From assembly GCA_964347335.1 (NCBI GenBank), contig CAYFYO010000001.1, positions 2,090 to 66,089 of the forward strand: 64,000 nucleotides of DNA, in the 5' to 3' direction. This document shows positions 1 through 64,000 of the stretch, in pieces. Within the stretch, counting starts at the first letter, position 1, and every line of letters begins with the position of its first letter. The DNA comes from an uncultured Thermodesulfobacteriota bacterium. Its GTDB lineage: Bacteria > Desulfobacterota > BSN033 > WVXP01. The position numbers were made by a program, and so were the translations under genes. The notes below the pieces were generated by a model that saw nothing but the letters and a program-made list of their open reading frames with translations, was not told the origin of the DNA and did no database searches.

Positions 1-2
1 CC

Positions 3-473
3 ATGGTGGATGACCGAGATGCGACGAAGGATTTGGACATCAAACAGGTGTTCAAGGATCTTCCGACCCGATTTCGCAGGCCCGGTGGTCGGGACGGGCA
101 GATCCTGACTGCATCTTCGGCCGCGACAACTATCCTTGCCATGGCCGATGAGACGGGGGATTTTATGCACGCTCCAGGTCCTTCAGGGCTGCCAGGAGGA
201 TACCCTGTCCGAGTTGACGGTGGAGGCGGAAGAGTTGTTCTCCCAACGGATCTGTCCCTTGAGGCGGCCATTCAGATCAACGAAGAGGGACAGCGATACG
301 ATGGCATTGATCGCATCGATGGAGATGGGACGACTTATTTTACCGAACAGGCTGTCGCGATCATGAGGGAGGTGGTCGGCTATGAGTGCAAAGTCATGAG
401 ACTCGAAGAAACGGAAGAACGAGCGAAGGAATTGGATGCGAAATTCAAGGAACTCGCGGGAAAATATCGCTAA
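3..473 (+). CDS. hypothetical protein, probably 5'-truncated at the window edge
   Basis: The ORF is in frame from the first full codon of the window. It has a Gly-rich middle (GGYPVRVDGGGGRVV) and an acidic/Lys-rich C-terminus. I recognise no catalytic motif. Confidence 0.35.
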   Translation: MVDDRDATKDLDIKQVFKDLPTRFRRPGGRDGQILTASSAATTILAMADETGDFMHAPGPSGLPGGYPVRVDGGGGRVVLPTDLSLEAAIQINEEGQRYDGIDRIDGDGTTYFTEQAVAIMREVVGYECKVMRLEETEERAKELDAKFKELAGKYR

Positions 474-868
474 CCGTCTTCCAAAGAGCACATCATTCCC
501 TCCTATCGCGTCCCAAAAGCATTCTATGACATTCACACCAAAACTGATCGCACCTATCGAGGGGTCAGAATCTAAAACCCGAAGCACGGGCGAAGCGTCC
601 CGCGACGGACCAATTCGAAATCCGAAAGAATATCAAATTTCAAATTCTCCAATTTTGAAGACGTTTTGGTCATTTGACATTCGGATTTGTTTTCCGCCTC
701 AGGCGGAATATTCGAATTTCGGATTTAAGATGTTGGTTCTCAGGACACCATGGGATCGGGTAGATTGTGCAACCTATTACTGAGATACGACACGAGCCTG
801 GATTGTTCACGAATCCTCAAGACCGTGAATGATCCGGTGTGACCGAGGCCATAACCGAGGTTTTGGCA

Positions 869-1786
869 CTACTTTACGGGGAAAAGCCACTTTTTGAATC
901 GTGAGTTCTTTCCAGAGCAGATCTCGTCGAATAGGGCCGCCAGTTTTTTCGTGATCCGCCCAGGTGTTCTCGGAATCGTCCTGTTCTCAATTTTTCTGAC
1001 GGGTACGATCTTCTCAGGAGAACAGCAAACCATGATCTCATCGGCCTCCATGAGGGCTTCGGGTTTCACCCGCTTTTCAGCGGTCTTGATCTTGATCCGA
1101 TCGGCCGCTTCCAGAATGGACTTCCGCGTTACGCCCTGCAGAACAGTTCCAAGTGCGGGCGTTGTGAGTATCCCCTTGTGGACAAAAAAGACGGATTGAA
1201 TGCTCCCCTCGGCAACGAAACCCTCGGTGTCGACCATGATGCCCACGTCAAAGCCCCGGTCTCTCGCTTCCTGTCCTGCCATCATTCCATTGAGGTAGTT
1301 AGCCGCAACCTTGGCCTCGACGGGCACGGTTTCTGGATGGAGCTTTTTCCATTTACAGATGCAGGCCGAAACGCCTTCTGTTCGTGAGAGAGAGAGTCCC
1401 CCGAGGTCGAGGGCAGGATCAATGGCCACAATGCAGATGTCAAGCGTCTCCTGGGGAGAGAGGATCTCAAAGGCAATGTCGTGATAATAGCAGACAAGTT
1501 TCACAATTCCTGCGTTCAAATGGTTGGTCTTCACTGTCGTCAGGACCGCTTCCTGGATAGCCTCCTGGGAGAGGGGGAGGTCCATAGAGAGAAGTTCAGC
1601 CGTCCTGAAGAGGCGAGCGATATGCTCATCGAGCCGAAATACGGCGGTTCCCTTATCTGTCTTATGGAAACTCATTACCTCGAAAATCGCTGAACCGCGG
1701 GCCAGGCTATGGGACATGATGTGGACCGTGGCCTTTTCCCATTCGACGAGTTTTCCATTGAGATAGACCGTCCTATCACTCAGCAT
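869..1786 (-). CDS. ilvE: branched-chain-amino-acid aminotransferase (class IV PLP-dependent aminotransferase)
   Basis: The 305-aa ORF has the overall class IV aminotransferase/BCAT pattern across its full length. It lies convergent with the first ORF. Confidence 0.75.
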   Translation of the reverse strand: MLSDRTVYLNGKLVEWEKATVHIMSHSLARGSAIFEVMSFHKTDKGTAVFRLDEHIARLFRTAELLSMDLPLSQEAIQEAVLTTVKTNHLNAGIVKLVCYYHDIAFEILSPQETLDICIVAIDPALDLGGLSLSRTEGVSACICKWKKLHPETVPVEAKVAANYLNGMMAGQEARDRGFDVGIMVDTEGFVAEGSIQSVFFVHKGILTTPALGTVLQGVTRKSILEAADRIKIKTAEKRVKPEALMEADEIMVCCSPEKIVPVRKIENRTIPRTPGRITKKLAALFDEICSGKNSRFKKWLFPVK

Positions 1787-1966
1787 GAGTTTGTCCTTCT
1801 CGATTGGATTTTTTATCCTACAAGGTTAAATCAATGAAGGAGAAATGTGAAGCCCCCTGGCAAGCGTAGGAGGTTTCAGGATGAAGGGTCTCAGTTCTGA
1901 CCGTGAATTCGGCACCTGGAGCCCCGTCCCGGTCTCGCAGAGGTTCCTGTGGTCACAAAGGAGGGA

Positions 1967-3382
1967 TCACTTGTCTGAGAGCCCGTACTTTTGCATCTTG
2001 TATCGGAGAACTCGTTCGCTGAGTCCGAGGCTCTGGGCAGCTTTGGTCTGAACGCCTCTGTGCTTTTCAAGAGCCTCCAGGATGAGATTCCTTTCGATCT
2101 GTGAAAGTATTGTATTCAGAGACTCCCCCTCGGCCTCAAGATGGAGTCTACCCTCTTTCAACTCTTCCTGAACCTGAAAAGGGAGATCTTGCACGGTGAT
2201 GACATCTCCCCGGCTCACGACTAGGCTTCTTTCGATGATGTTCTCCAGTTCTCGGACGTTTCCTGGGTAGTCATATTGGAGCAATAGGTCCCTTGCCTCT
2301 TTCGAGATTTTCGGTACGGCCCGACGGTTCTTTTCACTGTATTTCTTCAGGAAGTGATCGATCAAAGGAGGGATGTCTTCCCGCCGTTCCCGCAAGGGAG
2401 GCAGAAAAATAGTCACAACGTTGAGTCGGTAGTACAGGTCGTCCCGGAAGGTCTTTTTGTGAAGGGCTTCCTCCAGGTTTCTATTGGTCGCCGTGATAAC
2501 CCTGACGTCGGTCCCTATGGTCTGATTGCTTCCGACTCGCTCGATCTCCTTCTCCTGGAGTACCCTCAGCAGTTTCATCTGAAGGGACGCTGAGAGGTCG
2601 CCGATCTCGTCCAAAAAGATGCTTCCCGTATGGGCTTGTTCGAATCGACCGATTCGTCTTTGAACGGCTCCGGTGAAAGCACCCCGTTCATGACCGAACA
2701 ATTCGCTCTCCAGGAGATTCTCTGGCAGGGCTGTACAATTGACCTTGATGAACGGCCTGCCCGCTCTGGGGCTGGCGTAATGGATCGCATTCGCAATGAG
2801 TTCCTTTCCCGTTCCGCTTTCACCCCGGATGAGAACCGTGGCCTCGCTGTTAGCGGCCCTTCCCGTCAGGTTCAGAACCTCTTCTATTTTTCCACTGGCG
2901 TAAACGATTTGATCGAAATGGTATTTCTCGCGGAGTCTTTCTTTCAGCTCACGGTTCTCGCGCTGGAGAAGAATGCTTTCAGATACTCTCTCGATGAGAA
3001 AGAGGAGCTCGTCCAGATCGATCGGCTTTGTGAGGTAATCTGCCGCGCCTACTTTCATTGATTGGACCGCCGTTTCGATAGTTCCGTAGGCGGTCATCAT
3101 GACCACCGTCAGCTCAGGATTGACCTTTCGGAGTTCACGGAGGGTTTGGAGGCCGTCCATATGGGGCATCTTGTAGTCTAGGAAAACAAGATCAACAACC
3201 TGACGTCGAACTGCGTCCAAGGCCTTTTTTCCACTTTCGACAGATGAAACGGAAAAACCCTGCTGAACGAGAAAGCCTTCCAGCATTTCCCGTTGCGTCT
3301 TTTCGTCTTCCACGATCAATACTTTCAAATCCTTCGCAGCCATGGCATGCCTATCATGAGATTTGTCGTAGAACCCGATCAT
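1967..3382 (-). CDS. zraR: sigma-54-dependent response regulator, NtrC/ZraR family
   Basis: It has an N-terminal receiver (DLKVLIVEDE...D...K), an AAA+ sigma-54 activator core (GESGTGKE, ESELFGHERGAFTGA, GAFTGA) and a C-terminal Fis-type HTH. The long start overlaps the kinase stop as ATGA. An alternative start MAAKDL lies at 3343. Confidence 0.9.
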   Translation of the reverse strand: MIGFYDKSHDRHAMAAKDLKVLIVEDEKTQREMLEGFLVQQGFSVSSVESGKKALDAVRRQVVDLVFLDYKMPHMDGLQTLRELRKVNPELTVVMMTAYGTIETAVQSMKVGAADYLTKPIDLDELLFLIERVSESILLQRENRELKERLREKYHFDQIVYASGKIEEVLNLTGRAANSEATVLIRGESGTGKELIANAIHYASPRAGRPFIKVNCTALPENLLESELFGHERGAFTGAVQRRIGRFEQAHTGSIFLDEIGDLSASLQMKLLRVLQEKEIERVGSNQTIGTDVRVITATNRNLEEALHKKTFRDDLYYRLNVVTIFLPPLRERREDIPPLIDHFLKKYSEKNRRAVPKISKEARDLLLQYDYPGNVRELENIIERSLVVSRGDVITVQDLPFQVQEELKEGRLHLEAEGESLNTILSQIERNLILEALEKHRGVQTKAAQSLGLSERVLRYKMQKYGLSDK

Positions 3383-5118
3383 TCGGGTCCTTTAACCGGG
3401 AGGAGGATGGACACGGTGGTCCCCTCTTCCACTCGACTTTCGATGTTGATACTTCCTCCGTGTTCCTCAATGATTTTACGCGCAATGGGAAGGCCCAATC
3501 CAAGACCTTTTTCTCGCGTCGTGTAGGAGTAGTCGAAGACTTTCTCGATCTTCTCCTTGGGGATGCCCTTCCCGGTATCGGAGACTGTGACCCTTACCCA
3601 GTCTTTTCTCGCTATTTCAGCTTTTACTTTCAGATTTCCCCCAGACTCCATGGCGTGAACGCCATTGGTCACGATGTTGATGAGCGCCTGAGTGATTTTT
3701 CCTTTATCCATGCCGAGAGACGGTAGTTTCGGATCTACCTCATTGTGCATCACAATGGATCTTGCCTTGAACTCTTCGCCAAAAAGGACGGAAATGTTGT
3801 CGAGAATCTCAGCAAGAGAGATGGGGGTGAGCGTCAGTTTGTAAGGTCTAGAAAAGAGAACAAACTGGTCGACAATCTGGTTTAGCCTGTTGATCTCCTC
3901 ACGCATGACCCCCATGAAGCGACCATACTCCTCCACGCGGGCCTTTTCGCGAGGGACAAACTCCCTTTGGAGCCGTTGAATGGCCATTGCAATTGCATTG
4001 AGGGGATTCCGGATTTCATGAGCAAGGCCTGCGCCGAGTTTTCCGATGGCGAGGTGTCTTTCAGCAGCCTGAGCTCTGATTTCCATCTCCCTAAGTCTTC
4101 TGAAGTGTCGGGTTTGATTGACGTGGATCAGGGTCACCCCGGCGATGCTGAGGGCCAGAAGCACCGCCACGGTTAAGACGACATTTCGCTTCGAGAGGGA
4201 GAGAACCTTCTGGATCTCCAAGGTGGACAGGCCAACCTGGATCATACCGTATGGGTTTTCGTCGAGGTGGAGGGTTTTTGCAACTTCGAACACCTCTTGC
4301 TTATTCGGCATCACCCGGAAACGAGATTCGATTCTGCTTCCCTCCAAAACCGATTGAAGAGAGGGCGGTCCCAGGATTTCGTCCATTTCCCCGCTCCCTA
4401 TTTGGGCGACCCGAGACAGGGAGCGGTCGAAAACCGATAGATAAAGAATCCCCTCCCCGAAACCCATGGTTTCAAGAACATTCTGGATGGCGAATTTACG
4501 CCTGAGATTCTTCATTTGATGGTAATCGACACTCACGGCGATGATCCCCTTCGCGGCAGCTCTTCGTATGGCAACCAGGAAGAGATCTTCCTCCTCCGGC
4601 AGAGGGCTCTTGAACGGGATGATCACCATGTTTTGTGTGCCTTCTACAAGGGGGAGGTAGTAGTTAAGGCGCTTTTCAGAGATCTGAGATGGTAAAAGTT
4701 CGCTCAGGATTTCGATCTTTTTGATTCCATTCCGCTGGGCGGTGTCTTTCAACTCCGGTTGCGACACTGTCTGGTCAGCGTCAGTTTGGTCTAACGTTAT
4801 TGCAATTTCCAGAAGATAATCCACAATGGCGTCTTCCAGGGCGAAGAAGCTCCTGGAAGAGGAGATGTTGAGCAGATGGGCTCCTGGAACACCCTCCATG
4901 ACCTCTATGACGGAGACCGAGTTCTGGATTTCCCTCTCGAGTCCTCGGAGAAGGTTCGCCCCCTGATTCTCCAGGATAGCTTTCAGGCTCTCTCGGGTCC
5001 GATTGAGCTCGAAAAAGCCATTCACGATCAGAATGATGATGATGAGACAGCAGAGAAGGGTGAGGTGGAGAGGACCTATAGAAGATCCATAACGACCAGA
5101 TTTTGTCTCTTTTGCCAT
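3379..5118 (-). CDS. zraS: sensor histidine kinase with periplasmic sensing domain, ZraS/NtrB-like
   Basis: Two TM segments flank a ~300-aa periplasmic region. The H-box is HEIRNPLNAIAMAIQRL and the HATPase_c N/G boxes (NGVHAME..DTGKGIP..GLGLGLPIAR) follow. It is ATGA-coupled to the response regulator. Confidence 0.85.
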   Translation of the reverse strand: MAKETKSGRYGSSIGPLHLTLLCCLIIIILIVNGFFELNRTRESLKAILENQGANLLRGLEREIQNSVSVIEVMEGVPGAHLLNISSSRSFFALEDAIVDYLLEIAITLDQTDADQTVSQPELKDTAQRNGIKKIEILSELLPSQISEKRLNYYLPLVEGTQNMVIIPFKSPLPEEEDLFLVAIRRAAAKGIIAVSVDYHQMKNLRRKFAIQNVLETMGFGEGILYLSVFDRSLSRVAQIGSGEMDEILGPPSLQSVLEGSRIESRFRVMPNKQEVFEVAKTLHLDENPYGMIQVGLSTLEIQKVLSLSKRNVVLTVAVLLALSIAGVTLIHVNQTRHFRRLREMEIRAQAAERHLAIGKLGAGLAHEIRNPLNAIAMAIQRLQREFVPREKARVEEYGRFMGVMREEINRLNQIVDQFVLFSRPYKLTLTPISLAEILDNISVLFGEEFKARSIVMHNEVDPKLPSLGMDKGKITQALINIVTNGVHAMESGGNLKVKAEIARKDWVRVTVSDTGKGIPKEKIEKVFDYSYTTREKGLGLGLPIARKIIEEHGGSINIESRVEEGTTVSILLPVKGPE

Positions 5119-5140
5119 CCTTCGTGTCGGTCAGCGGTGT

Positions 5141-5665
5141 TTATTCACGCTTGTCTTTCATTCTGGGTCTGTCGTTCATCGGACCCCGCCTGCGTCCGCG
5201 ATGCATGGGTTCCATTCCGGGCCCGTGGTGGATCCCATGATGGGAGGGCATTCCATGCCTGGATACCCAGAGTTCGAACTGTTGGGGAGTCAGAATGTCC
5301 CTCACCTGGAGCTGGTAGTCGAGGACCCGTTCTTGGATTCGGCTCTCCAAGGCAAAGACTTCTTGTTGCTTTGATCTGATTTCAGATGCCTTAGATTGGG
5401 AGTTGGATAGAAGCCTTCTCAGTTCATATCGCTTGCTGAGGAGCTTGTTTCTGAGAACGGTCATATCCCTCAAGTAATGATCCTGAGTGGATTCCATCTG
5501 TTCTATTTGCTTCTCTGTGAGATGAAGGTGTTCGGGAAGGAGAGATCGAGGTTCCCCTGGGCTTCTCCGCTCCGGGATAAGCGGTTGAACCCATTGAGCC
5601 CATCCGGAAGAACCTGCGAGGACACAAAAAGAGACCAAAAGGAGAATAGCCGCCCCGATTCTCAT
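5141..5665 (-). CDS. periplasmic Spy/CpxP/ZraP-family protein with His-rich C-terminus
   Basis: It has a signal peptide (MRIGAAILLLVSFCVLAGSSGWA) and two LTxxQ motifs (LTEKQIEQM, LTPQQFELW). The C-terminal tail is His/Met/Gly-rich (HGMPSHHGIHHGPGMEPMH). Confidence 0.75.
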   Translation of the reverse strand: MRIGAAILLLVSFCVLAGSSGWAQWVQPLIPERRSPGEPRSLLPEHLHLTEKQIEQMESTQDHYLRDMTVLRNKLLSKRYELRRLLSNSQSKASEIRSKQQEVFALESRIQERVLDYQLQVRDILTPQQFELWVSRHGMPSHHGIHHGPGMEPMHRGRRRGPMNDRPRMKDKRE

Positions 5666-5768
5666 GTATTCGCCTTACACAGCTTGATTACCCCAATTCG
5701 TGTAGAAAATCAATAGGCATGGGATCGGAGCGAATCTCCCGAGTTCAATCCCATGCCTTTCTTCTAAA

Positions 5769-6293
5769 CTACCAGCAATAACCGCCTCTATAGCCTCTCA
5801 TATGACCGGAACCAGGGTCCCCCATATGTCCCCATCCATGTCGGGGACCGTGCCCCATGCCATAGCCGTAACCCATGTGATGGCCAGAGCCCATTGGTCC
5901 GTTGCCAAAATACCCTTCAGGAAGAACCTCCCGCATAGCCAGTCTGTGCTCAAGGGCTTTCTCCTCGAGCTTCTGTCGGATCCCGGTGATCTCTCTCTGT
6001 TTTGCTTTGATCGTTTCGGGGTCGCTCTTGGGATCGACCCAAAGGCCCTGCAATTCGAGCCGCTTCTGATAGAGTTCCCGGCGGAGTTCAATGGTATCCT
6101 CGTAGAACCTCTGCTCCTGGGCCTGGATTTTCTCCTGTTGTTCCGGCGAAAGATCCGAGGGATACCCATAGGCGGCACCAGGGAATCCATAGCCCTTCTT
6201 CCCCCATGGTTCATGGGCGAAGGCTAAGCCGCTCATGAGCATAAGCGCCGTTATCACGGCGACAGTTGAGATGGTGCGTTGCGTTTTTCTCAT
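5769..6293 (-). CDS. zraP: periplasmic zinc-resistance-associated protein ZraP-like
   Basis: The start at MRKTQRT is preceded by a perfect SD (AAGGAGGT-6nt-ATG). It has a signal peptide, an LSPEQQEKI (LTxxQ-type) motif and a Gly/His/Met-rich C-terminus (GHHMGYGYGMGHGPRHGWGHMG) like E. coli ZraP. Confidence 0.8.
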   Translation of the reverse strand: MRKTQRTISTVAVITALMLMSGLAFAHEPWGKKGYGFPGAAYGYPSDLSPEQQEKIQAQEQRFYEDTIELRRELYQKRLELQGLWVDPKSDPETIKAKQREITGIRQKLEEKALEHRLAMREVLPEGYFGNGPMGSGHHMGYGYGMGHGPRHGWGHMGDPGSGHMRGYRGGYCW

Positions 6294-6343
6294 CGTCCGA
6301 CCTCCTTGGTGAGTTTGGATTGTCTTGCTAGTCAATTCAAAAT

Positions 6344-6359
6344 CGCAAGGGCCATGCCA
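6344..6359 (-). promoter_or_regulatory. sigma-54 (-24/-12) promoter for the zraP-like operon
   Basis: The minus strand reads TGGCAT-GGCCC-TTGCG, matching the TGGCAC-N5-TTGCW consensus with GG and GC spaced correctly. It sits about 40 nt upstream of the zraP-like start codon, and a sigma-54 activator is encoded in the same operon. Confidence 0.5.
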
Positions 6360-6646
6360 AGGTGAAGTATTATTTGTAAGTAACCGATATTAAATAATTA
6401 TTACGATCTATTCATTGAAATACTTCGGCCTTGAAGACTCGCGATTCGACAAAATTGTCGAGTTTGACTCAGTGCCTCGGCATACTTTCTCTATCTCTTG
6501 CAATAGCTTACGAGCATTCGACAGATCTAGACCGTTCTCGACATTCTCGTCGAACTCGAGCCGAAAAGGTTCCGAAGAAGTCCCTATTGATTTTTTGGGG
6601 CGTCTGGCGTACAAGAATTTAACCGAACAGGAAATGAGGAGGCCCT

Positions 6647-7678
6647 ATGAAAGCTGTGGAATTCAAAGCCATCAAAAAGGAAACCCTCATTCTCGATCCC
6701 AAGCAGAATATGGCTCCCAAGGCGATTCCGAGTGAGATCCGCAAGGACCCCCTGACCGGGCGGAATGCGAGAATTTGTCATTTCATGGCCCTCAACTGGG
6801 AAAAGCCTGACTTCAACAAACTCGTGAGTGGAACCGAGGCGTGGTGTCCATTCTGCCCGGACAAGGTGCTGAAGGTGACCCCCTTCTTTCCAGAGGAGAT
6901 CCTGCCCGAAGGGAGGCTTATGTCGGATGACATGGTTCTCTTTCCCAATATTGCTCCTTATGACAGCCTTGGTGCTGTGGCGACGATGGGCAAGCGTCAT
7001 TTCATCCCGATGACCGAGATCAGACCAGAGCTGATTGCGAAAGCGTTTCGCCTCGCTATGGAGTTCTTCCGGAAGATCCATGACAAGGGGAATCCAGAGT
7101 CGGTCTATCATTTGATTAATTGGAACTACATGCCACCTGCGGGGAGTTCGCTGATTCATGCCCACTTGCAGGTGTTTGCTTGTTCGATCGCACCCAATCT
7201 CATGCGGGAGGAATTGGAGGCAGCCAGAGCGTACATGAAGCTGAACGGGACCAATTACTGGGATGACCTGATAGAAATAGAAACGGCCGAGGCGGAACGA
7301 TACCTTGGGAAGATCGGTCGCACCAACTGGCTGACGGTTTACGCCCCCATGGGAGTTGCCGGAGATGTCCTTGCCATCGTGGATGGCATTCGATCCACGC
7401 TTGAGCTCACGAACGAGGACCTTTCTGACCTATCCCTGGGCCTCACCAAAGCCATGGCCGCCTATGACAAGATGGGGATTTATAGCTTCAATATGAACTT
7501 CTTTACGGGCCGAGAAGGGGATGACCACGCTCGGGTGCATCTGCTCTTTTCCCCAAGGACATTTTTCAACCAGGCCCTCGGAGCCACAGACATCGGCGCC
7601 ATCAGAAACCTCTACAATGAGCCCATTTGCATGGCCTTTCCCGAAGAGATCAATGGGATGTTGAAGACAGAATTTTGA
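6647..7678 (+). CDS. GalT-like HIT-superfamily nucleotidyltransferase (galactose-1-phosphate uridylyltransferase family)
   Basis: It has the HIT-like HAHLQV motif and a CPFCPD Cys pair resembling the Zn-binding site of GalT. It is divergent from the zraP operon. Confidence 0.55.
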   Translation: MKAVEFKAIKKETLILDPKQNMAPKAIPSEIRKDPLTGRNARICHFMALNWEKPDFNKLVSGTEAWCPFCPDKVLKVTPFFPEEILPEGRLMSDDMVLFPNIAPYDSLGAVATMGKRHFIPMTEIRPELIAKAFRLAMEFFRKIHDKGNPESVYHLINWNYMPPAGSSLIHAHLQVFACSIAPNLMREELEAARAYMKLNGTNYWDDLIEIETAEAERYLGKIGRTNWLTVYAPMGVAGDVLAIVDGIRSTLELTNEDLSDLSLGLTKAMAAYDKMGIYSFNMNFFTGREGDDHARVHLLFSPRTFFNQALGATDIGAIRNLYNEPICMAFPEEINGMLKTEF

Positions 7679-7896
7679 AGGACCCAGAAGGAGTTAGCAA
7701 TCAGAATAAAGGTGGAGCGAACACGTATTCCTCAGGAGGTAATTCCCCAGGAGATAATATGGCGATTGGTCTTTTCCTACGATGGAGATAGGCTATGATG
7801 AACTTCGTTCACGAGGCCTCGGATGGGGTGCCTTGGCTTCGTTCGTGATCTATTCTGAATTCTGACTCCTGACTTCTGAATTCAAAGGAACCTAGA

Positions 7897-7986
7897 GTGG
7901 ATGGAATTTTTTTATTGATTTTAGTTATTGCCGGGTGGTTTGTCCTAAACCGCTACGTCCTTCCGAAACTCGGAGTCCATACCTGA
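7897..7986 (+). CDS. putative 29-aa single-TM membrane peptide (GTG start)
   Basis: An AAAGGA Shine-Dalgarno lies 7 nt upstream of the GTG. The translation MDGIFLLILVIAGWFVLNRYVLPKLGVHT is one hydrophobic helix. The ORF is below the track size cut-off. Confidence 0.25.
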   Translation: MDGIFLLILVIAGWFVLNRYVLPKLGVHT

Positions 7987-8025
7987 CTCTCCTCCTCCTG
8001 TCGTGTCGAGGATCGATCCGAGAAT

Positions 8026-8658
8026 TCAAATGATTCTTGAAAAGAGGATGAAGTTGCCCGCACCGTGGAGGATGAAGGGAGCGAAAAGGCTGCCTGTATA
8101 CTCATAGAGGAGGGCAAAGACCACTCCGCCCACCAGAGGTATAAGAACTCCGGTCGCTGTTCCGGCGCCAAGGAGGTGGCTGGCGGCAAAAATAATAGCG
8201 GAGAAAACGACAGATAACCAAACCCCCCTGTGAGCTCTGATCAAGGTGTAGCAGAGCCCGCGAAAGAAGATCTCTTCGGCAAAAGGGCCGAGAAGACAGA
8301 CCGATAGGAGGGGAAAAAGCCCCCGAATCTTCACTCCTGGGTTCACAAAAGCCCGCAGATCCACTCCCCAGAGCGTTTGTGTTGCGTAGGAAACCAGAAA
8401 AAAACCTGATCCGAGGATTATCGAGACCGCCAGACCGAGGAGTCCGCCCTTAACGAATCCATGCAGACCCACTCCTGACAGAGGAACGGATAGAATTCTG
8501 AAAAGCGCAAAGAACAGAATAATGTCCGCGCATCGAACCATCCCGGTCCAGCTCAGCGGGTGGAAGCCTGCGGCCAAAGGGAGGCCCTGCAGGGAGGCCG
8601 AGACAACCTCGAGAGCAACCAGCGCGGCTGCAGTGACAAGAAATGCCTTCTCCCTCAT
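8026..8658 (-). CDS. CPBP-family (CAAX/Abi) intramembrane metalloprotease
   Basis: It has the EExxxR motif (FAEEIFFRG), conserved His (FAASHLLG...HGAGN) and multiple TM segments. Its start ATG overlaps the stop of the upstream gene as ATGA. Confidence 0.75.
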   Translation of the reverse strand: MREKAFLVTAAALVALEVVSASLQGLPLAAGFHPLSWTGMVRCADIILFFALFRILSVPLSGVGLHGFVKGGLLGLAVSIILGSGFFLVSYATQTLWGVDLRAFVNPGVKIRGLFPLLSVCLLGPFAEEIFFRGLCYTLIRAHRGVWLSVVFSAIIFAASHLLGAGTATGVLIPLVGGVVFALLYEYTGSLFAPFILHGAGNFILFSRII

Positions 8659-10001
8659 CCGCTCCATCCGAGTCTCCTGAGCGCGCGCAAAAGGTAATGT
8701 TTCACATACCAATCCTCTTTTCCCCTGAGCCGGGATTCGAGGAATGGAACCACGCTCCTCTCTCCCAGCACGGAAAGAGCAAATATAGCCTTGCAGCGCA
8801 CAATGGAAACGGGGTCCCGACGCGCTGCCGTTGCCAGTATCTCTCTGTTTTCCATCGAGGGGAGATGAGCGAGAGCCGTTGCTGCCCACAAACGGACCGC
8901 CGGATTATCACTTTCCAAATACCTGATGAAGGCCTTTCTCGTCTCTTCATCCCGTGTCTTTTTCTCAGATATGACCCAGTTGCGAATTTCGTCGACATTT
9001 TCAGCGGGGAAACCCTTTTCAGACTCCGCAGCATTCCTTGAAAGGAGGTTGTAAATCAAAAGGCCAGAAAGAGACGCAACACACACGATCAAAATGATCC
9101 TCGAATACGTGGAGACCATAACGAGGCGGTCCAACGCGAATAACACGAAGAGGGTAATGGCCAGTGGAGAAGCGATGAAAATGGAATAGAAGATCGTTCT
9201 CCTTAGCCTACGGATGCTTTTCCCTCCAGTCCATTTCTCGACGGCCTTCATAATCTCGGGGCCTGTGCTGAGGTTTCCGGGAAGGGTCAGATCTGCCGAC
9301 TCCTGGGTTGAAACAGCGTAGATGCCTCTCTTGAGAAGCCATGATTTCTCGTCCTGTTTCACAGGGATCTCCGTCCAAATCGTGACCTGGGTTCGTTCCC
9401 TGGGAGGGGTGATCAGCTCCGCCGTTATCGGGGAATATTGGTAGTAGAAGGCGACCACCTTTTCCCCCAAGGATTTCTGGAGCATATAATCCCGAACTTC
9501 GAAGAAAGCCTGTTGCCGGAAAAGCAGGAGAACCATGACGAGAGGGACGAGGGCGAAAAGCGCCACCTTGTGAAATGAAACGTGAGGGATGCTTACGACG
9601 AGATGGACAAATCCGAAAAAGCCGAAAAAAAGGAGTAGTTCTAGAGGAGAAAATCCCAAAAGGAGAGAAAACGAGGCTGAAACGAAAACAGCCCATCCCA
9701 AACGAATTGGCTTTGAAAGCCTAAGACGGTCCAGACAGAAAGATCCAGCAAATGCAACAACGCCGAATGTGAAACCGAGTGTGAATGTAAAGAAAATCCC
9801 TGCCTTCGCGAGTGAACCCACTTGGATATAGTTCCACATCTCACCGGCCAGGGGAACCGGAACGTACCCAGAGGCGGCCAGGGCTTCCAGTTTTGCCATA
9901 AACGCCAGGCTAAAGCTTCTCAATCGGAAGTAAGCCCAGATTTGGGTGATCAGAAAGGCGAGGATCTGGATGACAAGAAAAGGTCGGAGATACATCGGCA
10001 T
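8655..10001 (-). CDS. polytopic membrane protein with C-terminal HEAT/PBS-lyase repeat domain
   Basis: Nine or more hydrophobic segments are followed by HEAT-like repeats (DNPAVRLWAATALAHL, DPVSIVRCKAIFALSVLG, DWYVKHYLLRALRRLG). It starts 30 nt after the oxidoreductase stop. Confidence 0.65.
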   Translation of the reverse strand: MPMYLRPFLVIQILAFLITQIWAYFRLRSFSLAFMAKLEALAASGYVPVPLAGEMWNYIQVGSLAKAGIFFTFTLGFTFGVVAFAGSFCLDRLRLSKPIRLGWAVFVSASFSLLLGFSPLELLLFFGFFGFVHLVVSIPHVSFHKVALFALVPLVMVLLLFRQQAFFEVRDYMLQKSLGEKVVAFYYQYSPITAELITPPRERTQVTIWTEIPVKQDEKSWLLKRGIYAVSTQESADLTLPGNLSTGPEIMKAVEKWTGGKSIRRLRRTIFYSIFIASPLAITLFVLFALDRLVMVSTYSRIILIVCVASLSGLLIYNLLSRNAAESEKGFPAENVDEIRNWVISEKKTRDEETRKAFIRYLESDNPAVRLWAATALAHLPSMENREILATAARRDPVSIVRCKAIFALSVLGERSVVPFLESRLRGKEDWYVKHYLLRALRRLGWSG

Positions 10002-10031
10002 CCCGAGAGTGCAAGAGGTGTACCAGAGGAT

Positions 10032-11951
10032 TCAGCGCCTTTCCACTCTCACACCTTGGCCGTAAAAGGCAATCCCATCGGGGCGATCCGTGAATCTTCC
10101 CTCGACTAGCCGGTTGCTGCCCCAACCGTACTTCAACCATGGCCCGCGGCCCACGATGACCGCCGAGGGATGGAGTCCCTTTTCGGCTTTGAGTTGAACC
10201 GGCATCTCCCCAAGGGGCGAGATGATGACTCCCAGCTCTCCCGCCTTAAGTCCCAAATTCCGAAGTGTTGATGGGGCCAAGAAAGCCTCGGGTGTCAGGG
10301 ATTCATGCTCTTCGGGCAGGATCTGGGAGTGGATGAATTCCTTTCTAATGAGCGTCAAAAAGGTCAGTGGATAGTCCGGATCGACCGATTCATCTGGTGA
10401 AATCTCTGTCAAAAAACGAAATCTTCCGTCTCTGTGGTCGAAACGCCCTCCCTCGAAGGCAACGGTGGGACGGTCCGCCTGTGCGGTCCCGTGCTTTCGG
10501 AGTCCTTCGAGGGTAGTATCGAGAAAAGCGCTTTCCAGGCTTCGACGGAGATAGCTCTCCCGTTCCTCGAGATCGATCGGTGGTTTCAGCCGACGTCCGA
10601 TTTCCGCGACGATCTCGAAGTCGCTTTTTGCACCCTCCGGTGGGGGAACGACAGCCCCAGAATAGTTCACGAAGTGGTGGCCCCATGATCCGACGACGTC
10701 TTCCTCCTCGAACATCATCGTGCAGGGCAGAACGAGATCGGCAGCCTCTGCCGTATCCGTCATGAAGGGATCGGCGACGGCAACGAAGGGTGTCTTTTTC
10801 AAGGCCTGTAAAAGGACCGAGGATTCCGGTGTCTGATTGACAGGATTCCACATGGAAATCCAGACCATGTGAATCGGGGGATCCGATGCCTCAAGAATCG
10901 ATCGGCCAATATGAGCAACTGGAACGGTCCTCGTGTACCTCTCCTCTCCCACCCACTCGAGGTTGAGGTTTTGTCGGGAGGAGACGCTATAGTAGGCTCC
11001 GCCTCCTTGGCGCCCGATGTTCCCGGTAATGAAGGCTAACGCGTTGATGGTTCGGACGCTTTCTGCCCCGTGAGGATACCGCTGTAAGCCGTTACTCAGG
11101 ATGGTGGCACAGGGATGGTGCTGATGGTAGAACTCCGCAAGAGCCTCAATATCCCGGATGGAAGCATCGCAGCTTTGGGAGAGGTCAGCGAGGGAATACC
11201 TGTCGAGAAGGACGGTGAATTGATCGAGGTTGTAGGCCTTCTCTTCAATTCGGGGAGAAATCCCATGCCCTTTGACGGTCTCCTTCGCGGCGGCGATAGC
11301 CAAAAATCGGTCCGTGCCCGGGCGAATGCGAATTGTGCGGTCTGCGAATCCTCTATTCTCCTCTGCTCGAGGGGAGATGGAGATGACGGCTGTTCCGCGT
11401 CTTCTAGCCTGAGCCACGAGCCCCCCCGTATGGACCGAGCTGACCCCGAGCTTTTTGCCCCAGACCACAATTCCTTTGGCGTTCAGCAGATCTTTGGGAT
11501 CATTCATTCGTAGGGCGTCAAAATCCTCTATGCAGGCTTCTATGCCAGTGCTATCGCAGACTCCTTCAGGAAGGATCCGGCTTGCGCCAAGGTTAGCAAA
11601 GAAGGCATCCTCGACGAGCTTACTGACCCCCTTGGCGGCTCCTCCTCTGAGATGAAGGATCGAGCCGGGTTCTCGGCGTAACGTGTCAATCCTTTCGGCA
11701 CAGAGGGAAAGCGCCTCATCCCAAGAGATCTCTCGCCACCGTTCCCCCTTTCTGAGGAGAGGCCTTTTGAGCCGACTCGGGGAGGTGAGCCTTTTGGGGA
11801 GCCGTTGGATCTTTCCACAGCAGTAGCCGCTCGTATAGGGATGATCGGGGTTTCCCCGTATCCTGGTGATTCTATCGTTCTCTTTTTCGACCAGCACGGA
11901 GCAGGCATCGGGGCAGTCGAGTGTGCAGGCGGATAGGTAGGTTTCTCTCAT
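10032..11951 (-). CDS. molybdopterin-dependent oxidoreductase (MopB superfamily), cytoplasmic, substrate unknown
   Basis: An N-terminal Cys cluster (CTLDCPDAC...C) typical of the Fe4S4 domain of bis-MGD enzymes is followed by molybdopterin-binding domains. There is no Tat signal. A GTG start at 11966 is also possible. Confidence 0.8.
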   Translation of the reverse strand: MRETYLSACTLDCPDACSVLVEKENDRITRIRGNPDHPYTSGYCCGKIQRLPKRLTSPSRLKRPLLRKGERWREISWDEALSLCAERIDTLRREPGSILHLRGGAAKGVSKLVEDAFFANLGASRILPEGVCDSTGIEACIEDFDALRMNDPKDLLNAKGIVVWGKKLGVSSVHTGGLVAQARRRGTAVISISPRAEENRGFADRTIRIRPGTDRFLAIAAAKETVKGHGISPRIEEKAYNLDQFTVLLDRYSLADLSQSCDASIRDIEALAEFYHQHHPCATILSNGLQRYPHGAESVRTINALAFITGNIGRQGGGAYYSVSSRQNLNLEWVGEERYTRTVPVAHIGRSILEASDPPIHMVWISMWNPVNQTPESSVLLQALKKTPFVAVADPFMTDTAEAADLVLPCTMMFEEEDVVGSWGHHFVNYSGAVVPPPEGAKSDFEIVAEIGRRLKPPIDLEERESYLRRSLESAFLDTTLEGLRKHGTAQADRPTVAFEGGRFDHRDGRFRFLTEISPDESVDPDYPLTFLTLIRKEFIHSQILPEEHESLTPEAFLAPSTLRNLGLKAGELGVIISPLGEMPVQLKAEKGLHPSAVIVGRGPWLKYGWGSNRLVEGRFTDRPDGIAFYGQGVRVERR

Positions 11952-12282
11952 ATGGACTCTTCTCACGGATGTGTCTCAAGAGTGCTCTTGCTTTTTCAGA
12001 AGATTTTTTGTTAAATCTAACCTTGCTTATTTCGTCCTTTCAATACTGTGGGTTCGTGCTCGTGTAGCCCACCAGTTTATGACACGAAGGGAAGTGTTTT
12101 TGCCGAGTTCGGATCACAACCTTTCGGCCGATAACGGCGCCCCCGCCCCATTCACGCGGCCCGGTTATTCCCGCAGCGGCATTATATCAGCTAGAAGATG
12201 GTTTTAAAATGAGCAATTCTCGTTTCGATCCATCCTGGTGGGGGTAGCCCTTCGGTGATAACAGTCGGGGAGTAGAGTCGTT

Positions 12283-15200
12283 TTGAAAAAAAGGTCTTCC
12301 GCGCTTCTTCTCATCGGCTTCGTGGTGGTCGTGATTTTGGGAATCGGTGTGGCCTACGTCCGTTTCTACCTCGGAGCCAGGTTGGCCGAGGAGGCACTCA
12401 AAACGGCGATTCAGTCGGGTCTCGGTGGGAGGGCGACCATTTCGCGGACCGTGATTCATTGGTTGGGTCGTCCTGGAATTGAGTACCGAGGGCTCTCCAT
12501 TCGGGGTGACGACGAGGAGGCCGGCTGGCTCACGGTTAAACGGATGATCGTTAGACCCGAGCTCGGGAGTATCTTTTCAAAATCCATCGAGTGGAAAAGC
12601 CTCGAACTTGAGGGCCTGGTGGGACGGTTTACCGGAGGGGTGGGGTCGTTTCCCATGGAGTACCTGGTTTCGATGCTTCCGAGGGTCGATTGGTTCGAGG
12701 TCAGAGGGGGGACGCTTGCATGGGGTGAGAGGGAAATCCGAGACCTCTTTGTCTCTCTTGGCAATCTCTCAACGGCGGGACCATTTCCGGTGGTGCTGAA
12801 GGGAGCCCTGAAGACGAAAAAGGGTCCTCCCGCGAGGGTTTCGGTTCATGGACTGGCTCATGGATCCTCTGAGGAATGGGCCCCGTGGGACCTCAAACTC
12901 TCGGCCAAAGTCAAGGCAAAAGGTCTCGATCCGACGTGGCTCGGTGACCTATTGGCCCGATCCATTCCATCACAACTCGCTGGCAGCAGCCTGACGATCG
13001 CGGCGGCATTTGAAGGATACCTGAGAGGTCGGTTTCACTCATCGGGGAGGGTGACCATCGCGGGTGTTCGTTTCTTGGAGGGAATGGACAGGGTGAATGT
13101 CGATTTTGCGTTCAGCTGGGATGGCCAAAAACTGGAGTTCCAGAGGATTCGCCTCCAGACCCCGTCCATGCCTCTGGAGGGACGGGGCGTCATTCGTGGG
13201 AGACGGGGAGACGATCCGGTGATCTCTTTTCGAGTTGACTGCCCATGGGTATCGATCAGAGGACAGAAAAGCGTGTTTCCCTTTCTTCCTGAGAAGGTCC
13301 GTTCCTTCTTGAAATCCATCAACCAGGGAGAAATCACCCTCATGTCAATGGGCTTCACGGGCCCTCTGAAGAGCTTCGGATTTCCTCAAGACGAAGAGTC
13401 GCTTCTCCGATGGGGGGGGAAGATCGGTTTCAGGAATGTGGTTTTTCCATGGAGGGGGGAGACCCTTGAATTAAGAAGGGGTTTACTGAATATAGACCAA
13501 GGCCGTCTTGGGGGGGAAGCCCTCGGTCTGCGTCTCGGCGATTCAGAGTTGGAGATTTCTCCCTTAACGCTCGCGCGACCTTTCGGCGATCAGTCGATCG
13601 AAATGACCCTGAAGGGCGAAGTGAACCTCCCGGACATTTCAAAATGGATTTCCACGGGCTTCATTCCGGAAAAATTGGCGCTTCCCCTTTCGGAGATTGA
13701 GGTTCAGTCGGGCACGGGGGAGGTTGATATTCGATTTGAGAAACGGCGTGGACTTCCGATCTCGTCTGCCCTCACTGGGAGTATGTTCCTTAGGGATGCG
13801 GCCATCCGAATCCACCACATTCCCGGGACTTTTGAGAAAATGAATGGGCTGGTAGAGCTATTCTCCACGGGCATTTCAGTTCGTGACGTTCAGGGCAGGT
13901 GGCGGAATTCGACCGTGAGGGCGAATGGCTCGGTGGCTATCCGTTCTTCAGATCATTCAGAGATTGACTTTTTGATGGAAGGCCGACTCGACCTGAGAAA
14001 CCTTCGTGAAATTGAGTCATGGAGGTTGCTGCCTGTTGATATACGTAAGGTTCTCCAGGAGGTCAACTCCCCCGCAGGGAGCGGAGACTATGTTGTGGCG
14101 GTAAAAGGCCGAGTCGGGTCGGGTGATGACATTGAAGTCAGTGGAGAGCTATCGGTGAGGAAAGGGTCCTTTCGACTTTGGGACGCCTACCCTGTGGAAC
14201 GGGTTGACGGCCAGATTTTCTTCTCGAGAGAGAGGATTTCGATCCCTCATTTGCAGGGAAACTGGAAGAATTCGGATCTGGCGTTGCGGGCAGCTTTGAC
14301 GCGGCCCGGGGCGAAGTTCTTCAGGGACTTACGCTTCTCGGGGGTCTTCGATCTTCGAGACATCGCAGCAGAGCGTTTCGAGCGCGGGTCTCCAAGGACG
14401 TGGAGAAAATTCCTCAAACCTTTCGAGTTCTATCGCGGAAAGGCGCTTGTTGAGGTGAACAACCAGAAGCGCCATGACGGGGCCTCCGTCGATGGCCACA
14501 TCACCTTTAAGGAGGCCGAGGTTCGTCATGTGCCTGTTTTCCCTCCCCTCACCGACGTCGAGGGGAGGGTCTCCTTTCACGGAAAGGGTATTGAGACTGT
14601 CGATGTTGAGGGAAAGTTCGATTCGAGTCTCATTCGGATTCGGGGCGATCTGGCTCCGGCGTCCGGAGATTCCCAGCCTTTCCTCTCCATTCAGGCGGAG
14701 CGCGTCGACTTTGAGAAGGTGATGTCCTGGCCTTGGACAAGCGGTTATTCCTTCGGCCGGAAGAGTCGACCCCCGCTGGCGGTTCGGGTTCGGGTCGACA
14801 ATGGGGGCTTCAGGGAGATTCCGTTCTCTGATGTCCAGGCGAGACTAAAGTTAAAGGGTGATCGGATCTCTTTTGAGGAAGTGACTTTCATCTCAACCCA
14901 GGGTCAGGGTTTAATCAGGGGATGGCTCGGTCTTGGGAATGACGGTAAAGTATCCTTCGAATTTCGACCGTATTTTCTCAAGGTCGAGACAAATCCGATT
15001 GTGAGAAGCTTTCAAAGTGGAGAGGGCGAGCAAGAGTTAAGCGGGTTATGTTCTGCCCTTGGCGTCATACGGGGAGGTGGGAACAAGGCTGAGGAGATTG
15101 TCCGATCCCTGAATGGAGAGATTGGTATCTTTCTGGAGGGGGGAAGGATCGGACAATTCGGCGTCTTGGCACAGGTATTCTCCCTTCTCAACCCCTCTCA

Positions 15201-15663
15201 GCGTGATGGGGACGATTCTCCAGATCCAAAGACAGGGGGATTGACTTATGGGACCATTATGGGAAAGGTCACCCTCAGGGAAGGTCGGGCCTCGACCAGC
15301 GATCTTTTACTCGACAGTGATTCCATAAGAATTTCGGCAGTGGGAGACTTTGAGATCCCCTCCGGCGGTCTGGATCTGCGGCTTGGACTTCGCCGAGTCG
15401 GTGCTCGGGGGAAGGTCATCAGAACAGTTCCTGTCTTTGGAAAAATTGTGACCACCGATCGGGGGAGTTTCATCCATTACTACCTCGAGGTGAAAGGCAC
15501 GATCGCTGAGCCAGAAGTGAAAGGGATTCCGTATCTGTCGCTTTCTGACGGCGTTTCTGGACTCATACACGAGCTGCTAGAGACGCCGAGAAAGGTGGTT
15601 CCCTTTCAAAGACAGCCGGATTTAGAAGAATATTTCGACCAGAGAAAGCATCCCCACCCCTAG
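12283..15663 (+). CDS. AsmA/TamB-like large envelope protein (N-terminal TM anchor, 1126 aa)
   Basis: A single N-terminal TM helix (LLLIGFVVVVILGIGVAYV) is followed by a long beta-rich, Gly/Arg-rich region characteristic of the AsmA family. Confidence 0.65.
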   Translation: MKKRSSALLLIGFVVVVILGIGVAYVRFYLGARLAEEALKTAIQSGLGGRATISRTVIHWLGRPGIEYRGLSIRGDDEEAGWLTVKRMIVRPELGSIFSKSIEWKSLELEGLVGRFTGGVGSFPMEYLVSMLPRVDWFEVRGGTLAWGEREIRDLFVSLGNLSTAGPFPVVLKGALKTKKGPPARVSVHGLAHGSSEEWAPWDLKLSAKVKAKGLDPTWLGDLLARSIPSQLAGSSLTIAAAFEGYLRGRFHSSGRVTIAGVRFLEGMDRVNVDFAFSWDGQKLEFQRIRLQTPSMPLEGRGVIRGRRGDDPVISFRVDCPWVSIRGQKSVFPFLPEKVRSFLKSINQGEITLMSMGFTGPLKSFGFPQDEESLLRWGGKIGFRNVVFPWRGETLELRRGLLNIDQGRLGGEALGLRLGDSELEISPLTLARPFGDQSIEMTLKGEVNLPDISKWISTGFIPEKLALPLSEIEVQSGTGEVDIRFEKRRGLPISSALTGSMFLRDAAIRIHHIPGTFEKMNGLVELFSTGISVRDVQGRWRNSTVRANGSVAIRSSDHSEIDFLMEGRLDLRNLREIESWRLLPVDIRKVLQEVNSPAGSGDYVVAVKGRVGSGDDIEVSGELSVRKGSFRLWDAYPVERVDGQIFFSRERISIPHLQGNWKNSDLALRAALTRPGAKFFRDLRFSGVFDLRDIAAERFERGSPRTWRKFLKPFEFYRGKALVEVNNQKRHDGASVDGHITFKEAEVRHVPVFPPLTDVEGRVSFHGKGIETVDVEGKFDSSLIRIRGDLAPASGDSQPFLSIQAERVDFEKVMSWPWTSGYSFGRKSRPPLAVRVRVDNGGFREIPFSDVQARLKLKGDRISFEEVTFISTQGQGLIRGWLGLGNDGKVSFEFRPYFLKVETNPIVRSFQSGEGEQELSGLCSALGVIRGGGNKAEEIVRSLNGEIGIFLEGGRIGQFGVLAQVFSLLNPSQRDGDDSPDPKTGGLTYGTIMGKVTLREGRASTSDLLLDSDSIRISAVGDFEIPSGGLDLRLGLRRVGARGKVIRTVPVFGKIVTTDRGSFIHYYLEVKGTIAEPEVKGIPYLSLSDGVSGLIHELLETPRKVVPFQRQPDLEEYFDQRKHPHP

Positions 15664-15949
15664 CCTCCATGATTCACGACTCTTTAGTATTCATGAATTC
15701 AGATCCGTAAGAAATTGAAAATCGCTGTAGTCGGTTTCGGCGGCGTGCTTTCGACCCGCTCAGGGCCACTCGAGCCCACAGCGTTCCCAAGAGGTGGTTT
15801 TGACGCTGGCCTGATTTTTTGAGAGGAAGAATCAGGCGACCCACTGAGCCCCTTCGGGGGCCATGCAATAGAGCGTTCACAACAAATCGCGTGGTGGGAC
15901 CCAATCAATTGATACGTGTGAAGCGTCGATGCTTTTGACCCGAATCGGA

Positions 15950-16030
15950 CGCTCGGCGATTCAGGTCAAAACTCAGAGATCTCAGTGTGCTCTGCGAAAG
16001 ATGGAGACGGACTTCACGCGCTTGCACTCG
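15950..16030. repeat. intergenic repeat copy A (~80 bp), paired with 27371-27442
   Basis: The sequence cgctcGgcgattcaggtcaaAactcagagatctc... ...gacttcacgCgcTtgcaCtCg aligns to copy B at about 85% identity with one 6-8 nt indel. It contains a GAGATCTC palindrome. Confidence 0.6.
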
Positions 16031-16158
16031 TTCTGAGGGGAGGGCTGAAAAGGCCGTGGTCGCAATCCTTCGACAAGCTCGAGACCCTTCCTCAAAGGAT
16101 CGCCAGGAGTTGGAAACCAGCGTTCCTCCCCCGCGACAATAGAAAGGATCATGGTTGC

Positions 16159-17502
16159 TCAAGGAGTGCGGAGCTCAACAATCTCACTCGTGCGAGGGTT
16201 TTTGCAAAAAGACTCCTTTGTGCGGTTAAAATAGCCGAGGAGGAGATGGGGAAAGGCCTCTCGGAGAAGCCTGAGCATATTCGAAATCCCGATCCCTGGA
16301 GTCTTCAAATCCCCGAGTTCATTGAGGTACCAATCTGGATCGATATTGAGGTTCCTCATCTGAATCATGTCGACCCCTGTCTGGCCAACCATCTGAACCA
16401 GGGACTCGATTTCACGTTTCTGGTCGGTAAATCCCGGGAAAACGAGGAGGTTAAGGGATACAGCGATTTTCCTCTTCTTGGCTCGCCGAATTGATTCGAG
16501 GACGTCCTCGAACCGATACCCCTCTGGTTGATGGTACCGCTCGTAGTACTTCGGCCTGGCGCTCGCGAGAGTGATTCGCAGGGCGTCCAAGCCTGCTGCG
16601 GCAAGTCGGTCTACGACCTTGGGAAGGCTCCCGTTAGTGTTGACATTGATGGTGCCCTTGAAGGTCTTTCTTCGAAGCGTTACGATCGTCTTTTCCAAGA
16701 GTTGATCCTGCAAAAGGGGCTCACCCTCGCAGCCCTGCCCAAAACTAACGATCGCCCCCTCAGCCCTGCTCATGTGAGGCAGTGCCACCTCGACGATCTC
16801 CTGTACGGTGGGAACAAAAGAGATCCTGAGGTGAGAGGCCTTGCAACCCTTCAAGGGCTGAGCAGATAAGCATCCGAGACACTTGGCGTTGCAACCGGGC
16901 GAAGTGGGAACGGGGATCTCCCACCGTCCATAGAACACGTTTTTCGCTGCGAAACAATGGTAGCTGAGGGCACAATGAGAGAGTTGCTTGAGGAGACGAT
17001 TGCGGGGATAGCGGTGCACAAGTTCTTGAACCCGAACCGCGAGTTGCTCATCGTTTTTGAAGAATCTCGGATGCCAATGGGGGTTGGCATCGAGAGAAAT
17101 CCCTGAAACCCAGAAATCGCCATCTCTGAATCCTACAGCCCCGTAAGCCCAGAGCGGGAGAATAGGGTGTTTCGTCTTCAGATGCGTGGCTGGCAGCAAA
17201 CATCTTAAGTAGCCAGGGGCCAAAAAGGCCGCCACGGCGGTGCATTCCAACTTACGGCCGTCGATGACCGCCTCCTTTACGGTCACGAAATTCTTCGATT
17301 CGGGATCCCATCCCACGGGATAACGGCCAGGTAGGGTGAAGAGTTGGCTTCCCTCGGGCAGTGGCGTCAGGCTGTCTGCATCGCCCGGCCGGTTCTCTCG
17401 TGCGGACTGAGCAGCCATGTGCAGGCTCGGATGGTCGAAAATCTGACCTTCTGGATCCGCGAAAATCATCCTGGGAAGGGGAGTACCGACTTGGGAGTGC
17501 AC
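16159..17502 (-). CDS. radical SAM domain protein with ~200-aa N-terminal domain of unknown function
   Basis: A CNAKCLGC (Cx3Cx2C) motif lies near residue 205 and is followed by a TIM-barrel-like radical SAM core. The N-terminal domain is unassigned. Confidence 0.65.
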   Translation of the reverse strand: MHSQVGTPLPRMIFADPEGQIFDHPSLHMAAQSARENRPGDADSLTPLPEGSQLFTLPGRYPVGWDPESKNFVTVKEAVIDGRKLECTAVAAFLAPGYLRCLLPATHLKTKHPILPLWAYGAVGFRDGDFWVSGISLDANPHWHPRFFKNDEQLAVRVQELVHRYPRNRLLKQLSHCALSYHCFAAKNVFYGRWEIPVPTSPGCNAKCLGCLSAQPLKGCKASHLRISFVPTVQEIVEVALPHMSRAEGAIVSFGQGCEGEPLLQDQLLEKTIVTLRRKTFKGTINVNTNGSLPKVVDRLAAAGLDALRITLASARPKYYERYHQPEGYRFEDVLESIRRAKKRKIAVSLNLLVFPGFTDQKREIESLVQMVGQTGVDMIQMRNLNIDPDWYLNELGDLKTPGIGISNMLRLLREAFPHLLLGYFNRTKESFCKNPRTSEIVELRTP

Positions 17503-17555
17503 CGCTTTTGCTCTCCTCCGACTCGGGGTATGCCCCGACTGGTACTTGGATGTCC

Positions 17556-18368
17556 TCAGTGGTTGAGGCTCCAGTCATATGGCTTGTATCGAATTCTGAT
17601 CCAGTTTGAGTTGTTTCTGAGGAACTCCTTTTTCTCCCCGTCATCGAGGTATCGGATGAGAAACTCCATCAGATCGTCCTGGGTTCCGAAATCGGCCCGA
17701 TACCATTTGAATATCTGAGAAATTCGTAACACCCTCCCCTGAGGAACGATTTCAACCTCTTGGGAGTTGACAAAGCTTTGGGCCGCCAGTTCAAGCTGTG
17801 TGTCGATTTCATCAGCCGAGTAGAAACCAATGGGAGGGCATGACTGGGAGCCACAGACCAAAGTGAAATGAATTCGATTGTCCATTGGCGAGACGATGAA
17901 GTCACACCGCGGATCGTTACCGGAGAAGGCCCTCCAAGGTCGATAGGGAATTCTTCTGTTTTCACGAAGAATTCCGTGTTCAATGTCGTTCAGGGAGAAA
18001 AGGTAGCCCCCGATATCGTATCTGACGCGAGTAAAGAACCCGCGCTTCTCCTTGACTGAGTCCTTGATTCTCAATTCCACGACTCCATGGACGACCATGG
18101 TGTTGTAAAGATTGATCCAAAAGGCCAGCCGCTGCTTTCGCTCTTCGAGAGATTTCAAATCATACTTTTTCAGAAGGCCAGCCAGTCTCACATAACGGTT
18201 GAACTGGGCAGTCCCTCGCATGGCAGCGTATCGGATTCTTCCTTTTTCGAGATCGAAAAAGGCGGCCTGAAGGTCACCGATTCCCTTTCTGAGAGCGATG
18301 TCGATGGGTTCACTCGGCTCCCTCCCTGAAGCGGCCTCTGAGTTAAGGACAATATCTCTTAATGCCAT
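17556..18368 (-). CDS. DUF547 family protein
   Basis: It has the AFWINLYN and HFTLVCGSQSCP motifs typical of DUF547. Confidence 0.6.
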   Translation of the reverse strand: MALRDIVLNSEAASGREPSEPIDIALRKGIGDLQAAFFDLEKGRIRYAAMRGTAQFNRYVRLAGLLKKYDLKSLEERKQRLAFWINLYNTMVVHGVVELRIKDSVKEKRGFFTRVRYDIGGYLFSLNDIEHGILRENRRIPYRPWRAFSGNDPRCDFIVSPMDNRIHFTLVCGSQSCPPIGFYSADEIDTQLELAAQSFVNSQEVEIVPQGRVLRISQIFKWYRADFGTQDDLMEFLIRYLDDGEKKEFLRNNSNWIRIRYKPYDWSLNH

Positions 18369-18390
18369 AGGAACGCTCGGGTTCCCCTGC

Positions 18391-19260
18391 CTAAAAGCGC
18401 TTGGGGTGGTATAGTATTTCCTGTTTTACCCTTACGAGCTCTTCTGCAATCTTGTAGGGGAGACAGATATCATCGCCGACAACACCCAGTTCAGCTTTTT
18501 CGAGCAGTTTGCCATGGAAATCTGAGCCTCCAGTCGTCACCAGCCCGAGTTTCCTGGCGAGTCTCTGATACTGGGCAGTTTGCTCGCGGGTGTGATCAGG
18601 ATAGAAAGCCTCGATACCCTTCAAGCCGTCTCGGGCGAGTTCTGCCACCAGTTTTTCAAGATCCTCTGGGATGCAATTCAATGTAAAGGGATGAGCCAGA
18701 ACAGGAACTCCGCCGGCCCTCAAAACGACTTGGATGGCTTCCCTCACATCGAAACGAAACTTGTCCACATACGCCGGAGCCCCCTGCGCCAAGTAGCGAT
18801 CAAACGCTTCGTCGAGAGAAAAGACATATCCCTTGTCCACCAGGACCTGAGCAAAGTGGGGTCTCCCAATCTGTCCTCCTCCTGAGGCCGCCACAACCTC
18901 CTGATAGGTGATGTCGATGCCGAGATTCTGCAACTTGTCCACGATTTTCGGATTTCTTTCAGATCTCGCCTGCTTCAGCCGCTCCAATTTCTCCTTGAGA
19001 ATGCCCCGCTCTGTTTCAACAAAATACCCGAGTAGATGAACACTTCCGATCCTGGCATTAGCGCTAATTTCAACGCCTGGAATAACCTCGAGTGAGACTT
19101 TCTGCCCCGCTTCAAGTGCTTCCCTCACCCCGTCCACCGTGTCGTGGTCTGTGATGGCGATGGCTTTTAGCCGCAGTTTTTTTGCCAGCTGAACCACGTG
19201 GGCAGGCTTCAGTGTTCCATCTGAGGCTGTGGTATGGATATGTAAGTCGATTTCGACCAT
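18391..19260 (-). CDS. PHP-domain metal-dependent phosphoesterase (TrpH/YciV-like)
   Basis: It starts DLHIHTTASDG and carries His/Asp metal ligands spread across a ~280-aa PHP fold. Confidence 0.8.
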   Translation of the reverse strand: MVEIDLHIHTTASDGTLKPAHVVQLAKKLRLKAIAITDHDTVDGVREALEAGQKVSLEVIPGVEISANARIGSVHLLGYFVETERGILKEKLERLKQARSERNPKIVDKLQNLGIDITYQEVVAASGGGQIGRPHFAQVLVDKGYVFSLDEAFDRYLAQGAPAYVDKFRFDVREAIQVVLRAGGVPVLAHPFTLNCIPEDLEKLVAELARDGLKGIEAFYPDHTREQTAQYQRLARKLGLVTTGGSDFHGKLLEKAELGVVGDDICLPYKIAEELVRVKQEILYHPKRF

Positions 19261-19380
19261 TGCCGCCCGTTCACTTGCAAATTCTAGAACGTCCTGAGAA
19301 TGCGAAACGAAACGCCGACGCTCCGGGTCACCCTAAATTTATCAAAACCAGGGGGCGACTTCAAAGACAACCGATGGGTC

Positions 19381-19812
19381 TCATTTGAGGTAATAATCCG
19401 ATACTCTCCAAACACCGTCTTTATCCAACATTGGGGTCACAGTCTCTAGCGCCACCTTTTTCTTCTCGAAAGAGGTTTCATACTGGATAACCACGTATTG
19501 CCCGTCAGGAGCGCCCGGCAGAGTTTTCGTATATCGGCTTGATTTCAGTTTCCTGGAAATCACCCTCCCAAGGGGGATTCTGAAAGCCCGTAACGATGCT
19601 TCCCATTGTTCCCTCGTGAGGGCTTCTTTGAAAAGCTGGGCTGCCTCATTCCAGCTTGTTGCATATTGACCTTCATCGACGAGTGACAACCAGGCCCCAG
19701 AGGCTGCCACGGCAAGCTCCTCTGGTGTTTGATCGGCGAGGACAGTTTGGCTGCAAAGCAGCAAGAGAGGGAGTAACGATATGGTGATGGCTTTCTCTCT
19801 CAGACCGATCAT
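19381..19812 (-). CDS. secreted DUF4019-like protein
   Basis: An N-terminal signal peptide is followed by a ~120-aa domain. The family call is by pattern and is weak. Confidence 0.45.
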   Translation of the reverse strand: MIGLREKAITISLLPLLLLCSQTVLADQTPEELAVAASGAWLSLVDEGQYATSWNEAAQLFKEALTREQWEASLRAFRIPLGRVISRKLKSSRYTKTLPGAPDGQYVVIQYETSFEKKKVALETVTPMLDKDGVWRVSDYYLK

Positions 19813-20101
19813 GATGATTCTCCTTTGCGTGACTCAGGGACTGATCACATGGCCTCTATGAATCACGAACCCTGAGTGTTCGTGAATAGGCCCCCGCTGC
19901 AAATTAAAGATCTTTGTTGCGGGTTTCGACAGAAAACCTCCCACTCGCTCGGGGCTGGCCCTGAGGAGACTCGATAGGTCCTCAGGACAGATTGTTCATG
20001 GAGCCATAAAAATTCATGAATCATCCGGGATAGGTGATCGTCAAACTTGAGCTGTTAATGACCGAGATGAAACAGGTGAGTCGGCTTCACTCCGTGATGA
20101 C

Positions 20102-20485
20102 TCAAAAAATCTTCGCCCAAATCAAATAGACTGTGGTTATCGCCTGAGATAACGAAACAACCAGCACGGCCACCAGTATGGACAATGATATCGGTGTTCT
20201 GAACTCATCCCGGCCCCTTTTGATAAAGGACGTGTGGATTCCGAAAGCGAACATCCCAGCGAGAGATAGAATCAGCGAAAATATGAGACCAGCGAAAGCG
20301 TGCTCAAAGACAAGCACCAATCCCTACATGACGAGAAACACGAACGGGAAATGTAGGATTAGGAAACCAGTGATCGCCCCGGGTAGACCAAACAAATCCC
20401 ACTCCTTCCAGTAGGCGGAGTCAATTTCGTGATTTATCATTAGGACGGAATTGACCAAGTAGAGCCAAAACAAAAGATCTTCCAT
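20102..20485 (-). pseudogene. small membrane protein gene interrupted by an in-frame TAG (or read-through/sequencing error)
   Basis: The 53 codons from ATG 20485 (MEDLLFWLYLVNSVLMINHEIDSAYWKEWDLFGLPGAITGFLILHFPFVFLVM) end in TAG at 20324-20326. The same frame then continues as GLVLVFEHAFAGLIF... to 20102. Confidence 0.4.
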
Positions 20486-20694
20486 GATTCACTCTGCCTC
20501 CCCATCGTAAGCATCTTTGGCCCCAAGGCCCAAACGGACCTGTCTTAAATAGCCGGGCCCTTCGACGACCCGCATCATGCAGGGGAGGGGACGGTGAGAA
20601 GAAAAACAACAGACAGCGTCCACTTTGCCCACCGCCCTGAATTTCTGGATTCGGGGTTCACGCAGTCACCCGTTCAAATCGCTTTTTCAGACCT

Positions 20695-20733
20695 CAAAAA
20701 GGCTCCGCCCTTTCGGTCAGCTTTGGTGGGCGG
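20695..20733 (-). terminator. intrinsic terminator after the 66-aa membrane ORF
   Basis: Minus-strand CCGCCC...GGGCGG stem followed by AGCCUUUUUG directly after the TAG stop. Confidence 0.4.
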
Positions 20734-20934
20734 CTACATGACCAGGAGGCCAAGGAGCAAAAGGGACACGCCAAAGGCTATCCAGACGTACCCTAAATAG
20801 ACAGCTTTCCTCCCCGTGTACCCTCGGTAACCTCTGCCCAAATAAGCCTTTTGGGTTCTCACCGCCGAGATACCGGACCCGATTAACCAGGCAGACAATG
20901 CGAAAAGGATAATAACGTGTATGAGGGTGCGCAT
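20734..20934 (-). CDS. 66-aa two-TM membrane protein
   Basis: Two hydrophobic helices flank a basic loop. It begins 13 nt after the DUF2007 gene ends and is followed by a terminator. Confidence 0.4.
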   Translation of the reverse strand: MRTLIHVIILFALSAWLIGSGISAVRTQKAYLGRGYRGYTGRKAVYLGYVWIAFGVSLLLLGLLVM

Positions 20935-20949
20935 CTGCTCTGATGTCTA

Positions 20950-21348
20950 CTACCAGGTCGTCCCGCAATTATCACAAGCCCATTTCTTCCGACGGAAGAA
21001 GATGGGAAGCAGAAACAAAAGTGACGGAATCAGGGACCAAAGTGAATAGCGGTTCGATGAGATTGAGGAAGATCCACACCTCGGACAAATTTCCTCAGGA
21101 GAGGATTCGAAGCGGATCTCCTCGGTGTCGGTGAGTTCTCCCGTAGCATCTGCATTGAGGATTTCACGGGCCCGATCCAATGCCTCTTCTGGCACCTGAA
21201 CTTTGACGCCTCCAACGGCCTCAGAATGTGTCCAATTCACCCAGACGAGGTGCTCATCGAGAACAACGGCCGGAATACCCTCCGCTTCGAGCTTTCCCCT
21301 GGCGATGTGGGCCTTGTAAGGTTCCCTAAAGCTGGCGACAGTCTTCAT
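20950..21348 (-). CDS. DUF2007 (PII-like) domain protein with TM segment and C-terminal zinc ribbon
   Basis: MKTVASFREPYKAHIARGKLEAEGIPAVVLDE matches DUF2007. A TM helix and CPRCG...CDNCG follow. The ORF extends to 21426 with an alternative start. Confidence 0.5.
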   Translation of the reverse strand: MKTVASFREPYKAHIARGKLEAEGIPAVVLDEHLVWVNWTHSEAVGGVKVQVPEEALDRAREILNADATGELTDTEEIRFESSPEEICPRCGSSSISSNRYSLWSLIPSLLFLLPIFFRRKKWACDNCGTTW

Positions 21349-21409
21349 CCGAGTCCCTTCTCGTTTAGACGGCTGAAGGCCGAGCGATTTCCCTGCCCAT
21401 GTCTGTCGA

Positions 21410-21778
21410 TCACTTTGCCGACTCATCCATTTGCATCATTCCGAAGGTGTTTCCTTCGGTGTCCCTGCATGTAGCGAAATGACCCACTCCAGGGATCGCT
21501 CTCTTGGGCTCTATGATCTCCCCTCCACTTGCCTCAACTTTGGCGGCGAATTGATCAACCGACGGAACATCGATCACATTTATCGTGGTGTCCGAGGGAT
21601 TGACTCTCTTCGCTAGACCGCCGTCGATACCGGGGGCATCTGGGTCACCCGTCTTGATGAGCCAGTAATCGATCGGTCCCTCCCACTTTTCAATTTTCCA
21701 CCCAAATACATCCCGGTAAAACTCGATTGCCCGTGCGACATCTTCTGCACCGAGATCAAAATGAACAACCCGTAGCAT
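21410..21778 (-). CDS. VOC/glyoxalase-bleomycin resistance family protein
   Basis: 122 aa with a VHFDLGAEDVARAIEFYRDVFGW beta-alpha-beta-beta-beta module and C-terminal GVGHFATCRDTEGNTFGMMQ. Confidence 0.8.
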   Translation of the reverse strand: MLRVVHFDLGAEDVARAIEFYRDVFGWKIEKWEGPIDYWLIKTGDPDAPGIDGGLAKRVNPSDTTINVIDVPSVDQFAAKVEASGGEIIEPKRAIPGVGHFATCRDTEGNTFGMMQMDESAK

Positions 21779-22134
21779 CGATCATCTCCTTGTACTTAGG
21801 TGTGACGATTTCCCTTCCGGCTAATCAGCAAGTGCGTCGGCTGCGAGCGAGACGCAGCCGGAACCACCATCTTGCCTTAGCCTTTTCACGATGAAATTTT
21901 CAAGAGAGGGAGGCAGAGCCGCCTCCCCATGGTGGGGCTGCATGATCCGGAGTGGCATGGAACCCCGATGCGTCGAACTTGCTTCCTCAGACCCCTTCAT
22001 TCGTTTCGATCATGAGTTTGAGTCCACCGATGCTTCCGAGGCCGATACGAGTCAGCGTCAATTCCTTTGAGGTACAACTCTTCACACCTGAGACCAGCTG
22101 CCGCAAATCACCGCGCCTGTCAGGCAGTCCGAGG

Positions 22135-22452
22135 TCAGACGCTCATTTCAGCCTTAACCTCGTAATGTTGTGAACGCTCATCAAACCGTAAAAGGAGGGC
22201 TCTCGCTTTTGCCGGGACCACTGCTTTTTCGTAGTCTTCTCCTGCAAAAGTTCGAATAGCGTCGATTGAATCAAACCACATGATCGTCATAAACTCCACC
22301 TCATCGCCCATGGTCCGCCTCAAAAGCTGAATTCCACGATACCCGGAAATCTGCCGATTCTGTATGCCAATGAAAATCTCGCTCTTGAGCAGGACTTCAT
22401 AAGCATCAGCGTTCGTCGCGGTCGTCCAGCCGTGCCAAATTCGGCTCATCAT
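22135..22452 (-). CDS. small ferredoxin-like-fold protein, ABM-monooxygenase-like (tentative)
   Basis: It is 105 aa, and its size and hydrophobic pattern fit the ABM/Dabb fold. No motif is certain. Confidence 0.4.
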   Translation of the reverse strand: MMSRIWHGWTTATNADAYEVLLKSEIFIGIQNRQISGYRGIQLLRRTMGDEVEFMTIMWFDSIDAIRTFAGEDYEKAVVPAKARALLLRFDERSQHYEVKAEMSV

Positions 22453-22494
22453 GGTGAAATCCTCCTCGGGACCATAGGGAATATCCTCGCCGAT

Positions 22495-23286
22495 TCAAAA
22501 TGCAATCTCATCCCCATAATCCATGATCCTGCACTCCATACCCATCTTCTCCACCTGTCTCTTGAAGTACCGATCGTCTGCTGGGTTAACATTCCTTTTC
22601 CAGAAGAAATTCCCATTGTAGTGGCATGGTATGACAATTTTCGGCGAAATGAGTCTAACGGCATCGAGTGCTTCGTCTTCATCCATCGTGTTTTTTGCGA
22701 TGTGTCCCCCGATTGGAATCATCAGAATATCTGGGCTCAATCCCTCCCATTCCTTTTGAATCAGGCTGTCGCCCAAGTTGGCGAGTGTCGTGTTACCGAC
22801 TGTAAACTGAAATCCGATAGCTCCCATGCCGACACGCTCCCCTCGGCCAGGAGCAATCTCGCGGTGGACGATCCCAAATAGAAAACTCACAGCCAATGGG
22901 CCATGAACGGATTTAAGGCCCTGGATTGGCACGCCCTCCACCTCAATTTTTTCGTCGACGCCTAAGCCATATATCCTTTCAAGCCTTGTGGAGTACTGGA
23001 CGCCTCGGCTCCGAGGGTTGAGCAAGAGTTTGTCTTCTCCTTCTTTTCTCACAATATCCTTGCCGCAAACAACCGGGGCATTGGAGCTTTGAGCCACTCT
23101 AGCAACGTACCAATAGTGGTCGGGGTCTCCGTGTGTCGCCAGTATGTGGGTGGTACTTTTCCACTCAGATTGTGGTATCAGACTATTGAGCTTTCCAATC
23201 CACAAATTGAGGCCCGGATCGATCGCAATCTTCGTTCCGGCGGCTTCTATGATGAATGCGTTATAGAGGAAGTACCTGAGTTTCAT
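22495..23286 (-). CDS. MBL-fold metallo-hydrolase
   Basis: HxHxDH-type motif (ILATHGDPDHYWY) and downstream His/Asp ligands. Confidence 0.8.
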   Translation of the reverse strand: MKLRYFLYNAFIIEAAGTKIAIDPGLNLWIGKLNSLIPQSEWKSTTHILATHGDPDHYWYVARVAQSSNAPVVCGKDIVRKEGEDKLLLNPRSRGVQYSTRLERIYGLGVDEKIEVEGVPIQGLKSVHGPLAVSFLFGIVHREIAPGRGERVGMGAIGFQFTVGNTTLANLGDSLIQKEWEGLSPDILMIPIGGHIAKNTMDEDEALDAVRLISPKIVIPCHYNGNFFWKRNVNPADDRYFKRQVEKMGMECRIMDYGDEIAF

Positions 23287-23294
23287 AGCAAATG

Positions 23295-23313
23295 AAGGCC
23301 GAGATCAGCTGCC
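23295..23313. promoter_or_regulatory. conserved 19-mer AAGGCCGAGATCAGCTGCC, copy 1, 8 nt from the MBL start codon
   Basis: An identical 19-mer recurs at 27063-27081, 9 nt from the ICMT start. It contains GATC and CAGCTG. Confidence 0.5.
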
Positions 23314-23408
23314 TGGAGACAGTGAACCCTTTCCCTGTCGGACCGCAAGGGTCGTCAGACGGCTCGGTGAATGCGCTTTTCGAGCAGAATTTCCCTTCCA
23401 TTCAGTTC

Positions 23409-23666
23409 CTAGGTTTTTCCCTTAAAGTAAACCCGTCTGACGAATAAATACCAAAACAACAGGATCCAAGGTAACAACAGGGCGATAGCGTTCAGAGGAC
23501 TCTGTGGTATTTCCGCAATGTGCCCCCAATCTCCATCCGTTGGGAACCACTTCCACGAAGCGACTGCGACTCCAAAGCAAAACCCGAAAGCAAAAGCGAG
23601 GGCTACCCCGGATAGTCTGTCGAACTTTTCTACGCGCATTCCTCTATTGTCATTCTTGCCGGCCAA
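23409..23666 (-). CDS. 85-aa two-TM membrane protein
   Basis: Hydrophobicity pattern only. Confidence 0.3.
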   Translation of the reverse strand: MAGKNDNRGMRVEKFDRLSGVALAFAFGFCFGVAVASWKWFPTDGDWGHIAEIPQSPLNAIALLLPWILLFWYLFVRRVYFKGKT

Positions 23667-23989
23667 CAGCTGTGAGTTGAACGGTTGGGAATCGGACCCA
23701 GCGATGATCCTCGCCGCGCATCCACGTTTCGCTCCAGTGAGTGGTTAGGTGGTCGATTTCCATTCATCTGCTTTCGGATCCCAGAAAGGCCCTCGCAATC
23801 CAATCTCAGAGAAGATCTCTACCATCTCATCAGGGCCTGGGCGCCGAGATTCGACTGTCAATCGGTTCCCGTACCATGTCACTGCGAGATGCCATAATGA
23901 GACATTTTGATCAGCGGGCGTTTCGGAACGTTCTTGGCCTCGCACCATTTTTCGACTGTTTCTTCCGACCGAAAGAGTAGCATGGTCGC

Positions 23990-24433
23990 TCAAGTGTAAA
24001 TGATGTCGTCCCACCATTTTGCTGCGGGTACAGCAAAGTGAGCCACGCAATCTTGATGGACAGGCTTGCCGCCTCTAACTTCCAGGGTGATTGGCGCTCC
24101 AGTGAACCCATCAGATGCACGGATTACCGTATCCCGATGGAGTGCCGCGGCAACTCCGAAAGCATCCCATACGCAATTCGCATAATAGGATTTGTTTCCT
24201 ACAGTCACAAGGAAGGATGTCTCAACGCCGGAAAACGGCGGGGCCATAATAATTTCCGAGCTTCCGCCTGGCTCCAGAACGAGGAGCCGCCTTGCGTATA
24301 GGCGTTTGAAGGATGACGCTACCTTCTCAACCGATGCCCCCAATTCGTTTGAGACGTCAGCAGAAGTTGGCATCATTGTGGTACGAGCAATCATCTCGTA
24401 GATCGTCAGCTTGACCTTCGTATCAAAATCCAT
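23990..24433 (-). CDS. alkylmercury (organomercurial) lyase MerB-family protein
   Basis: It has an N-terminal wHTH-like region, then a Cys-x2-Asp (YANCVWDAFG) and a second Cys (HQDCVAHFAVPAA). These are spaced like the MerB catalytic Cys/Asp/Cys triad. Confidence 0.55.
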   Translation of the reverse strand: MDFDTKVKLTIYEMIARTTMMPTSADVSNELGASVEKVASSFKRLYARRLLVLEPGGSSEIIMAPPFSGVETSFLVTVGNKSYYANCVWDAFGVAAALHRDTVIRASDGFTGAPITLEVRGGKPVHQDCVAHFAVPAAKWWDDIIYT

Positions 24434-24571
24434 GGCTACCCCTCATATAAAGTGTTTCGGCCACCGGAGTGCCCAGGAAGTCCATCACCGCAGATGTGGT
24501 GCACGTAATAGTCAGTTGCGGGATGACTGAGACCCACACGATCTGCCGCACGAAGGGAGTGGACCGGCGTC

Positions 24572-25084
24572 CTAAATTGCCTCAAGGAATTCAGGCCGGT
24601 ACTTGGCCACTCCGGATATGCCCTGGATCTCCGCCGCATTCAGTACCAATATCATGAATGCGTTATCTGGTGCCTCCCACTCGCTCTTGATCCCATAACG
24701 ACTTCCAGGCTCAAATCCAAATCGGGGGTAGTACTCGGCGTGCCCCAGAACGATCACAAATGGAAACCGCCTGCTTGCCAACTTGGCGATGCCGGTTCTG
24801 ACCAGCTCCGAGCCGATCCCCTGTTTTTGGTACTCCGGGAGCACCGCCATCGGTGCCAAGCCCATTCCTTGAATCGCACGGTCTTCGCCCTCGATCGTAA
24901 CGGGACTGAAGAGGATGTGGCCCACAATTTGATTGCGTTTCGTAGCCACCAGGGACAACAGATCCTTACAGTTTCGTCGCAGTTTGTCGACGATATCGGC
25001 CTCTTGACTTCGACCAAAAGCCCGCAGATTTACGACACGGATTGGTTTTTCATCCTTTCGCTGTTCTTCGCGAATCCTGACCAT
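24572..25084 (-). CDS. GNAT family N-acetyltransferase
   Basis: It has the acetyl-CoA binding motif QKQGIGSELV and a YYPRFGF C-terminal motif. The start was chosen at MVRIREEQ. Confidence 0.75.
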   Translation of the reverse strand: MVRIREEQRKDEKPIRVVNLRAFGRSQEADIVDKLRRNCKDLLSLVATKRNQIVGHILFSPVTIEGEDRAIQGMGLAPMAVLPEYQKQGIGSELVRTGIAKLASRRFPFVIVLGHAEYYPRFGFEPGSRYGIKSEWEAPDNAFMILVLNAAEIQGISGVAKYRPEFLEAI

Positions 25085-25184
25085 CTTCCTACGCCGAACA
25101 ATCGATCCCAGCGGCCCTGAGCGATGGCGTTGGGTCGATGTTGAGCAGAATCGAAGCATCGAAAGGTCTGACTCCGGCGGTGGG

Positions 25185-25757
25185 TTAGGCTGCGTGAAGT
25201 CCCCCGCGATCCCTTGCCATGAAGAGTGCCACTAGACCGACAGGAACATAGACCAGCCCGAGTATGACAAAGGTGAACTTCGGGATCGCACACCAGCGCG
25301 CAACTACCGGCCAAAGGGATGTTTCAGTGCCAAGTAGGACGCGTATCAGGGCGTAGTTTTCTAAGCTATCAAAGAGCCCTGCAGCGACCTGTCCCCAAGC
25401 CAGTAGAAGGCCAGCGGTTGAGAGAAATGCAATTCGCTCCGACAAGCGGCGCGATAGCATCACACAACCCAATCCAATCGCAATCGGATAGGCAACCAAG
25501 AATAGACAATCAAGCCCGAGATTCAGTCCTGCATAGACACGACCGACTTCCCCCCACGACTCCACAATGCGCTGAGCAGTCGACAACTCTCCAGCAAATT
25601 CGTAGGAGATAATACCGGCCGGGGCAAACTCTGTTTTTAAGGGCACGCCCAGGAGGTTCAAGGAGAGCATCAGAACAAGGGTAATGATCAGAAGCACAAT
25701 GAAGGTTGGCGTCTGAGCGGATATGGTGATCCATTCGAAAGGATGTCGAAGTTTCAT
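25185..25757 (-). CDS. integral membrane protein (5 TM), unknown function
   Basis: Hydrophobicity only. Its TAA stop lies inside a GCCTAAC heptamer. Confidence 0.5.
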   Translation of the reverse strand: MKLRHPFEWITISAQTPTFIVLLIITLVLMLSLNLLGVPLKTEFAPAGIISYEFAGELSTAQRIVESWGEVGRVYAGLNLGLDCLFLVAYPIAIGLGCVMLSRRLSERIAFLSTAGLLLAWGQVAAGLFDSLENYALIRVLLGTETSLWPVVARWCAIPKFTFVILGLVYVPVGLVALFMARDRGGLHAA

Positions 25758-25912
25758 CTGACTCTCTCCGTAAGATTACGCTGGCTCTGGGCCCGATGAT
25801 GAGCTTGGTGTGAATTCAGCCGTCCGCAACCTCATGATAATGGTTACTTGGCACGGCGGACCCAGCGGAATCTTGTTCAGGTACATGACGTGGTTATGTG
25901 GCCGCATCAGGA

Positions 25913-26320
25913 TTATGTTATGTCCAGAAAATGGGTCTTGATGTATCTGCAAGCCTCCTCAACACTCGGTAAAATTTTCGTGCAGTATCTGACCATCCAT
26001 GGGCTGCAGTATTTGAACGAGAGAGGAGAGAAGGCAACGACGAATTTTCCGAGATCGTGGCTCGCGTAGAAAACCTCCATACTTGTCCCGATGCTTGGTT
26101 TGCAATAATTGACGAGGACAATATCTGCATCACGAATATCCTGCAAATCGAACTCAACAATCTCATTCGCCGAATCTACCTCTTTGTCGCGCAAATTCCT
26201 GCGCATTGGATCTAATAGTCTAAAATGCGATGAAAGCAGAGACTTCGCAATATCTCGCCATTTACGAGCCACGCCCTCGTGCTCATCCATAATTGGCCCA
26301 CTGAGGTAGACGGTCTTCAT
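25913..26320 (-). CDS. nucleoside 2-deoxyribosyltransferase-like protein
   Basis: It has a VYLSGPI N-terminal motif and Rossmann-like layout typical of the family, and it sits in a lower-GC patch. Confidence 0.45.
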   Translation of the reverse strand: MKTVYLSGPIMDEHEGVARKWRDIAKSLLSSHFRLLDPMRRNLRDKEVDSANEIVEFDLQDIRDADIVLVNYCKPSIGTSMEVFYASHDLGKFVVAFSPLSFKYCSPWMVRYCTKILPSVEEACRYIKTHFLDIT

Positions 26321-26474
26321 CTCACGATCTCTTCCTCTGCCACCGAACGCTCCGGATAGCCTGCCGCTATCGAGTGGCAGCCAAATGGCGGTCAGCCTTC
26401 ATGCGATGATCGAGCCATATTTCATGTCTCGGGTCAGAATATCCAGCAGAAGGCACTCGCCGTCTTTGGATCGG

Positions 26475-27053
26475 TCAGAATAAGAAAGGAATGAACATCT
26501 TGGTTTGTTTCATGTAGTCTCGATAGGCGGAGCCAAAAAAGCTAATATTTTCGATTTCTTCCGCTTTAGAGGTGGCCACGAGGAAAACAGTCGCCATGGC
26601 AGCCAAACCCCCACCCAGCCAATGAGGCCGTTTGAAAAACACCCCCCATGCAAGAAACAACAGTGAACTGTAGAGAGGATGCCGAATGTATTTGAACGCC
26701 CCCACGGTGACTAACTGGGTGGTTTTCTCCAGCCCGACCAGGGCTGCGTCATCACGTTTATGGTCTGGTTTCCCTACGATACGCAATAGCTTCATGCCAT
26801 GAACGACCAGAAACAAAGAGATGAATAATAGCGGCCACGAAACAAGCTGGTGAATGGAAAAAGGATCATGGAGCCAAAATTCAAGGTTCAATAAGATCAA
26901 GACCAAAATAGCCTCCCAGGCAAAAAATCGAAAAAAACCATGGGAACGGAAATTGGCCAATGATTGCCATGATACATAGATGATTCCAGCGCTCGCCCCA
27001 GCAAAAACAATGAATTTGAGCAGATTCATAAGATCGCTCGTGTAGAGGGTCAA
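26475..27053 (-). CDS. isoprenylcysteine carboxyl methyltransferase (ICMT)/PEMT-family membrane methyltransferase
   Basis: Multi-TM with the C-terminal RHPLY motif (IRHPLYSSLLFLAWG) and an EE box. It has a TTG start, and an ATG at 27029 is also possible. Confidence 0.7.
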   Translation of the reverse strand: MTLYTSDLMNLLKFIVFAGASAGIIYVSWQSLANFRSHGFFRFFAWEAILVLILLNLEFWLHDPFSIHQLVSWPLLFISLFLVVHGMKLLRIVGKPDHKRDDAALVGLEKTTQLVTVGAFKYIRHPLYSSLLFLAWGVFFKRPHWLGGGLAAMATVFLVATSKAEEIENISFFGSAYRDYMKQTKMFIPFLF

Positions 27054-27062
27054 TTGAGGCCA

Positions 27063-27081
27063 AAGGCCGAGATCAGCTGCC
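27063..27081. promoter_or_regulatory. conserved 19-mer AAGGCCGAGATCAGCTGCC, copy 2
   Basis: Identical to 23295-23313. Confidence 0.5.
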
Positions 27082-27370
27082 CTGAGCGAGCGCGGCGAGT
27101 GAGAGGGTCAGGTGTGTTGACGGGTTAGGTAGAAACACCTTATTCGCGCTAAGCGAGTTTAGCTGATCAGTCGCCCAATATACGACGTGCTTTGACGCTC
27201 CGGCGATCCTTTCCCGAAACCTATTGTCTATCAGGTTTGGCAATACGCCTCAACTTATGATCTTATGCACGTCCCCTGTAACAACAACGGTCTAACGCTC
27301 AAACTCATACGGACGCATTAGATATCTTCACATTGGTTTTCAAGACAATGGTCGACCCCTCTCTCTCGCC

Positions 27371-27442
27371 CGCTCAGCGATTCAGGTCAATACTCAGAGA
27401 TCTCTGTGAGAGATGAAAACTGACTTCACGTGCGTGCATTGG
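27371..27442. repeat. intergenic repeat copy B, paired with 15950-16030
   Basis: It contains a perfect 12-bp palindrome CAGAGATCTCTG and is about 85% identical to copy A. Confidence 0.6.
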
Positions 27443-27634
27443 ATTAAGATTACCTAGAAATTATTCAAGGAATTCGATATCTTGTCAAGCACAATCTCTC
27501 GTATTAAGAATAGCAGATATTGAAAGAGGACGATCCTCTGAAACAGCTCGATCACGGGCTACATGGGATCTGGAGGAAACACGACGCTGTTCGGACCGAA
27601 ACACAAGGAAATCTAGCGGGGTTTCGGGGGGTCC

Positions 27635-29359
27635 ATGGACAATACAGCGCGGGCCGACAAGGAATTTCCCAGGGAGTTTGTTCCGACAGACGCAGATCTC
27701 GGGAAGTGGCCTGAGATCGAGCCCTTGTTTCGTGCCCTCTATTCGAGGGAGATAAAGACCCAGGCTGACCTAGAGCGATGGCTTTTGGATTTGAGCGAGC
27801 TGGCTTCCTGTCTCGATGAGGAGGGCAGCCGCCGCTACATTGCCATGACCTGCCACACCGATGATCCGGTGGCGGAGAAGGCGTATCTCCATTTCGTGGA
27901 AGCGGTTGAACCCCACTACAAGCCGTGGTGGCAGAAGCTTTATAGGAAGTACGTCGATCATCCTTTTCACGATGGTCTCGGCCGAGAGAGATATGCTGTC
28001 CTCGACAGAAAGATCGAAAACCACGTCCGCCTATTCAGGGAGGAGAACATCCCCCTCCAAGTGGAAGAATCGAGGCTCTCCCAGCAGTATCAGAAGATCA
28101 CCGGGGCGATGACCGGTTGGTTCGAAGGGAAAGAGCAGACCCTCCAGCAGCTCGCCATGTACCTTGAGCAACCGGACAGGAATGTCAGACGGACCGTATG
28201 GGAGACCATTACTGCACGCCGCCTTGATGATCGGGAGGAACTCGAAGAGATTTTCGATCGGCTCATCAGTCTTCGACAAGAAATCGCCAAGAACGCAGGT
28301 TTTGAGAATTATCGGGATTATGCCTTTCTCCACCGGGAGCGATTTGACTACACTCCGGAGGACTGTCCCCGTTTTCACGAGGCCATTGAGACCGTGGTCG
28401 TTCCCGTGGCGAGAAAGATCCTGCAAGAACGCCACAGGCGACTCGCCGTGGATCGTCTCCGGCCGTGGGATCTGAATGTGGATCCAGAGGGAAGGCCTCC
28501 CCTTCAACCCTTCAGGAGTTCAGACGAACTGATTGCGGGATGCCATCGAATTTTTGGTCACATGGATCCTGAGCTCGGTCGCCGCTTTGATTTTTTGAAG
28601 GAAAGGGGCCTTCTCGATCTGGAAAGTCGGAAAGGCAAGGCGCCGGGAGGCTACCAGAGCAACCTGGGCGAAGTGAGGTTACCCTTTATTTTCATGAACG
28701 CTGTGGGGATCGATCGCGATGTCCGGACTCTGCTCCACGAGAGCGGCCATGCTTTCCACACCCTCGAGGCCCGGGGAGAGCCGCTTTTCCTGTATCGGGA
28801 GGCTCCCATCGAGTTTTGCGAGGTCGCCTCCATGGGCATGGAGCTTTTGGGCGCACCGTTCCTCGATGAATTCTACGATGAGGCGGAGTCTCGACGGTCC
28901 TATCGGAATCTCCTGGAGGAGGTGGTTATTCTATTTCCCTGGATTGCGACGATCGATGCTTTCCAGCACTGGATCTACACACACGAGGGGCACACCCGTC
29001 GAGACAGGAAGCGGTCCTGGTTTCAACTCTGGCAGCGATTCGGCGGTATTGAGGATTGGGAGGGTTACGAGGACGGCCTCCTTTATCTATGGCACAAGCA
29101 ACCCCATCTATTCCTTCATCCCTTCTACTACATTGAGTACGGAATCGCCCAGTTAGGAGCCCTCCAAGCCTGGCAGTCAGCGAGAAAAGGCCTCCAGCAA
29201 ACAATCCAGCGTTACCGGTCCGCGCTTTCTCTGGGCGGTTCGAAGCCGCTCCCGATGCTGTTTGAGACCTGCGGCATCCGCTTCGACTTCGGCCGAAATA
29301 CGGTAGAGACGCTGATGGACGAGATCATGGAGGAGTTGCACTCCCTCCGAGGAAACTAA
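27635..29359 (+). CDS. pepF: M3B family oligoendopeptidase (PepF-like)
   Basis: HESGHAFH zinc motif (HExxH) with a downstream Glu; ~570 aa. Confidence 0.85.
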   Translation: MDNTARADKEFPREFVPTDADLGKWPEIEPLFRALYSREIKTQADLERWLLDLSELASCLDEEGSRRYIAMTCHTDDPVAEKAYLHFVEAVEPHYKPWWQKLYRKYVDHPFHDGLGRERYAVLDRKIENHVRLFREENIPLQVEESRLSQQYQKITGAMTGWFEGKEQTLQQLAMYLEQPDRNVRRTVWETITARRLDDREELEEIFDRLISLRQEIAKNAGFENYRDYAFLHRERFDYTPEDCPRFHEAIETVVVPVARKILQERHRRLAVDRLRPWDLNVDPEGRPPLQPFRSSDELIAGCHRIFGHMDPELGRRFDFLKERGLLDLESRKGKAPGGYQSNLGEVRLPFIFMNAVGIDRDVRTLLHESGHAFHTLEARGEPLFLYREAPIEFCEVASMGMELLGAPFLDEFYDEAESRRSYRNLLEEVVILFPWIATIDAFQHWIYTHEGHTRRDRKRSWFQLWQRFGGIEDWEGYEDGLLYLWHKQPHLFLHPFYYIEYGIAQLGALQAWQSARKGLQQTIQRYRSALSLGGSKPLPMLFETCGIRFDFGRNTVETLMDEIMEELHSLRGN

Positions 29360-29892
29360 TTCCTGTCCTTCAGAACGTACCCCATTCTCAGAGCCCCTTG
29401 GCCAGCGGGGTATTTCCACCGCTCCTTTCGCAAGATTTCGAAACCGTTCCGGAGAAAGAAAGAGCGACCCGGGAAGTTTGATTCCGCAACCGAGAGCTGG
29501 ACTTCTGGAATAGAAATCTCTCCAGAGTAATGGAGCGGCCACTGCTTGGCGAACTCGATCATTTGGGAGCCGATGCCCTCGTCACGGCGGCCTTCCTCCA
29601 CGGCGATGGCCAAGATTTCCGCAAAATAGGGTCCTCGTCTTTTCTGCTTTCGGATTACCAGCATAAGGATACCGGCGGGAGCGGCCACGTCTCCGCGGAT
29701 TTCCTCAGCCACAAAGGTAAAGACGCCTTTGGAAAGAAAGAATTCTGTCAGGATGGTCTCGTAATCTCCATATATGGAGAAAGCCTTGAGCGCAAGAGAG
29801 CGGAGAAAGGGGAGATCGTCGGGGAAGGCCTTTCGAATCCGTATCAACTGGTTGGAACGCTTCACTGCCTCCATACCAACGCGATGCCTCAT
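29356..29892 (-). CDS. GNAT family N-acetyltransferase
   Basis: It has the Q/RxxGxG/A-like acetyl-CoA motif (RRGPYFAEILAIAVEEGRRDEGIGSQMI). It overlaps the pepF stop by 4 nt, convergently. Confidence 0.7.
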   Translation of the reverse strand: MRHRVGMEAVKRSNQLIRIRKAFPDDLPFLRSLALKAFSIYGDYETILTEFFLSKGVFTFVAEEIRGDVAAPAGILMLVIRKQKRRGPYFAEILAIAVEEGRRDEGIGSQMIEFAKQWPLHYSGEISIPEVQLSVAESNFPGRSFFLRNGFEILRKERWKYPAGQGALRMGYVLKDRN

Positions 29893-30282
29893 GATTGAGC
29901 ACCGAGATTATACCACAAAGCGGAGTTTTACACTCGCCATGACGGGTACCCCGGAAATCTCCTCATTTTCGTTCAACGGACATTTTTCAGTGCGAACTGC
30001 TTCGCCTTTAACCTTGAGCCCTTAGCCTTTGTCCTTTAGCCTGGATCGGTACCTCCACCGCTTCGGCAACGTCGCTCAGAGATAGCGGGCTCCCTCAAAA
30101 ATGAGAAAACCTCTCATATCGTAAAGCCTTGAACCCAAGATTTTTTCATGGTAAGAATGCGAGCGAACGATTCGGTGAAGGCGCTTTTATCACCCTTTGG
30201 CTTTCTCGTCATGGGAAGGGAAACCCTCACAAAAGGAAACGACTGGCTGGACTGCCCTTGCCCCGGTATGGAGGAGCCCGTT

Positions 30283-30768
30283 ATGGCCAAGACAAACCAA
30301 ATCTCGGTGTTTCTTCCCAACACCCCTGGGGAACTCTTGAAGCTCTGTGATCATCTGAAAAGCGAAAACGTCAACATCTTGGCCATCAGTATTCAGAATG
30401 CCAAGGATTATGTGGAAGAGCTGTATCGGGCAAGGGAGAGAAGCGGACGTCGAATTGTCCTTGCAGAGAGTTATCGAGGTGTCCTGCGAGAGTCGTCTGA
30501 CTATTCGGTGATCAGACTGGTTGTCGACCAGCCCGAGGAAGCCGAGGAAATCCTCCATCGGGCAAAGTACGCCGTTGATATTGAACCGGTTATCTGCCTC
30601 ACCCTGACCAACAAGCCCGGTGTTCTCGGAGAAGTCGCCGGAAAATTCGCTCAGGCCAATATCAATATCGATTACGTGTATGGTTCGGTCATGGAGGATG
30701 CCAAGGAATCCCTCTTTGTCGTCCATATTCCGGACATCGATAAAGGATTAGGGCTCCTTGAGGGCTGA
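30283..30768 (+). CDS. tandem ACT-domain protein
   Basis: Two ACT-like beta-alpha-beta-beta-alpha-beta units (ISVFLPNTPGELLK..., ICLTLTNKPGVLGEVAG...). The start at 30283 was chosen for its GGAGGAG SD. Confidence 0.6.
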   Translation: MAKTNQISVFLPNTPGELLKLCDHLKSENVNILAISIQNAKDYVEELYRARERSGRRIVLAESYRGVLRESSDYSVIRLVVDQPEEAEEILHRAKYAVDIEPVICLTLTNKPGVLGEVAGKFAQANINIDYVYGSVMEDAKESLFVVHIPDIDKGLGLLEG

Positions 30769-30994
30769 GGCCGGGTTTTGTCGAATTGCCGCTTAAATCC
30801 CTTTGAGCGCTCCTCCAGATTTTTTGCCCATAAGTCTGAGGCGATGGGAAACGCAGGTGCGCTCAGCGGCCTGATCCGCTTCAGGCGGAGAGTTTTGAGA
30901 GCGGCTGGAGCGAACCATAGGTTTGTCAAAAAGGTTTCGGGAAAAGTGAGTAAGGATCTGGCCACTTCCCTGAACAAAGCGTGGGGGCCAGAGT

Positions 30995-31954
30995 TCACTT
31001 GATCAAATTCTCATAGAGCGTTTCAGGAGCCGGTTTGTTCTGGATCAATCCCCTCTCAAAGGCGAATTCCATAAAATCCTTCCACTTCCTCAGCGACTGG
31101 TCTTGAGAGGTTGCAAAAACCGCCAAGGTATCCCGAAAAGCCAATCCATCCAAATCTTTCCGGACATTAGGATTTGCCTCGAAATAGACCTGAAGGGCCG
31201 TTTCAGGATGGTCCTTTGTGAACTTGATGGCCTCGTCGACTGCGGTAATAAACTTCTCTGCCACTTGCCTTCTCTTTTCTAGGAACCCGTCGCTTGCAAT
31301 AAATACGAGTTCGTAATAATCGGGAACGCCGTGCTTCTCAATGGGGAAATAGTCAGCTTCCACCCCCTCCAAGGCGAGCTCGTTGATTTCATAGTTTCTG
31401 AATGCCCCCACAACGGCATCGACTTTTCCCGTCAAAAGAGAAGGTGTCAAGTTGAAACTGACGTTGATCAGTTCATAGTCATCCCGGGTGAGGCCTGCGG
31501 ATTGAGCAACGGCTTCAAAGAGAATCACCTCGGTAGGAGCAGTGGAATAGCCAATTCTCTTCCCCTTTAAGTCGGCGGGTGTTCGAATGCGGGATGCTTT
31601 CAGGAATGTGATCGTACTCAGAGGATGCTCAACCAGGATCCCGATGGCCTTTATGGGTAGCTTTTGGGATCGTGCGACGGTGACGCTGGGCTGATAACTG
31701 ATCCCAAAGTCGACCCGACCAACGGCGACGAGTTTCGGTGGATCATTCGGGTTGGCTGGAATGAGTAGCTCAATATCCAAGTTCTGTCCTCGAAAGAACC
31801 CCCTGTCCCGGGCCACATAGATGGGGACATGATCCGCATTGGGAAACCAGTCTAACATCAGTGTTAATTTGGTCGGACCGAGGGGCTGAGCAAAGCCCTC
31901 TGACCCGCACGCAAAGAAGAGGTACAAGCCAACAAGCAACCAGAGCCGCATCAT
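30995..31954 (-). CDS. thiY: NMT1/THI5-like substrate-binding lipoprotein of a ThiXYZ/Ssu-type ABC transporter
   Basis: It has an NMT1-like periplasmic binding fold and a lipoprotein-like signal (LYLFFACGSEG). It is ATGA-coupled to the permease and the operon is led by a TPP riboswitch. Confidence 0.65.
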   Translation of the reverse strand: MMRLWLLVGLYLFFACGSEGFAQPLGPTKLTLMLDWFPNADHVPIYVARDRGFFRGQNLDIELLIPANPNDPPKLVAVGRVDFGISYQPSVTVARSQKLPIKAIGILVEHPLSTITFLKASRIRTPADLKGKRIGYSTAPTEVILFEAVAQSAGLTRDDYELINVSFNLTPSLLTGKVDAVVGAFRNYEINELALEGVEADYFPIEKHGVPDYYELVFIASDGFLEKRRQVAEKFITAVDEAIKFTKDHPETALQVYFEANPNVRKDLDGLAFRDTLAVFATSQDQSLRKWKDFMEFAFERGLIQNKPAPETLYENLIK

Positions 31955-32706
31955 CTGACTTCGGAAAACCTTCTCCATGGCATCGACCACCTTTCTATCG
32001 TGACGACAAGATAAAAGAGACCCACCCCGAGGATGGTCAGGTACAAAAGCGAGGCAAAGATCAAGGAGACCTGGAGCTGCGCGTTGGCATGGAGCATGAG
32101 ATAACCCAGCCCTTCCTTTGATCCCACCCATTCCCCGATGATAGCGCCGATGGTTGAGACCGAAACCCCGATCTTACAGCCGGAGAAGACAAAAGGGAGT
32201 GCAGCGGGGACCCGGACTTTCCAAAGGATCTGCCACCGATTGGCCTTGAGAATTCTCAGCAGGTTCACGGCATCCGAATCGGCGCGTTTCAAACCATCCA
32301 GGGTATTGACAACGATGGGAAAGAAGACAATGAGCGCAGCCATAACGACCTTCGAGGGAAGCCCATAGCCAAACCAGAGAACGAGAAGCGGAGCAATGGC
32401 AAAGACCGGCACGGTTTGGGATCCAATCACGATGGGATAGAAAGTCTGCTCGAGGACAGGAAAATGAAACATCAAAAAAGCCAACGTCACACCGACTCCA
32501 AAGGCCAACAGGAAACCGACGATGATCTCTTTCAGGGTGACGAGGGTGTGATGGATGAGGAGAGGCTGTTGCAGGGCCAGCGTCCGAGCGATTTGACTTG
32601 GAGCCGGAAGGATATAACGGGGAACTCGCGCATACCAGACAGTGAGCTCCCAGAAAAGTAGAAAGAGCAAAAGGAGCATACCGGGATAGAGAATCCTTTT
32701 GGTCAT
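31951..32706 (-). CDS. thiX: ABC transporter permease (ThiX/SsuC family)
   Basis: Six TM helices with an EAA-like loop, overlapping both neighbours by 4 nt. Confidence 0.8.
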   Translation of the reverse strand: MTKRILYPGMLLLLFLLFWELTVWYARVPRYILPAPSQIARTLALQQPLLIHHTLVTLKEIIVGFLLAFGVGVTLAFLMFHFPVLEQTFYPIVIGSQTVPVFAIAPLLVLWFGYGLPSKVVMAALIVFFPIVVNTLDGLKRADSDAVNLLRILKANRWQILWKVRVPAALPFVFSGCKIGVSVSTIGAIIGEWVGSKEGLGYLMLHANAQLQVSLIFASLLYLTILGVGLFYLVVTIERWSMPWRRFSEVR

Positions 32707-33494
32707 GCGAATGCCCTCTCGATTTCCCCTTCCAACATATCGAGGAGGGTTGCCTTGAGATCGACGAGCTTTGGGTCGGTCACTTTCCTGAACCGCGGCA
32801 TATCCACGGCGATTTCCCGCTTAACGCTGGCGGGGCGAGCCGTCAACACGTAGATCCGATCGGATAGGAGCAGAGCTTCCTCCACATCGTGGGTGACCAA
32901 AAGGACCGTCTTCCGGTAATCTTTCCAGAGATCGATGAGGAGCCGTTGCATCACCGATCGAGTCATGGCATCGAGGGCCCCGAAGGGTTCATCGAGGAGA
33001 AGGATATCTTTATGGGAGAGGAGCGTCCTTACGAGGGCGACTCTCTGCCGCATGCCAACCGATAGCTCGGCCGGATAGTTCTTCTCGAATCCTTTAAGAC
33101 CCACCCGATCGATGAGCGCTTCGGCCTCTCTCTGGGCAGACGCGAGAGGTTCGCCGGAGATCTCCGGTCCCAAGAGGACATTCTGGAGAACCGTTCTCCA
33201 GGGAAAGAGGAGGTCCTTCTGCTGCATGTATGCCACTTCCCCGAGTCCGTTTTGGACTTGTCTGTTGTCAATCGAGATGATTCCTGAGTCACTCTTCATC
33301 AAGCCAGCCAGAACATTGAACAGGGTGCTCTTGCCGCATCCTGATGGGCCGAGGATGGAGATAAATTCCCCGGTGCGCACAAAAAGGGAGACATCCTGGA
33401 GAATGGTCAGGGAAAGGCTCCCCTTTGGGAGGCTCTTTTTGATCTCCCACAGAGAGAGCTTATGCTCCTTCGAGAAAGACGGTTCCCTCTTCAT
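32703..33494 (-). CDS. thiZ: ABC transporter ATP-binding protein (ThiZ/SsuB family)
   Basis: Walker A GPSGCGKST, signature LSVGMRQRVAL, Walker B LLLDEP. The start MKREPSF lies downstream of the riboswitch terminator. Confidence 0.8.
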   Translation of the reverse strand: MKREPSFSKEHKLSLWEIKKSLPKGSLSLTILQDVSLFVRTGEFISILGPSGCGKSTLFNVLAGLMKSDSGIISIDNRQVQNGLGEVAYMQQKDLLFPWRTVLQNVLLGPEISGEPLASAQREAEALIDRVGLKGFEKNYPAELSVGMRQRVALVRTLLSHKDILLLDEPFGALDAMTRSVMQRLLIDLWKDYRKTVLLVTHDVEEALLLSDRIYVLTARPASVKREIAVDMPRFRKVTDPKLVDLKATLLDMLEGEIERAFA

Positions 33495-33549
33495 TGTCCT
33501 GTCTGTCGCTTCCTTGACCGCCAGGATTGCTTTGCGACGGTCATGGAAC

Positions 33550-33585
33550 AAAAAAAGGCCGTAATTCCAATTCGGTATTACGGCC
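33550..33585 (-). terminator. intrinsic terminator forming the expression platform of the TPP riboswitch
   Basis: Minus-strand GGCCGUAAUACCGAAUUGGAAUUACGGCC hairpin followed by UUUUUUU. Confidence 0.55.
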
Positions 33586-33608
33586 ATAATCCGATTCTAT
33601 GGTTTCCG

Positions 33609-33700
33609 CTTCCCTACGCTGGAATTACCCACACAGGTTCAAAGGGTCATCCCGTCCTCGCTGGGTCGGACGGAATTCTCAGCCCGTTGAGCTCCCCTAG
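33609..33700 (-). promoter_or_regulatory. TPP (THI-box) riboswitch
   Basis: The minus strand reads GGGGAGCUCAACGGGCUGAGA...GACCCUUUGAACCUGUGUGGGUAAUUCCAGCGUAGGGAAG. The conserved CUGAGA, ACCCUUUGAACCUG, UAAU.CCAGCG and AGGGA elements are present in the canonical order. Confidence 0.75.
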
Positions 33701-33712
33701 CGAATCTCTCCT

Positions 33713-33742
33713 AAATTAGCTCCAATCCAGCCAAATGTCAAC
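33713..33742 (-). promoter_or_regulatory. sigma-70-type promoter of the riboswitch/thiXYZ operon
   Basis: Minus-strand TTGACA-18nt-TAATTT, placing the transcription start just upstream of the riboswitch. Confidence 0.45.
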
Positions 33743-33817
33743 TGTTTGGGAGATTCTCATTGCATGTCTGGCTTGACAGATTGCGTCCACCATAAGGGCC
33801 GATTTGCACACTTTTAC

Positions 33818-33846
33818 TTGACTTTACCTTAATTTACAGTATTAAT
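33818..33846 (+). promoter_or_regulatory. sigma-70-type promoter for the HD-GYP gene
   Basis: TTGACT-16nt-TATTAAT, about 30 nt upstream of a GGTGAGG SD and TTG start. Confidence 0.4.
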
Positions 33847-33877
33847 AGATTATCTTTTTTGCGGGTGAGGCCCTCCC

Positions 33878-35677
33878 TTGGAGAAGATTCATAGCTGTCT
33901 GATCACGCGAGCGATTCTTGAATACGTGAGCGCCCGGTTCCCTGAAGGGGTGGATCGCCTTGTTGAGAACCTTCATCCAGAGCTGGACGTCCTCCCTGAT
34001 CCTGCGTCGTTTCTCATGGATAGCAACAACTGGGTGTCGAGCGAAGTTTGCGCGGAGATGTTTCGGAGAGCCCAGGATATCTTTGATGATCCACGAGTTG
34101 CTTTTCGGATTGGTTACCATTCCACGGTGAATATGCGGGTGGGTGACATCCAAAAGGTCCTCATCCGGTTTTTTGGTTCACCCAAGCGCATTCTCCTAAG
34201 AATCCAGAGGGTCAATGACAAATTCAATCGAAACAAGACGGTTGAACTGGTTGAAAGGGGTCGGCGGCATGCCATCATCCGTCTCCACTGGTTCAGAGAG
34301 ACCAGCCCGGTAAAGAGCTTCTGCCACTTTGGTCAAGGTGTCTACCAAGCCATCCCGACGATCTGGAATATGCCCCCAGCAGAACTCGAGGAACCTGTTT
34401 GCTTTTTCGACGGGAATGAATTCTGCGAATATCGGATGAAGTGGAGTAAAAGATCCTTCTTTCCTCTGAATTCTGGTCTCTTCGTCCGAAGAAGGCTCCT
34501 GGAGGAGAGCATCCAGGAGATGGAGCGGGACAAGCAGCTCCTCCAACATAAGTACGACGAGATCCATCAGCTCAACCTTGAGCTTCAGAAAAAGATCAGA
34601 CAGCTTTCCTCGATTCAGGAAGCCAGCCAGGCCGTGGTGTCCATCCTCGATTTGAAGAATATCCTGGAAGTCACCTTCAGCCTGTTGGCGAGTCTATTCG
34701 GTTTTGATCGACTCGTCATCTTCGCCATAGATGAAGCGAGACGGGTCCTGAAGATCCTTCATGCGAGTGCACCTGAGAAAGAGCTGATTGAAAGGATCAA
34801 GGGTTATGAGGTCCCCTTAACCCGATTGAATAACATACTGGCAAGAGTCGCGAGCACGGGTGTGCCCGCGATCATCGAGGATGTGCAGGAGTCCTCCATT
34901 AATATGAGGAACCCGATTATCAGGCTATTTGAGCCAAAGGCTTTCGTGGTGGTCCCGCTCATCGCCAAGAACAAGATTGTCGGGGTTCTGGCGGCTGACA
35001 AAAGGGCTGAAAAAATGGCGGTGAGTCAGGAAGACAAGGATTATCTCGTGAACTTCGCGAACAATATTGCCATCGCGATAGAGAACTCCAGGCTCTATCA
35101 GGATCTCAAAAAGAACTTTGTGAACTCGATTCAGGCCCTCGCCTATGCGCTGGAGGCGAAGGACCCTTACACACGGGGCCATTCCGAGGTCGTGGCTCAG
35201 TACTCCGTGAAAATCGCTCGAGTTTTGGGGTTTTCGGAAGAAAGGATGGAAGAACTGCGCCAGATGTGCCTGCTCCACGATATCGGCAAGATTGGAGTGA
35301 TACCGGATGTTCTCGAAAAGGAAGGCGTTCCGAGCAAGGATGAATTGCAGATGGTACGGAAGCATCCGCTTATCGGTGACAATATCGTGCAGCCCCTTAA
35401 TCTGCCCTTAGAAATCAGGTCGATCATTCGAAACCACCACGAACGCTTCGACGGGAGGGGATATCCTGATGGCCTTGTGGGGGATCAGATTCCTCTGGAA
35501 GCACGGATTATCGCCGTTGCCGATGCGTATGATGCAATGGTTTCCAGCCGACCTTACCGCAAATCTCTGTCATCCCAAAGAGCGCTGAGGGAACTCGAGA
35601 AAAATGCGGGCACCCAGTTCGACCCGGAGGTCGTAAGCGTCTTCAAAACAGTGATTCATAGAGAATCAATCAATTGA
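33878..35677 (+). CDS. HD-GYP domain c-di-GMP phosphodiesterase with N-terminal unknown domain and GAF domain
   Basis: It has a GAF-like central region and a C-terminal HD-GYP (LLHDIGK...HHERFDGRGYPDGL). It uses a TTG start with SD. Confidence 0.8.
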   Translation: MEKIHSCLITRAILEYVSARFPEGVDRLVENLHPELDVLPDPASFLMDSNNWVSSEVCAEMFRRAQDIFDDPRVAFRIGYHSTVNMRVGDIQKVLIRFFGSPKRILLRIQRVNDKFNRNKTVELVERGRRHAIIRLHWFRETSPVKSFCHFGQGVYQAIPTIWNMPPAELEEPVCFFDGNEFCEYRMKWSKRSFFPLNSGLFVRRRLLEESIQEMERDKQLLQHKYDEIHQLNLELQKKIRQLSSIQEASQAVVSILDLKNILEVTFSLLASLFGFDRLVIFAIDEARRVLKILHASAPEKELIERIKGYEVPLTRLNNILARVASTGVPAIIEDVQESSINMRNPIIRLFEPKAFVVVPLIAKNKIVGVLAADKRAEKMAVSQEDKDYLVNFANNIAIAIENSRLYQDLKKNFVNSIQALAYALEAKDPYTRGHSEVVAQYSVKIARVLGFSEERMEELRQMCLLHDIGKIGVIPDVLEKEGVPSKDELQMVRKHPLIGDNIVQPLNLPLEIRSIIRNHHERFDGRGYPDGLVGDQIPLEARIIAVADAYDAMVSSRPYRKSLSSQRALRELEKNAGTQFDPEVVSVFKTVIHRESIN

Positions 35678-35754
35678 CGGGGCGATGCTCCACCCCTCGG
35701 CAGGTTCAGCGCAATCCTGGATTCTCACCGGGTTTCTGGCCTAGAGGGGAGTCT

Positions 35755-36435
35755 CTAATCGCTTCCAGCAGGCGGCTTGCGATTCCGATAGAGTCGTCTT
35801 CTCTCCATATAGGGCAAGATCTCCGAAGGAACTAAATCACCGATCTCATCTCCTCGATAACGCTTTTCTCGAATTTGAGTTGACGACAGTACTCTGATGG
35901 GGAGAGGAATGTCAAAGGGTATGATTTTACTGGCAAAAGGCCTGTTTCTTTCCTCCAAAATCAGTCTTTCAATATCATCGACACCTGCGTTTCCCCGGGT
36001 TGCCACCAGGAACTCTGAGTCGGCAAATAAGCGGGCCAGGGCAGCATCCCGGTTTTCATAGTATTTTTCGTCAAGGACTCGGATCAGGGTATCGTATCCG
36101 ACGATGAATCTGATGGTTGTGTTCTCCGGATAGGACCGCATCACAAGCTCGAGTTTCTCGACGAACCGTCCCCGATTGGTGAAGGCGACGGATACCGTGG
36201 GGTCCTTTTCGAAACAGAGGAGGATCATTGAGAGTCGTTCTTCGAGAGAAGCGCCGAATATTCTCTTGTCCAGAGGCTTTCTATCCAGGACGAGGAGAAC
36301 CTCATCAATGGGCTTCACGGTACGGGCCGATTCGATGAGTGCCTGGTGGGCTTTGGTTGGGGGATTGAATGATGATGGGAGGACACCGAGACCTTTTCCT
36401 GGCCCCGTGATGCCCTGAGGGGCCCTCTTTATCAT
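35755..36435 (-). CDS. NadD/NMNAT-like nucleotidyltransferase (nicotinate/nicotinamide mononucleotide adenylyltransferase family)
   Basis: It carries the (H/T)xGH-type motif GVLPSSFNPPTKAHQ. The start was chosen at MIKRAPQ, and the ORF extends to 36522. Confidence 0.55.
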   Translation of the reverse strand: MIKRAPQGITGPGKGLGVLPSSFNPPTKAHQALIESARTVKPIDEVLLVLDRKPLDKRIFGASLEERLSMILLCFEKDPTVSVAFTNRGRFVEKLELVMRSYPENTTIRFIVGYDTLIRVLDEKYYENRDAALARLFADSEFLVATRGNAGVDDIERLILEERNRPFASKIIPFDIPLPIRVLSSTQIREKRYRGDEIGDLVPSEILPYMERRRLYRNRKPPAGSD

Positions 36436-36505
36436 CCGAAAGGAAGGAGGTCCCTCAAGGGGAACGGTTCTGATGATCTTGCGGAGCCAGAGTCGAGTCA
36501 GTTTT

Positions 36506-36994
36506 TCATTCCTTGGTCTCATGCCTTTCGGAATACTCCAAAACCAATTCCAGTGCCTTTTCTGCGGCGATTTCTTTGATCTCTATTCTATTCCCCTGGA
36601 ATTGGAATTGTCTCACCACCGTCCCGTTTGGACTGGCGAGGGCGATAAAAACTGTGCCTACGGGAATCTCCGGTGTTCCTCCGAGAGGTCCTGCGATGCC
36701 AGTTGTTGCCAGGCCGATGGCGGTTTTCCTCCTTTCTCGAATCCCTTCCGCCATCATTCTTGCAACCGGTTCACTGACCGCGCCATGTTGGTCGATCAAG
36801 GGCTGCGGTACCCCAAGGAGATCCACCTTTGCCTTGTTGCTGTAGGAGACGATCCCCGATTCAAAGTAGTCCGAACTGCCAGAGACGTTGGTGATTCGAT
36901 GGGCAACCAACCCACCGGTACAGGATTCTGCCACGGAAATTGTCGCTTCTGATCTTCTCAGTCGATGGCCGATTTTATCTTCGATCCTCGTCAT
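36506..36994 (-). CDS. pncC: CinA C-terminal domain protein / NMN amidohydrolase PncC-like
   Basis: TISVAESCTGGLVAHRIT motif. The start was chosen at MTRIEDK to give a ~163-aa product, and the ORF extends to 37081. Confidence 0.7.
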   Translation of the reverse strand: MTRIEDKIGHRLRRSEATISVAESCTGGLVAHRITNVSGSSDYFESGIVSYSNKAKVDLLGVPQPLIDQHGAVSEPVARMMAEGIRERRKTAIGLATTGIAGPLGGTPEIPVGTVFIALASPNGTVVRQFQFQGNRIEIKEIAAEKALELVLEYSERHETKE

Positions 36995-37184
36995 AGAAAA
37001 GCTCCATGCAAAATGGCAGTGACCTTCGTCGTCTTTGGGCGTCGGAATGAGATAGGAGTCGATCAGACTGAACTCATTCAAATCTTGACAGACTCAAGTG
37101 AGAATCAGAACATATAGCATACAGACTCGATATACCTACGGGTGCTTCTTACTGCCGTTTATGATCGTACCTCCCTGTGACGAG

Positions 37185-37733
37185 ATGTGGCGAAAAAAGA
37201 TACTCCAGCTCATCAGCTTCCTTATGCTTTTCCTTACCGTGAGCCCTTTTGCCATCGGTGAGGAGGCCCTCTTCTCTCGAATGCGAGTTTTGAGGTACAA
37301 AAAGCGTGAGCCCGCGAAGAACATCGAGGTGGTCAACCTGGAGGGGAACCGCGTTGAACTGAGGCAGTTTCGAGGTAACGTGGTGATGCTCAATTTCTGG
37401 GCGACGTGGTGCGGCCCCTGCAAGCGAGAGATGGGTCCCATGGAAGCCCTCTATCAACGGTTCAAAGAGCTCGGCCTGGTCATTCTGGCCGTATCCCTCG
37501 ACCAGGGAGGGGCGAAAGTCGTTCAATCGTTTGTCGATAAAAAGGGCCTCACTTTCCCGATAGGGATTGACAGCTCAGGCAAAGCCAAGTCTATCTACCG
37601 TGTTACATCCCTCCCGACGACTTTTCTGATCGACCGAGATGGCCGAATCATTGGGAAGTGTGTCGGGCCAAGGGATTGGGCCAGCGAAGATGCCTTGGCC
37701 CTCGTTGAGTCATTGCTTGGTGAGCGTCATTGA
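37185..37733 (+). CDS. TlpA/ResA-like periplasmic thiol-disulfide oxidoreductase
   Basis: An N-terminal TM/signal anchor is followed by the thioredoxin fold with WATWCGPC active site. Confidence 0.8.
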   Translation: MWRKKILQLISFLMLFLTVSPFAIGEEALFSRMRVLRYKKREPAKNIEVVNLEGNRVELRQFRGNVVMLNFWATWCGPCKREMGPMEALYQRFKELGLVILAVSLDQGGAKVVQSFVDKKGLTFPIGIDSSGKAKSIYRVTSLPTTFLIDRDGRIIGKCVGPRDWASEDALALVESLLGERH

Positions 37734-38443
37734 GGCGTTTCTGACGAACTCTCGTACTTTTTCTCCCCAGCCAAGATCCTCGTGGGCAAAGAGTTCTCCT
37801 CCGGTGGGATGGGACACACGGCGTTCTCGTTGAACATACAGTTCGGGTTATAGGCCATATTGAAATCGATAATCGTCTGATATCCGGGGAGTATCTCTGC
37901 GTCGATGTACCGGCCCACTTCATAAGTCTCGTGGCCATTGGTTTCGTCTCTGAAAGGGACAAAGAGGGAATCACTCAGTATCGACTTGTAAAGCTGGAGT
38001 GTGTAGGTTTTTCCATTGAGTTTGAAAGTGAATTTCCCATATCGGATGTAACGCTTGTTTGTTCCTTTGTTGGTCGGGAAAGTGGCGTAGTAGTTGGGGT
38101 TGTGGATATTCAAATTGTAACGGTCGATCTTGCCAACAAAGAAGTACTTCAAATCGACGGGAAATACATCCAGAGCGCTGAACTCACTCCGATCCTCTTT
38201 TCTTAGGGGGGATCGCGGATGGTTTTTCAGAAACTCGTTTCTGTTTTTACGAAACCCTTTGATCCTTGCAATCTTCATTTCCGTGGATATTTCTGGGAGC
38301 TCTTCGGGCAGCGCAATCCCCGCGGGAGCCATGAAGAGGACGAAAATGAGTGCCCCTGTGCGGAGAGGGGCCTTCCATTTTTCAAAAGGACCACGGAACT
38401 TTCTTCCCAACAGACACGTTCTTCTTCTGAGACGATGTGGCAT
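37727..38443 (-). CDS. DUF1684 family protein (probable exported)
   Basis: Pattern match to the DUF1684 family (YNPNCMFN..CP region) with an N-terminal hydrophobic segment. Confidence 0.5.
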   Translation of the reverse strand: MPHRLRRRTCLLGRKFRGPFEKWKAPLRTGALIFVLFMAPAGIALPEELPEISTEMKIARIKGFRKNRNEFLKNHPRSPLRKEDRSEFSALDVFPVDLKYFFVGKIDRYNLNIHNPNYYATFPTNKGTNKRYIRYGKFTFKLNGKTYTLQLYKSILSDSLFVPFRDETNGHETYEVGRYIDAEILPGYQTIIDFNMAYNPNCMFNENAVCPIPPEENSLPTRILAGEKKYESSSETPQ

Positions 38444-38479
38444 GCTAGAAACCCTCGAATCCCTCTCCAGTGAAGCCTC

Positions 38480-39124
38480 TTAGCCTATTGTAATTCTGAC
38501 GCTCTTTGAATTGTAACACCCTTTTAGGGTCGATACCATCGCCCGAACCGTTCTCAACAGGAGTGTTTTGATGAAGGGGGTCATCGGAATTGGCCTTCCA
38601 TCGACAACGAGAGCGATATCCTCCGCTTTCTCAGACTGGAGAAAATTCTTCTCGATCAGATCCGTAACCCCCTTTCCATCATCCAGATCAAAGCAGGGGA
38701 CGGAAAGATCAAATCTCTTATTCGCAACGACAGCCACAAGTTGATCGTCTTTGCCGCAGAGGAGCTCCCGATGCTTCTCCTTTCTGAAGACCTCAATCTT
38801 TGGCTGCACATCTCTCACAAACCCCTCTGAGATCATGATATCGACGTCGTCACCAAAGCGGTCTCTGAGTTCCGCAAGCGTCTGGTCACGGTCCACACGC
38901 TTTATCAGGGCCATTTGAGTGGGAGATGAAAGGATGACCGCATCCGCCCCGGCCCTCCGGTGGCGCCAGCTGTCCTTGCCCTCTTTGTCTATCTCAAAGC
39001 CGTGAACGTCGTGTTTGATTGTGGCGACCCGATACCCCCGCCGAACGAGTTCAGGGACAATTTTCTCAATCAATGTCGTCTTGCCGCTGTCTGATTTACC
39101 GACAATGGAGACTATAGGAATCAT
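38480..39124 (-). CDS. mobB: molybdopterin-guanine dinucleotide biosynthesis adapter MobB with C-terminal extension
   Basis: The N-terminus IVSIVGKSDSGKTTLIEKIVPEL carries Walker A and ATIKH follows. Confidence 0.75.
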   Translation of the reverse strand: MIPIVSIVGKSDSGKTTLIEKIVPELVRRGYRVATIKHDVHGFEIDKEGKDSWRHRRAGADAVILSSPTQMALIKRVDRDQTLAELRDRFGDDVDIMISEGFVRDVQPKIEVFRKEKHRELLCGKDDQLVAVVANKRFDLSVPCFDLDDGKGVTDLIEKNFLQSEKAEDIALVVDGRPIPMTPFIKTLLLRTVRAMVSTLKGCYNSKSVRITIG

Positions 39125-39191
39125 CGTTGTAAACCTCTTTGAGGGATCGCTTCGACTCCAGATTTGGCTGAACGGATATTCAACGTGTGAT

Positions 39192-40439
39192 CTACAGGTC
39201 CAGGTCAATCAGCCTGACGTTGACTTCCTCACCCTTACCGACTGCGGTGCTACTCTCGGGCACCACGATGACACCGTTCGCCTGAACTGTTGGCATGAGC
39301 GAGCCTCGGTGTTGTCTGTTGATGGGAATGGCCTTAAGTCTCCCATCCCGGAGGACGACCTTGGCAAGAACGAATTTACGCAGTCCTTTCTTTGTGCGAA
39401 TCGTTCCCTCCAGTATCATCTTCATCGTCGGGCTTGACGGATCCTGACGTCCCCCTTTTCCGCTCATTTTCAACAGAGCAGGCCTGACCAACTCCTCGAA
39501 AGCCACGATACAAGCCGTTGGGCTTCCCGGAAGGCTGAAGACAGGCTTTCCCTTCAACAAACCGAAAACAAATGATTTGCCGGGGCTCATGGCGACCCCG
39601 TCCACTCGGGTTTGGATTCTCATTTGGCGATACACCTGCCGGACCCAGTCTGAGTCTCCGTGCCGCGTACCTCCAATCGTGATGATCGCGTCAGCAGCGA
39701 GACCGGATCGAATCTGTTTTCTGATATAGGCAGCTTCGTCTCCGACAACCCCGAGGGAGAACGGGGCGCAACCAGATTCTTGGAGTTTGGCGAGAAGAAA
39801 ATAGAGCGAGCTTGCAAAGATCTTTCCTGGCACGAGAGGCTCCTCGAGTCCGAGGAGTTCACTTCCGGTGGAAAGAACCGCGACTGCGGGTTGTCGGAAC
39901 ACCTCAACCTCCCGAATGCCCAGTGAGGCCAGCATTCCAATACTCCGAGGACTCAGAGTGGTACCCTTTTTTAGGACGAGGTCCCCCCTGCAAACATATT
40001 CCCCCGTAGATGCGACATTCTCCATTGGAATGATCGGTTTTTTAATTTCAATCTGGGGGGTTGGGGTTTTTGGAAAGGAGGTGTCCTCCTCCTTGACAAC
40101 TGCATCTGTCCCGGGTGGAATGGGCGCGCCGGTCATGACGCGAATCGCCATGCCGGGTCTCACACGTTGCGTGGCCACAGACCCGGCGGGGATCGTTTCG
40201 ATCACCCGAAAAAGTGAGCCTTTGGGTATGGGGACTCGTCCTTCATTTTGGCACGAGATGGCGAAACCGTCTACCGTTGCGTAGCTGAATGGAGGCAAAT
40301 CCATCGGAGCGAGGACGTCGTCAGCCAGATTGCGGTTCAATCCCTGAACAAGCGGTAAAGTTTCAGTCCCCGTAGCGCTTACGGATTCAATAATGCGATC
40401 GACAGTCTCTTCGACTGACAGTGATCTCTTTCTCTGCAT
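39192..40439 (-). CDS. moeA: molybdopterin molybdotransferase MoeA
   Basis: Four-domain MoeA layout with the GGVSMG-like region (ITIGGTRHGDSD) and an MoCF_biosynth domain. Confidence 0.85.
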   Translation of the reverse strand: MQRKRSLSVEETVDRIIESVSATGTETLPLVQGLNRNLADDVLAPMDLPPFSYATVDGFAISCQNEGRVPIPKGSLFRVIETIPAGSVATQRVRPGMAIRVMTGAPIPPGTDAVVKEEDTSFPKTPTPQIEIKKPIIPMENVASTGEYVCRGDLVLKKGTTLSPRSIGMLASLGIREVEVFRQPAVAVLSTGSELLGLEEPLVPGKIFASSLYFLLAKLQESGCAPFSLGVVGDEAAYIRKQIRSGLAADAIITIGGTRHGDSDWVRQVYRQMRIQTRVDGVAMSPGKSFVFGLLKGKPVFSLPGSPTACIVAFEELVRPALLKMSGKGGRQDPSSPTMKMILEGTIRTKKGLRKFVLAKVVLRDGRLKAIPINRQHRGSLMPTVQANGVIVVPESSTAVGKGEEVNVRLIDLDL

Positions 40440-40677
40440 GTTTCGAACGACGATCGGGAGGGTCGCTGAGAAACTCTGTTTTTCCTGACCCTATTTTAAG
40501 CAAAATCAGGCGATGAAGCAAATGGAGGAAAGAGAAAAAGAAAACCTCGGTCTTTCGGGGACCGGGGCTTTCATTTTGGCAGCCCATTGATGAGTGCCCG
40601 AGTTGTCTCAGCCGATTCTGGGCCGATGCTCGTTGATAATCGCCAGGGGCCAAGCTATAATGGGGTGGAGGCCCTCC

Positions 40678-41688
40678 ATGAAGGAAGCGAAATTCTACGA
40701 AAAACGCGAAGGAAAAGCCGTTAAGTGTCATCTCTGCTTCCACGAGTGTCTCATCAAAGATGGGCGCCGTGGCGTTTGTGGGGTTCGAGAGAATTGCGAG
40801 GGAACCCTCTTCAGCCTCGTGTACGGAAAGTCGATCTCCGAAGCCGTAGATCCCATAGAGAAGAAACCCCTTTTTCATTTCCTGCCGGGTACAACTATAT
40901 TCAGCATTGCTACGGTGGGATGCAATTTCAAGTGTCTCCACTGCCAAAACTACAGTATCTCACAGCCACCGGGCGATATGGGCGGGATTCCGGGTGAAGA
41001 CTTACCACCAGAGAGAATCGTCTCTCTGGCTCAGCAGACCGGATGTCGAAGCATCGCTTATACCTATACGGAGCCGACGATTTTCCTCGAATATGCCATG
41101 GATACGGCCAAGCTTGCTAGCCTGGGAGGCCTCAAGAACGTTTTTGTGACGAATGGATACATTACACCCGACGCCCTCCGCGCTGTGAGTCCCTATCTGG
41201 ACGGGGCGAACATCGATCTTAAATCCTTCAGCGAAGATTTCTACCGGAAGGTCTGCGGTGCCAGGCTTCAGCCTGTCCTTGAATCGATCAGGCTTTATAG
41301 GGAGCTGAATATCTGGATTGAAATCACGACGCTCGTGATTCCTCGTTATAATGATTCAGAGGAGGAGCTCCGTAAAATCGCCCGTTTCATTGCTGCTACA
41401 GATCGAAACATCCCTTGGCATGTGACACAATTCTATCCGACCCATCGCCTTCAGGATCGGCCGAGAACCCCCCTGAAAGTCCTGGAGCGAGCCAGGCAGA
41501 TTGGGATGGAGGAAGGGCTGAAATACGTCTATCAGGGGAACGTTCCAGGAGCTGGTGGTGAGAACACGTACTGTCCTGGCTGCGGCAAGCTCCTGATTGA
41601 GAGACACGGCTACACCAACCGAAGCTACGCCATTATGGGAGGGAACTGTCCGGCCTGTGGAGAAGCAATCAGTGGGGTCGGCCTGTGA
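40678..41688 (+). CDS. AmmeMemoRadiSam-system-type radical SAM enzyme
   Basis: An N-terminal Cys pair (CHLCFHEC...C) is followed by a CNFKCLHCQN radical SAM motif and a GGEP-like motif, the architecture of the TIGR04337-like family. The start has a GGAGG SD. Confidence 0.7.
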   Translation: MKEAKFYEKREGKAVKCHLCFHECLIKDGRRGVCGVRENCEGTLFSLVYGKSISEAVDPIEKKPLFHFLPGTTIFSIATVGCNFKCLHCQNYSISQPPGDMGGIPGEDLPPERIVSLAQQTGCRSIAYTYTEPTIFLEYAMDTAKLASLGGLKNVFVTNGYITPDALRAVSPYLDGANIDLKSFSEDFYRKVCGARLQPVLESIRLYRELNIWIEITTLVIPRYNDSEEELRKIARFIAATDRNIPWHVTQFYPTHRLQDRPRTPLKVLERARQIGMEEGLKYVYQGNVPGAGGENTYCPGCGKLLIERHGYTNRSYAIMGGNCPACGEAISGVGL

Positions 41689-42830
41689 CAGCCCCATTTC
41701 CCCAAGAGAATCAGGACCTCAAACAGATCATCCTCAACCGAATCCATCGAGAAGGCAAAATCCCCTTTTCAGAATTCATGGAACACTGTCTCTACCATCC
41801 TGGTCATGGCTATTATATGACCGAGGGAGAAAAGATTGGGAAGAAGGGGGACTATTACACAAGCCCGAGTGTCCATCCGGTCTTTGGCCGTCTCCTCGCG
41901 CGACAACTCGGGGAAATGGGTGACCTCTTACAAGACGGGACCTTTTGGATCGTTGAGGCGGGAGCCGGAAGGGGCATGCTGGCCAGGGATATCCTCGATT
42001 TCGTGGCCCAGGAGTTTCCAGTCTTTTTCGCACGGTTGAAGTATGGTGTCGTTGAGACCGGCCCCCGTTTCGTCAAAGAGCAGGAAGTGAGGCTGGCGCC
42101 TTACGTCGGGAAAGTGGAGTGGCTAAATCTCCAAGAGGTTCGGGAAGCCAGTCTCCAGGGTTGTTTTCTCGCCAACGAGTTTTTCGATGCCTTTCCCGTC
42201 CACCGGGTAGTGCTTCAGAATGGAGCCCTAGAGGAGATCTATGTGACCGAGGAGGATGGGAGGTTCTGTGAAGTTTTGGGAGAACTCACCTCGGAGGAGA
42301 TCCCTCGTTACCTTGATGACCTGGACATTCGGCTCGGAGAGGGGGAGCAGGCTGAGGTTAACTTGAAGGCTCTCGACTGGTATGACCAGGTCGGGAGGGT
42401 ATTGAACCGCGGGTTCCTCATGACGATTGACTATGGTTATCTGGCACAGGATCTCAATGCCTCCCAGCGGCGGTCAGGGACCCTATTATGCTATTACCGG
42501 CACACGTGCTCGGACAATCCATACGGCCACATCGGTCTCCAAGACCTGACGACCCACGTGAACTTCAGCGGTCTCATCAGAAAAGGAGAAACCCTCGGAT
42601 TCTCACTGACGGGGTTTGTCCGTCAATACCGGTTTCTTTTGTCCCTCGGTTTCCTCGATGAGATTCAGAGATTGAGAGGAAGGGCTCAATCCGGTGAAGC
42701 TGCGCTCAGAGAGAGCCTAAAGATGAAACATCTCGTCCTTCCCGATGGCGGCATGGGTGAGACCTTCAAGGTCTTGATTCAGCATAGGGGAGTCGACGAT
42801 GTCCAACTCCGTGGTCTTTGCCCGCTATGA
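41685..42830 (+). CDS. MidA/NDUFAF7-like class I SAM-dependent methyltransferase (DUF185)
   Basis: The N-terminal HPGHGYY and Rossmann motif VEAGAGRG are characteristic of the DUF185/MidA family. The gene overlaps the radical SAM gene by 4 nt. Confidence 0.7.
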   Translation: MTAPFPQENQDLKQIILNRIHREGKIPFSEFMEHCLYHPGHGYYMTEGEKIGKKGDYYTSPSVHPVFGRLLARQLGEMGDLLQDGTFWIVEAGAGRGMLARDILDFVAQEFPVFFARLKYGVVETGPRFVKEQEVRLAPYVGKVEWLNLQEVREASLQGCFLANEFFDAFPVHRVVLQNGALEEIYVTEEDGRFCEVLGELTSEEIPRYLDDLDIRLGEGEQAEVNLKALDWYDQVGRVLNRGFLMTIDYGYLAQDLNASQRRSGTLLCYYRHTCSDNPYGHIGLQDLTTHVNFSGLIRKGETLGFSLTGFVRQYRFLLSLGFLDEIQRLRGRAQSGEAALRESLKMKHLVLPDGGMGETFKVLIQHRGVDDVQLRGLCPL

Positions 42831-42931
42831 AGTTTTGCAGGTCTCTGAGAAAGGGAGCCGTTCGCTGGTCGGAAGGCTTTTCGGGGAATGCCAAGCGAAC
42901 CTCAAATGGCGTCCGGTGCGGGTGTGCTCGC

Positions 42932-44134
42932 TTATGCCTTTCCGAGTTTCTTCTTCAACTCTTCAGTCAGTTTGGGAAGGACCTGGAAGAGATCCCCGAC
43001 AATGCCGAACGTGGCGATTTTGAATATGGGGGCTTCTGGGTCTTTGTTAATTGCGACGATAATATCAGACGTCTTCATGCCGGCCTGATGTTGAATGGCT
43101 CCGCTGATCCCGCAGGCGAAATAGATTTTTGGACGGACCGTCTTGCCGGTTTGCCCCACTTGATGCTCATAGGGGATCCATCCGGAGTCTACTGCGGCCC
43201 TGGAGGCTCCAACAGCGGCTCCGATTGCATCGGCAAATTCACGAACCACCTTGAATTGGTCAGACCCTCCCAGACCTCGTCCTCCAGATACAATGATCTC
43301 CGCGTCCATCAGGTTGATTGTTTCTGCTCCCTTTACGAACTCCAATACTCTCGTGTGCACCTGTTCTTCGGTCATGTCCAAGGATTCTTTGATGATCTCG
43401 CCCTTTCTCGATTTGTCTTTTGAGGGCATGGGAAAGACTTTGGGGCGAACAGTAGCCATTTGCGGCCGATGGCGCTCGCAGAGGATCGTTGCCATAATGT
43501 TCCCGCCAAAGGCGGGTCTGGTCTGTTTCAGGAGTTTCTTCTCAGCGTCAATATCGAGGCCCGTGCAGTCAGCCGTTAACCCAGTCTCCAGGGTTGTCGC
43601 GACACACCCAGCAAAGTCACGGCCCTGCGTCGTGGCTCCGTAGAGCACCACCTCGGGCTTGTACTTCTGGATCAGGCTGACGGCCGCTGCTGCATAGGGT
43701 TCCGTTCGGTAGTCTCCCAAAATGGGACTTTCAGTGAGGTAGACTTTTTCAGCGCCATAGGCGATTGCCTCCTCGGCAAACGCCTCGGCTTGATTCCCGA
43801 TGAGCATACCACAGAGGCTGCATCCGAGGCTATCGGCGAGCTTTCTGCCCTCACCGAGGAGCTCAAAAGAGACATTGGCCGCTTTCCCTCTCTCATGCTC
43901 GATAAAAACCCAGACGTTCTTGTACTCCCGTAAGTCCACCTCGGCCTTTTTTTCTTCCTTCTCGAGGGTGATGGCATCTACGGGGCAGACGTCCTCGACA
44001 CAGGCTCCGCAAAACGTGCATTTTTCGTTCACAACGGCAACGTCATCTTCCATGGATAGGGCGTCGTAAGGGCAAACCTCGACGCAAGCACCACATCCCG
44101 TGCAACTCTCTTTGTCGATGATCAGCTTCGGCAT
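42932..44134 (-). CDS. etfA: electron transfer flavoprotein alpha subunit with N-terminal 2x[4Fe-4S] ferredoxin domain (FixB-type)
   Basis: Two CxxCxxCxxxCP motifs at the N-terminus, then EtfA FAD-binding domains. Confidence 0.85.
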   Translation of the reverse strand: MPKLIIDKESCTGCGACVEVCPYDALSMEDDVAVVNEKCTFCGACVEDVCPVDAITLEKEEKKAEVDLREYKNVWVFIEHERGKAANVSFELLGEGRKLADSLGCSLCGMLIGNQAEAFAEEAIAYGAEKVYLTESPILGDYRTEPYAAAAVSLIQKYKPEVVLYGATTQGRDFAGCVATTLETGLTADCTGLDIDAEKKLLKQTRPAFGGNIMATILCERHRPQMATVRPKVFPMPSKDKSRKGEIIKESLDMTEEQVHTRVLEFVKGAETINLMDAEIIVSGGRGLGGSDQFKVVREFADAIGAAVGASRAAVDSGWIPYEHQVGQTGKTVRPKIYFACGISGAIQHQAGMKTSDIIVAINKDPEAPIFKIATFGIVGDLFQVLPKLTEELKKKLGKA

Positions 44135-44333
44135 CTTACTCTTCCTCCCGCCATGGCAGCTTCCAGCATTGAGCTTTCAGCGCTTAGTTCGTCTATGCGT
44201 GACTCCAATATGGGTTTTCCCTGAAAAACCCTCATCATTGAATAACATCGTGAATCCTCATCCTCAATACCCGAGCCCAGCCTATCACTTGTTTCATCGA
44301 TTCGGCTGCCCCCTGATTCCTAATCGCTGAATG

Positions 44334-45128
44334 CTATTTAATCACTTTGGCCTCAAGCAATTTGTCAACCAATTGAGAAACCACCTCAGGAATTTCTCCT
44401 TCGAGGATCTCCCCTCCTCCCCTCTGCTCTGGAGTGAACACCCGCATCACCCAGGTCGGGGATCCGTCAAAACCCACTTTTTTTGAATTGACATTCAGAT
44501 CGGTAGCCGTCCAGGTTGGGACCTCAGCCTTGGAGGCCTTCTTTATTCCCAGCAGGGAGGGAAGCCTCGGCTCATTGATGTCCTTCATCACCGTTATCAG
44601 TGCGGGAAGAGAGCACTCAACAATCTCCTTCCCGTCTTCAAGCATCCTTTCGACGGTGATTCTCTTTTTTTCTGGGTCTACCTCTCTCACCTTGGACACG
44701 TAAGTCAGTTGAGGAATTCTCAGTCGCGTGGCTATTCCGGGGCCGACTTGGGCGGTATCGCCATCGATGGCCTGCTTCCCACAGATCACCAGATCCACGT
44801 CACCGATTTTTTCAATAGCCTTGGCGAGCGTATAGGCTGTGGCCAGCGTATCAGCACCAGCGAAGGCCTTATCAGAGAGGAGATATGTCTGATCAGCTCC
44901 CATGGCCAATGCATTCCGGAGAACTTCAATGGCCTGGGGAGGCCCCATGCTAATCACGTGGACTTCTCCACCGTATTTTTCCCGAGTGAGGAGGCCTTCC
45001 TCTACGGCAAACTCATCAAAGGGGTTGGTAACGCTCTCCACGCCCTCTCGAATCAGTGTCCCAGTGTCCGGGTTGATCTTCACATCGGTGGTATCTGGGA
45101 CCTGCTTTATGCACACCACGATCTTCAC
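44334..45128 (-). CDS. etfB: electron transfer flavoprotein beta subunit (FixA/EtfB)
   Basis: MKIVVCIKQVPD N-terminus typical of EtfB. Confidence 0.85.
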   Translation of the reverse strand: MKIVVCIKQVPDTTDVKINPDTGTLIREGVESVTNPFDEFAVEEGLLTREKYGGEVHVISMGPPQAIEVLRNALAMGADQTYLLSDKAFAGADTLATAYTLAKAIEKIGDVDLVICGKQAIDGDTAQVGPGIATRLRIPQLTYVSKVREVDPEKKRITVERMLEDGKEIVECSLPALITVMKDINEPRLPSLLGIKKASKAEVPTWTATDLNVNSKKVGFDGSPTWVMRVFTPEQRGGGEILEGEIPEVVSQLVDKLLEAKVIK

Positions 45129-45179
45129 GTTCTTCTCCCTTTTCCGGTGTTACCTGGGAGATGTCTGGTCTCCGCGTGG

Positions 45180-45968
45180 TTACTTCCCCTTGAACTGGGG
45201 CGTGCGTTTTTCCATGAAGGACGTCATTCCCTCTTTTTGATCCCCTGTAGCAAAGCATGCGCCAAAAGCAACGGCCTCCATGTGGCACCCCTCCCTGAGT
45301 GCCACATCGTACCCCTTATCGACTGTCGTTTTTGCCAGCTGCACGGCGATCGGTCCGTTAGAGGCGATCTTTTTGGCCACCTTCCGTGTCTCGGCCATGA
45401 GGGACTCTGCCGTGAAGACTCGGTTGACGATCCCGGAGTCCTTCGCCTCCTGAGCCGAAATCATCGCTCCAGTAAATATCAACTCTTTCGCTCTTCCTTT
45501 GCCAATTAACCGAGGAAGCCTCTGCGTTCCTCCGAATCCTGGGAAGACTCCCAGAGTCACCTCCGGTAAACCAAACTTCGCATTTTCCGAAGCGAAGATG
45601 AAGTCACACGCGAGCGCGACCTCAGTCCCTCCTCCTAGGGCAAAGCCGTTTACCGCAGCGATGACGACCTTCTTGAGCCCCTCGATGTGATCGAGCGTCG
45701 TGTGGCCGAGTTTTGAAAACCGAATTGCCTCTAAGGAATCCATGTCCTTCATCTCCGAGATGTCAGCCCCGGCGACAAAAGACCGATCTCCAGCCCCCGT
45801 TAAAACGATGACCTGAACCTCTGGATTCTCCTCCAATTCGGCAAGGGCCGCCTGAAGTTCGAAAAGGGTCGCCTTGTTGAGGGCGTTGAGCGCCTTCGGT
45901 CGGTTAATCGTGACTGTCCCAATTCCGTCGGCAATGTCGAGCAAAAGGTTCTGGTAGGTCATGTCCAT
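45180..45968 (-). CDS. enoyl-CoA hydratase (crotonase family)
   Basis: Crotonase fold with catalytic Glu pair (ALGGGTEVALACD...PEVTLG). Confidence 0.85.
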   Translation of the reverse strand: MDMTYQNLLLDIADGIGTVTINRPKALNALNKATLFELQAALAELEENPEVQVIVLTGAGDRSFVAGADISEMKDMDSLEAIRFSKLGHTTLDHIEGLKKVVIAAVNGFALGGGTEVALACDFIFASENAKFGLPEVTLGVFPGFGGTQRLPRLIGKGRAKELIFTGAMISAQEAKDSGIVNRVFTAESLMAETRKVAKKIASNGPIAVQLAKTTVDKGYDVALREGCHMEAVAFGACFATGDQKEGMTSFMEKRTPQFKGK

Positions 45969-45972
45969 CCCC

Positions 45973-47256
45973 CTAAAGGGCTTCTATCAACATGGCCATG
46001 CCCTGTCCCCCTCCTATACACAGGGCGGCCAGGCCCAAGTTGACATTCCGCCTCTTCATTTCGAATAGGAGACTCACAACGATCCTCGCCCCGGTACATC
46101 CGATTGGGTGACCGATAGAAATACCGCTTCCATTGACATTGGTCCGATCCAAATCCAAATCGAGGTCTCTGATGCAAGCGATGGCCTGGGAAGCAAACGC
46201 CTCATTCAGTTCGATGAGGCCAATGTCGTCCAGGGTAGCCCCCGTCTTCTGAAGAGCGCGCTTTGTTGCAGGAATCGGACCCAATCCCATATAGGCGGGA
46301 TCGATTGCACCAGAAGCATATGAACGGATTCTGGCCAAAGGCCGGAGATTCAGGGCTTTTGCTTTCTCCATTGACATGACTACGAGGGCCGCTGCTGCAT
46401 CGTTTATGCCAGAGGCATTTCCCGCTGTCACGGTGCCGTCTTTTTTGAACACAGTCGGTAACCGCGCCATTTTCTCCAAACTCGTATCCATGGGTCTTTC
46501 ATCCGTGTCAAAAACCACGGGATCTCCCTTCCTCTGAGGAATAGAGAGGGGAGCGATCTCTTCCTCGAATTTCCCCGCCTTGATGGCTGCTCTCGCACGC
46601 TGGTGGCTCATGAGGCCCAATTCATCCTGCTCCCTGCGCGAGATTTTATAGAGTTCAGCAATATTCTCCGCCGTTAGGCCCATGTGGTAGCCGTAAAAGA
46701 TTTCCCACAACCCATCATGGACCATGAGGTCGACCATTTCGGCGTTGAACATCCGAGCTCCCCACCGAGCGGAGGGGAATGAATAAGGCGTCATGCTCAT
46801 GTTTTCCATGCCCCCGGCGATGACGACTTCCGCCGCTCCTGTCACGATGGCCTGATGCGCTAGGGTAAGGGCCTTTAACCCCGAAGCGCAGACCTTGTTG
46901 ACTGTGAAAGCATTCGTCTCCTTCGGAATGCCGGCATAGACCATGGCCTGTCTTGCAGTGTTCTGACCCTGGCCTCCCTGAAGCACGTGGCCCATGATGA
47001 CTTCATCCACGTGAATCTCCGTGAGAGCGTCGTCCCAGCTCGAGCATTCCCTTTCCAGTTCGGTCAGCCCACGATCTCTCAGGGGACGAGGCGCGTATTC
47101 CAGCACGGTGTCTGCAACCCTCGGCCTGAGGCCTGCCCGTGTAAGCGCTTCTCGAATCGCATGGGCGCCTAATCTGATGACCGGAATTTCCTTGAGTAAG
47201 CCGCCGAAGCTTCCGACAGCCGTTCGGACGGCGCTTACGATCACGGATTTTGGCAT
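45973..47256 (-). CDS. acetyl-CoA C-acetyltransferase (thiolase II) carrying a ~30-aa insertion
   Basis: Thiolase motifs NKVCASGLKA (active Cys), GNASGINDAAAA and CIGGGQGMA are present. There is an extra segment RVADTVLEYAPRPLRDRGLTELERECSSWDDALT between the N-terminal helix and VDEVIMG. Confidence 0.85.
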   Translation of the reverse strand: MPKSVIVSAVRTAVGSFGGLLKEIPVIRLGAHAIREALTRAGLRPRVADTVLEYAPRPLRDRGLTELERECSSWDDALTEIHVDEVIMGHVLQGGQGQNTARQAMVYAGIPKETNAFTVNKVCASGLKALTLAHQAIVTGAAEVVIAGGMENMSMTPYSFPSARWGARMFNAEMVDLMVHDGLWEIFYGYHMGLTAENIAELYKISRREQDELGLMSHQRARAAIKAGKFEEEIAPLSIPQRKGDPVVFDTDERPMDTSLEKMARLPTVFKKDGTVTAGNASGINDAAAALVVMSMEKAKALNLRPLARIRSYASGAIDPAYMGLGPIPATKRALQKTGATLDDIGLIELNEAFASQAIACIRDLDLDLDRTNVNGSGISIGHPIGCTGARIVVSLLFEMKRRNVNLGLAALCIGGGQGMAMLIEAL

Positions 47257-47417
47257 CGCACGCTCTTTTGAGCAAAATTTCACAACATAGTTAGCCTATT
47301 CCCCTGCCTTTGTCAACAACTTTTGAGAGAGAGGAGGTTTCTCACTTTCGGCGATTCTACCCTTCGTGAGAGGCATTGCGGAAGCGACGAGGTGTGCCTT
47401 CTCAGATTCTGTGGTCC

Positions 47418-48395
47418 TTAGAGTTTCACTTCGATGAAAGACCTTTCCCTGAGGTCACGAATCCATTGTTGGTATAGTTGTTCAGCCTGAGTCTTGCGGT
47501 AGTCTTTTCCCAGCGCTTCCCTGATCTCATCGAATGGAATCGGACCCTCGTCCTTCCTGTCGGTAACCTTGACGAGGATGATCGCGTCTCGGGTTCGTAT
47601 CGGCTCCCCAACCTCTCCTTTTCTGAGGGTGAACGCCTTTTCGTCAATAGCAGGAATCAATTCTCCCTTTTTGAAATAGCCGAGGTCACCCCCTTTGATG
47701 CCTGGAATGTCCTGAGCGTATTGGAGCGCAAGGGAAGCGAAATCCTCCCCTTTCACTGCCCTCCTCATGATGTCTTTTACGATTAAGAGTACGCTTTCGT
47801 CCGGATCATCTGTAGGATTCTGGGGCACCGGGAGTGAGATATGACTGATTCTGACTGATTCTTCTGACAGGTAGTTCTGACTGTGGGTCTCATAGTAGGC
47901 TCTTAGGTTTTCTTCCGTTACCTCAATCTTTGTTTTGACGGTACGGTTGATCAGTCTGGTTCGCTTTAATCCTTTCTCAACCTGTTCCCGATAGGCCTCG
48001 AAAGTCATGCCTCTGGCCTTCAATGTCATTTCTAGCTGGTTCTCGCTCAATCCCTGTTCCTTTCGGAGTGATTCAATGGTGTCATCGAGCTGCTTCTGAG
48101 TCACACTGATTCTCTGCCTGTCCGCCTCCTGATCGATAAGCCTCTCATCGATTAACGTGTTGAGGACTTGAAGTCTCAGATCCAATAGATCAAACTCGTG
48201 CTCCAACCAGTCATTCTTTCCAGGTGCCTGACGATAGAAGGATTTTCGGAATTCCTCGAGTTCGGAAAAGGTGATGATCTCATCGTTGACAATGGCCACA
48301 ATCCGATCGATGATCTCCCCTCGTCCAAAGGAACCATGAAAAGCAACCGTGAGAATGAGAGCGGCCAGTGTACCTATCCTGAAAACCGTTCGCAT
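47418..48395 (-). CDS. SurA-like periplasmic chaperone / PpiC-type peptidyl-prolyl isomerase
   Basis: Signal peptide, SurA_N-like chaperone region and a C-terminal parvulin domain. Confidence 0.7.
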   Translation of the reverse strand: MRTVFRIGTLAALILTVAFHGSFGRGEIIDRIVAIVNDEIITFSELEEFRKSFYRQAPGKNDWLEHEFDLLDLRLQVLNTLIDERLIDQEADRQRISVTQKQLDDTIESLRKEQGLSENQLEMTLKARGMTFEAYREQVEKGLKRTRLINRTVKTKIEVTEENLRAYYETHSQNYLSEESVRISHISLPVPQNPTDDPDESVLLIVKDIMRRAVKGEDFASLALQYAQDIPGIKGGDLGYFKKGELIPAIDEKAFTLRKGEVGEPIRTRDAIILVKVTDRKDEGPIPFDEIREALGKDYRKTQAEQLYQQWIRDLRERSFIEVKL

Positions 48396-48405
48396 GAGAG
48401 CCTCC

Positions 48406-49338
48406 TCATTGCGTATACTCCAACAGATGGCTATTCCTCTTGATCTTGGCACTTCTTTTTAATTCCTCCAACCATTGATAGTACAGTTGCTCAGATCTCA
48501 TCTGGACAACTTTTCTCTTAATATCTTCGACGACTTCCTCGAAGGTTAACTGTCTTTCCGGAGTCTTATCCTTGACTTCGAAGATATGGAATCCATACGG
48601 ACTTTCAACAATCTCACTGACCTGTCCCTCCTCCATGGAGAAGACCACGTTGAATTCTTCAGGCATGTCGCCTCGGGCGAAGTATCCCAGATTGCCACCG
48701 AATCTTCCTTCGGGGCCCAAAGAGTTCTCCACCGCGAGCTCTTCAAACCCTGTCCCTTTTCTTAATGCCCGCATGATCCTCTCCGCATTCCGCTTTGAGG
48801 CCACAACGATCTGTCGGGCGTTGACACGTTCGGGAAGCATGTAATCGTCCCGATGGTCTTCATAGTACAGCTGCGCTTCCTCTGTGCTGATAGCGCCTAC
48901 GTACTGGGAACCCTGCCGAATGGTTTTTTCAACGAGGATCTTCTTCCTGACCCTTTCTCGCCAATCTTCAAAGGAGAGCCCTCGGCTATTCAAATATTCC
49001 CTGAGGCTTTCACCTTTGTAATCATTCTTGGTTCTCATAATCTCCGCTTCAACCTCCTGCTCCGTCACGGTCAAGTTCAGGCGATTGGCCTCTTGCAGAA
49101 CAAGAGCTTCGTCGATGAGTTGGTCGAGGAATCTTTCCTTCATTTCGATGAGTGCTTCGTGACTCCCTGGGGAAAACTGATTCTCCAGTCTCATCTCCTG
49201 GAATGCCTTGTTGAAATCCTCCAGCGTAATGACCCTGTCATCAACTCGGGCTAAGACACCGAGCGGGGACTTTTCGGGCTGGCATCCAAAAGAGAGAACA
49301 AGAATGAGTGAAAAGGCCGAGAAGACCGCGACTCTCAT
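48406..49338 (-). CDS. SurA/PrsA-like parvulin PPIase lipoprotein
   Basis: Lipobox LSFGC, SurA_N-like region and parvulin domain (GGNLGYFARGDM...). Confidence 0.7.
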   Translation of the reverse strand: MRVAVFSAFSLILVLSFGCQPEKSPLGVLARVDDRVITLEDFNKAFQEMRLENQFSPGSHEALIEMKERFLDQLIDEALVLQEANRLNLTVTEQEVEAEIMRTKNDYKGESLREYLNSRGLSFEDWRERVRKKILVEKTIRQGSQYVGAISTEEAQLYYEDHRDDYMLPERVNARQIVVASKRNAERIMRALRKGTGFEELAVENSLGPEGRFGGNLGYFARGDMPEEFNVVFSMEEGQVSEIVESPYGFHIFEVKDKTPERQLTFEEVVEDIKRKVVQMRSEQLYYQWLEELKRSAKIKRNSHLLEYTQ

Positions 49339-49358
49339 TTTTCGCCTCCACGGTGAAC

Positions 49359-52300
49359 TCAACGAGTTTCGGAAGCGGAGGTACTGCGCCTCTGCGCCTT
49401 TTTCCCGCCGCGTCCCAACTCCTTCCAGAGGCCTTGGATAACCTCATGGACGTCTTCCTTCTGATCGAGTTGAACTCTCAAATTGAAATCTGGCGTAAAC
49501 CTGATCCGGTCGGGGAAACGATGTGCAAGGTCCACAATGCTCTCTGGGTCGACTTTGGCGTTCTTGTCAAAGGATAAGGCGACCCTCTTTCCGTTGAAAT
49601 CAAAGAGCCTGACTCTTAGGTGAGTGAGGATGGGCTTGATTCTCATGACCTCCAGGAGATTGAGGACGGGCTGTGGGACAGGCCCGTAGCGATCTTCCAA
49701 CTCAGCTCGCATATCCTCGAGGTCCTCATCCGATTGAACCCCGGAAAGACGCTTGTAGATGGAAAGTCTCTGATGAGGGTTTTCGACGTAACTGTCTGGA
49801 ACGAAGGCTGGCTGATTCCATCGAATTTCCGGGGTAATCTCTTCCTCTATCTCCTCGCCTTTGAGTCGTTTGATAGCCCTCTCAATCAGCTGAGTATACA
49901 TTTCGAAGCCAACAGCGGCAATATGACCTGATTGCTGAATTCCGAGGAGGTTCCCCGCGCCACGGATTTCGAGGTCTTGCATTGCCAGCCTGAAACCCGA
50001 TCCGAGCTCGGTAAACTCTTGAATCGCTCGAAGTCGCTTTAGGGCATCACGCGACAAGGCGGACTCGCTCGGAACGATCAAGTATGCATAGGCTCTCTCA
50101 CTGCTTCGACCCACACGGCCGCGGAGCTGGTACAGATCTGCCAACCCGAACTGCTCTGCATGATTGATGATGATGGTATTGGCCGTCGGTATGTCGAGCC
50201 CAGATTCAATAATACCTGTGGAGAGAAGCACATCGATCTTGTGTTCAATGAAATCAAGCATCACTCTCTCAAGATCCCGTTCGCCCATTTGCCCGTGGGC
50301 GATGGCCAGCCTCACCTCAGGGACGAGATTTTTCAGATAACTTCCCATTGCCGCAATGTCGTGGACCCGGTTGTGAACAAAAAAGACCTGTCCTCCTCTG
50401 TTAACTTCCCGTAGGATTGCACTCCGGATCACCTCTCCATCGAAAGGATAGAGAAAAGTACGTATGGACCGTCTATCTGGAGGCGGTGTGTTGATGACCG
50501 ACATTTCGCGAATCCCGGTCAGGGACATATGAAGCGTCCTTGGAATCGGAGTTGCCGAGAGGGTAAGCACGTCGACCAGTCTCTTCAGCTGCTTGAGCTT
50601 TTCCTTATGGGTGACGCCGAACCGATGCTCCTCATCGATGACAAGGAGACCGAGGTCCTTGAACTTCAGGTCGTCTTGAAGAAGCCGATGGGTGCCAATA
50701 AGGATGTCTATCTTCCCCTTTTTCAGATCTTCCAGAATCTGTCTTTGCGCTTTGACCGATTTGAATCGGCTAATCGATTCAATCAGAACCGGATAGTCCT
50801 TTAGCCGCCTCGTAAAGTTCAGGTAGTGCTGTTGAGCCAGGATCGTCGTTGGGACCAAGACCGCAGCCTGTTTGGCGTCGGTCACAGCCTTGAAAGCCGC
50901 TCGAATGGCGACTTCCGTCTTACCGTATCCGACATCTCCGCAGATCAATCGATCCATCGGAACCGACCGCTCCATGTCGTTAATTACATCCTCGATGGCT
51001 TCTGATTGGTCCGGTGTCTCTTCATATTCAAAGCATGATTCAAATTCCTTGAAGTAGCGGTCCGGTTTGGAAAATGAAAATCCTTTAAAGTGCCGCCGAG
51101 CCGCGTAAACGGCAAGAAGCTCCTGAGCCATCTTCTCAACCGAAGCAGCGACTTTCTTCTTCAGCCTTTTCCATCCACTCCCTCCAAGGCGATCCACCCT
51201 AGCCTTTTTTTCTCCGGTCCCCACATACCTCTGAACGAGATTCAGGCGGTGCACGGGCACGTAGAGCTTGTCTCCATGCAGGTACTCCAAGAGGAGATAG
51301 TCGTTGCTCAATCCGCCGACGTCGAGGCGATGAAGTCCCCTGTAAATGCCGATCCCGTAATCGAGATGAACCACAGGGTCGCCTGGATTCAAATCTCCAA
51401 AGGAAGTGATAAAGGGGCCCTCGTGTATTCTTCTTCTTTTTCGGGATTTCTGCCGCTCTCCAAAGATCTCTTCTTCCGTGATCAGCGTCAGGCCTTCCCG
51501 ATCGAAGGAAAATCCTCCAGAAAGGTTCCCAACCAAAATGACAGGGTGGCCATTCCGAGTCTTCGGTATTGATGAAAAAGGCATTTGGAAAGTGTCCGTT
51601 GGGACGCCATACTCGTCGAGAACCTCGCCAAGGCGGTTGGCTTGCTCCGGATTGATTGAGACGAGAAAGACCGATGCCCCGTGCTCGCGACGTTTTTCAA
51701 TCTCCTTAATTAAGGGCTCGAGAAGCCGCTCGCTTCTTTGTCCACTCAGCATTTCCCTCCTGAGGTTTCCGTTTTCTTCCACCTGGAATCGGAATATCGC
51801 TTCCTCCCCCTCTGGTTTCCTGGAGATTTCAACCGGTTCGAGAATAAGCCGAGCCCCGTCCATGAGCCGAAAGCCCGTTTCCTGGGGATCGGAACAGAAG
51901 TCTTCAGGACTTATCCACTTGTTGGATCGAGAACTTGCCCGTTCAAATCTCTCACGCACATCGTGCTGGAAACCGGCCATGGCTTGATTGATGAGACCCG
52001 GTGAATCGAGAACCAGAATGTGCCTCTCCGAGAGATAGTTCACAAAGGAGTCCGAGGGTGAGCGTCCATCATGGACCAGGATTTCTTGAGCAGGGATCAA
52101 AGTTGCTTCCGTCGCCTCGTTGAGGGATCTCTGCGATCCGGAATCGAAAAACCTGACTGATATGATCTGGTCCCCTAACCACTCGATTCGGAGGGGATTG
52201 ACATAAAGAGGGGAAAAAACGTCGAGAATTCCTCCCCTCACGGTGAACTCGCCTTTGTCCTCCACAAGGTCGACCCGAATGTATCCCGACCGTGTCAGCG

Positions 52301-52790
52301 AGTCGAGGACCCGGTCGCGGTCGATCTCTTGCCCCTTATTCAATCGGGTGGAGAGGGCTTTCAATTTTTCCTTGGGCATGACCCTCTGAAGAACTGCCCG
52401 TGCCGAGGCAAAACACACCTCCCCGCTATCCCCATTCAAATGAAAAAGCACATGGAGTCGCTGAGCAAGCGTATCCGGTGTGGGGGGAATGCTATCCCAT
52501 GGGAGGGTCTCCCATGCCGGAAAGAGAAGGGCAGCCGCTTTCTCATCTCCACAGAAGAACCGAAAATCCTCCCAAAGGATCTCGGCTTCTCGATGCGTCG
52601 GAGCGATGACGAGCAAGGGATCCTGGCAGGCATCTCTAATCCGAGACAGCAGATAGGCTTTTGCGCTTCCCACGAGGCCACACACTCGTGCCTTTCTGCC
52701 GTGTCGAAAAGCCCAGTTGATCAGCGAGTCAATCGTTCGATTGCTTTTATGAGAGGGATTTTGCAAAATGTTGTTCATCCATAAGACCAA
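49359..52790 (-). CDS. mfd: transcription-repair coupling factor
   Basis: 1143 aa with an UvrB-homology N-terminus, RNAP-interaction domain and superfamily-2 helicase motifs ([26 protein letters not shown]). Confidence 0.9.
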
Positions 52791-52998
52791 CTGCCCGTTT
52801 TGTTCAGTTCGAAGCCGTCTATCATTGGATCGGCGAAAACAGGTTCTTCATCCTCGAGACCGCCCCATCCGGGTCCCTTGCCCTGACGAGTCCATGAAGA
52901 TACTGGGGAATACCGAGAGACGTGACGTACTCTGAAAAAGCCTGAATCGGAAGAGGTCGTGTGTAGATCATTCATTGCCCACCGAGAAGGCGAATCAA

Positions 52999-53715
52999 TC
53001 AGGCTTTAATGTAGAACTGCATCTTCGTTCTTCCGGCAGAAATGACGTCCCCGTCTTTCAGCTCCTGCTGATCGGTGATGGGGACGCCGTTGACTCGGGG
53101 AGCCGTTCTTCCCCCAGAACTGGAAATATAGAACCCGGTGGGTCGTTGACTGATAAGGAACACGGTTTTTCCAAGGAACAGTCCCTTGAGCTTTATATCC
53201 GCATGGTCACCTTTGCCACCGACCATAAGTCGCCTTGTCAGTGGAATATCCTTTTGACCCGAACCACCAGAAATGATGGCAACACCGCCCTGGACTTCCT
53301 CCGGTTTTTTCTCCGTGCCGGATTCGGGTACCTTCGCGAGAAGCTCCCGCTGTTTTTTGGTCTCTAGGACGAGGGTGTGTTCAGCCATTTCCCGGCTAGT
53401 TCCGACTGCATCGGCAGTGGGCTGGATGTCCTCATCGATGAACACGAGGGTGTGCTTTCCGATGAGTATCCTGTCCTGATCCGATAGGATCCATTGTGAG
53501 ACCTTCTTGTTGTTGACAAAAGTCCCATTGAGGCTTTTGAGATCTTCGACAATAAAGCGGGGCCCCTCTCGATAGATCCTCGCATGTTTTCGCGAGACGG
53601 CCATGTTATCGATAACAATGTCATTCTTCCCTGATCTTCCGATCGTTAGGGAGGGCTTGTCCAACGGCACCTCTTTGAACGCCATATCATTAAACCTCAT
53701 CTCAATCCTTGCCAT
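52999..53715 (-). CDS. tandem FHA-domain protein
   Basis: Two FHA modules (GR.....D..SR.HA, NGT.VN). Confidence 0.75.
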   Translation of the reverse strand: MARIEMRFNDMAFKEVPLDKPSLTIGRSGKNDIVIDNMAVSRKHARIYREGPRFIVEDLKSLNGTFVNNKKVSQWILSDQDRILIGKHTLVFIDEDIQPTADAVGTSREMAEHTLVLETKKQRELLAKVPESGTEKKPEEVQGGVAIISGGSGQKDIPLTRRLMVGGKGDHADIKLKGLFLGKTVFLISQRPTGFYISSSGGRTAPRVNGVPITDQQELKDGDVISAGRTKMQFYIKA

Positions 53716-54013
53716 TCCCTCACCTCCCCGTCGAACCCAGAATGGATGCTAAGGATGAGGTCATTGATTTGACCAAAAGAACAAACCATCTCCATCGTAT
53801 CGGAGAAAAAATTGGTTGTCAAGAGAACCAAGAGTTGGAATTTATAGACTTTTTTTGGATCTCCTCGAATGTTACAATCCGGATCCCTTTGCGTACGACT
53901 ACAGATGGAAAAGCCAATTGCCGCGACCGGATGGAATCTTTGAGGTTTCCTGACTTCTGCGGGGTTCTCTTATCCCTGAGTGACGTTAGCGGAGGCGGTG
54001 GGATCCCTAGAAA

Positions 54014-54048
54014 GACTAGAGATTAGAGACTTGAGACCAGAGACTGAG
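54014..54048. repeat. degenerate heptamer tandem array (TAGAGAC-like, ~5 units)
   Basis: agacTAGAGATTAGAGACTTGAGACCAGAGACTGAG. Confidence 0.6.
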
Positions 54049-54057
54049 GGCTAGGTG

Positions 54058-54104
54058 CCAAATGCCGAATGACCAATGACAAATGACAAATAACAAATGC
54101 CAAA
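54058..54104. repeat. degenerate heptamer tandem array (AAATGAC-like, ~6 units)
   Basis: ccAAATGCCGAATGACCAATGACAAATGACAAATAACAAATGCCaaa, about 180 nt upstream of rimO. Confidence 0.6.
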
Positions 54105-54284
54105 GGCTTGTTGGGAGTGTGTCTCCTTGAACCTTTTGCGTTTTTCCTCGGTCCTGCGAGACCAAAATTGGTGAACCTCGATTGGATCAGCGCGAGAGCG
54201 TGGGAGCGAAGAGATAAGAGAACTCACTCAAGGGAGAATATCTGACTGCTTCTCTTCGGGAACCCCTTTCGGTATAATCTGAAC

Positions 54285-55616
54285 ATGACAAAAAGCGACC
54301 AGATCTGTTTAATCAGCCTCGGTTGCGCGAAGAATCTGGTAGACTCCGAAGTGATGCTGGGCCTACTGGCTGAAGAGGGTTACACCATCACAACGGAACC
54401 GGCTGATGCTGATGTCATTCTGATCAACACGTGTAGCTTTATCCGTGATGCAACTCAGGAGGCTCTGGACACGATTCATGGAGCGGTCGAGCTTAAGAAA
54501 TCTGGATCGTGTCACCGGGTCGTTGTGACCGGTTGTCTTCCTCAGCGATACGGTTCTGTCCTCGCGAAGGAGATCCCTGAGGTCGACTTTTTCCTGGGGA
54601 CTGAGGAGTTCCCTCACATTATGCGTTATCTTGAGGGGGCCGTTGATCACCAGGAGCGAGTGGTTATCACGAGGACTCGTTTTCTTTACGATCACCAAAC
54701 CCCACGCCTGCTTTCGGGACATCACTGGAGTGCCTACATAAAAATCGCGGAGGGGTGCTTCAGGTCTTGCTCATTCTGCACCGTACCCAGGATTAGAGGC
54801 CGGTTTCGCAGCCGCCCGATCGACTCCATCTGTCGAGAGGCTCGTCGGCTGGTTGACCAAGGAGTCCGGGAGATCAATCTTGTTGCTCAGGACACAACAT
54901 CTTACGGCCTTGATCTCAAAGACGGGACCAATTTGAAGGCCCTCCTTGAGGGCCTCTGCCGGATTGAGGGCCTCGCCTGGATTCGTGTGCTGTATGCCTA
55001 TCCTGAGCATATCGATTTACAGCTCCTCGAGTGGATGGAGAATTCTGAGAAAATCTGTAACTATGTTGATCTGCCCATCCAACACATCAACTCGAGAATC
55101 CTCCGGGCCATGGGGCGTCCCGTCTCCCGCCGATCCTTGGAGGATTTGATTCGTAAGGTCAGGGAGACCATTCCCGGTGTCTCAATCCGAACCACCCTCA
55201 TGGTCGGATTCCCCGGAGAGACGGCAGCAGAGTTCTCCGAGCTGGTGGATTTTGTCGGAAGCGCTCGATTTGAGAGACTCGGAGTTTTCGAGTTCTCTCC
55301 AGAGGAAGGAACGCGAGCCGCGAGGATGAAAAAACAGGTGCCGGCGTGGGTCAAAAGAAAACGCCGTGAGCGACTCATGGGACTTCAGCAGGAGATCTCC
55401 TTGGAGCACAACGAGGAGCTGGTCGGGAAAAAAGTTCTCGTCTTGACCGAAGGACGGACGGAAGAGAAGGGCATGCTGAAGGGGCGCATGGCGACACAGG
55501 CACCGGACATCGATGGTCATGTCATCATTACCCAAGGAGATGCCTCCCCAGGGCAGATGGTGGATGTCCGTATCACCAAGGCTTATCCCTATGATCTGGA
55601 AGGAGGGATCGTCTGA
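54285..55616 (+). CDS. rimO: ribosomal protein S12 methylthiotransferase RimO (MiaB-family radical SAM)
   Basis: MTTase N-domain Cys (C..C..C), radical SAM CFRSCSFC and a C-terminal TRAM domain. Confidence 0.8.
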   Translation: MTKSDQICLISLGCAKNLVDSEVMLGLLAEEGYTITTEPADADVILINTCSFIRDATQEALDTIHGAVELKKSGSCHRVVVTGCLPQRYGSVLAKEIPEVDFFLGTEEFPHIMRYLEGAVDHQERVVITRTRFLYDHQTPRLLSGHHWSAYIKIAEGCFRSCSFCTVPRIRGRFRSRPIDSICREARRLVDQGVREINLVAQDTTSYGLDLKDGTNLKALLEGLCRIEGLAWIRVLYAYPEHIDLQLLEWMENSEKICNYVDLPIQHINSRILRAMGRPVSRRSLEDLIRKVRETIPGVSIRTTLMVGFPGETAAEFSELVDFVGSARFERLGVFEFSPEEGTRAARMKKQVPAWVKRKRRERLMGLQQEISLEHNEELVGKKVLVLTEGRTEEKGMLKGRMATQAPDIDGHVIITQGDASPGQMVDVRITKAYPYDLEGGIV

Positions 55617-55977
55617 ACATCGATGATCTCTTCTCTCCTTTTCGCTCCGCAACCTTTCCGGTATTTGAACGGATTCGGGGAGTAATTCCTGCCGTAACGA
55701 TGAATGTCCTCTATTTCTTCTTGTGCCGGTCTTTCTTCATGCGCTTTCTGTGCTTGTGTCTCGACATCTTTCGCTTTCTCTTCTTGATGACCGTTCCCAC
55801 ATTCACCTCCGAGGATAACTTCAGCGATCCTATTGAGTTTATGAACGACCGATTGTGTAAGATTATCCGAAGGCGTGACAGGACTGCTTGCCTTCGAATC
55901 CCCTCCAATGTGCAAATCCATCATCACAAAGGACAAACTGTTTCTGAATAATCATTCCTCCCTGAGGGCCATCTTTT

Positions 55978-57063
55978 TCAACCTTTTTTTCTATTTCGAT
56001 GGTTGTGTCGATGGTGAATCTCAGGAGCATGAGGATGTCGGTGTTCAGCTTCATCGTGTACGTGGGCATGAGAATGGGGTCCTGTCAACGCGGTTTCCTC
56101 TCCTCTATGCACGTGAGTGTGATGTCCGTTATCATGAATATGGCGGTGCTCGTGTTGAATGGCCGCATGAACGTGCCGATGAGCATGTTTTTCCCCCAGC
56201 AAGAGGATAGCCCCCATAATCATAATCGGAAATGACAAAACAGTAAATAGATTAGGGATTTCTCGAAGAAGCGAGAAGGATAGCAACGCCCCAATGAATG
56301 GAGCCGTTCCGAACAGCGCGCTTGCACGGGCCGTTCCTAGCCCCCGCATCGCAAGGACAAACAAGGCGATGCTGAGCCCATAGCCAAAACTCCCCAGTAG
56401 CATCGCTCCCAACCCAGCCAAGGGTTCGGGGAACGGGATTCCGAGAATGAGAGATAGGATCAGGGAAAGGCTCCCCGCTCCAAGTCCTTTCACCATAACG
56501 ATGGAAAACGGGTCTTTTGCGGAAATATGCCGGGTCAAATTGTTATCGAGTCCCCAGAGCGTGCAGGCGACGAGCACGCCGACCGCACCAAGGGAGATTC
56601 CCCATTCCGCACTGAGGTCCAGCGAGAGAACAATACTGCCGGCCGTTATACAGCCGATCGCCCCCCAGACGCGTCCACCAATCGCCTCTTTGAAGACGAG
56701 GAGTGCAATGAGTGCGGCAGCGGTCCCTTCGAAGTTGAGCAGAAGAGAAGCTGTCGCAGCTGGGGTTGTCCGCAAGCTGAGCATGAGGACAATGGGAGCA
56801 GCGACACCTCCCGCTATTACGGCTGCGACCAGGCAAGGGACATCCGTTCTGCTGATCCCGGCTTCCGCACGGGTGGGTTGTATGCTGACACGTTTGAATG
56901 CTTTGAACAGAAGCAAACCAATGCCGCTGCCAAGATAGAGAAAGGCAGCCAGCGGAATGGGCGCAATCACTGCCAGGAGCCACTTGGCTATGGGCATGCT
57001 TGCGCCAAACAAAGCAGCAGCCAGCAAAGCCTGAATCACTGGATAAATTGGCGTTCGAATCAT
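55978..57063 (-). CDS. DMT/EamA-family permease with ~70-aa His-rich C-terminal tail
   Basis: Ten TM helices in two EamA repeats, then HAHRHVHAAIQHEHRHIHDNGHHTHVH...HSHAHVHDEAEHRHPHAPEIHHRHNH. Confidence 0.75.
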   Translation of the reverse strand: MIRTPIYPVIQALLAAALFGASMPIAKWLLAVIAPIPLAAFLYLGSGIGLLLFKAFKRVSIQPTRAEAGISRTDVPCLVAAVIAGGVAAPIVLMLSLRTTPAATASLLLNFEGTAAALIALLVFKEAIGGRVWGAIGCITAGSIVLSLDLSAEWGISLGAVGVLVACTLWGLDNNLTRHISAKDPFSIVMVKGLGAGSLSLILSLILGIPFPEPLAGLGAMLLGSFGYGLSIALFVLAMRGLGTARASALFGTAPFIGALLSFSLLREIPNLFTVLSFPIMIMGAILLLGEKHAHRHVHAAIQHEHRHIHDNGHHTHVHRGEETALTGPHSHAHVHDEAEHRHPHAPEIHHRHNHRNRKKG

Positions 57064-57213
57064 GTTCGGCTCAGGCCTCTTGTCTCCGCATCGCCTCGCG
57101 AGCGATGCGGAGATAAAAGGAGTTCTGTTCTCGAGGTATCAATGACGGCGGCAAAGATGAGTTCGTGGATATTGTGTAGGACTGCCTATCGGTGGCAATC
57201 AATCTCCCAGACC

Positions 57214-58263
57214 TCAAGGTGACTCGTTGATCGTCACATCTTTCCACGGAACGTGATAAACGCGATGGAGCGCCGTAAATCCCTTCAGGTTATACACGCC
57301 AACGAGCTGGGCACCGATCCCTTGGAAGCTTTTGATCTCCTCTTTCAATTCTTCAGAAACAAAAATCCGATTCTTGGTTGGAAAGGCTTCAGGCTTCAAT
57401 CCGTTGCCCAGACTCTCCTGGCGGTCCTGCGTGAGCCCCTCGATTCTGAAAGCCTTGTTGATGGCGGCTCCGTGTCGTCTGCCGTGTTCATCGAGGACCA
57501 ACTCACCATAGTTAATCCCCACCCGTAGCTCGATTTTCTCTTTCTCTGGCATGCTCCTATTGTAATCATCGGCATTCTGGAGGATCTTAACGGCTGCGCT
57601 GACGGCGTCAATTCCTGTGGAGAACGTGATGAGGTATCCATCACCGATGCTTTGAAAAAACTTCGCTCCAAACTTTTCACAGACCTCGCGGACACACGCC
57701 TTCATTTTGTTGTTGATTCGCATGGCAAAAGCATCACCCTGCGTGACGGCCAGTCTCGTGGATTCGCAAAGATCCACCACGAGAATGGCCTCGTTTACAA
57801 AAGAAGACTGCTTTCTTGGGCTCCTCAGCGGAAGCATGCGCCATCGCTTGGCGAGCCAAAAGATGATAAGGAAAACGCATGCCGTGGTGAGGACGAGAAA
57901 GGTCTTCTCCTGATAGAAAGGAGTCTCTTTGGGGGAAATCATGTCTTTCATCCTCTCCATCATCCCTTTTACATCAGAACCGCCCACCCCTTCCCCCATC
58001 ATACCTCGGTTCGGCTGCATTTGCAGCGATCGTGCTTTCCCGGAGAGTGAGGGAGGCGCTGCTTCTGGAAACTCCCACTCTGCTAATCGCGCGGGGGTAC
58101 CCTTCAAGTGACCTCCTCGATCGAAGAACGTCGGACCAAGAGGCTCATTCACCCACAAAAAGAGAAGGAACGCATGAAAAACGAAAAACGCCCTCAACGT
58201 GGATCCCTTTCCCATCGAACCGCCCTTCCTCGTCTGCCATCGCGATGACGCCAAATCAAACAA
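57214..58263 (-). CDS. membrane-anchored class III adenylate/guanylate cyclase
   Basis: An N-terminal TM region precedes a CYCc domain (VVDLCESTRLA...FQSIGDGYLITF...RVGINYGELV). An alternative start MGKGS lies at 58215. Confidence 0.75.
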   Translation of the reverse strand: MFDLASSRWQTRKGGSMGKGSTLRAFFVFHAFLLFLWVNEPLGPTFFDRGGHLKGTPARLAEWEFPEAAPPSLSGKARSLQMQPNRGMMGEGVGGSDVKGMMERMKDMISPKETPFYQEKTFLVLTTACVFLIIFWLAKRWRMLPLRSPRKQSSFVNEAILVVDLCESTRLAVTQGDAFAMRINNKMKACVREVCEKFGAKFFQSIGDGYLITFSTGIDAVSAAVKILQNADDYNRSMPEKEKIELRVGINYGELVLDEHGRRHGAAINKAFRIEGLTQDRQESLGNGLKPEAFPTKNRIFVSEELKEEIKSFQGIGAQLVGVYNLKGFTALHRVYHVPWKDVTINESP

Positions 58264-58673
58264 CGTTGGGAAAGATGAGACAGAAGCCTCCCGTCCCCCG
58301 ACGCGATCCCATCATCCCTCGGCTCATCCCCGCATCGATGATCATAGCATTTAAGCGAGCAAAATACACCTTTCCGAGGTAAAGCATGGCACGAACACCT
58401 CGATGCTCCTGTTGATTCGTGCTTTTAGGAAGAACACCGGGGCTTTCCGATTCGAATAAATCCCTTGGAAGAGAACCTCTCTGTGTTCAAGGGCGAGGCA
58501 TGATTTCCCCGGTCTGCTTGTCTTCGCTTTGCCTTGACGTGCCTAGAAGAATAGGTTAACTATTTTCCCACGGATGGCAACATTTCGTGCTTGAGGCGTT
58601 GCATGACCTCCAGAGGAGGCTTCACCCGAGAAGGGGTGACGAATTCTGAGAGCGCACCTGGGAAGAGAGCACC

Positions 58674-60170
58674 GTGGAAGAGCTGAGTCAACTCCGTAAG
58701 CAAAGGCTGGAGAAGATCCGGCGCATGGAGGAGGATGGTATCGCGCTGTTTCCCAATGATTTCCAGGTACGGCACACGTCCAAGGAAATCCATGAAACCT
58801 ATGGTTCTCGAAGTGTCGAAGCTCTGAAAAAGGTCGATCAGGTCTTCGTATTAGCTGGCCGGATCATTGCCGCGAGGCAGTTTGGCAAGGCATCTTTTTT
58901 CCACCTTCAGGATCGAAAGGGGAAGATCCAGGCTTATATCAAAGAGGATCAAGTCGGCCAGGAGACCTACGCCATTTTCAAGAAACTGGACATCGGGGAT
59001 TTTGTTGGTATCTCGGGCAGAATCTTTCGGACGAAGACGGGAGAGCTCACGATCGCGGTTGAGACGCTTCGTCTCTTGACGAAGTCGGTCAGGCCGCTTC
59101 CGGAGAAATTCCATAAGCTCAGAGACGTGGAGACGCGATACCGTCAGCGTTATGTCGATCTGCTCGTGAACCAGGAAGTCAGGGATATCTTCATCAAGCG
59201 GGCCCAAATCATCCAGGCCATACGGTCTTTTCTGAATGAACGGGAATTCCTCGAGGTGGAAACGCCAATGATGCAGCCCATCCCTGGAGGCGCGACAGCC
59301 CGTCCCTTTAAGACCTTTCACAATGCACTCGACATGGAGCTTTTTTTGAGGGTTGCTCCCGAGCTATATCTTAAGCGGCTCGTCGTGGGCGGGATGGAGA
59401 GGGTCTATGAGATTAATCGTAACTTCCGAAATGAGGGAATTTCTACGCAACACAATCCCGAATTCACGATGCTTGAACTCTACATGAGCTACGTTACATA
59501 CCGGGATCTTTTGGAATTAACCGAAGAGATGATCTGTTACGTCTGCAAAAAGGTGCTCGGGCGAACCCAACTGACATATCAGGAGCAAGAGATCGATCTC
59601 GTGAGGCCATGGCAGAGAATCACCCTCAAGGACGCCATTGTTCGCCACGGGGGAGTTGATGCGGCAGTTTTGGAGAACCGAGAAGAGGCCCTTGACCGGG
59701 CGGCGAGTTTGGGGTGCCATGTGACGCAGAAAATGGGTTTGGGAAAAGTGATGACCCAGATGCTGGACCACCTGGTGGAGCCTCACCTGATCCAACCCAC
59801 ATTTGTGACCCATTTTCCGACTGAGGTCTCCCCCCTGTCGAGAAGGGATGACAAGGATCCAACCGTGTCAGAACGTTTTGAGCTCTATGTCGGTGGACGA
59901 GAAATCGTGAACGGTTTTTCGGAATTGAACGATCCATTCGACCAGCGGGAGCGTTTTCGTCTGCAAGTTCAACAGAGGGAGGCCGGCGATGAGGAGGCCC
60001 ATCTCATGGATGAGGACTATCTCAGGGCACTCGAATATGGAATGCCACCGGCGGGGGGGCTTGGTCTCGGTCTTGATCGGCTGGTTATGATTCTTGTCGA
60101 TGTCCCTTCAGTAAGAGACGTCATTCTCTTCCCCCATCTCAGGCCAGAGAAGACCGAGCACCAAAAATGA
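58674..60170 (+). CDS. lysS: lysine--tRNA ligase (class II)
   Basis: N-terminal OB anticodon-binding domain and class II motifs 1-3 (FRNEG, GGLGLGLDRLVM). Confidence 0.9.
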   Translation: MEELSQLRKQRLEKIRRMEEDGIALFPNDFQVRHTSKEIHETYGSRSVEALKKVDQVFVLAGRIIAARQFGKASFFHLQDRKGKIQAYIKEDQVGQETYAIFKKLDIGDFVGISGRIFRTKTGELTIAVETLRLLTKSVRPLPEKFHKLRDVETRYRQRYVDLLVNQEVRDIFIKRAQIIQAIRSFLNEREFLEVETPMMQPIPGGATARPFKTFHNALDMELFLRVAPELYLKRLVVGGMERVYEINRNFRNEGISTQHNPEFTMLELYMSYVTYRDLLELTEEMICYVCKKVLGRTQLTYQEQEIDLVRPWQRITLKDAIVRHGGVDAAVLENREEALDRAASLGCHVTQKMGLGKVMTQMLDHLVEPHLIQPTFVTHFPTEVSPLSRRDDKDPTVSERFELYVGGREIVNGFSELNDPFDQRERFRLQVQQREAGDEEAHLMDEDYLRALEYGMPPAGGLGLGLDRLVMILVDVPSVRDVILFPHLRPEKTEHQK

Positions 60171-60177
60171 GGTCTCC

Positions 60178-61425
60178 ATGTCTTATGAACTTTTCATCAG
60201 TCTCCGACACCTGAGGGCGAAGCGGAAACAGTTTTTCATCTCGGTAATCACACTTCTCTCAATCGTGGGTGTAGCGGTCGGCGTAATGGCCCTAATCGTG
60301 GTCTTAGCGGTTATGACCGGTTTTGAAAATGATATTACCTCCAAGATTGTCGGCATGACTGCCCATGTTCTGGTTCGACAACATGGGGGAAAGGGATTGG
60401 AGAACTACCGCCGCGTTACGGAACGAGTCCGTGAGATTGAGGGAGTTGTCGCGGCCACCCCATTTATTTTCAATCAGGTCATGCTGACATCGGAGTTTGG
60501 TATCACCGGCTCGGTGCTTCGGGGGATCGATCCGGAGACCATAGGCGACGTGACCTCTTTGGTTGAGCATACCAAACTCGGCTCTGTGGAAGCACTGAAG
60601 TCCGCTGGGCCTCACGGAATTATTATCGGCAGTGAACTGTCGAAGACACTCGGTGTTTCGGTGGGTAACTGGCTCAATGTGGTGACTCCTTTGGGAACCA
60701 TGACACCTCTTGGAATGGCTCCAAAAAGGGAACGCTTCAAAGTGGTGGGCATATTCACCTCAGGCTATTACGAATATGACACGTCCTTTGCTTACATTTC
60801 CATATCCAGTGCACAGAAGTTCTTCAACATGAGAGACGTCGTCACCGGGATTGAAGCGAAGGTAACGGATGTCTATAAGGCCAGGGCGGTTGCCCGCAGA
60901 ATCGAAAAGGCACTGGGATTTCCTTTCTGGACCACGGATTGGATGGCGATGAATCGAAACTTCTTTAAGGCCTTGAAAATGGAAAAAGTCGCGATGTTCA
61001 TTATCCTCACCCTCATCGTGTTTGTCGCAGCCCTTGCCATCGTGACAACACTGATCATGGTCGTGATGGACAAGACCCGGGATATCGCCATTCTCAAATC
61101 CATGGGGTCGACGACCTCGAGTATTATGAAGATCTTCATCTTCGAAGGTCTCATCATCGGCGTGGTTGGAACGATTCTGGGTACGATTCTCGGGCTGCTC
61201 ATTGCCTACAATCTAGAAGCTATCACGCAGTTTCTAGAAGGATTGTTTCGGTTTAAATTTCTCCCGGGAGATGTATATTACATCGATGAACTCCCCTCAA
61301 CGGTGAGGCCACTGGACATCGTTCTGATCGATGGAATCGCCATCCTACTCAGTTTCCTAGCAACCCTCTATCCCTCACGGAAAGGCGCGGGCCTGGACCC
61401 TGCCGAAGCCTTGAGATACGAGTGA
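60178..61425 (+). CDS. lolE: lipoprotein-releasing system permease LolC/LolE (FtsX-like)
   Basis: MacB-type periplasmic domain between TM1 and TM2, then a C-terminal FtsX 3-TM bundle. Confidence 0.85.
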   Translation: MSYELFISLRHLRAKRKQFFISVITLLSIVGVAVGVMALIVVLAVMTGFENDITSKIVGMTAHVLVRQHGGKGLENYRRVTERVREIEGVVAATPFIFNQVMLTSEFGITGSVLRGIDPETIGDVTSLVEHTKLGSVEALKSAGPHGIIIGSELSKTLGVSVGNWLNVVTPLGTMTPLGMAPKRERFKVVGIFTSGYYEYDTSFAYISISSAQKFFNMRDVVTGIEAKVTDVYKARAVARRIEKALGFPFWTTDWMAMNRNFFKALKMEKVAMFIILTLIVFVAALAIVTTLIMVVMDKTRDIAILKSMGSTTSSIMKIFIFEGLIIGVVGTILGTILGLLIAYNLEAITQFLEGLFRFKFLPGDVYYIDELPSTVRPLDIVLIDGIAILLSFLATLYPSRKGAGLDPAEALRYE

Positions 61426-61476
61426 TGCCGCAACTGGGTCGAGTAGCCAGCGGGCGAAGGATGAGAATTCTTTGCC

Positions 61477-62223
61477 ATGAGAATCACTGAGATTCTGAAC
61501 AGCCGGCGAAAAGAGCCATGTTCCAAAAAGAGGTGTGAATTGTCGGAGATAAGGACAGAAAACCTCTCGAAATCTTATAAACAAGGATCGAGAAGAGTCG
61601 ACGCACTAAAGGGGATCGACATCGTCTTTAAAACAGGCGAGGTGGCCGCCATTGTTGGTCCCTCAGGAGCGGGCAAGACGACACTGATCCATATCTTGGG
61701 AACGATTGATCGGCCCTCCGGGGGGAGGGTTCTCTATGATGGCCGGGATGTCTTTGCCATGAGGGAGAGAGACCTTGCTGGTTTCAGAAACAGAACTGTC
61801 GGGTTTGTCTTTCAATTTCACCACTTGTTAGCCGAATTCACGGCGCTTGAAAACACGATGATGCCGGCCTTGATTCAAGGGATACGGAGACGGGATGCAG
61901 AGGCTCGTGCCGAAGAAATCCTCGAAGAGGTCGGCCTCCGGGATCGGATGACTCACAAGCCCGGTGAACTCTCCGGGGGAGAGCAGCAGCGGGTAGCGGT
62001 GGCTCGCTCTCTGATTCTGGAGCCTCGGGTTCTTCTCGCAGACGAACCCACTGGGAATTTGGACAGGGAGACAGGCGAGGGGGTTTATCAGGTTCTGCTT
62101 CAGATGAACCGGGAGAAGGCTATTACGCTGATCATTGTGAGTCACAACGAAGAAATTGCCAGTCGACTGCCTCGGCGGGTTCGTCTAATTGACGGAACAG
62201 TGGTTCCAGAGAAGCGGGAATGA
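61477..62223 (+). CDS. lolD: lipoprotein-releasing system ATP-binding protein LolD
   Basis: Walker [10 protein letters not shown], signature [13 protein letters not shown], Walker [16 protein letters not shown] start at 61540 with AAGAGG SD is possible. Confidence 0.85.
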
Positions 62224-62332
62224 GCATTTACAAACACCCTAATATTTGTTAGTAATTCCAAGTTTTCAGCGCCGGCGATGAGGGGTTTTCGAGAAGATCC
62301 ACTCTCAGACCAAGGGTACGGGATCGAAGCTC

Positions 62333-64000
62333 GTGCGGAAATTTTTGATCGTGGCGATATCTCTTCTCTGGGGCGTGATACCTGCATCGGGGAGCGAAAA
62401 ACCGATTGCCAGGGTTCAAGTGATGGGTAATGAGAAGATCGACTCATCGGCCATCTTCAATCAGGTTAAAACCAAATCGGGGGATCCCCTTTCGTTATCT
62501 GTGCTTCGAAATGACATGAAGCGAATCTATGAGATGGGGTATTTCACCGATGTGCAGGTTGATGTCAAGGAGACAGACGAAGGCCCATTGGTGACGTTTG
62601 TGGTCGTCGAAAAGCCCTCTATCGGGCAGATTTTCATCTCGGGGAACGAAAAGATCGAAACGGACAAGATTCGAGACAAAATCGACATCCGTCTCCAGTC
62701 GATTGTCAAGACGGATAAGATCCAAGAGATCATCGAGGAAATCAACAAGCTCTACCTTTCAAAGGGATACTACGGCGCTAAGGTCTCTTATCGGATTGAG
62801 CCTCTTGAAAAGAACGAGGTTGTCCTTGAAATCGTGATTGAGGAGGGGAAAAAGGCCTGGATTCGCAAGATAACGTTCAAGGGAAACGACCGGGTAGGTT
62901 CTCGAAAACTCCGGAGAAGGATGAACACGAAAAAGCGGGGGCTCTTTTCCTGGTTGACAGGGAGAGGATTCCTCGATGAAGAGATCTTAAACAACGACAT
63001 CGACATCCTCCGGGCCTTTTACTACGACCAGGGTTATCTCAACGTGAGGATAGAAGAGCCAGAGGTCCTTGTTGGAAGAAAGGGCAGGTCGATCACCATC
63101 GAAATTGGGGTTCATGAAGGTCCTCAATTCGGTGTCGAATCAATTGATTTCAGGGGTGACATCTTGACGACCAAGGAGGAGCTCTTTCAGGTCATCAAGA
63201 CGAAGGAGGGGGATATTTATCGGAACACCGTGGTTCAGAAGGATGTCTTGGAACTGACCGACCTTTATGCTGATCAGGGGTATGCCTACGTCGATGTTCG
63301 TCCCGTCGTCAACTTGAGGGAAGAGAAGCAGACGGTTCGGTTGACTTTCGACATCGAGAAGGGGAAAGAGGTCTCTTTTGAACGGATCAACATTGTCGGG
63401 AATACGAAGACTCGGGATAAGGTTATCCGACGAGAACTCCGATTTGGAGAGGGGGATCTTTACTCTTCAACCGGCATGAAAAGGAGTCAACAACGGCTGA
63501 GGCAGACAGGGTATTTCAAAGAGGTGGACTTTGCGACGTCCAAGGGAACGAACGAGGAGAAGATCAATCTGGACGTGGCAGTCGAAGAGGCTCCCACAGG
63601 CTCGGTATCGCTCGGTGTCGGCTTCAGCACCAGGGATCAATTCGTCATCGAGGGCGCCTTTTCTCAACGGAACCTTCTGGGTTACGGCTATCAGTTTAAT
63701 CTAAGTGGGAATCTCGGAGGAGAGACAGCCCAGGGCAGAATCGGCTTTACCGATCCATGGTTTTTAGGTTATTCTGTGCTGGTGGGAGCCGACCTCTACT
63801 ACACAGAAGACGAGTTTTTTGATAACTACAGCACCCGGGTTCGTGGCGGTCGCCTCCGCCTCGGGAAGGAACTCGGCGAATTTCTCCGGGGGAGAATTAC
63901 CTATACTTATGAGATTGTCGAAGTTTTCGATGTGGTGGAAACGGCGTCTCGGATTATCCGGGAACAGGAAGGGGAAAGAGACTCCAGCATTCTTGGGCTG
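62333..64000 (+). CDS. bamA: outer membrane protein assembly factor BamA (partial, runs off the window)
   Basis: A GTG start and signal peptide (VRKFLIVAISLLWGVIPASG) are followed by five POTRA-like repeats and the start of the beta-barrel (GVGFSTRDQF...). It is absent from the ORF track because there is no stop codon in the window. Confidence 0.7.
   Translation, partial: MRKFLIVAISLLWGVIPASGSEKPIARVQVMGNEKIDSSAIFNQVKTKSGDPLSLSVLRNDMKRIYEMGYFTDVQVDVKETDEGPLVTFVVVEKPSIGQIFISGNEKIETDKIRDKIDIRLQSIVKTDKIQEIIEEINKLYLSKGYYGAKVSYRIEPLEKNEVVLEIVIEEGKKAWIRKITFKGNDRVGSRKLRRRMNTKKRGLFSWLTGRGFLDEEILNNDIDILRAFYYDQGYLNVRIEEPEVLVGRKGRSITIEIGVHEGPQFGVESIDFRGDILTTKEELFQVIKTKEGDIYRNTVVQKDVLELTDLYADQGYAYVDVRPVVNLREEKQTVRLTFDIEKGKEVSFERINIVGNTKTRDKVIRRELRFGEGDLYSSTGMKRSQQRLRQTGYFKEVDFATSKGTNEEKINLDVAVEEAPTGSVSLGVGFSTRDQFVIEGAFSQRNLLGYGYQFNLSGNLGGETAQGRIGFTDPWFLGYSVLVGADLYYTEDEFFDNYSTRVRGGRLRLGKELGEFLRGRITYTYEIVEVFDVVETASRIIREQEGERDSSILGL

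Follow-up and report, generated by a model that had tools for sequence, protein, structure and literature searches.

A conserved gene pair of a HEAT-repeat membrane protein and a predicted Rce1-like protease in Desulfobacterota, preceded in one lineage by a repeatedly lost molybdopterin oxidoreductase gene

Introduction

CPBP/Rce1-like proteases are very common in bacteria, and to our knowledge only a few of them have a known substrate or partner. Among the described systems, the myxosortase-type CPBP sorting proteases MrtX, MrtJ and MrtS (Haft 2023 bioRxiv 10.1101/2023.06.07.544157; PMC11980579) have the same Rce1-like core, with its EExxxR, FxxxH and HxxxN motifs, as the protein studied here, which we call CPBP; the myxosortase systems described, however, lack a HEAT-repeat membrane partner. 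In Staphylococcus aureus, LnsB works with LnsA in lipoprotein N-acylation (PMC7387801). Like CPBP as we see it, LnsB is a membrane protein of the CPBP family that depends on another dedicated protein and acts on envelope proteins (PMC7387801); however, LnsA is of the NlpC/P60 type and unrelated to the HEAT-repeat protein described below, the lns genes are non-contiguous, and the organism is Gram-positive. SpdC and Abx1 modulate membrane kinases (PMC5854430, PMC3578759). In the SpdC-WalK and Abx1-CovS systems, Abi/CPBP-fold proteins act by contact with another polytopic membrane protein, and a further likeness is that the gene pair of the clade studied here adjoins a kinase/regulator set. Their partner is a histidine kinase, whereas the HEAT-repeat protein has no kinase domain; CPBP, unlike SpdC and Abx1, retains invariant catalytic residues, and its kinase linkage is not preserved in the wider family.

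HEAT proteins of the PBS-lyase type (alphaRep scaffolds, YibA, CpcE/F, NblB) resemble the C-terminal 100 residues of the membrane protein in sequence and fold; these proteins are soluble, while the solenoid described here shares its chain with a 7-helix membrane domain that belongs to an undescribed family. The closest solved relatives of the molybdopterin oxidoreductase at the same locus, MopB, are FdhF / Fdh-alpha and NapA: it has their complete MopB fold (TM 0.84-0.86) and N-terminal [4Fe-4S] domain, and where FdhH has Sec140 it has a Cys. It differs from them in that identity is only 18-20%, the cysteines of the Fe-S motif are spaced Cx3Cx3C instead of Cx2Cx3C, and an invariant Asp stands where formate dehydrogenases have the ligand-adjacent His. 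In the Psr/Phs/Ttr complexes with NrfD/PsrC anchors, a MopB gene likewise adjoins the gene of a polytopic membrane protein; by comparison, the locus here has neither a Tat signal nor a four-cluster Fe-S subunit, its membrane part matches neither NrfD nor any other Pfam family, and MopB has been lost repeatedly while the membrane protein was retained.

Results and Discussion

The window analysed here is the whole 64-kb stretch of DNA from an uncultured Thermodesulfobacteriota bacterium. It contains three packed, same-direction minus-strand ORFs, which ORF analysis and Pfam matches place at the coordinates and in the families that the initial annotation had given them: MopB (10032..11951, minus strand, 639 aa from ATG), the lineage-specific first gene of the unit; the HEAT-repeat polytopic membrane protein, hereafter HEAT-TM (8655..10001, minus strand, 448 aa); and CPBP, a putative Rce1-like glutamic intramembrane endopeptidase (8026..8667, minus strand). 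The 30-nt gap reported between MopB and HEAT-TM is indeed present, and it is conserved at 30-35 nt in the window, L001, L016 and L018. The HEAT-TM stop overlaps the CPBP start; the ATGA overlap noted earlier does exist if translation begins at the ATG at 8658 (210 aa), but since the ATG at 8667, 9 nt upstream, has a properly spaced GGAG Shine-Dalgarno and gives a 213-aa product that agrees with annotated homologues, a 13-nt overlap from this start is more likely. Because the two genes overlap, HEAT-TM and CPBP are probably translationally coupled.

A sigma-70-type promoter with an extended -10 is predicted at 12181..12208 on the minus strand, ~230 nt upstream of the MopB start (TTTAAA-16 nt-TATAAT after TG; 10/12 plus TG in the promoter scan). 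Its core, TTTnAAAAC...TGATATAAT, does not vary among 8 loci, some of them without MopB, where it lies directly upstream of HEAT-TM. Neither an internal promoter nor a convincing terminator was found inside the three-gene unit, and the 330-nt leader contains no Moco or other riboswitch. Taken at the level of the DNA, these features indicate that MopB, HEAT-TM and CPBP are probably co-transcribed from one conserved promoter.

The adjacency of HEAT-TM and CPBP recurs in every locus recovered, that is, CPBP lies downstream of HEAT-TM in ~15 distinct close-clade relatives (counted as tblastn loci with downstream sequence, CPBP being directly 3' of HEAT-TM in each) and with 5 very distant homologues (L025, L026, L027, L028 and L031), where HEAT-TM is 20-25% identical and the flanks are unrelated; in L027, the two genes are separated by an inserted toxin-antitoxin pair. 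The complete trio, on the other hand, occurs in close relatives only. Identities of HEAT-TM and CPBP to their window counterparts drop in step (73/74, 65/68, 61/69, 55/62, 46/56 and about 22/28%), dN/dS for the pair is 0.17-0.24, and no HEAT-TM-CPBP fusion protein was seen among the matches listed. The pair thus persists, with varying flanks, in a wide and mostly uncultured Desulfobacterota family, and by all comparative indications HEAT-TM and CPBP are a conserved two-gene module. The literature search returned no paper describing a gene pair of CPBP and HEAT-repeat proteins, which agrees with the earlier suspicion that the combination is undescribed, and we found no prior description of such a two-gene membrane module. 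The flanks in the wider family are heterogeneous and include, for example, cobalamin genes in L028.

CPBP matches the Rce1-like family (PF02517) with 67.8 bits against a cutoff of 22.4, and all three motifs are present: EExxxR as E128-E129..R133, FxxxH as F157..H161 and HxxxN as H198..N202. These seven residues (E128, E129, R133, F157, H161, H198, N202) are invariant among 8 CPBP partners down to 25% identity. By Pfam score and motifs, CPBP is a predicted Rce1-like glutamic intramembrane endopeptidase, in line with the CAAX/Abi-type protease that had been proposed. None of the curated CPBP subfamilies reaches its cutoff; against the myxosortase models the scores are 23.8 (cutoff 100) for Mrt_core, 44.8 (130) for MrtS and 36.9 (75) for MrtJ, and MrtS and MrtJ are the top curated CPBP models for 8/8 partner proteases tested. 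No Cys-containing C-terminal sorting signals were found among the ORFs of the 64-kb window or in the regions flanking 8 loci. An IPTL-CTERM protein is encoded near the pair in L031, but it lacks the Cys; as this is a single instance, IPTL-CTERM proteins were rejected as candidate substrates.

The HEAT domain of HEAT-TM was also recognised as annotated: HEAT_2 (PF13646) matches residues 358-442 with 67.4 bits against a cutoff of 27.7. The AF2 model is confident (pLDDT 88.6, pTM 0.85), and the helix pairs at 336-443 form an alpha-solenoid that matches alphaRep, YibA and CpcE in Foldseek and hmmsearch (TMt 0.90 to alphaRep; profile E-value down to 4e-51). From the N-terminus, the protein consists of five hydrophobic helices, a ~100-aa alpha/beta loop, two more helices and the C-terminal HEAT solenoid, so that hydropathy and the AlphaFold model give seven hydrophobic helices instead of the ~9 transmembrane segments first counted. 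The loop holds an invariant motif, RD..LL / FYY.Y..AE, with the invariant membrane-interface residues R170-D171, Y186-Y187 and E195. For residues 1-330 no Pfam match was obtained (window protein and 20 homologues) and no PDB relative was found; in particular, Pfam and PDB comparison gave no homology to NrfD/PsrC-type anchors. A CFI_box_CTERM match on residues 170-199 (24.9 bits, cutoff 40) is spurious, being internal and without the defining Cys, and a degenerate CPBP paralogue as the origin of the membrane domain was rejected at an hhalign probability of 0.1%. The close HEAT-TM family comprises 28 proteins and the wider family at least 413.

The initial annotation had placed the HEAT domain in the cytoplasm, and this assignment is not established. 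Among 49 homologues, the K+R content of the short loops (9.8 vs 3.7) favours a non-cytoplasmic HEAT domain, while the bias levels out (10.4 vs 9.8) once the 15 membrane-flanking residues of the long loops are counted as well; the positive-inside rule is thus contradictory for HEAT-TM, with an outcome that varies with the loops counted.

We put at about 65% the probability that the locus is one unit made of two unrelated parts, a conserved HEAT-TM and CPBP module, most likely an adaptor and its protease, and MopB as a passenger. In the adaptor-protease mechanism that we infer, catalysis would fall to CPBP as the glutamic intramembrane endopeptidase of the pair, HEAT-TM would bind it within the membrane, and the HEAT solenoid together with the conserved interfacial loop would recruit or position the substrate. 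A single insertion in the ancestor of one subclade would have placed MopB between promoter and HEAT-TM, and several losses of the gene would have followed. The pair might act on envelope proteins; this is suggested by its recurrent neighbours, namely YhdP/AsmA-like proteins, ZraP-like chaperones accompanied by a kinase and a sigma-54 regulator, PagL and genes of type II secretion, although with flanks as heterogeneous as those of the wider family the case for an envelope role is weak. More tentatively still, and with the odds against it, the pair could be an undescribed two-component system for envelope protein processing or sorting, widespread in Desulfobacterota, in which a membrane HEAT-solenoid receptor of a new fold family delivers specific clients to a dedicated Rce1-like protease. 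Such a system would be comparable in kind to exosortase/myxosortase, but with a separate receptor subunit. As a strictly conserved partner with a confident model, and with no known relatives of its membrane domain, HEAT-TM offers a handle on one CPBP subfamily, and the pair is a defined two-protein system for work on substrates.

A different relationship between the same two proteins is conceivable, in which HEAT-TM is not the adaptor but the substrate of CPBP. Regulated intramembrane proteolysis, for example in the linker after the last transmembrane helix, would then release the HEAT domain as a signal. The two proteins are strictly paired and co-evolving, the linker (residues 322-335, pLDDT about 55) is the only low-confidence stretch of the model, and the pair adjoins a kinase and sigma-54 regulator set in the close clade, all of which would fit. 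However, the wider family does not retain these regulator genes beside the pair, the linker is poorly conserved, whereas a dedicated cleavage site would usually be kept, and DNA-binding and anti-sigma domains are absent from both proteins; we therefore consider cleavage of HEAT-TM unlikely.

It is about equally improbable that CPBP is non-proteolytic and forms with HEAT-TM a two-component membrane enzyme or scaffold, the interfacial motif of HEAT-TM (R170-D171, Y186-Y187, E195) serving as a further active or binding site. Non-proteolytic roles are on record for some members of the CPBP family (PMC7387801, PMC5854430, PMC3578759), and the invariance of the interfacial motif and the lipid-related neighbours YhdP and PagL would be in line with such a role. 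Against this, the conservation of the three catalytic motifs to 25% identity fits Rce1-type catalysis, there is no acyltransferase or NlpC/P60 partner, and a linked kinase is missing from the wider family.

The adaptor-protease reading leaves MopB aside, and it is the history of this gene that separates it from the other two. The three genes stand together in a single narrow lineage of uncultured bacteria only, and MopB is upstream of HEAT-TM in only one subclade. In L007 only MopB residues 1-67 and 589-638 are left, and in L014 only about 1-128 and 510-639; because the breakpoints differ, the two deletions are independent, and HEAT-TM and CPBP are intact in both. MopB is absent from L010/L017, where the pair is likewise intact, and from L008 and L019/L020. 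The neighbour-joining tree, which carries no support values, has MopB gained once and lost at least three times, and the sister clade and the wider family, including the 5 distant contexts, have HEAT-TM and CPBP without it. Conversely, MopB homologues (46% identity) in the 3 contexts compared, Desulfonema, Desulforhabdus and Desulfomicrobium, lack both partners; a conserved protein of ~216 aa that follows MopB in Desulfonema and Desulforhabdus is not in the window. Gene content thus marks MopB as a recent addition, lost repeatedly in related genomes, and most probably a dispensable passenger.

These losses tell against the redox-protease operon proposed initially, in which all three proteins are one system, for example with MopB anchored or regulated by HEAT-TM, CPBP processing one of the partners, and redox chemistry coupled to intramembrane proteolysis. 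Its attractions are that the genes form what looks like a single transcription unit, with a gap kept at 30-35 nt, that MopB has no other electron-transfer partner nearby, and that it is under purifying selection where present. HEAT-TM, however, has no NrfD-like domain and no invariant His or Cys for a cofactor, its HEAT domain may be periplasmic and is equally conserved without MopB, and the most conserved part of the protein, the C-terminal motif EDWYVKHYL..ALRRLGW, is kept in lineages with and without MopB. We regard a single three-protein system as very unlikely, more so than either of the two alternative readings above. A chance or artefactual adjacency with no functional unit at all is refuted by the conservation data: the pair recurs in about 20 independent loci, and its genes overlap and have dN/dS of 0.17-0.24. 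The structure models of HEAT-TM and MopB, both confident, also speak against it. The locus shows that tight operon packing can mislead: within one lineage, the scars of repeated MopB deletion indicate that a gene probably co-transcribed with its neighbours can be functionally separate from them.

MopB itself appears to be a complete enzyme. Pfam Molybdopterin (PF00384) matches with 127.9 bits and Molybdop_Fe4S4 (PF04879) with 40.1 against a cutoff of 22.7, while Molydop_binding (PF01568) falls slightly short (24.4, cutoff 26.8). The full-length AF2 model (pLDDT 88.9) nevertheless superposes as the four-domain MopB fold, including the C-terminal dinucleotide-binding domain, with TM 0.84-0.87 to Fdh, Nap, Pcr and Arr structures at 16-20% identity. 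The cluster cysteines C9/C13/C17/C45 are invariant in 17 homologues, and so is C132-D133 in the family; in the alignment, C132 stands opposite Sec140 of E. coli FdhH and the Cys of 7bkb_D, which places it at the conserved Mo/W ligand position of a predicted Cys-ligated, bis-MGD-type enzyme. The N-terminus, MRETYLSACTLDC, has 8 residues ahead of the first cluster Cys, and inspection of the sequence revealed no Tat signal, as had been noted, and no hydrophobic segment; MopB is thus predicted to be cytoplasmic. The lack of recognisable partner subunits was also borne out, as no Fe-S or NrfD-type subunit is encoded within about 5 kb.

A His beside the Sec/Cys ligand is the signature of formate dehydrogenases; in MopB the residue after the ligand is the invariant Asp133, and the score against Fdh-alpha TIGR01591 is 178.1 bits, below the cutoff of 666.25. 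The curated HMMs for Nas, Nap, Psr/Phs, Ttr, Arr, Dms/Ynf, Tor/BisC, Nar, QrcB and YdeP give 24-127 bits against cutoffs of 360-2000, and every NCBIfam equivalog model scores MopB far below cutoff. The expectation that MopB falls outside the characterised clades was therefore correct: it is assigned to an uncharacterised clade, set apart by curated HMM cutoffs rather than by a reference tree. An exact look-up of the window's MopB protein returned no record, the window holds no second MopB paralogue, and a literature search on the clade gave nothing relevant. This large, conserved, cytoplasmic and partner-less clade in sulfate reducers, without an assigned substrate, is a separate lead. Given the conserved 30-nt gap and the purifying selection on MopB in the lineages that keep it, a lineage-specific functional link to the pair may exist. 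Because the Fe-S and ligand cysteines are invariant and dN/dS is 0.12-0.16, indicating purifying selection in the lineages that keep the gene, MopB is predicted to be intact and still functional where kept.

The HEAT-TM/CPBP pair as the conserved unit

The conserved unit of this minus-strand gene trio is the HEAT-repeat polytopic membrane protein (HEAT-TM, 8655-10001) together with the Rce1-like intramembrane protease encoded by the third gene (CPBP, 8026-8667; Rce1-like/CPBP match, 67.8 bits), while the molybdopterin oxidoreductase encoded by the first gene (MopB, 10032-11951) is a dispensable passenger. HEAT-TM has few close homologues (28 among 5.8 billion proteins; two species among the GTDB representatives), and in tblastn comparisons over 24 loci, CPBP lies directly 3' of HEAT-TM in every locus with downstream sequence. 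Distant full-length homologues of 490-520 aa and ~20-25% identity were recovered from 1.84 billion representatives by a profile search; at least 413 of them are present in the indexed database, named just 'HEAT repeat domain-containing protein', and they come from Deltaproteobacteria or Thermodesulfobacteriota MAGs. In five distant contexts with unrelated flanks, a gene for a ~214-aa Rce1-like protein again sits at the end of the HEAT-TM gene, overlapping it everywhere except in locus L027, where a PemK-type toxin-antitoxin pair (8881-9485) lies between the two and which is alone among all the loci in lacking the overlap; MopB is found in none of the five.

In two of the distant family members, L027 and L031, the pair lies between a T2SSE/MshEN ATPase gene, directly upstream, and a gene for the lipid A deacylase PagL, downstream. 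L031 also encodes, three genes 5' of the pair, a TIG-domain protein (1137-2666) that ends in a clear IPTL-CTERM sorting signal (IPTLQE, a hydrophobic helix and RKR); this is the sole such case among the loci examined, and we regard it as a lead rather than as evidence.

In the window, the three co-directional ORFs and the 30-nt gap between MopB and HEAT-TM are as the initial annotation described them. The ATGA overlap that it reported between HEAT-TM and CPBP is present, but an alternative ATG 9 nt upstream (8667) is preceded by a suitably spaced GGAG, and a start there gives a protein of 213 aa, equal to the length of annotated homologues. The surroundings are ordinary chromosome (Mfd, LysRS and similar genes). 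A YhdP/AsmA-like gene (12283-15663) is divergent from the trio, and a plus-strand HIT/GalT-like gene (6647-7678) is convergent with CPBP; its 343-aa product has no Pfam match and weak GalT/HIT-like NCBIfam matches, and is 82-85% identical across the clade, above every neighbour. A ZraPSR-like envelope-stress set on the minus strand (1967-6335), made up of two Metal_resist/LTXXQ (ZraP-like) genes (5141-5665 and 5769-6335), a histidine kinase (3379-5118) and a sigma-54 response regulator (1967-3382), is syntenic with the pair across the whole of the close clade, an arrangement that the wider family does not share.

Gain and loss of MopB

Close relatives (74% MopB identity) retain all three genes, but they also retain the whole neighbourhood, so conservation of the trio there says little. 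A full MopB is present in the window, in the near-identical L001 group (L001-L003, L009, L011-L013) and in L016, and its C-terminus is visible at the contig edge of L018. In L007 (7613-7964) a scar remains in which residues 1-67 are joined out of frame to 589-638, and in L014 (949-1612) one with about residues 1-128 plus 510-639; an intact HEAT-TM adjoins each. MopB is absent from L010/L017, L008, L019 and L020. The interval between YhdP and HEAT-TM in L010 (6734-7979, ~1.25 kb) holds a short inverted repeat at ~7713-7747, with no ORF longer than 73 aa and no detected MopB remnant. In a neighbour-joining tree of HEAT-TM, built without support values, the scarred or MopB-less L014, L007 and L010 are nested within the MopB-bearing clade, and its sister group, made up of L008, L019 and L020, lacks MopB. 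The simplest reading of these sequences is a single insertion of MopB followed by at least three losses.

The best promoter-like site found by a promoter scan (12208-12181; TTTAAA, a 16-nt spacing and TATAAT with a TG before it) coincides with the sole conserved block in the intergenic region. Its core, TTTnAAAAC...TGATATAAT, is invariant in eight loci, including MopB-less ones, where it sits just 5' of HEAT-TM; MopB was therefore placed between a pre-existing promoter and HEAT-TM. The breakpoints of the L007 and L014 scars differ, and both scars retain the 5' and 3' ends of the gene, which fits selection for expression of the downstream genes. The promoter and scar pattern supports probable co-transcription and argues against functional dependence.

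The proposal of the initial annotation that the three genes form one redox-protease system is thus not supported, since MopB has been lost repeatedly, varies even within the close clade and is missing from the distant contexts. A true, lineage-specific link between MopB and the pair has a low probability. The MopB family is itself large in Desulfobacterota (2410 matches; ~45-48% identity outside the close clade), and it stands without HEAT-TM and CPBP in three contexts, in Desulfonema ishimotonii, Desulforhabdus amnigena and Desulfomicrobium salsuginis. A conserved ~216-aa protein follows MopB on its 3' side in Desulfonema and Desulforhabdus (L004, 10298-10945; L005, 7928-8587). It belongs to no Pfam family, the two copies being 42% identical with a common HDH(S/N)SWG motif, and it is absent from the window; it may be the protein with which this MopB clade usually pairs.

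Architecture of HEAT-TM and a possible mechanism

The 448-aa HEAT-TM has HEAT_2/HEAT matches at residues 357-442 as its sole Pfam matches; residues 1-330 gave no Pfam match in 21 members and no PDB match by Foldseek or profile. Its AlphaFold model (59 sequences) is confident (pLDDT 88.6, pTM 0.85), with five helices (residues 5-43, 61-92, 97-114, 119-135 and 145-160), an alpha/beta insert of ~100 residues, two further helices (261-296 and 299-324) and, after a flexible linker, a HEAT solenoid (336-443). Rather than the ~9 transmembrane segments initially proposed, hydropathy gives seven in 49 of the 59 homologues when spurious segments within the HEAT domain are ignored. Invariant residues lie just past the fifth helix (R170, D171, G179, Y186, Y187, A194 and E195) and at the C-terminus (W431, Y432, L441 and W446). 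A sub-threshold NCBIfam match to CFI_box_CTERM at residues 170-199 (9403-9492, minus strand; 24.9 bits, cutoff 40) coincides with the invariant motif RD..LL / FYY.Y..AE; being internal and lacking Cys, it is probably spurious. The membrane region was also considered as a relative of CPBP, and is unrelated.

The HEAT domain had been taken as cytoplasmic. The K+R content of the short loops (9.8 vs 3.7, in all 49 sequences) favours an inside N-terminus, which would place both the large loop and the HEAT domain on the outer side, but when the stretches of the long loops next to the membrane are counted too, the values are about even (10.4 vs 9.8). A periplasmic HEAT domain could not dock a cytoplasmic MopB.

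In CPBP, residues E128, E129, R133, F157, H161, H198 and N202 do not vary even where identity falls to 25%, and none of the curated CPBP subfamily models reaches its cutoff, MrtS and MrtJ being the best. We believe that the pair is most likely an adaptor-protease complex, in which CPBP would be the catalytic subunit and HEAT-TM would recruit or position the substrate via its solenoid and conserved interfacial loop; such a complex would need the HEAT domain and the CPBP active site to be accessible from one compartment. The recurrent neighbours, namely YhdP, ZraP-like chaperones, PagL and type II secretion genes, point to clients in the envelope. By analogy with LnsAB, SpdC or Abx1 (PMC7387801, PMC5854430, PMC3578759), the pair might instead have a non-proteolytic role; alternatively, HEAT-TM might itself be a substrate cleaved by CPBP. 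No description of a CPBP and HEAT-repeat gene pair came up in full-text literature searches, and the pair consists of a CPBP protease and its dedicated partner from an undescribed family.

The MopB enzyme

Counted from its ATG, MopB is 639 aa long; its Pfam matches are Molybdopterin (127.9 bits), Molybdop_Fe4S4 (40.1 bits) and, slightly under cutoff, Molydop_binding. As initially noted, it has no Tat signal (N-terminus MRETYLSACTLDC, no hydrophobic segment) and no recognisable partner, with no Fe-S or NrfD-type subunit among the nearby genes. Seventeen homologues show no variation at C9, C13, C17 and C45, spaced as Cx3Cx3C...C, or at C132-D133. In the alignment C132 occupies the position of Sec140 of FdhH, and the FDH-signature His beside the ligand is replaced by Asp. 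The dN/dS is 0.12-0.16 against L001 and L016, rough values with dS near saturation, and from its sequence the enzyme looks functional.

Placement against reference families reached no curated family by NCBIfam cutoffs: of the models tried (Fdh-alpha, NasC/NasA, DmsA/Ynf, PhsA, QrcB, BisC, NapA, FdnG, TorA, NarG, ArrA, AioA, YdeP, EbdA and TtrA) none came near, the best being Fdh-alpha (178 bits vs 666). The AlphaFold model (pLDDT 88.9, pTM 0.90) is about equally close to Fdh, Nap, Pcr, Arr and Psr (TM 0.81-0.87, 16-20% identity). MopB is therefore a predicted cytoplasmic, Cys-ligated enzyme without a partner, of an uncharacterised clade on which full-text literature searches found nothing. No Moco riboswitch was found upstream of MopB. 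Elsewhere in the window, a TPP riboswitch (33594-33708, minus strand; Rfam RF00059, 69.1 bits vs a gathering threshold of 54.3) immediately precedes an ABC-transporter ATPase gene (32703-33587), and the transporter is probably a thiamine-related uptake system.

Follow-up and report, generated by a model that had tools for sequence, protein, structure and literature searches.

A family of modular, hairpin-rich intergenic repeats from an uncultured marine-sediment Thermodesulfobacteriota lineage, with two copies flanking a minus-strand gene run

BOX elements have been shown to carry terminal inverted repeats and to generate target-site duplications (PMC3049150). REP units, which are short stem-loops, are found alone or in BIME clusters (PMC3184786), a REPIN is a doublet of REPs (PMC3116915), and it has been proposed that REP and REPIN sequences are mobilized in trans by a single-copy enzyme (PMC3184786, PMC3116915). 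Here we describe a modular intergenic repeat family, previously undescribed, from an uncultured marine-sediment Thermodesulfobacteriota lineage, and we place it as a new family among the BOX/REP/MITE-like mosaic repeats. Two of its copies lie in the window (the whole 64-kb stretch of DNA analyzed), one on either side of a run of minus-strand genes. We are confident that these two repeats are not the ends of an island but independent and partly decayed members of a hairpin-rich, non-coding intergenic family that is lineage-specific and multi-copy. The copies and the features that belong to them are as follows.

15748..16033, + strand: repeat copy A, M-R form, profile positions 72-353 (nhmmer E=1e-78)
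27307..27443, + strand: repeat copy B, short L-R form, profile positions 1-70 joined to 269-351 (nhmmer E=9e-12 and 2e-15)
27366..27375, + strand: junction motif TCGCCCGCTC, the L/R module joint of copy B
15972..15983, + strand: AGATCT-centred palindrome (first described as a BglII palindrome) within the R module of copy A
15661..15766, + strand: flank module D, a second small dispersed intergenic repeat that abuts copy A and matches contigs L031 at 7606-7705 (78%) and L007 at 9017-9106 (72.5%)

The first-pass annotation had described a direct repeat of about 80 bp at the edges of this gene run. The repeat is real and is where it was said to be, with a similarity of ~85 nt once a 9-nt indel is allowed; the longest good ungapped match between the copies is 43 nt at 88% (15945-15987 / 27366-27408). 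The core, GCGATTCAGGTCAA[A/T]ACTCAGAGATCTC, which includes the AGATCT palindrome, also matches the earlier description, and its 22 specified bases are found twice in the window at up to three mismatches versus 0.00 times expected from shuffles. The length is what has to be revised, since against a 354-nt family profile copy A occupies 15748-16033 and copy B 27307-27443. Nor do the two form a matched ~80-bp boundary pair; A is an M-R form and B an L-R form of one family. Over the R module that they have in common they are 83% identical, and each is 88-89% identical to copies at other loci. Both strand-switch boundaries do carry a copy: A is in the convergent spacer between a YhdP-like gene (12283-15663, +) and a radical SAM gene (16159-17502, -), and B is in the divergent spacer between an ICMT/PEMT-like gene (26475-27053, -) and an M3 oligoendopeptidase gene (27635-29359, +).

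The family consensus is ~354 nt long and consists of modules L (1-70), M (71-268), and R (269-354). Exact matches to the 22-base core number 14, lie on 13 metagenome contigs, and represent 12 distinct loci. The nhmmer profile finds 12 distinct loci on related sediment-metagenome contigs in addition to copies A and B, and the copies include full-length, M-R, L-R, and partial forms. The DNA flanking the copies differs from contig to contig, all copies are intergenic and lie in every orientation relative to their neighbors, and the neighbors are unrelated housekeeping genes. The density is ~1 copy per 30 kb in the 64-kb window and in the metagenome contigs alike. The family is non-coding: its consensus has stops in all six frames, indels between copies are not multiples of three, and no conserved ORF was found in it. 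With 12 further unrelated loci in related contigs, the suggestion that the repeats might be a genome-wide dispersed element was essentially right.

The modules are joined at recurrent positions. Copy B is an internal-deletion form without hairpins H1 and H2 and the 5′ arm of hairpin H3 (listed below), and its L-R form, which recurs at two other loci, corresponds to a crossover of two TCGCCCGCTC copies 207 nt apart. The family also has an optional 24-nt internal duplication and alternative left modules (repeat families B and D); at the locus L007b, the element is joined to family B at a similar CCCG(A/C)TCC motif. A CCCGCTC / GCTCAGGG motif is present at every module junction seen.

The gene run between the two copies falls into three parts.

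16159..20488, - strand: conserved syntenic part with radical SAM, DUF547, PHP, DUF4019, and DUF6713 (nonsense codon) genes, from tblastn/blastn synteny with L015, L020, L021, L022, and L031
20489..26476, - strand: sub-clade-specific variable segment with small ORFs, DUF2007, VOC, a 105-aa ORF, MBL, an 85-aa ORF, MerB-like, GNAT, a membrane protein, and an NDT-like gene
26475..27053, - strand: ICMT/PEMT-like membrane methyltransferase, first in the run and kept in synteny by relatives (52% identity)

Pfam matches bear out the earlier gene identities for radical SAM, DUF547, PHP, DUF4019, DUF2007, VOC, MBL, MerB-like, GNAT, and the nucleoside deoxyribosyltransferase-like gene; ICMT/PEMT is matched below threshold only, and the ORF called ABM-like has no Pfam match. 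What had been noted as a broken membrane gene belongs to DUF6713 and carries an in-frame Tyr->stop change.

Two copies in the same orientation exactly at the strand-switch boundaries, around an inner block that varies among relatives and is atypical in tetranucleotide composition, are what one might expect if the repeats were att-like direct repeats from site-specific integration of the whole ~11.4-kb minus-strand block as an island. We consider this extremely improbable, and it fails on both of the grounds that the first-pass annotation had named for rejecting it. The core occurs at 12 other distinct and unrelated loci with housekeeping neighbors, and the two copies differ in structural form and resemble each other less than they resemble copies elsewhere. 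Relatives that have no repeats keep both ends of the block in synteny and next to the same flanks. In L015 and L020, the genes for YhdP, rSAM, DUF547, PHP, DUF4019, DUF6713, ICMT, M3, GNAT, and ACT follow in the same order with no repeat; rSAM-DUF547-PHP adjoins YhdP in these two and in L021 and L022, and ICMT adjoins M3 in L015 and L020. A close relative has the block genes with an empty site at A. There is no integrase nearby, the flank genes are housekeeping genes (the right flank judged by synteny), and no tRNA gene was found in the 64-kb window. The flanked gene run ends in ordinary conserved chromosome, and therefore the repeats do not mark an island. The copies probably flank the run because insertions would be tolerated in strand-switch spacers and the gaps within the run are short.

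The view that the block is not core genome holds for the inner segment at 20489-26476 and fails for the block ends, which are in core synteny. This segment is missing from L015 and L020 (76%-identical proteins), which have a single DUF5362 gene instead, and L031 has it at the corresponding position with 90-92% DNA identity. Its edges do not coincide with the repeats. Only between 22 and 28 kb does the tetranucleotide distance rise, to 1.76-1.91, the highest of the window, versus about 1.0-1.4. As for the lower-GC patch that had been noted, the bin at 26-27 kb has the lowest GC of any in the window (0.483), but only marginally so, and the GC content of the block as a whole is unremarkable.

Small same-strand genes of cassette-like families (GNAT, VOC, MerB-like, and DUFs), some with intergenic gaps of ~140-155 nt, could also suggest an integron-like cassette array (CALIN) in which the repeats or intergenic palindromes are attC-type sites. 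We give this hardly any credence: the number of R''(RYYYAAC)...R'(GTTRRRY) motif pairs on both strands of 16.0-27.7 kb is zero versus 1.9 expected by chance, the gaps have no recurrent imperfect palindrome in common, neither integrase in the flanks nor tRNA accompanies the block, and its genes have been stably inherited in the same order in a 90%-identical relative.

Copies of the family have been gained and lost recently between close relatives, and this can be seen at copy A. The contig L034, whose flanks are 89-96% identical to the window, has an empty site where the window carries copy A, and alignment of the two identifies part of the site that preceded the copy.

15755..15766, + strand: 5′ arm (CCCGCTCAGGGC) of a pre-existing GC-rich palindrome, from alignment with L034

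The palindrome is intact in L034 (CCGCTCAGGGC-TA-GCCCTGGGCGG), and copy A interrupts its apex. Where the empty site reads ...CCCGCTCAGGGC-TAGCC-CTGGGCGGAGGCCTGAAAAGGCC, the window has 267 nt of element (15767-16033) between CAGGGC and TGAGGGGAGGGCTGAAAAGGCC. No target-site duplication is present at this single reconstructed empty site, where 5 nt (TAGCC) are replaced, and no flanking direct repeats were seen at other copies inspected by eye. Flank and element have GCTCAGGG in common where they meet on the left side of copy A. The spacer between YhdP and rSAM is 496 nt in the window versus about 30-126 nt in three relatives. L034 has a ~300-nt family-B repeat ~40 nt from the empty site, and the window lacks that repeat.

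Copy A contains three hairpins, and a predicted promoter lies next to copy B.

15808..15838, + strand: hairpin H1 of copy A, GGCCTGATTTTT-TGAGAGG-AAGAATCAGGCG; consensus stem of 12 bp
15848..15861, + strand: hairpin H2 of copy A, GCCCC-TTCG-GGGGC
15935..15969, + strand: hairpin H3 of copy A; consensus of a 14-bp stem and a 7-nt loop, CCGCTCA
27460..27488, - strand: predicted sigma-70-like promoter, TTGACA-17-AATAAT, 11/12 by consensus match only, reading through copy B toward the ICMT run

The loop of H3 contains the module-junction motif CCCGCTC. H3 is conserved by three compensatory pairs in a diverged copy from L021, a single copy, a result reached by 0/500 shuffles; slid registers collapse. 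In the same single copy, H1 has one compensatory pair. The hairpin covariation of this one copy would be explained equally well by a function at the RNA level, and the family might be a multi-copy structured ncRNA, either an sRNA family or a cis-acting leader or UTR element that regulates adjacent genes. Consistent with this, several single changes preserve G-U pairs on the + strand, and a strong sigma-70-like promoter (by consensus match only) and the first gene of the run lie on either side of copy B, which is therefore, judging from the sequence, probably transcribed in the leader of the ICMT gene run. We nevertheless think an RNA function unlikely. Neither window copy has a match in Rfam 15, nor has a full-length copy, at thresholds as loose as E<=10 or E<=1; folding energies are not better than those of shuffles (z = +0.5 to +1.3); and for ~90%-identical copies the covariation term of alifold comes out as a penalty whichever strand is folded. 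Orientation and distance to neighboring genes are inconsistent, and the neighbors are functionally unrelated. Many copies are truncated or, as in the L-R forms, are without all three hairpins, which is unexpected in a functional RNA, and copy A is without promoter-like or terminator-like signals. The evidence thus speaks for repeat DNA of a mobile or mosaic kind rather than for a regulatory RNA or sRNA.

As to how this DNA spreads, the family is most likely non-autonomous, and an enzyme whose gene lies elsewhere in the genome would move or recombine it in trans. We suggest that this enzyme recognizes hairpins or single-stranded DNA and joins DNA at CCCGCTC / GCTCAGGG. Copy A, an M-R form, was inserted at the palindrome apex in the short convergent YhdP/radical SAM spacer, and copy B, an L-R form, lies in the divergent spacer upstream of the ICMT run. 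Copies may also affect neighboring genes. No transposase or recombinase was found beside any copy or in the window flanks examined, and no parent IS was found beside the copies or in plasmid and phage collections. The family has no terminal inverted repeats by end-to-end alignment, which scores 14 versus a shuffle mean of 12.9 (sd 2.9), with 204 of 500 shuffles scoring at least as high.

The spread of the family could instead be recombinational rather than transpositional. The same family would then spread and be reshuffled without a dedicated transposase, with the CCCGCTC / GCTCAGGG motifs as the sites at which repeat modules undergo microhomology-mediated recombination, template switching, or gene conversion with one another. 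The lack of TSD, TIR, and transposase points this way, as do GCTCAGGG being common to flank and element exactly at the left junction of copy A, the L-R form being a crossover between two TCGCCCGCTC 207 nt apart, and the L007b joint with family B at a similar motif. Against this, microhomology alone leaves the colonization of new unrelated loci, at ~1 copy per 30 kb, unexplained, and the presence of one L-R form at three unrelated loci, together with a hairpin with a conserved loop, suggests recognition by a protein. We therefore hold a transposase-free route to be possible but clearly the less probable one. More speculative still is that the 354-nt family and the neighboring families B, C, and D are substrates of an undescribed hairpin-directed recombination/transposition system in Thermodesulfobacteriota, in which an enzyme encoded elsewhere (e.g., a RAYT-like HUH nuclease or other single-strand recombinase) would cut CCCGCTC in the H3 loop, join modules, and insert at GC-rich palindrome apices without TIRs or TSDs, yielding mosaic forms.

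Recognizing the repeats as dispersed removes a false island call, and it illustrates that similar short repeats at strand-switch spacers can be merely two copies of a dispersed family. Dispersed repeats of this kind fragment metagenome assemblies, can carry or disrupt regulatory signals, and are useful as strain markers. If a dedicated enzyme does act on the family, REP/RAYT-like biology would be extended to a new phylum.

Among known systems, genomic islands and cassette arrays resemble the variable segment at 20489-26476, which is likewise compositionally atypical and made up of one-strand, accessory-type small enzymes. The block differs from them in having no attC, integrase, tRNA, or unique flanking direct repeats, in the core synteny of its ends, and in the vertical inheritance of its inner segment, which a 90%-identical relative also has. 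MITEs (Correia/NEMIS, Nezha, RUP; PMC10969869, PMC3184786) are, like this family, small, non-coding, multi-copy, and intergenic; they too have a strong secondary structure, occur in variants with internal deletions, and may be present in one genome and absent from a close relative. However, their defining TIRs and TSDs are missing here, the family is not AT-rich, and neither the neighborhoods of the copies nor plasmid and phage collections yielded a parent IS.

BOX elements of Streptococcus pneumoniae and S. suis (boxA-boxB(n)-boxC; PMC3049150) are similarly composite, modular, and intergenic, and the family has the same kind of modularity in its L-M-R, L-R, M-R, and partial forms. In both, an internal module is optional (the L-R form being comparable to A1C1) or partly duplicated (here by 24 nt), end modules alternate, sizes range from <150 to about 380 nt, stem-loops are predicted, and copies are dispersed among genes with no relation to one another and in some cases are nested with other repeats. 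BOX has TIRs and TSDs (PMC3049150), whereas this family shows neither, and we claim an architectural resemblance only, the host phylum being Thermodesulfobacteriota and not Firmicutes.

IS1397, ISKpn1, and IS621 (PMC3184786) insert into or beside REP palindromes, as copy A lies at a GC-rich palindrome apex (one site reconstructed), but they are autonomous and encode a transposase, whereas this family is non-coding. The REP/BIME and REPIN-RAYT systems of Proteobacteria (PMC3184786, PMC3116915) also consist of GC-rich palindromes that are intergenic, often between convergent genes, and like this family they form mosaic clusters with other motifs, have no TIR or TSD, and have a conserved hairpin. 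In this family H3 is conserved by covariation (in one diverged copy) and the target palindrome at copy A is REP-like, but the unit is ~354 nt long, with three different hairpins and long unpaired stretches, and is not a short stem-loop.

A search of the window for repeats recovered the direct repeat that the first-pass annotation had placed at the edges of an ~11.4-kb run of minus-strand genes (the block): 15945-15987 and 27366-27408 match over 43 nt with 88% identity, and in a gapped alignment the similarity grows to ~85 nt once a 9-nt indel is allowed. The core of the repeat (22 specified bases, up to three mismatches) has exactly two matches in the 64-kb window, compared with 0.00 expected from shuffles. 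The two copies do lie at the strand-switch boundaries, copy A in a convergent spacer and copy B in a divergent spacer, between the following neighbors:

12283-15663, plus strand: YhdP-like gene, left neighbor of copy A
15661-15766: small repeat of family D, directly left of copy A
16159-17502, minus strand: radical-SAM (rSAM) gene, right neighbor of copy A
26475-27053, minus strand: ICMT/PEMT-like methyltransferase gene, left neighbor of copy B
27635-29359, plus strand: M3 oligoendopeptidase gene, right neighbor of copy B

Most of the earlier gene calls were borne out by Pfam; the "ABM-like" ORF had no match, and the ICMT/PEMT call fell below threshold. The repeat length of ~80 bp has to be revised, as alignment and an nhmmer profile show a much longer conserved unit with a 354-nt consensus, referred to here as the element.

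The element is dispersed. An exact match to its core pattern occurs 14 times, on 13 contigs from three related metagenomic assemblies (JABAOD, JABAOF, and JABAOH, the last being a pooled assembly from deep sediments of the Gulfs of Kathiawar; PMC8319310), and the flanks of these matches bear no relation to one another. After overlapping contigs were merged, we counted 12 distinct loci, to which the two window copies are additional, and these further loci with their unrelated flanks support the alternative first raised for the repeat, that it is a dispersed element. The core pattern had no matches in 185,579 reference genomes and none in viral contigs, and the full-length element had none in plasmid and phage collections. 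Every copy is intergenic, at a density of ~1 copy per 30 kb in contigs and window alike, and all possible orientations relative to the neighboring genes occur. The genes beside the copies are unrelated housekeeping genes (DAG kinase, Hsp20, asparaginase, histidine kinase, GidA-family, rubrerythrin, M42 peptidase, and others), with no transposase among them.

The family is also modular, with modules L (positions 1-70), M (71-268), and R (269-354). In the nhmmer alignment, copy A (15748-16029) aligns to profile positions 72-353, while copy B (27307-27439) consists of positions 1-70 fused to 269-351, a short form also present at two further loci that are unrelated (L008/L009 and L013/L010/L005). 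Among the remaining copies are full-length ones, one that begins at about position 60-72 (L007b), and partial ones (L002 and L008 6773-6904); some carry an extra 24-nt internal duplication. No degenerate left module is detectable in copy A or L007b. Across the shared R module, copies A and B are 83% identical, which is less than the identity of copy A to copies L007b and L008f (88%) or of copy B to the short copy in L013 (89%).

The element is non-coding, since its consensus has stop codons in six of six frames and the copies differ by 1-2-nt indels. In the R module, a small ORF on the minus strand (MQAHEVSFHLSQSTLRSLSFDLNR, which keeps its frame across the 9-nt indel) was rejected as coding for these same reasons and because the region is not conserved in L021, a Thermodesulfobacteriota MAG with a diverged partial copy (E = 2e-13). 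The element matched no Rfam family, so identity with a known RNA family was also rejected. Its single-sequence folds are no more stable than those of shuffles, and covariation is absent from both strands among the ~90%-identical copies, a comparison that is uninformative. The predicted hairpins are nevertheless conserved in the L021 copy, where H3 is a perfect stem with 3 of 14 aligned pairs changed on both sides and H1 is retained with one double change. None of 500 shuffles reached the H3 pairing, and slid registers collapse. From this one diverged copy, the compensatory changes and the shuffles argue that H1 and H3 are themselves under selection.

A filled and an empty site can be compared for copy A only, using L034, a contig from the same JGI sample as the related contig L031 that covers the rSAM-YhdP region. 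Its identity to the window is 93% at the YhdP 3' end, 89% across the spacer next to it, and 96% toward rSAM. The alignment runs to ...CCCGCTCAGGGC (15766) and resumes at TGAGGGGAGGGCTGAAAAGGCC (16034), and between these points the window has 267 nt of element where L034 has only TAGCC, which completes the palindrome CCGCTCAGGGC-TA-GCCCTGGGCGG. Relative to L034 there is no target duplication, and GCTCAGGG is common to flank and element at the left junction. Copy A is thus a recent insertion at the apex of the palindrome. About 40 nt beyond the empty site, the L034 spacer contains a ~300-nt copy of family B that is missing from the window, and from this reciprocal presence and absence we conclude that the element and family B were gained or lost recently.

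The YhdP-rSAM spacer is 496 nt in the window compared with about 30-126 nt in three relatives. In L021 (13052-14670) it is 1.6 kb, so that something else has been inserted there, which suggests that this convergent spacer is a recurrent insertion hotspot. To the right of copy A, 16082-16117 (plus strand) has a weak, sub-threshold similarity to the CRISPR direct-repeat model CRISPR-DR58 (21 bits, gathering score 38, E = 0.15) that overlaps a small inverted repeat (16062-16073/16092-16103); it occurs once, with no array, and is most likely due to chance.

Junctions within and between repeats fall at CCCGCTC, the motif in the loop of H3, or at GCTCAGGG. The L-R form results from crossing over between two TCGCCCGCTC copies, of which one sits at the L-M boundary and the other in H3 (5' arm and loop). 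In L007b the similar motif CCCG(A/C)TCC marks the junction between the element and the first ~30 nt of family B. The element is most likely non-autonomous, with an enzyme encoded elsewhere that would recognize the hairpins and move or recombine it in trans; it may instead spread by microhomology-mediated recombination. We think it unlikely that an undescribed hairpin-loop-directed recombination system acts on these modules. Two of the other repeat families are located as follows:

~501-797 of the window: family B, ~300 nt, non-coding with no credible ORF, dispersed
L008 6943-7198; L020 2939-3197 and 9075-9312; L011 8555-8783; L015 6396-6623: family C, ~255-nt dispersed intergenic repeat

Two copies of the element in L008 have family B at their left end (7825-8130 and 4153-4242). 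Family C was not detected in the window, and its copies include the DUF4019-DUF6713 spacer of L015/L020. The intergenic DNA of the lineage is therefore a mosaic of repeat modules.

The block had been read as an island with att-like repeat boundaries, or as a cassette array. In relatives L015 and L020, whose M3 peptidase is 76% identical, the order is YhdP/rSAM-DUF547-PHP-DUF4019-DUF6713-DUF5362-ICMT/M3-GNAT-ACT with no element at the position of either copy, and the YhdP/rSAM-DUF547-PHP order is kept also in L021 and L022. The dispersed copies, this conserved synteny, and the empty site in L034 rule out an island bounded by att repeats. An integron or attC array is rejected because a motif search over 16.0-27.7 kb gave no attC-like sites (1.9 expected) and the flanks of the block have no integrase; the window has no tRNA genes. 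Between ICMT and M3, the 76% relatives have 1646 nt (L015 8356-10000; also L014 and L016) where the window has 582 nt. A stretch of ~500 nt in this longer spacer shares 84% identity with a gene of L017 (7272-7768; 171 aa), so an unannotated or decayed gene is probably present there.

Compared with L015, which has a single DUF5362 gene in its place, the window-specific DNA is confined to an inner segment:

20489-26476: small ORFs, DUF2007, VOC, 105-aa ORF, MBL, 85-aa ORF, MerB-like, GNAT, membrane protein, NDT-like

Its edges are the DUF6713 start and the ICMT stop, not the repeats. Tetranucleotide distance peaks at 22000-28000 (1.76-1.91 compared with about 1.0-1.4 in the rest of the window), coinciding with the part of the block missing from the 76% relatives. 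A lower-GC patch holds insofar as the lowest 1-kb bin is 26001-27000 (0.483), but block GC (0.48-0.54) is no different from that of the flanks. L031, with DNA 90-92% identical, carries this gene set at the corresponding position, differing by a 1.25-kb indel, so we regard the segment as a sub-clade-specific flexible region that is vertically inherited on this timescale. The broken membrane gene noted earlier is DUF6713 (20099-20488, minus strand), with an in-frame stop where a relative has Tyr (…HFPFVFLVM*GLVLVF…); the stop reflects either a pseudogene or an error in the assembly. The exact 19-mer GGCAGCTGATCTCGGCCTT occurs at 23295-23313 and 27063-27081 (minus strand; two matches compared with 0.03 expected), ~10 nt ahead of the MBL and ICMT start codons, respectively, and in L031 the MBL gene is likewise preceded by its 15-nt core. 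The 19-mer may be a signal for translation or regulation common to both genes, or it may be what remains of a duplication.

Copy B lies between a sigma-70-like promoter match (27488->27460) and the ICMT start codon, and so is probably transcribed in the leader of the minus-strand run. The copies may flank the run because gaps within it are short and strand-switch spacers tolerate insertions. Elsewhere in the window, a TPP riboswitch (RF00059; 33594-33708, minus strand; 69.1 bits, E = 1.6e-11) lies upstream of a minus-strand operon, which probably encodes a thiamine or thiamine-precursor transporter given its NMT1-like, BPD_transp_1, and ABC_tran proteins in relatives.

The element does not fit the definition of a MITE, because terminal inverted repeats (its ends form none that is significant) and target site duplications are absent, and no relative of its sequence is known. 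We class it as a dispersed mosaic intergenic repeat. Its architecture is closest to that of the modular BOX repeats (PMC3049150) and of REP/BIME mosaics and REPINs (PMC3184786, PMC3116915), and REP-targeting insertion sequences (PMC3184786) offer a parallel to the insertion of copy A at a palindrome.

Follow-up and report, generated by a model that had tools for sequence, protein, structure and literature searches.

A radical SAM gene of the AmmeMemoRadiSam family overlapping a MidA-like methyltransferase gene in uncultured Thermodesulfobacteriota

In a contiguous stretch of 64 kb from an uncultured Thermodesulfobacteriota bacterium (hereafter the window, meaning the whole DNA analysed), the gene for a radical SAM enzyme (rSAM) overlaps that for a MidA-like methyltransferase, which raises the question of whether both enzymes belong to a common modification system or are neighbours by gene order only. 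The AmmeMemoRadiSam gene-neighbourhood association has been described by Balaji and Aravind (2007; PMC2034487), and the components of this system are the radical SAM enzyme (TIGR04337), an AMMECR1-like protein A (TIGR04335) and a Memo-like protein B (TIGR04336). NDUFAF7/MidA, on the other side, is the mitochondrial protein arginine methyltransferase acting on the complex I subunit NDUFS2 (Rhein et al., 2013; PMC3829151).

Identity of the two proteins and anatomy of the operon

The following features were assigned to the locus.

38480-39208, minus strand: mobB, context outside the unit (TIGR00176, 146 bits versus a cut-off of 76)
39192-40439, minus strand: moeA, divergent neighbour, context outside the unit (PF03453, PF00994, PF03454)
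40633-40661, plus strand: sigma-70-type promoter of the two-gene operon, TTGATA-17-TATAAT, 11 of 12 consensus matches
40667-40671, plus strand: Shine-Dalgarno-like GGAGG, 6 nt 5' of the ATG at 40678, read from the sequence
40678 (ATG) to 41686-41688 (TGA), plus strand: AmmeMemoRadiSam-family radical SAM enzyme, 336 aa (TIGR04337, PF04055)
40921-40944, plus strand: CX3CX2C motif CNFKCLHC, rSAM residues 82-89, with C82, C86 and C89 invariant in alignment A1
41685-41688, plus strand: GTGA, MidA start codon overlapping the rSAM stop codon (context cctGTGAcag)
41685 (GTG) to 42830, plus strand: MidA/NDUFAF7-like class I SAM-dependent methyltransferase, 381 aa (COG1565; PF02636, PDB matches)
41952-41975, plus strand: SAM-binding motif I (E/DxGxGxG) VEAGAGRG, MidA residues 90-97, with E91, G93, G95 and G97 invariant in alignment A2
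42932-44134, minus strand: ferredoxin-fused etfA, convergent, bounding the operon (PF01012, PF00766, Fer4)

The rSAM matches TIGR04337 with 366.6 bits (E=1e-109), clearly above the curated cut-off of 220, and PF04055 with 89 bits, thus corroborating the family assignment of the initial annotation. All runner-up families, in contrast, remain far under their cut-offs (YjjW activase 63.9 versus 250.2, PflA 47.2 versus 231.75, NrdG 36.7 versus 131.15 and MoaA 32.4 versus 284). The possibility of a glycyl-radical-enzyme or anaerobic RNR activase misassigned to this family, which the initial annotation had named as its own potential refutation, could draw on a shared radical SAM core and distant kinship to PflA, the nearest solved structure (PDB 3C8F, E=9.5e-6), as well as on the JGI label 'pyruvate formate lyase activating enzyme' attached to rSAM homologues. 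However, the activase models altogether reach only 30-64 bits versus cut-offs of 131-496, the window encodes no glycyl radical enzyme, and the protein differs from the activases by additional N- and C-terminal Cys sets (C17/C20/C24/C34 and C299/C302/C324/C327), likewise invariant in alignment A1. By these profile scores a PFL, NrdG or MoaA identity is ruled out and the activase reading is effectively refuted.

As judged from its sequence, the CX3CX2C motif is the predicted ligand of the radical SAM [4Fe-4S] cluster. Homologues at 56-69% identity are found in Nitrospirota, Bathyarchaeia and Thermodesulfobacteriota. Copies physically linked to the canonical partners are also close, with 57% identity to an rSAM adjoining a TIGR04336 Memo gene (L083), about 60% to two near TIGR04335 AMMECR1 genes (L024 and L037) and 51% to an rSAM-Memo fusion (P0316). 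The window rSAM is full-length and high-scoring, bears the same Cys motifs and shares 51-61% identity with such fused or adjacent copies. It is an orthologue of the Memo- or AMMECR1-linked enzymes that evolves slowly, not a diverged paralogue.

The second ORF matches PF02636 with 206 bits (E=8.6e-61, cut-off 23.3) over profile positions 1-248 of 249, the domain comprising residues 70-311, whereas none of the NCBIfam models matches. It aligns end to end with the bacterial COG1565/DUF185 structures 4F3N (3.8e-42) and 1ZKD (1.1e-30), in line with the proposed DUF185/MidA assignment, although similarity to the eukaryotic enzyme is only remote (5ZTZ, the Dictyostelium NDUFAF7 homologue, E=5.5e-16). 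Annotation of the window ORFs did not reveal a NuoD gene within the 64 kb.

The rSAM start was placed at ATG 40678 because it is preceded by GGAGG and homologues begin at MKEA; the alternative GTG at 40594 was rejected, as the conserved promoter and the Shine-Dalgarno sequence would then lie inside the extension. The promoter ends 16 nt from the ATG. Since GTG 41685 is the sole in-frame start before the conserved MidA N-terminus, stop and start codons overlap by 4 nt, exactly as initially annotated. An overlap of 4 nt is the commonest kind among co-directional bacterial genes and, therefore, represents on its own no more than chance would give. Upstream, the operon is separated by a 238-bp spacer from the divergent moeA and mobB genes, both indeed on the minus strand, and 101 bp lie between the MidA stop codon and etfA. 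A convincing terminator hairpin was not found in this gap, its fold being no better than that of shuffled sequences (z = +1.5).

Distribution of the gene pair

Uniqueness to this genome, the second refutation envisaged initially, does not apply, as the pair occurs in all 11 related loci, with identities of 62-71% for MidA and 78-88% for rSAM. Promoter sequence and position are kept in 10 out of 10 lineage loci examined (TTGATA in nine and TTGCTA in L092), as is the Shine-Dalgarno sequence, while the remainder of the spacer has diverged. Likewise, nine out of ten share the ctgTGA junction, L007 deviating, so that the GTGA overlap and a single promoter before rSAM, and with them the predicted co-transcription and translational coupling, are conserved within the lineage. 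Wherever a locus reaches far enough, the flanking order mobB-moeA <> rSAM-MidA <> etfA-etfB-ech-thiolase-surA-surA-mfd is also maintained, apart from a missing thiolase gene in L003. All 11 positive loci possess this flanking block, which includes unrelated genes and, where the loci are longest, runs collinearly over some 15 genes at most. As the flanking genes are collinear, too, the conserved adjacency within the lineage is not independent evidence of a link between the two enzymes.

For comparison outside the lineage, the nearest approximately 80 relatives of each gene were considered, giving 80 rSAM-centred and 74 MidA-centred loci (154 in total). None of the 80 rSAM loci (56-69% identity; at least 1.2 kb of downstream sequence in 68) and none of the 74 MidA loci (49-53% identity; at least 1 kb of upstream sequence in about 58) contains the pair. 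It was not seen either in P0082, P0181, P0237, P0336 and P0277, each looked up singly; hence, adjacency lacking common flanking synteny was not encountered in any of the 154 loci. MidA genes of sister lineages have conserved neighbours of their own, with an FMN-reductase-like gene downstream in 53 out of 74. The lineage MidA forms a single 50%-identity cluster among 1.84 billion representatives, the best match being at 70% and the next at 52% identity. Judged by these sequence comparisons, the pair appears to be restricted to one narrow lineage of uncultured 'Deltaproteobacteria'/Thermodesulfobacteriota.

An rSAM-MidA fusion was sought with a concatenated query of 717 aa in a set of 5.8 billion proteins, where none of the matches listed covered both halves; the only fusions met were with inteins, Memo, Methyltransf_11, Lon_C, HAD and PF02579. 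Similarly, no protein of fusion length is among the best 150 MidA matches (HMMER, 1.84 billion representatives). Thus, from the conservation across genomes envisaged in the initial annotation, the adjacency was recovered in the 11 lineage loci, but neither adjacency among the 80 and 74 loci outside nor a fusion could be added. A literature search found no paper linking AmmeMemoRadiSam or AMMECR1 to MidA/COG1565.

Canonical partners and other methyltransferases beside rSAM

In contrast to the AmmeMemoRadiSam system, the 64-kb window does not contain an A or B protein, as had been noted initially: a motif scan for AMMECR1 and Memo was empty, phmmer searches with verified TIGR04335 and TIGR04336 proteins gave E values of 0.33 or worse, and none turned up when the remaining ORFs of the window were annotated with Pfam. 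The downstream gene, in translational overlap with rSAM, codes for a methyltransferase of the MidA type, a configuration observed in the source lineage alone. However, the companionship with AMMECR1 and Memo expected initially is no rule of gene order among the relatives of this rSAM: of the 80 loci (56-69% identity), only three carry a partner gene within 7 kb (AMMECR1 in two and Memo in one). Consequently, the absence from the window is uninformative and no sign of replacement. Most rSAM genes in this branch of the family thus stand alone, away from their partners, and the 139 immediate neighbours of the related rSAMs match 180 different Pfam families.

Methyltransferases of other types are also found beside this rSAM. 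In four Syntrophobacteria-like loci (L053, L072, L081 and L085), a Methyltransf_11-type class I enzyme is encoded directly upstream, and in L169/P0258, having unrelated flanks, it shares one reading frame with rSAM. Methyltransferase identity goes down to about 37-43% here. As in the window, a class I SAM methyltransferase gene is thus co-directional with the same rSAM family and sometimes overlapping or fused, whereas the methyltransferase family, its upstream position and the lineage differ; a homologue of this partner is not encoded in the window. We know of no published description of this pairing. In L172, another, unrelated methyltransferase follows two genes after rSAM-Memo. The three rSAM-associated methyltransferases (MidA, the Methyltransf_11 type and that of L172) are unrelated beyond motif I. 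Elsewhere, the Methyltransf_11-type enzyme is more robustly paired with rSAM than is MidA.

With three of the 139 immediate rSAM neighbours (about 2%), the methyltransferases come close to the proportion that class I methyltransferases generally make up of a bacterial genome. An enrichment was accordingly rejected as not significant, all three belonging to one orthologous group and the L172 enzyme being unrelated.

Weighing of explanations and significance

A dedicated two-enzyme system for modifying a protein or cofactor, in which the methyltransferase replaces or supplements AMMECR1 and Memo in this lineage, would be in line with an operon whose promoter and GTGA overlap are kept over 10-11 loci despite MidA divergence to 62% identity, and with the window being devoid of both canonical partners. 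The pairing and fusion of rSAM with Methyltransf_11 in another lineage, independently and with different flanks in L169, as well as the methyltransferase in the rSAM-Memo cluster of L172, point in the same direction. Nevertheless, we consider such a new system rather unlikely: the pair is confined to one collinear lineage and is missing from all 80 and 74 loci elsewhere, no fusion with MidA was found, the rSAM is orthologous to the partner-linked copies and evolves slowly, methyltransferases are infrequent among its neighbours, and the three types are unrelated beyond motif I. Operon membership and the conserved translational overlap lend weak support to a functional link between rSAM and MidA.

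A role of the pair alongside the divergently transcribed moeA and mobB, such as a radical SAM or methylation step in the maturation of the molybdenum cofactor or of molybdoenzymes, could be suggested by the 238-bp spacer common to the pair and moeA, an arrangement kept in the lineage, and by a molybdopterin oxidoreductase elsewhere in the window (10032-11966). We regard this as highly improbable, however, as the rSAM possesses its own promoter, has a MoaA score far from the cut-off and does not have MoeA or MobB nearby in any of the 80 other loci, nor does MidA in its 74. The connection to molybdenum cofactor genes raised at the outset is thus not seen outside the lineage, and an association of the pair with moeA, mobB or etf was discarded, these genes being absent from all 154 loci.

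The probable explanation, in our view, is a lineage-specific two-gene operon with its own conserved promoter that joins two separately and widely conserved housekeeping enzymes. By family membership, the rSAM [4Fe-4S] cluster on C82/C86/C89 would cleave SAM to give a 5'-deoxyadenosyl radical, which would then abstract hydrogen from the substrate, and the enzyme most likely still acts together with homologues of AMMECR1 and Memo whose genes would lie elsewhere in the genome. For MidA, homology with NDUFAF7 makes methylation of a protein side chain most likely, the residue being arginine in the characterised eukaryotic member. Juxtaposition and GTGA overlap would then represent a derived arrangement that became fixed in a single narrow lineage, securing co-transcription and probably translational coupling but giving no indication of a shared pathway.

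Conservation of AMMECR1, Memo and the associated radical SAM enzyme reaches from archaea to humans (AMMECR1, MEMO1). To our knowledge, no substrate has been assigned to any of the three, nor to bacterial MidA/COG1565. A conserved rSAM-MidA operon would have hinted, in a testable way, at the function of both, but as the link is confined to the local gene order of a single lineage, it gives little leverage on function. A broader and quite unlikely idea is that the AmmeMemoRadiSam pathway includes a methylation step for which lineages recruited different methyltransferases (MidA, Methyltransf_11 and that of the L172 rSAM-Memo cluster); if true, the kinship of MidA to protein-arginine methyltransferases would suggest that the substrate of AmmeMemoRadiSam, a system with no assigned target since 2007, is a protein. 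Useful by-products of the analysis are that this rSAM usually stands apart from its partners and that a different methyltransferase is its more robust companion in other genomes.

Two overlapping genes of known families

The gene pair and its flanks in the window are arranged as follows.
38480-39208, minus strand, mobB, divergent from the pair, beyond moeA
39192-40439, minus strand, moeA, divergent, 238-bp spacer to rSAM
40633-40661, plus strand, sigma-70-like promoter TTGATA-17-TATAAT (11 of 12 matches)
40678-41688, plus strand, rSAM, radical SAM enzyme of 336 aa, ATG at 40678, TGA at 41686-41688
41685-42830, plus strand, MidA, methyltransferase of 381 aa, GTG start
42932-44134, minus strand, ferredoxin-fused etfA, convergent, 101 bp downstream of MidA

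In profile searches, rSAM matches TIGR04337 (AmmeMemoRadiSam system radical SAM enzyme) with 366.6 bits (E = 1e-109, cut-off 220), whereas the alternatives YjjW activase (63.9 bits, cut-off 250), PflA (47.2, cut-off 232), NrdG (36.7, cut-off 131) and MoaA (32.4, cut-off 284) stay far below their thresholds. The protein bears CNFKCLHC at residues 82-89 and two more invariant cysteine sets (C17/C20/C24/C34 and C299/C302/C324/C327); its sole solved relative by sequence is PflA (E about 1e-5). With 51-61% identity to copies fused or adjacent to Memo or AMMECR1 (loci L083, L024 and L037, protein P0316), rSAM is, on sequence grounds, an orthologue of these partner-linked copies and not a diverged paralogue. 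MidA scores 206 bits against PF02636 (Methyltransf_28) and can be aligned along its full length with the COG1565/DUF185 structures 4F3N (3.8e-42) and 1ZKD (1.1e-30), the Dictyostelium NDUFAF7 homologue 5ZTZ being more distant (5.5e-16); SAM motif I is intact (VEAGAGRG). Both family assignments of the initial annotation thus hold.

No in-frame start other than GTG 41685 precedes the conserved MidA N-terminus, so that the proposed 4-nt stop/start overlap of the two co-directional genes (GTGA) is real. Moreover, rSAM carries its own promoter, separate from moeA-mobB, with GGAGG downstream of it and 6 nt ahead of the ATG. The promoter sequence (cgTTGATAAtc...gcTATAATg) and its distance to the ATG are kept in ten related loci, with TTGCTA as first hexamer in L092, while other spacer sequence has diverged, supporting both the promoter and the start at 40678. 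As no plus-strand promoter-like site is found near the MidA start, a single transcript with coupled translation is most likely. Downstream of MidA, no convincing terminator was detected. The GTG-40594 extension of rSAM (40594-40677, plus strand) and the long reading frames antisense to rSAM (40387-40947, minus) and etfA (42818-43423, plus) are ORF-listing artefacts and do not represent genes.

Elsewhere in the window, the following features are encoded.
10032-11966, minus strand, molybdopterin oxidoreductase
12283-15663, plus strand, YhdP-like protein of 1126 aa
16159-17502, minus strand, second radical SAM protein, unclassified, 447 aa
30995-33587, minus strand, ABC transporter operon (ATPase, permease, NMT1/THI5-like binding protein), probably a thiamine-precursor importer
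33594-33708, minus strand, TPP riboswitch (RF00059, 69 bits), directly upstream of this operon
54285-55616, plus strand, MiaB/RimO-type methylthiotransferase (UPF0004, Radical_SAM, TRAM)

Surroundings of rSAM and the usual partners

AMMECR1 and Memo are absent from the 64-kb window, as initially noted: a motif scan was empty, phmmer searches using verified TIGR04335 and TIGR04336 proteins reached E = 0.33 at best, and Pfam annotation of the other ORFs revealed neither. However, the accompanying statement that this enzyme normally travels with both does not apply here. Among 80 loci from other species with rSAM at 56-69% identity (Nitrospirota, Bathyarchaeia, Geobacteraceae, other Thermodesulfobacteriota and others), only three have a partner within 7 kb, AMMECR1 in two (L024, L037) and Memo in one (L083). 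The 139 immediate neighbours match 180 distinct Pfam families, the most frequent, DUF2934, occurring in six, and individually inspected loci of Malonomonas rubra and of a Bathyarchaeote agree with partner-poor surroundings. Hence, the absence of adjoining partners is the norm among close relatives, and this part of the family does not show the "persistent gene-neighbourhood association" that was published for AMMECR1, this radical SAM enzyme and a ring-opening dioxygenase (PMC2034487).

At the loci of the closest homologues outside the lineage (L009 and L010, 69% identical), rSAM lies 13 nt downstream of a rubrerythrin/ferritin-like gene (L009:1122-1646, L010:6464-6988) and is followed by pheS, in place of moeA and MidA. 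Many homologues of 750-840 aa (P0248, P0257, P0267, P0290 and about 20 others) contain an intein (PF14528 and PF14890), and other fusions involve Memo (P0316), Lon_C/ChlI (P0256), HAD hydrolase (P0265) and NifX-like PF02579 (P0295, P0300).

Restriction of the adjacency to one lineage

The pair is not confined to one genome. It is present in 11 of 11 loci of a narrow lineage of uncultured Thermodesulfobacteriota (L001-L004, L007, L089-L094) with MidA at 62-71% and rSAM at 78-88% identity, the ctgTGA junction being identical in 9 of 10. Wherever a locus reaches far enough, the gene order is (GAF-HD, NMNAT-like, cinA, redoxin, DUF1684) mobB-moeA, divergent from rSAM-MidA, followed by convergent etfA-etfB-ech-thiolase-surA-surA-mfd, L003 lacking the thiolase. 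As this conservation is common to many unrelated genes, it tells little about the pair itself. Likewise, the divergent moeA-mobB, correctly described initially, is lineage synteny and not a recurrent partner, as none of the 154 loci from outside the lineage contains homologues of MoeA, MobB or Etf. One branch shows the only interruptions of the block that were observed: genes for a UbiX-like flavoprotein (PF02441) and for an LpdD-like chaperone (PF21758) lie between MidA and etfA (L001:9191-10143, L002:4802-5754), and beyond mobB, DUF1684 gives way to TRAP transporter genes.

Outside the lineage, a MidA homologue was found in none of the 80 rSAM-centred loci (68 with at least 1.2 kb downstream) and an rSAM homologue in none of 74 metagenome loci centred on MidA (49-53% identity; about 58 with at least 1 kb upstream); L005, L170 and L172 also lack the pair. 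MidA identity steps from 62% in loci with the pair to 53% in those without. When 1.84 billion representatives were scanned in full with HMMER, the lineage MidA formed one 50%-identity cluster (best match 70%, next 52%) out of 11,023 for the whole family. A query joining rSAM and MidA end to end, run against 5.8 billion proteins, gave, among the matches listed, none spanning both halves, and the best 150 MidA representatives include no protein of fusion length.

In the sister lineage, MidA lies in a different conserved setting, followed by an FMN-reductase-like gene in 53 of 74 loci and preceded by an LPG_synthase_C gene. The downstream FMN-reductase/flavodoxin_2-like product is Cys-rich (L095-L168, 49-53% MidA identity; L005:9324-9962), CMD, response-regulator and sigma-54 activator genes also precede MidA, and DJ-1 and rubrerythrin are close by, which looks like an oxidative-stress setting.

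Methyltransferase neighbours and meaning of the pair

The initial annotation suggested that rSAM and MidA form a dedicated protein or cofactor modification system. That the two genes share an operon and a conserved overlap speaks weakly for this, and the pairing of rSAM with other methyltransferases elsewhere leaves some further room for it. In four Syntrophobacteria-like genomes with shared upstream ilvD synteny (L053:6099-8014, L072:5866-8011, L081:6023-8011, L085:6096-8011), the gene immediately upstream of rSAM encodes a Methyltransf_11-type class I enzyme of about 270 aa. It has no specific NCBIfam model, the best match below cut-off being the DVU_1556 family. With methyltransferase identity down to about 37-43% (L081 versus L085, 43%), this pair is, to judge from its divergence, older and more robust than rSAM-MidA. 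In P0258 (L169:6830-8806, unrelated flanks), both share one reading frame; the Pro/Arg-rich linker resembles a translated spacer, and the fusion may be read-through. Locus L172 (6001-9403) encodes, co-directionally, rSAM (53% identical), Memo, an unknown protein of 119 aa and a third methyltransferase, also of class I, which beyond motif I bears no relation to the Methyltransf_11 group. However, methyltransferases make up 3 of the 139 immediate neighbours, about as common as class I methyltransferases are in bacterial genomes at large, and are thus a lead and not an enrichment. With the pair found, among the loci compared, in the lineage only and no fusion seen among the matches listed, a dedicated system appears improbable: the initial observation stands in every detail, families and anatomy included, while the system deduced from it is not supported.

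We rather regard the arrangement as, most likely, an operon particular to this lineage that joins two enzymes, each conserved separately. rSAM would perform SAM-derived radical chemistry on the family's substrate with AMMECR1 and Memo encoded elsewhere, and the MidA-like enzyme would methylate a protein, by analogy with NDUFAF7, which methylates Arg85 of NDUFS2 (PMC3829151). Each gene is an ordinary member of a known family that already carries an annotation, the homologues being labelled by NCBI "AmmeMemoRadiSam system radical SAM enzyme" and "SAM-dependent methyltransferase", and the arrangement of the two is local gene order.
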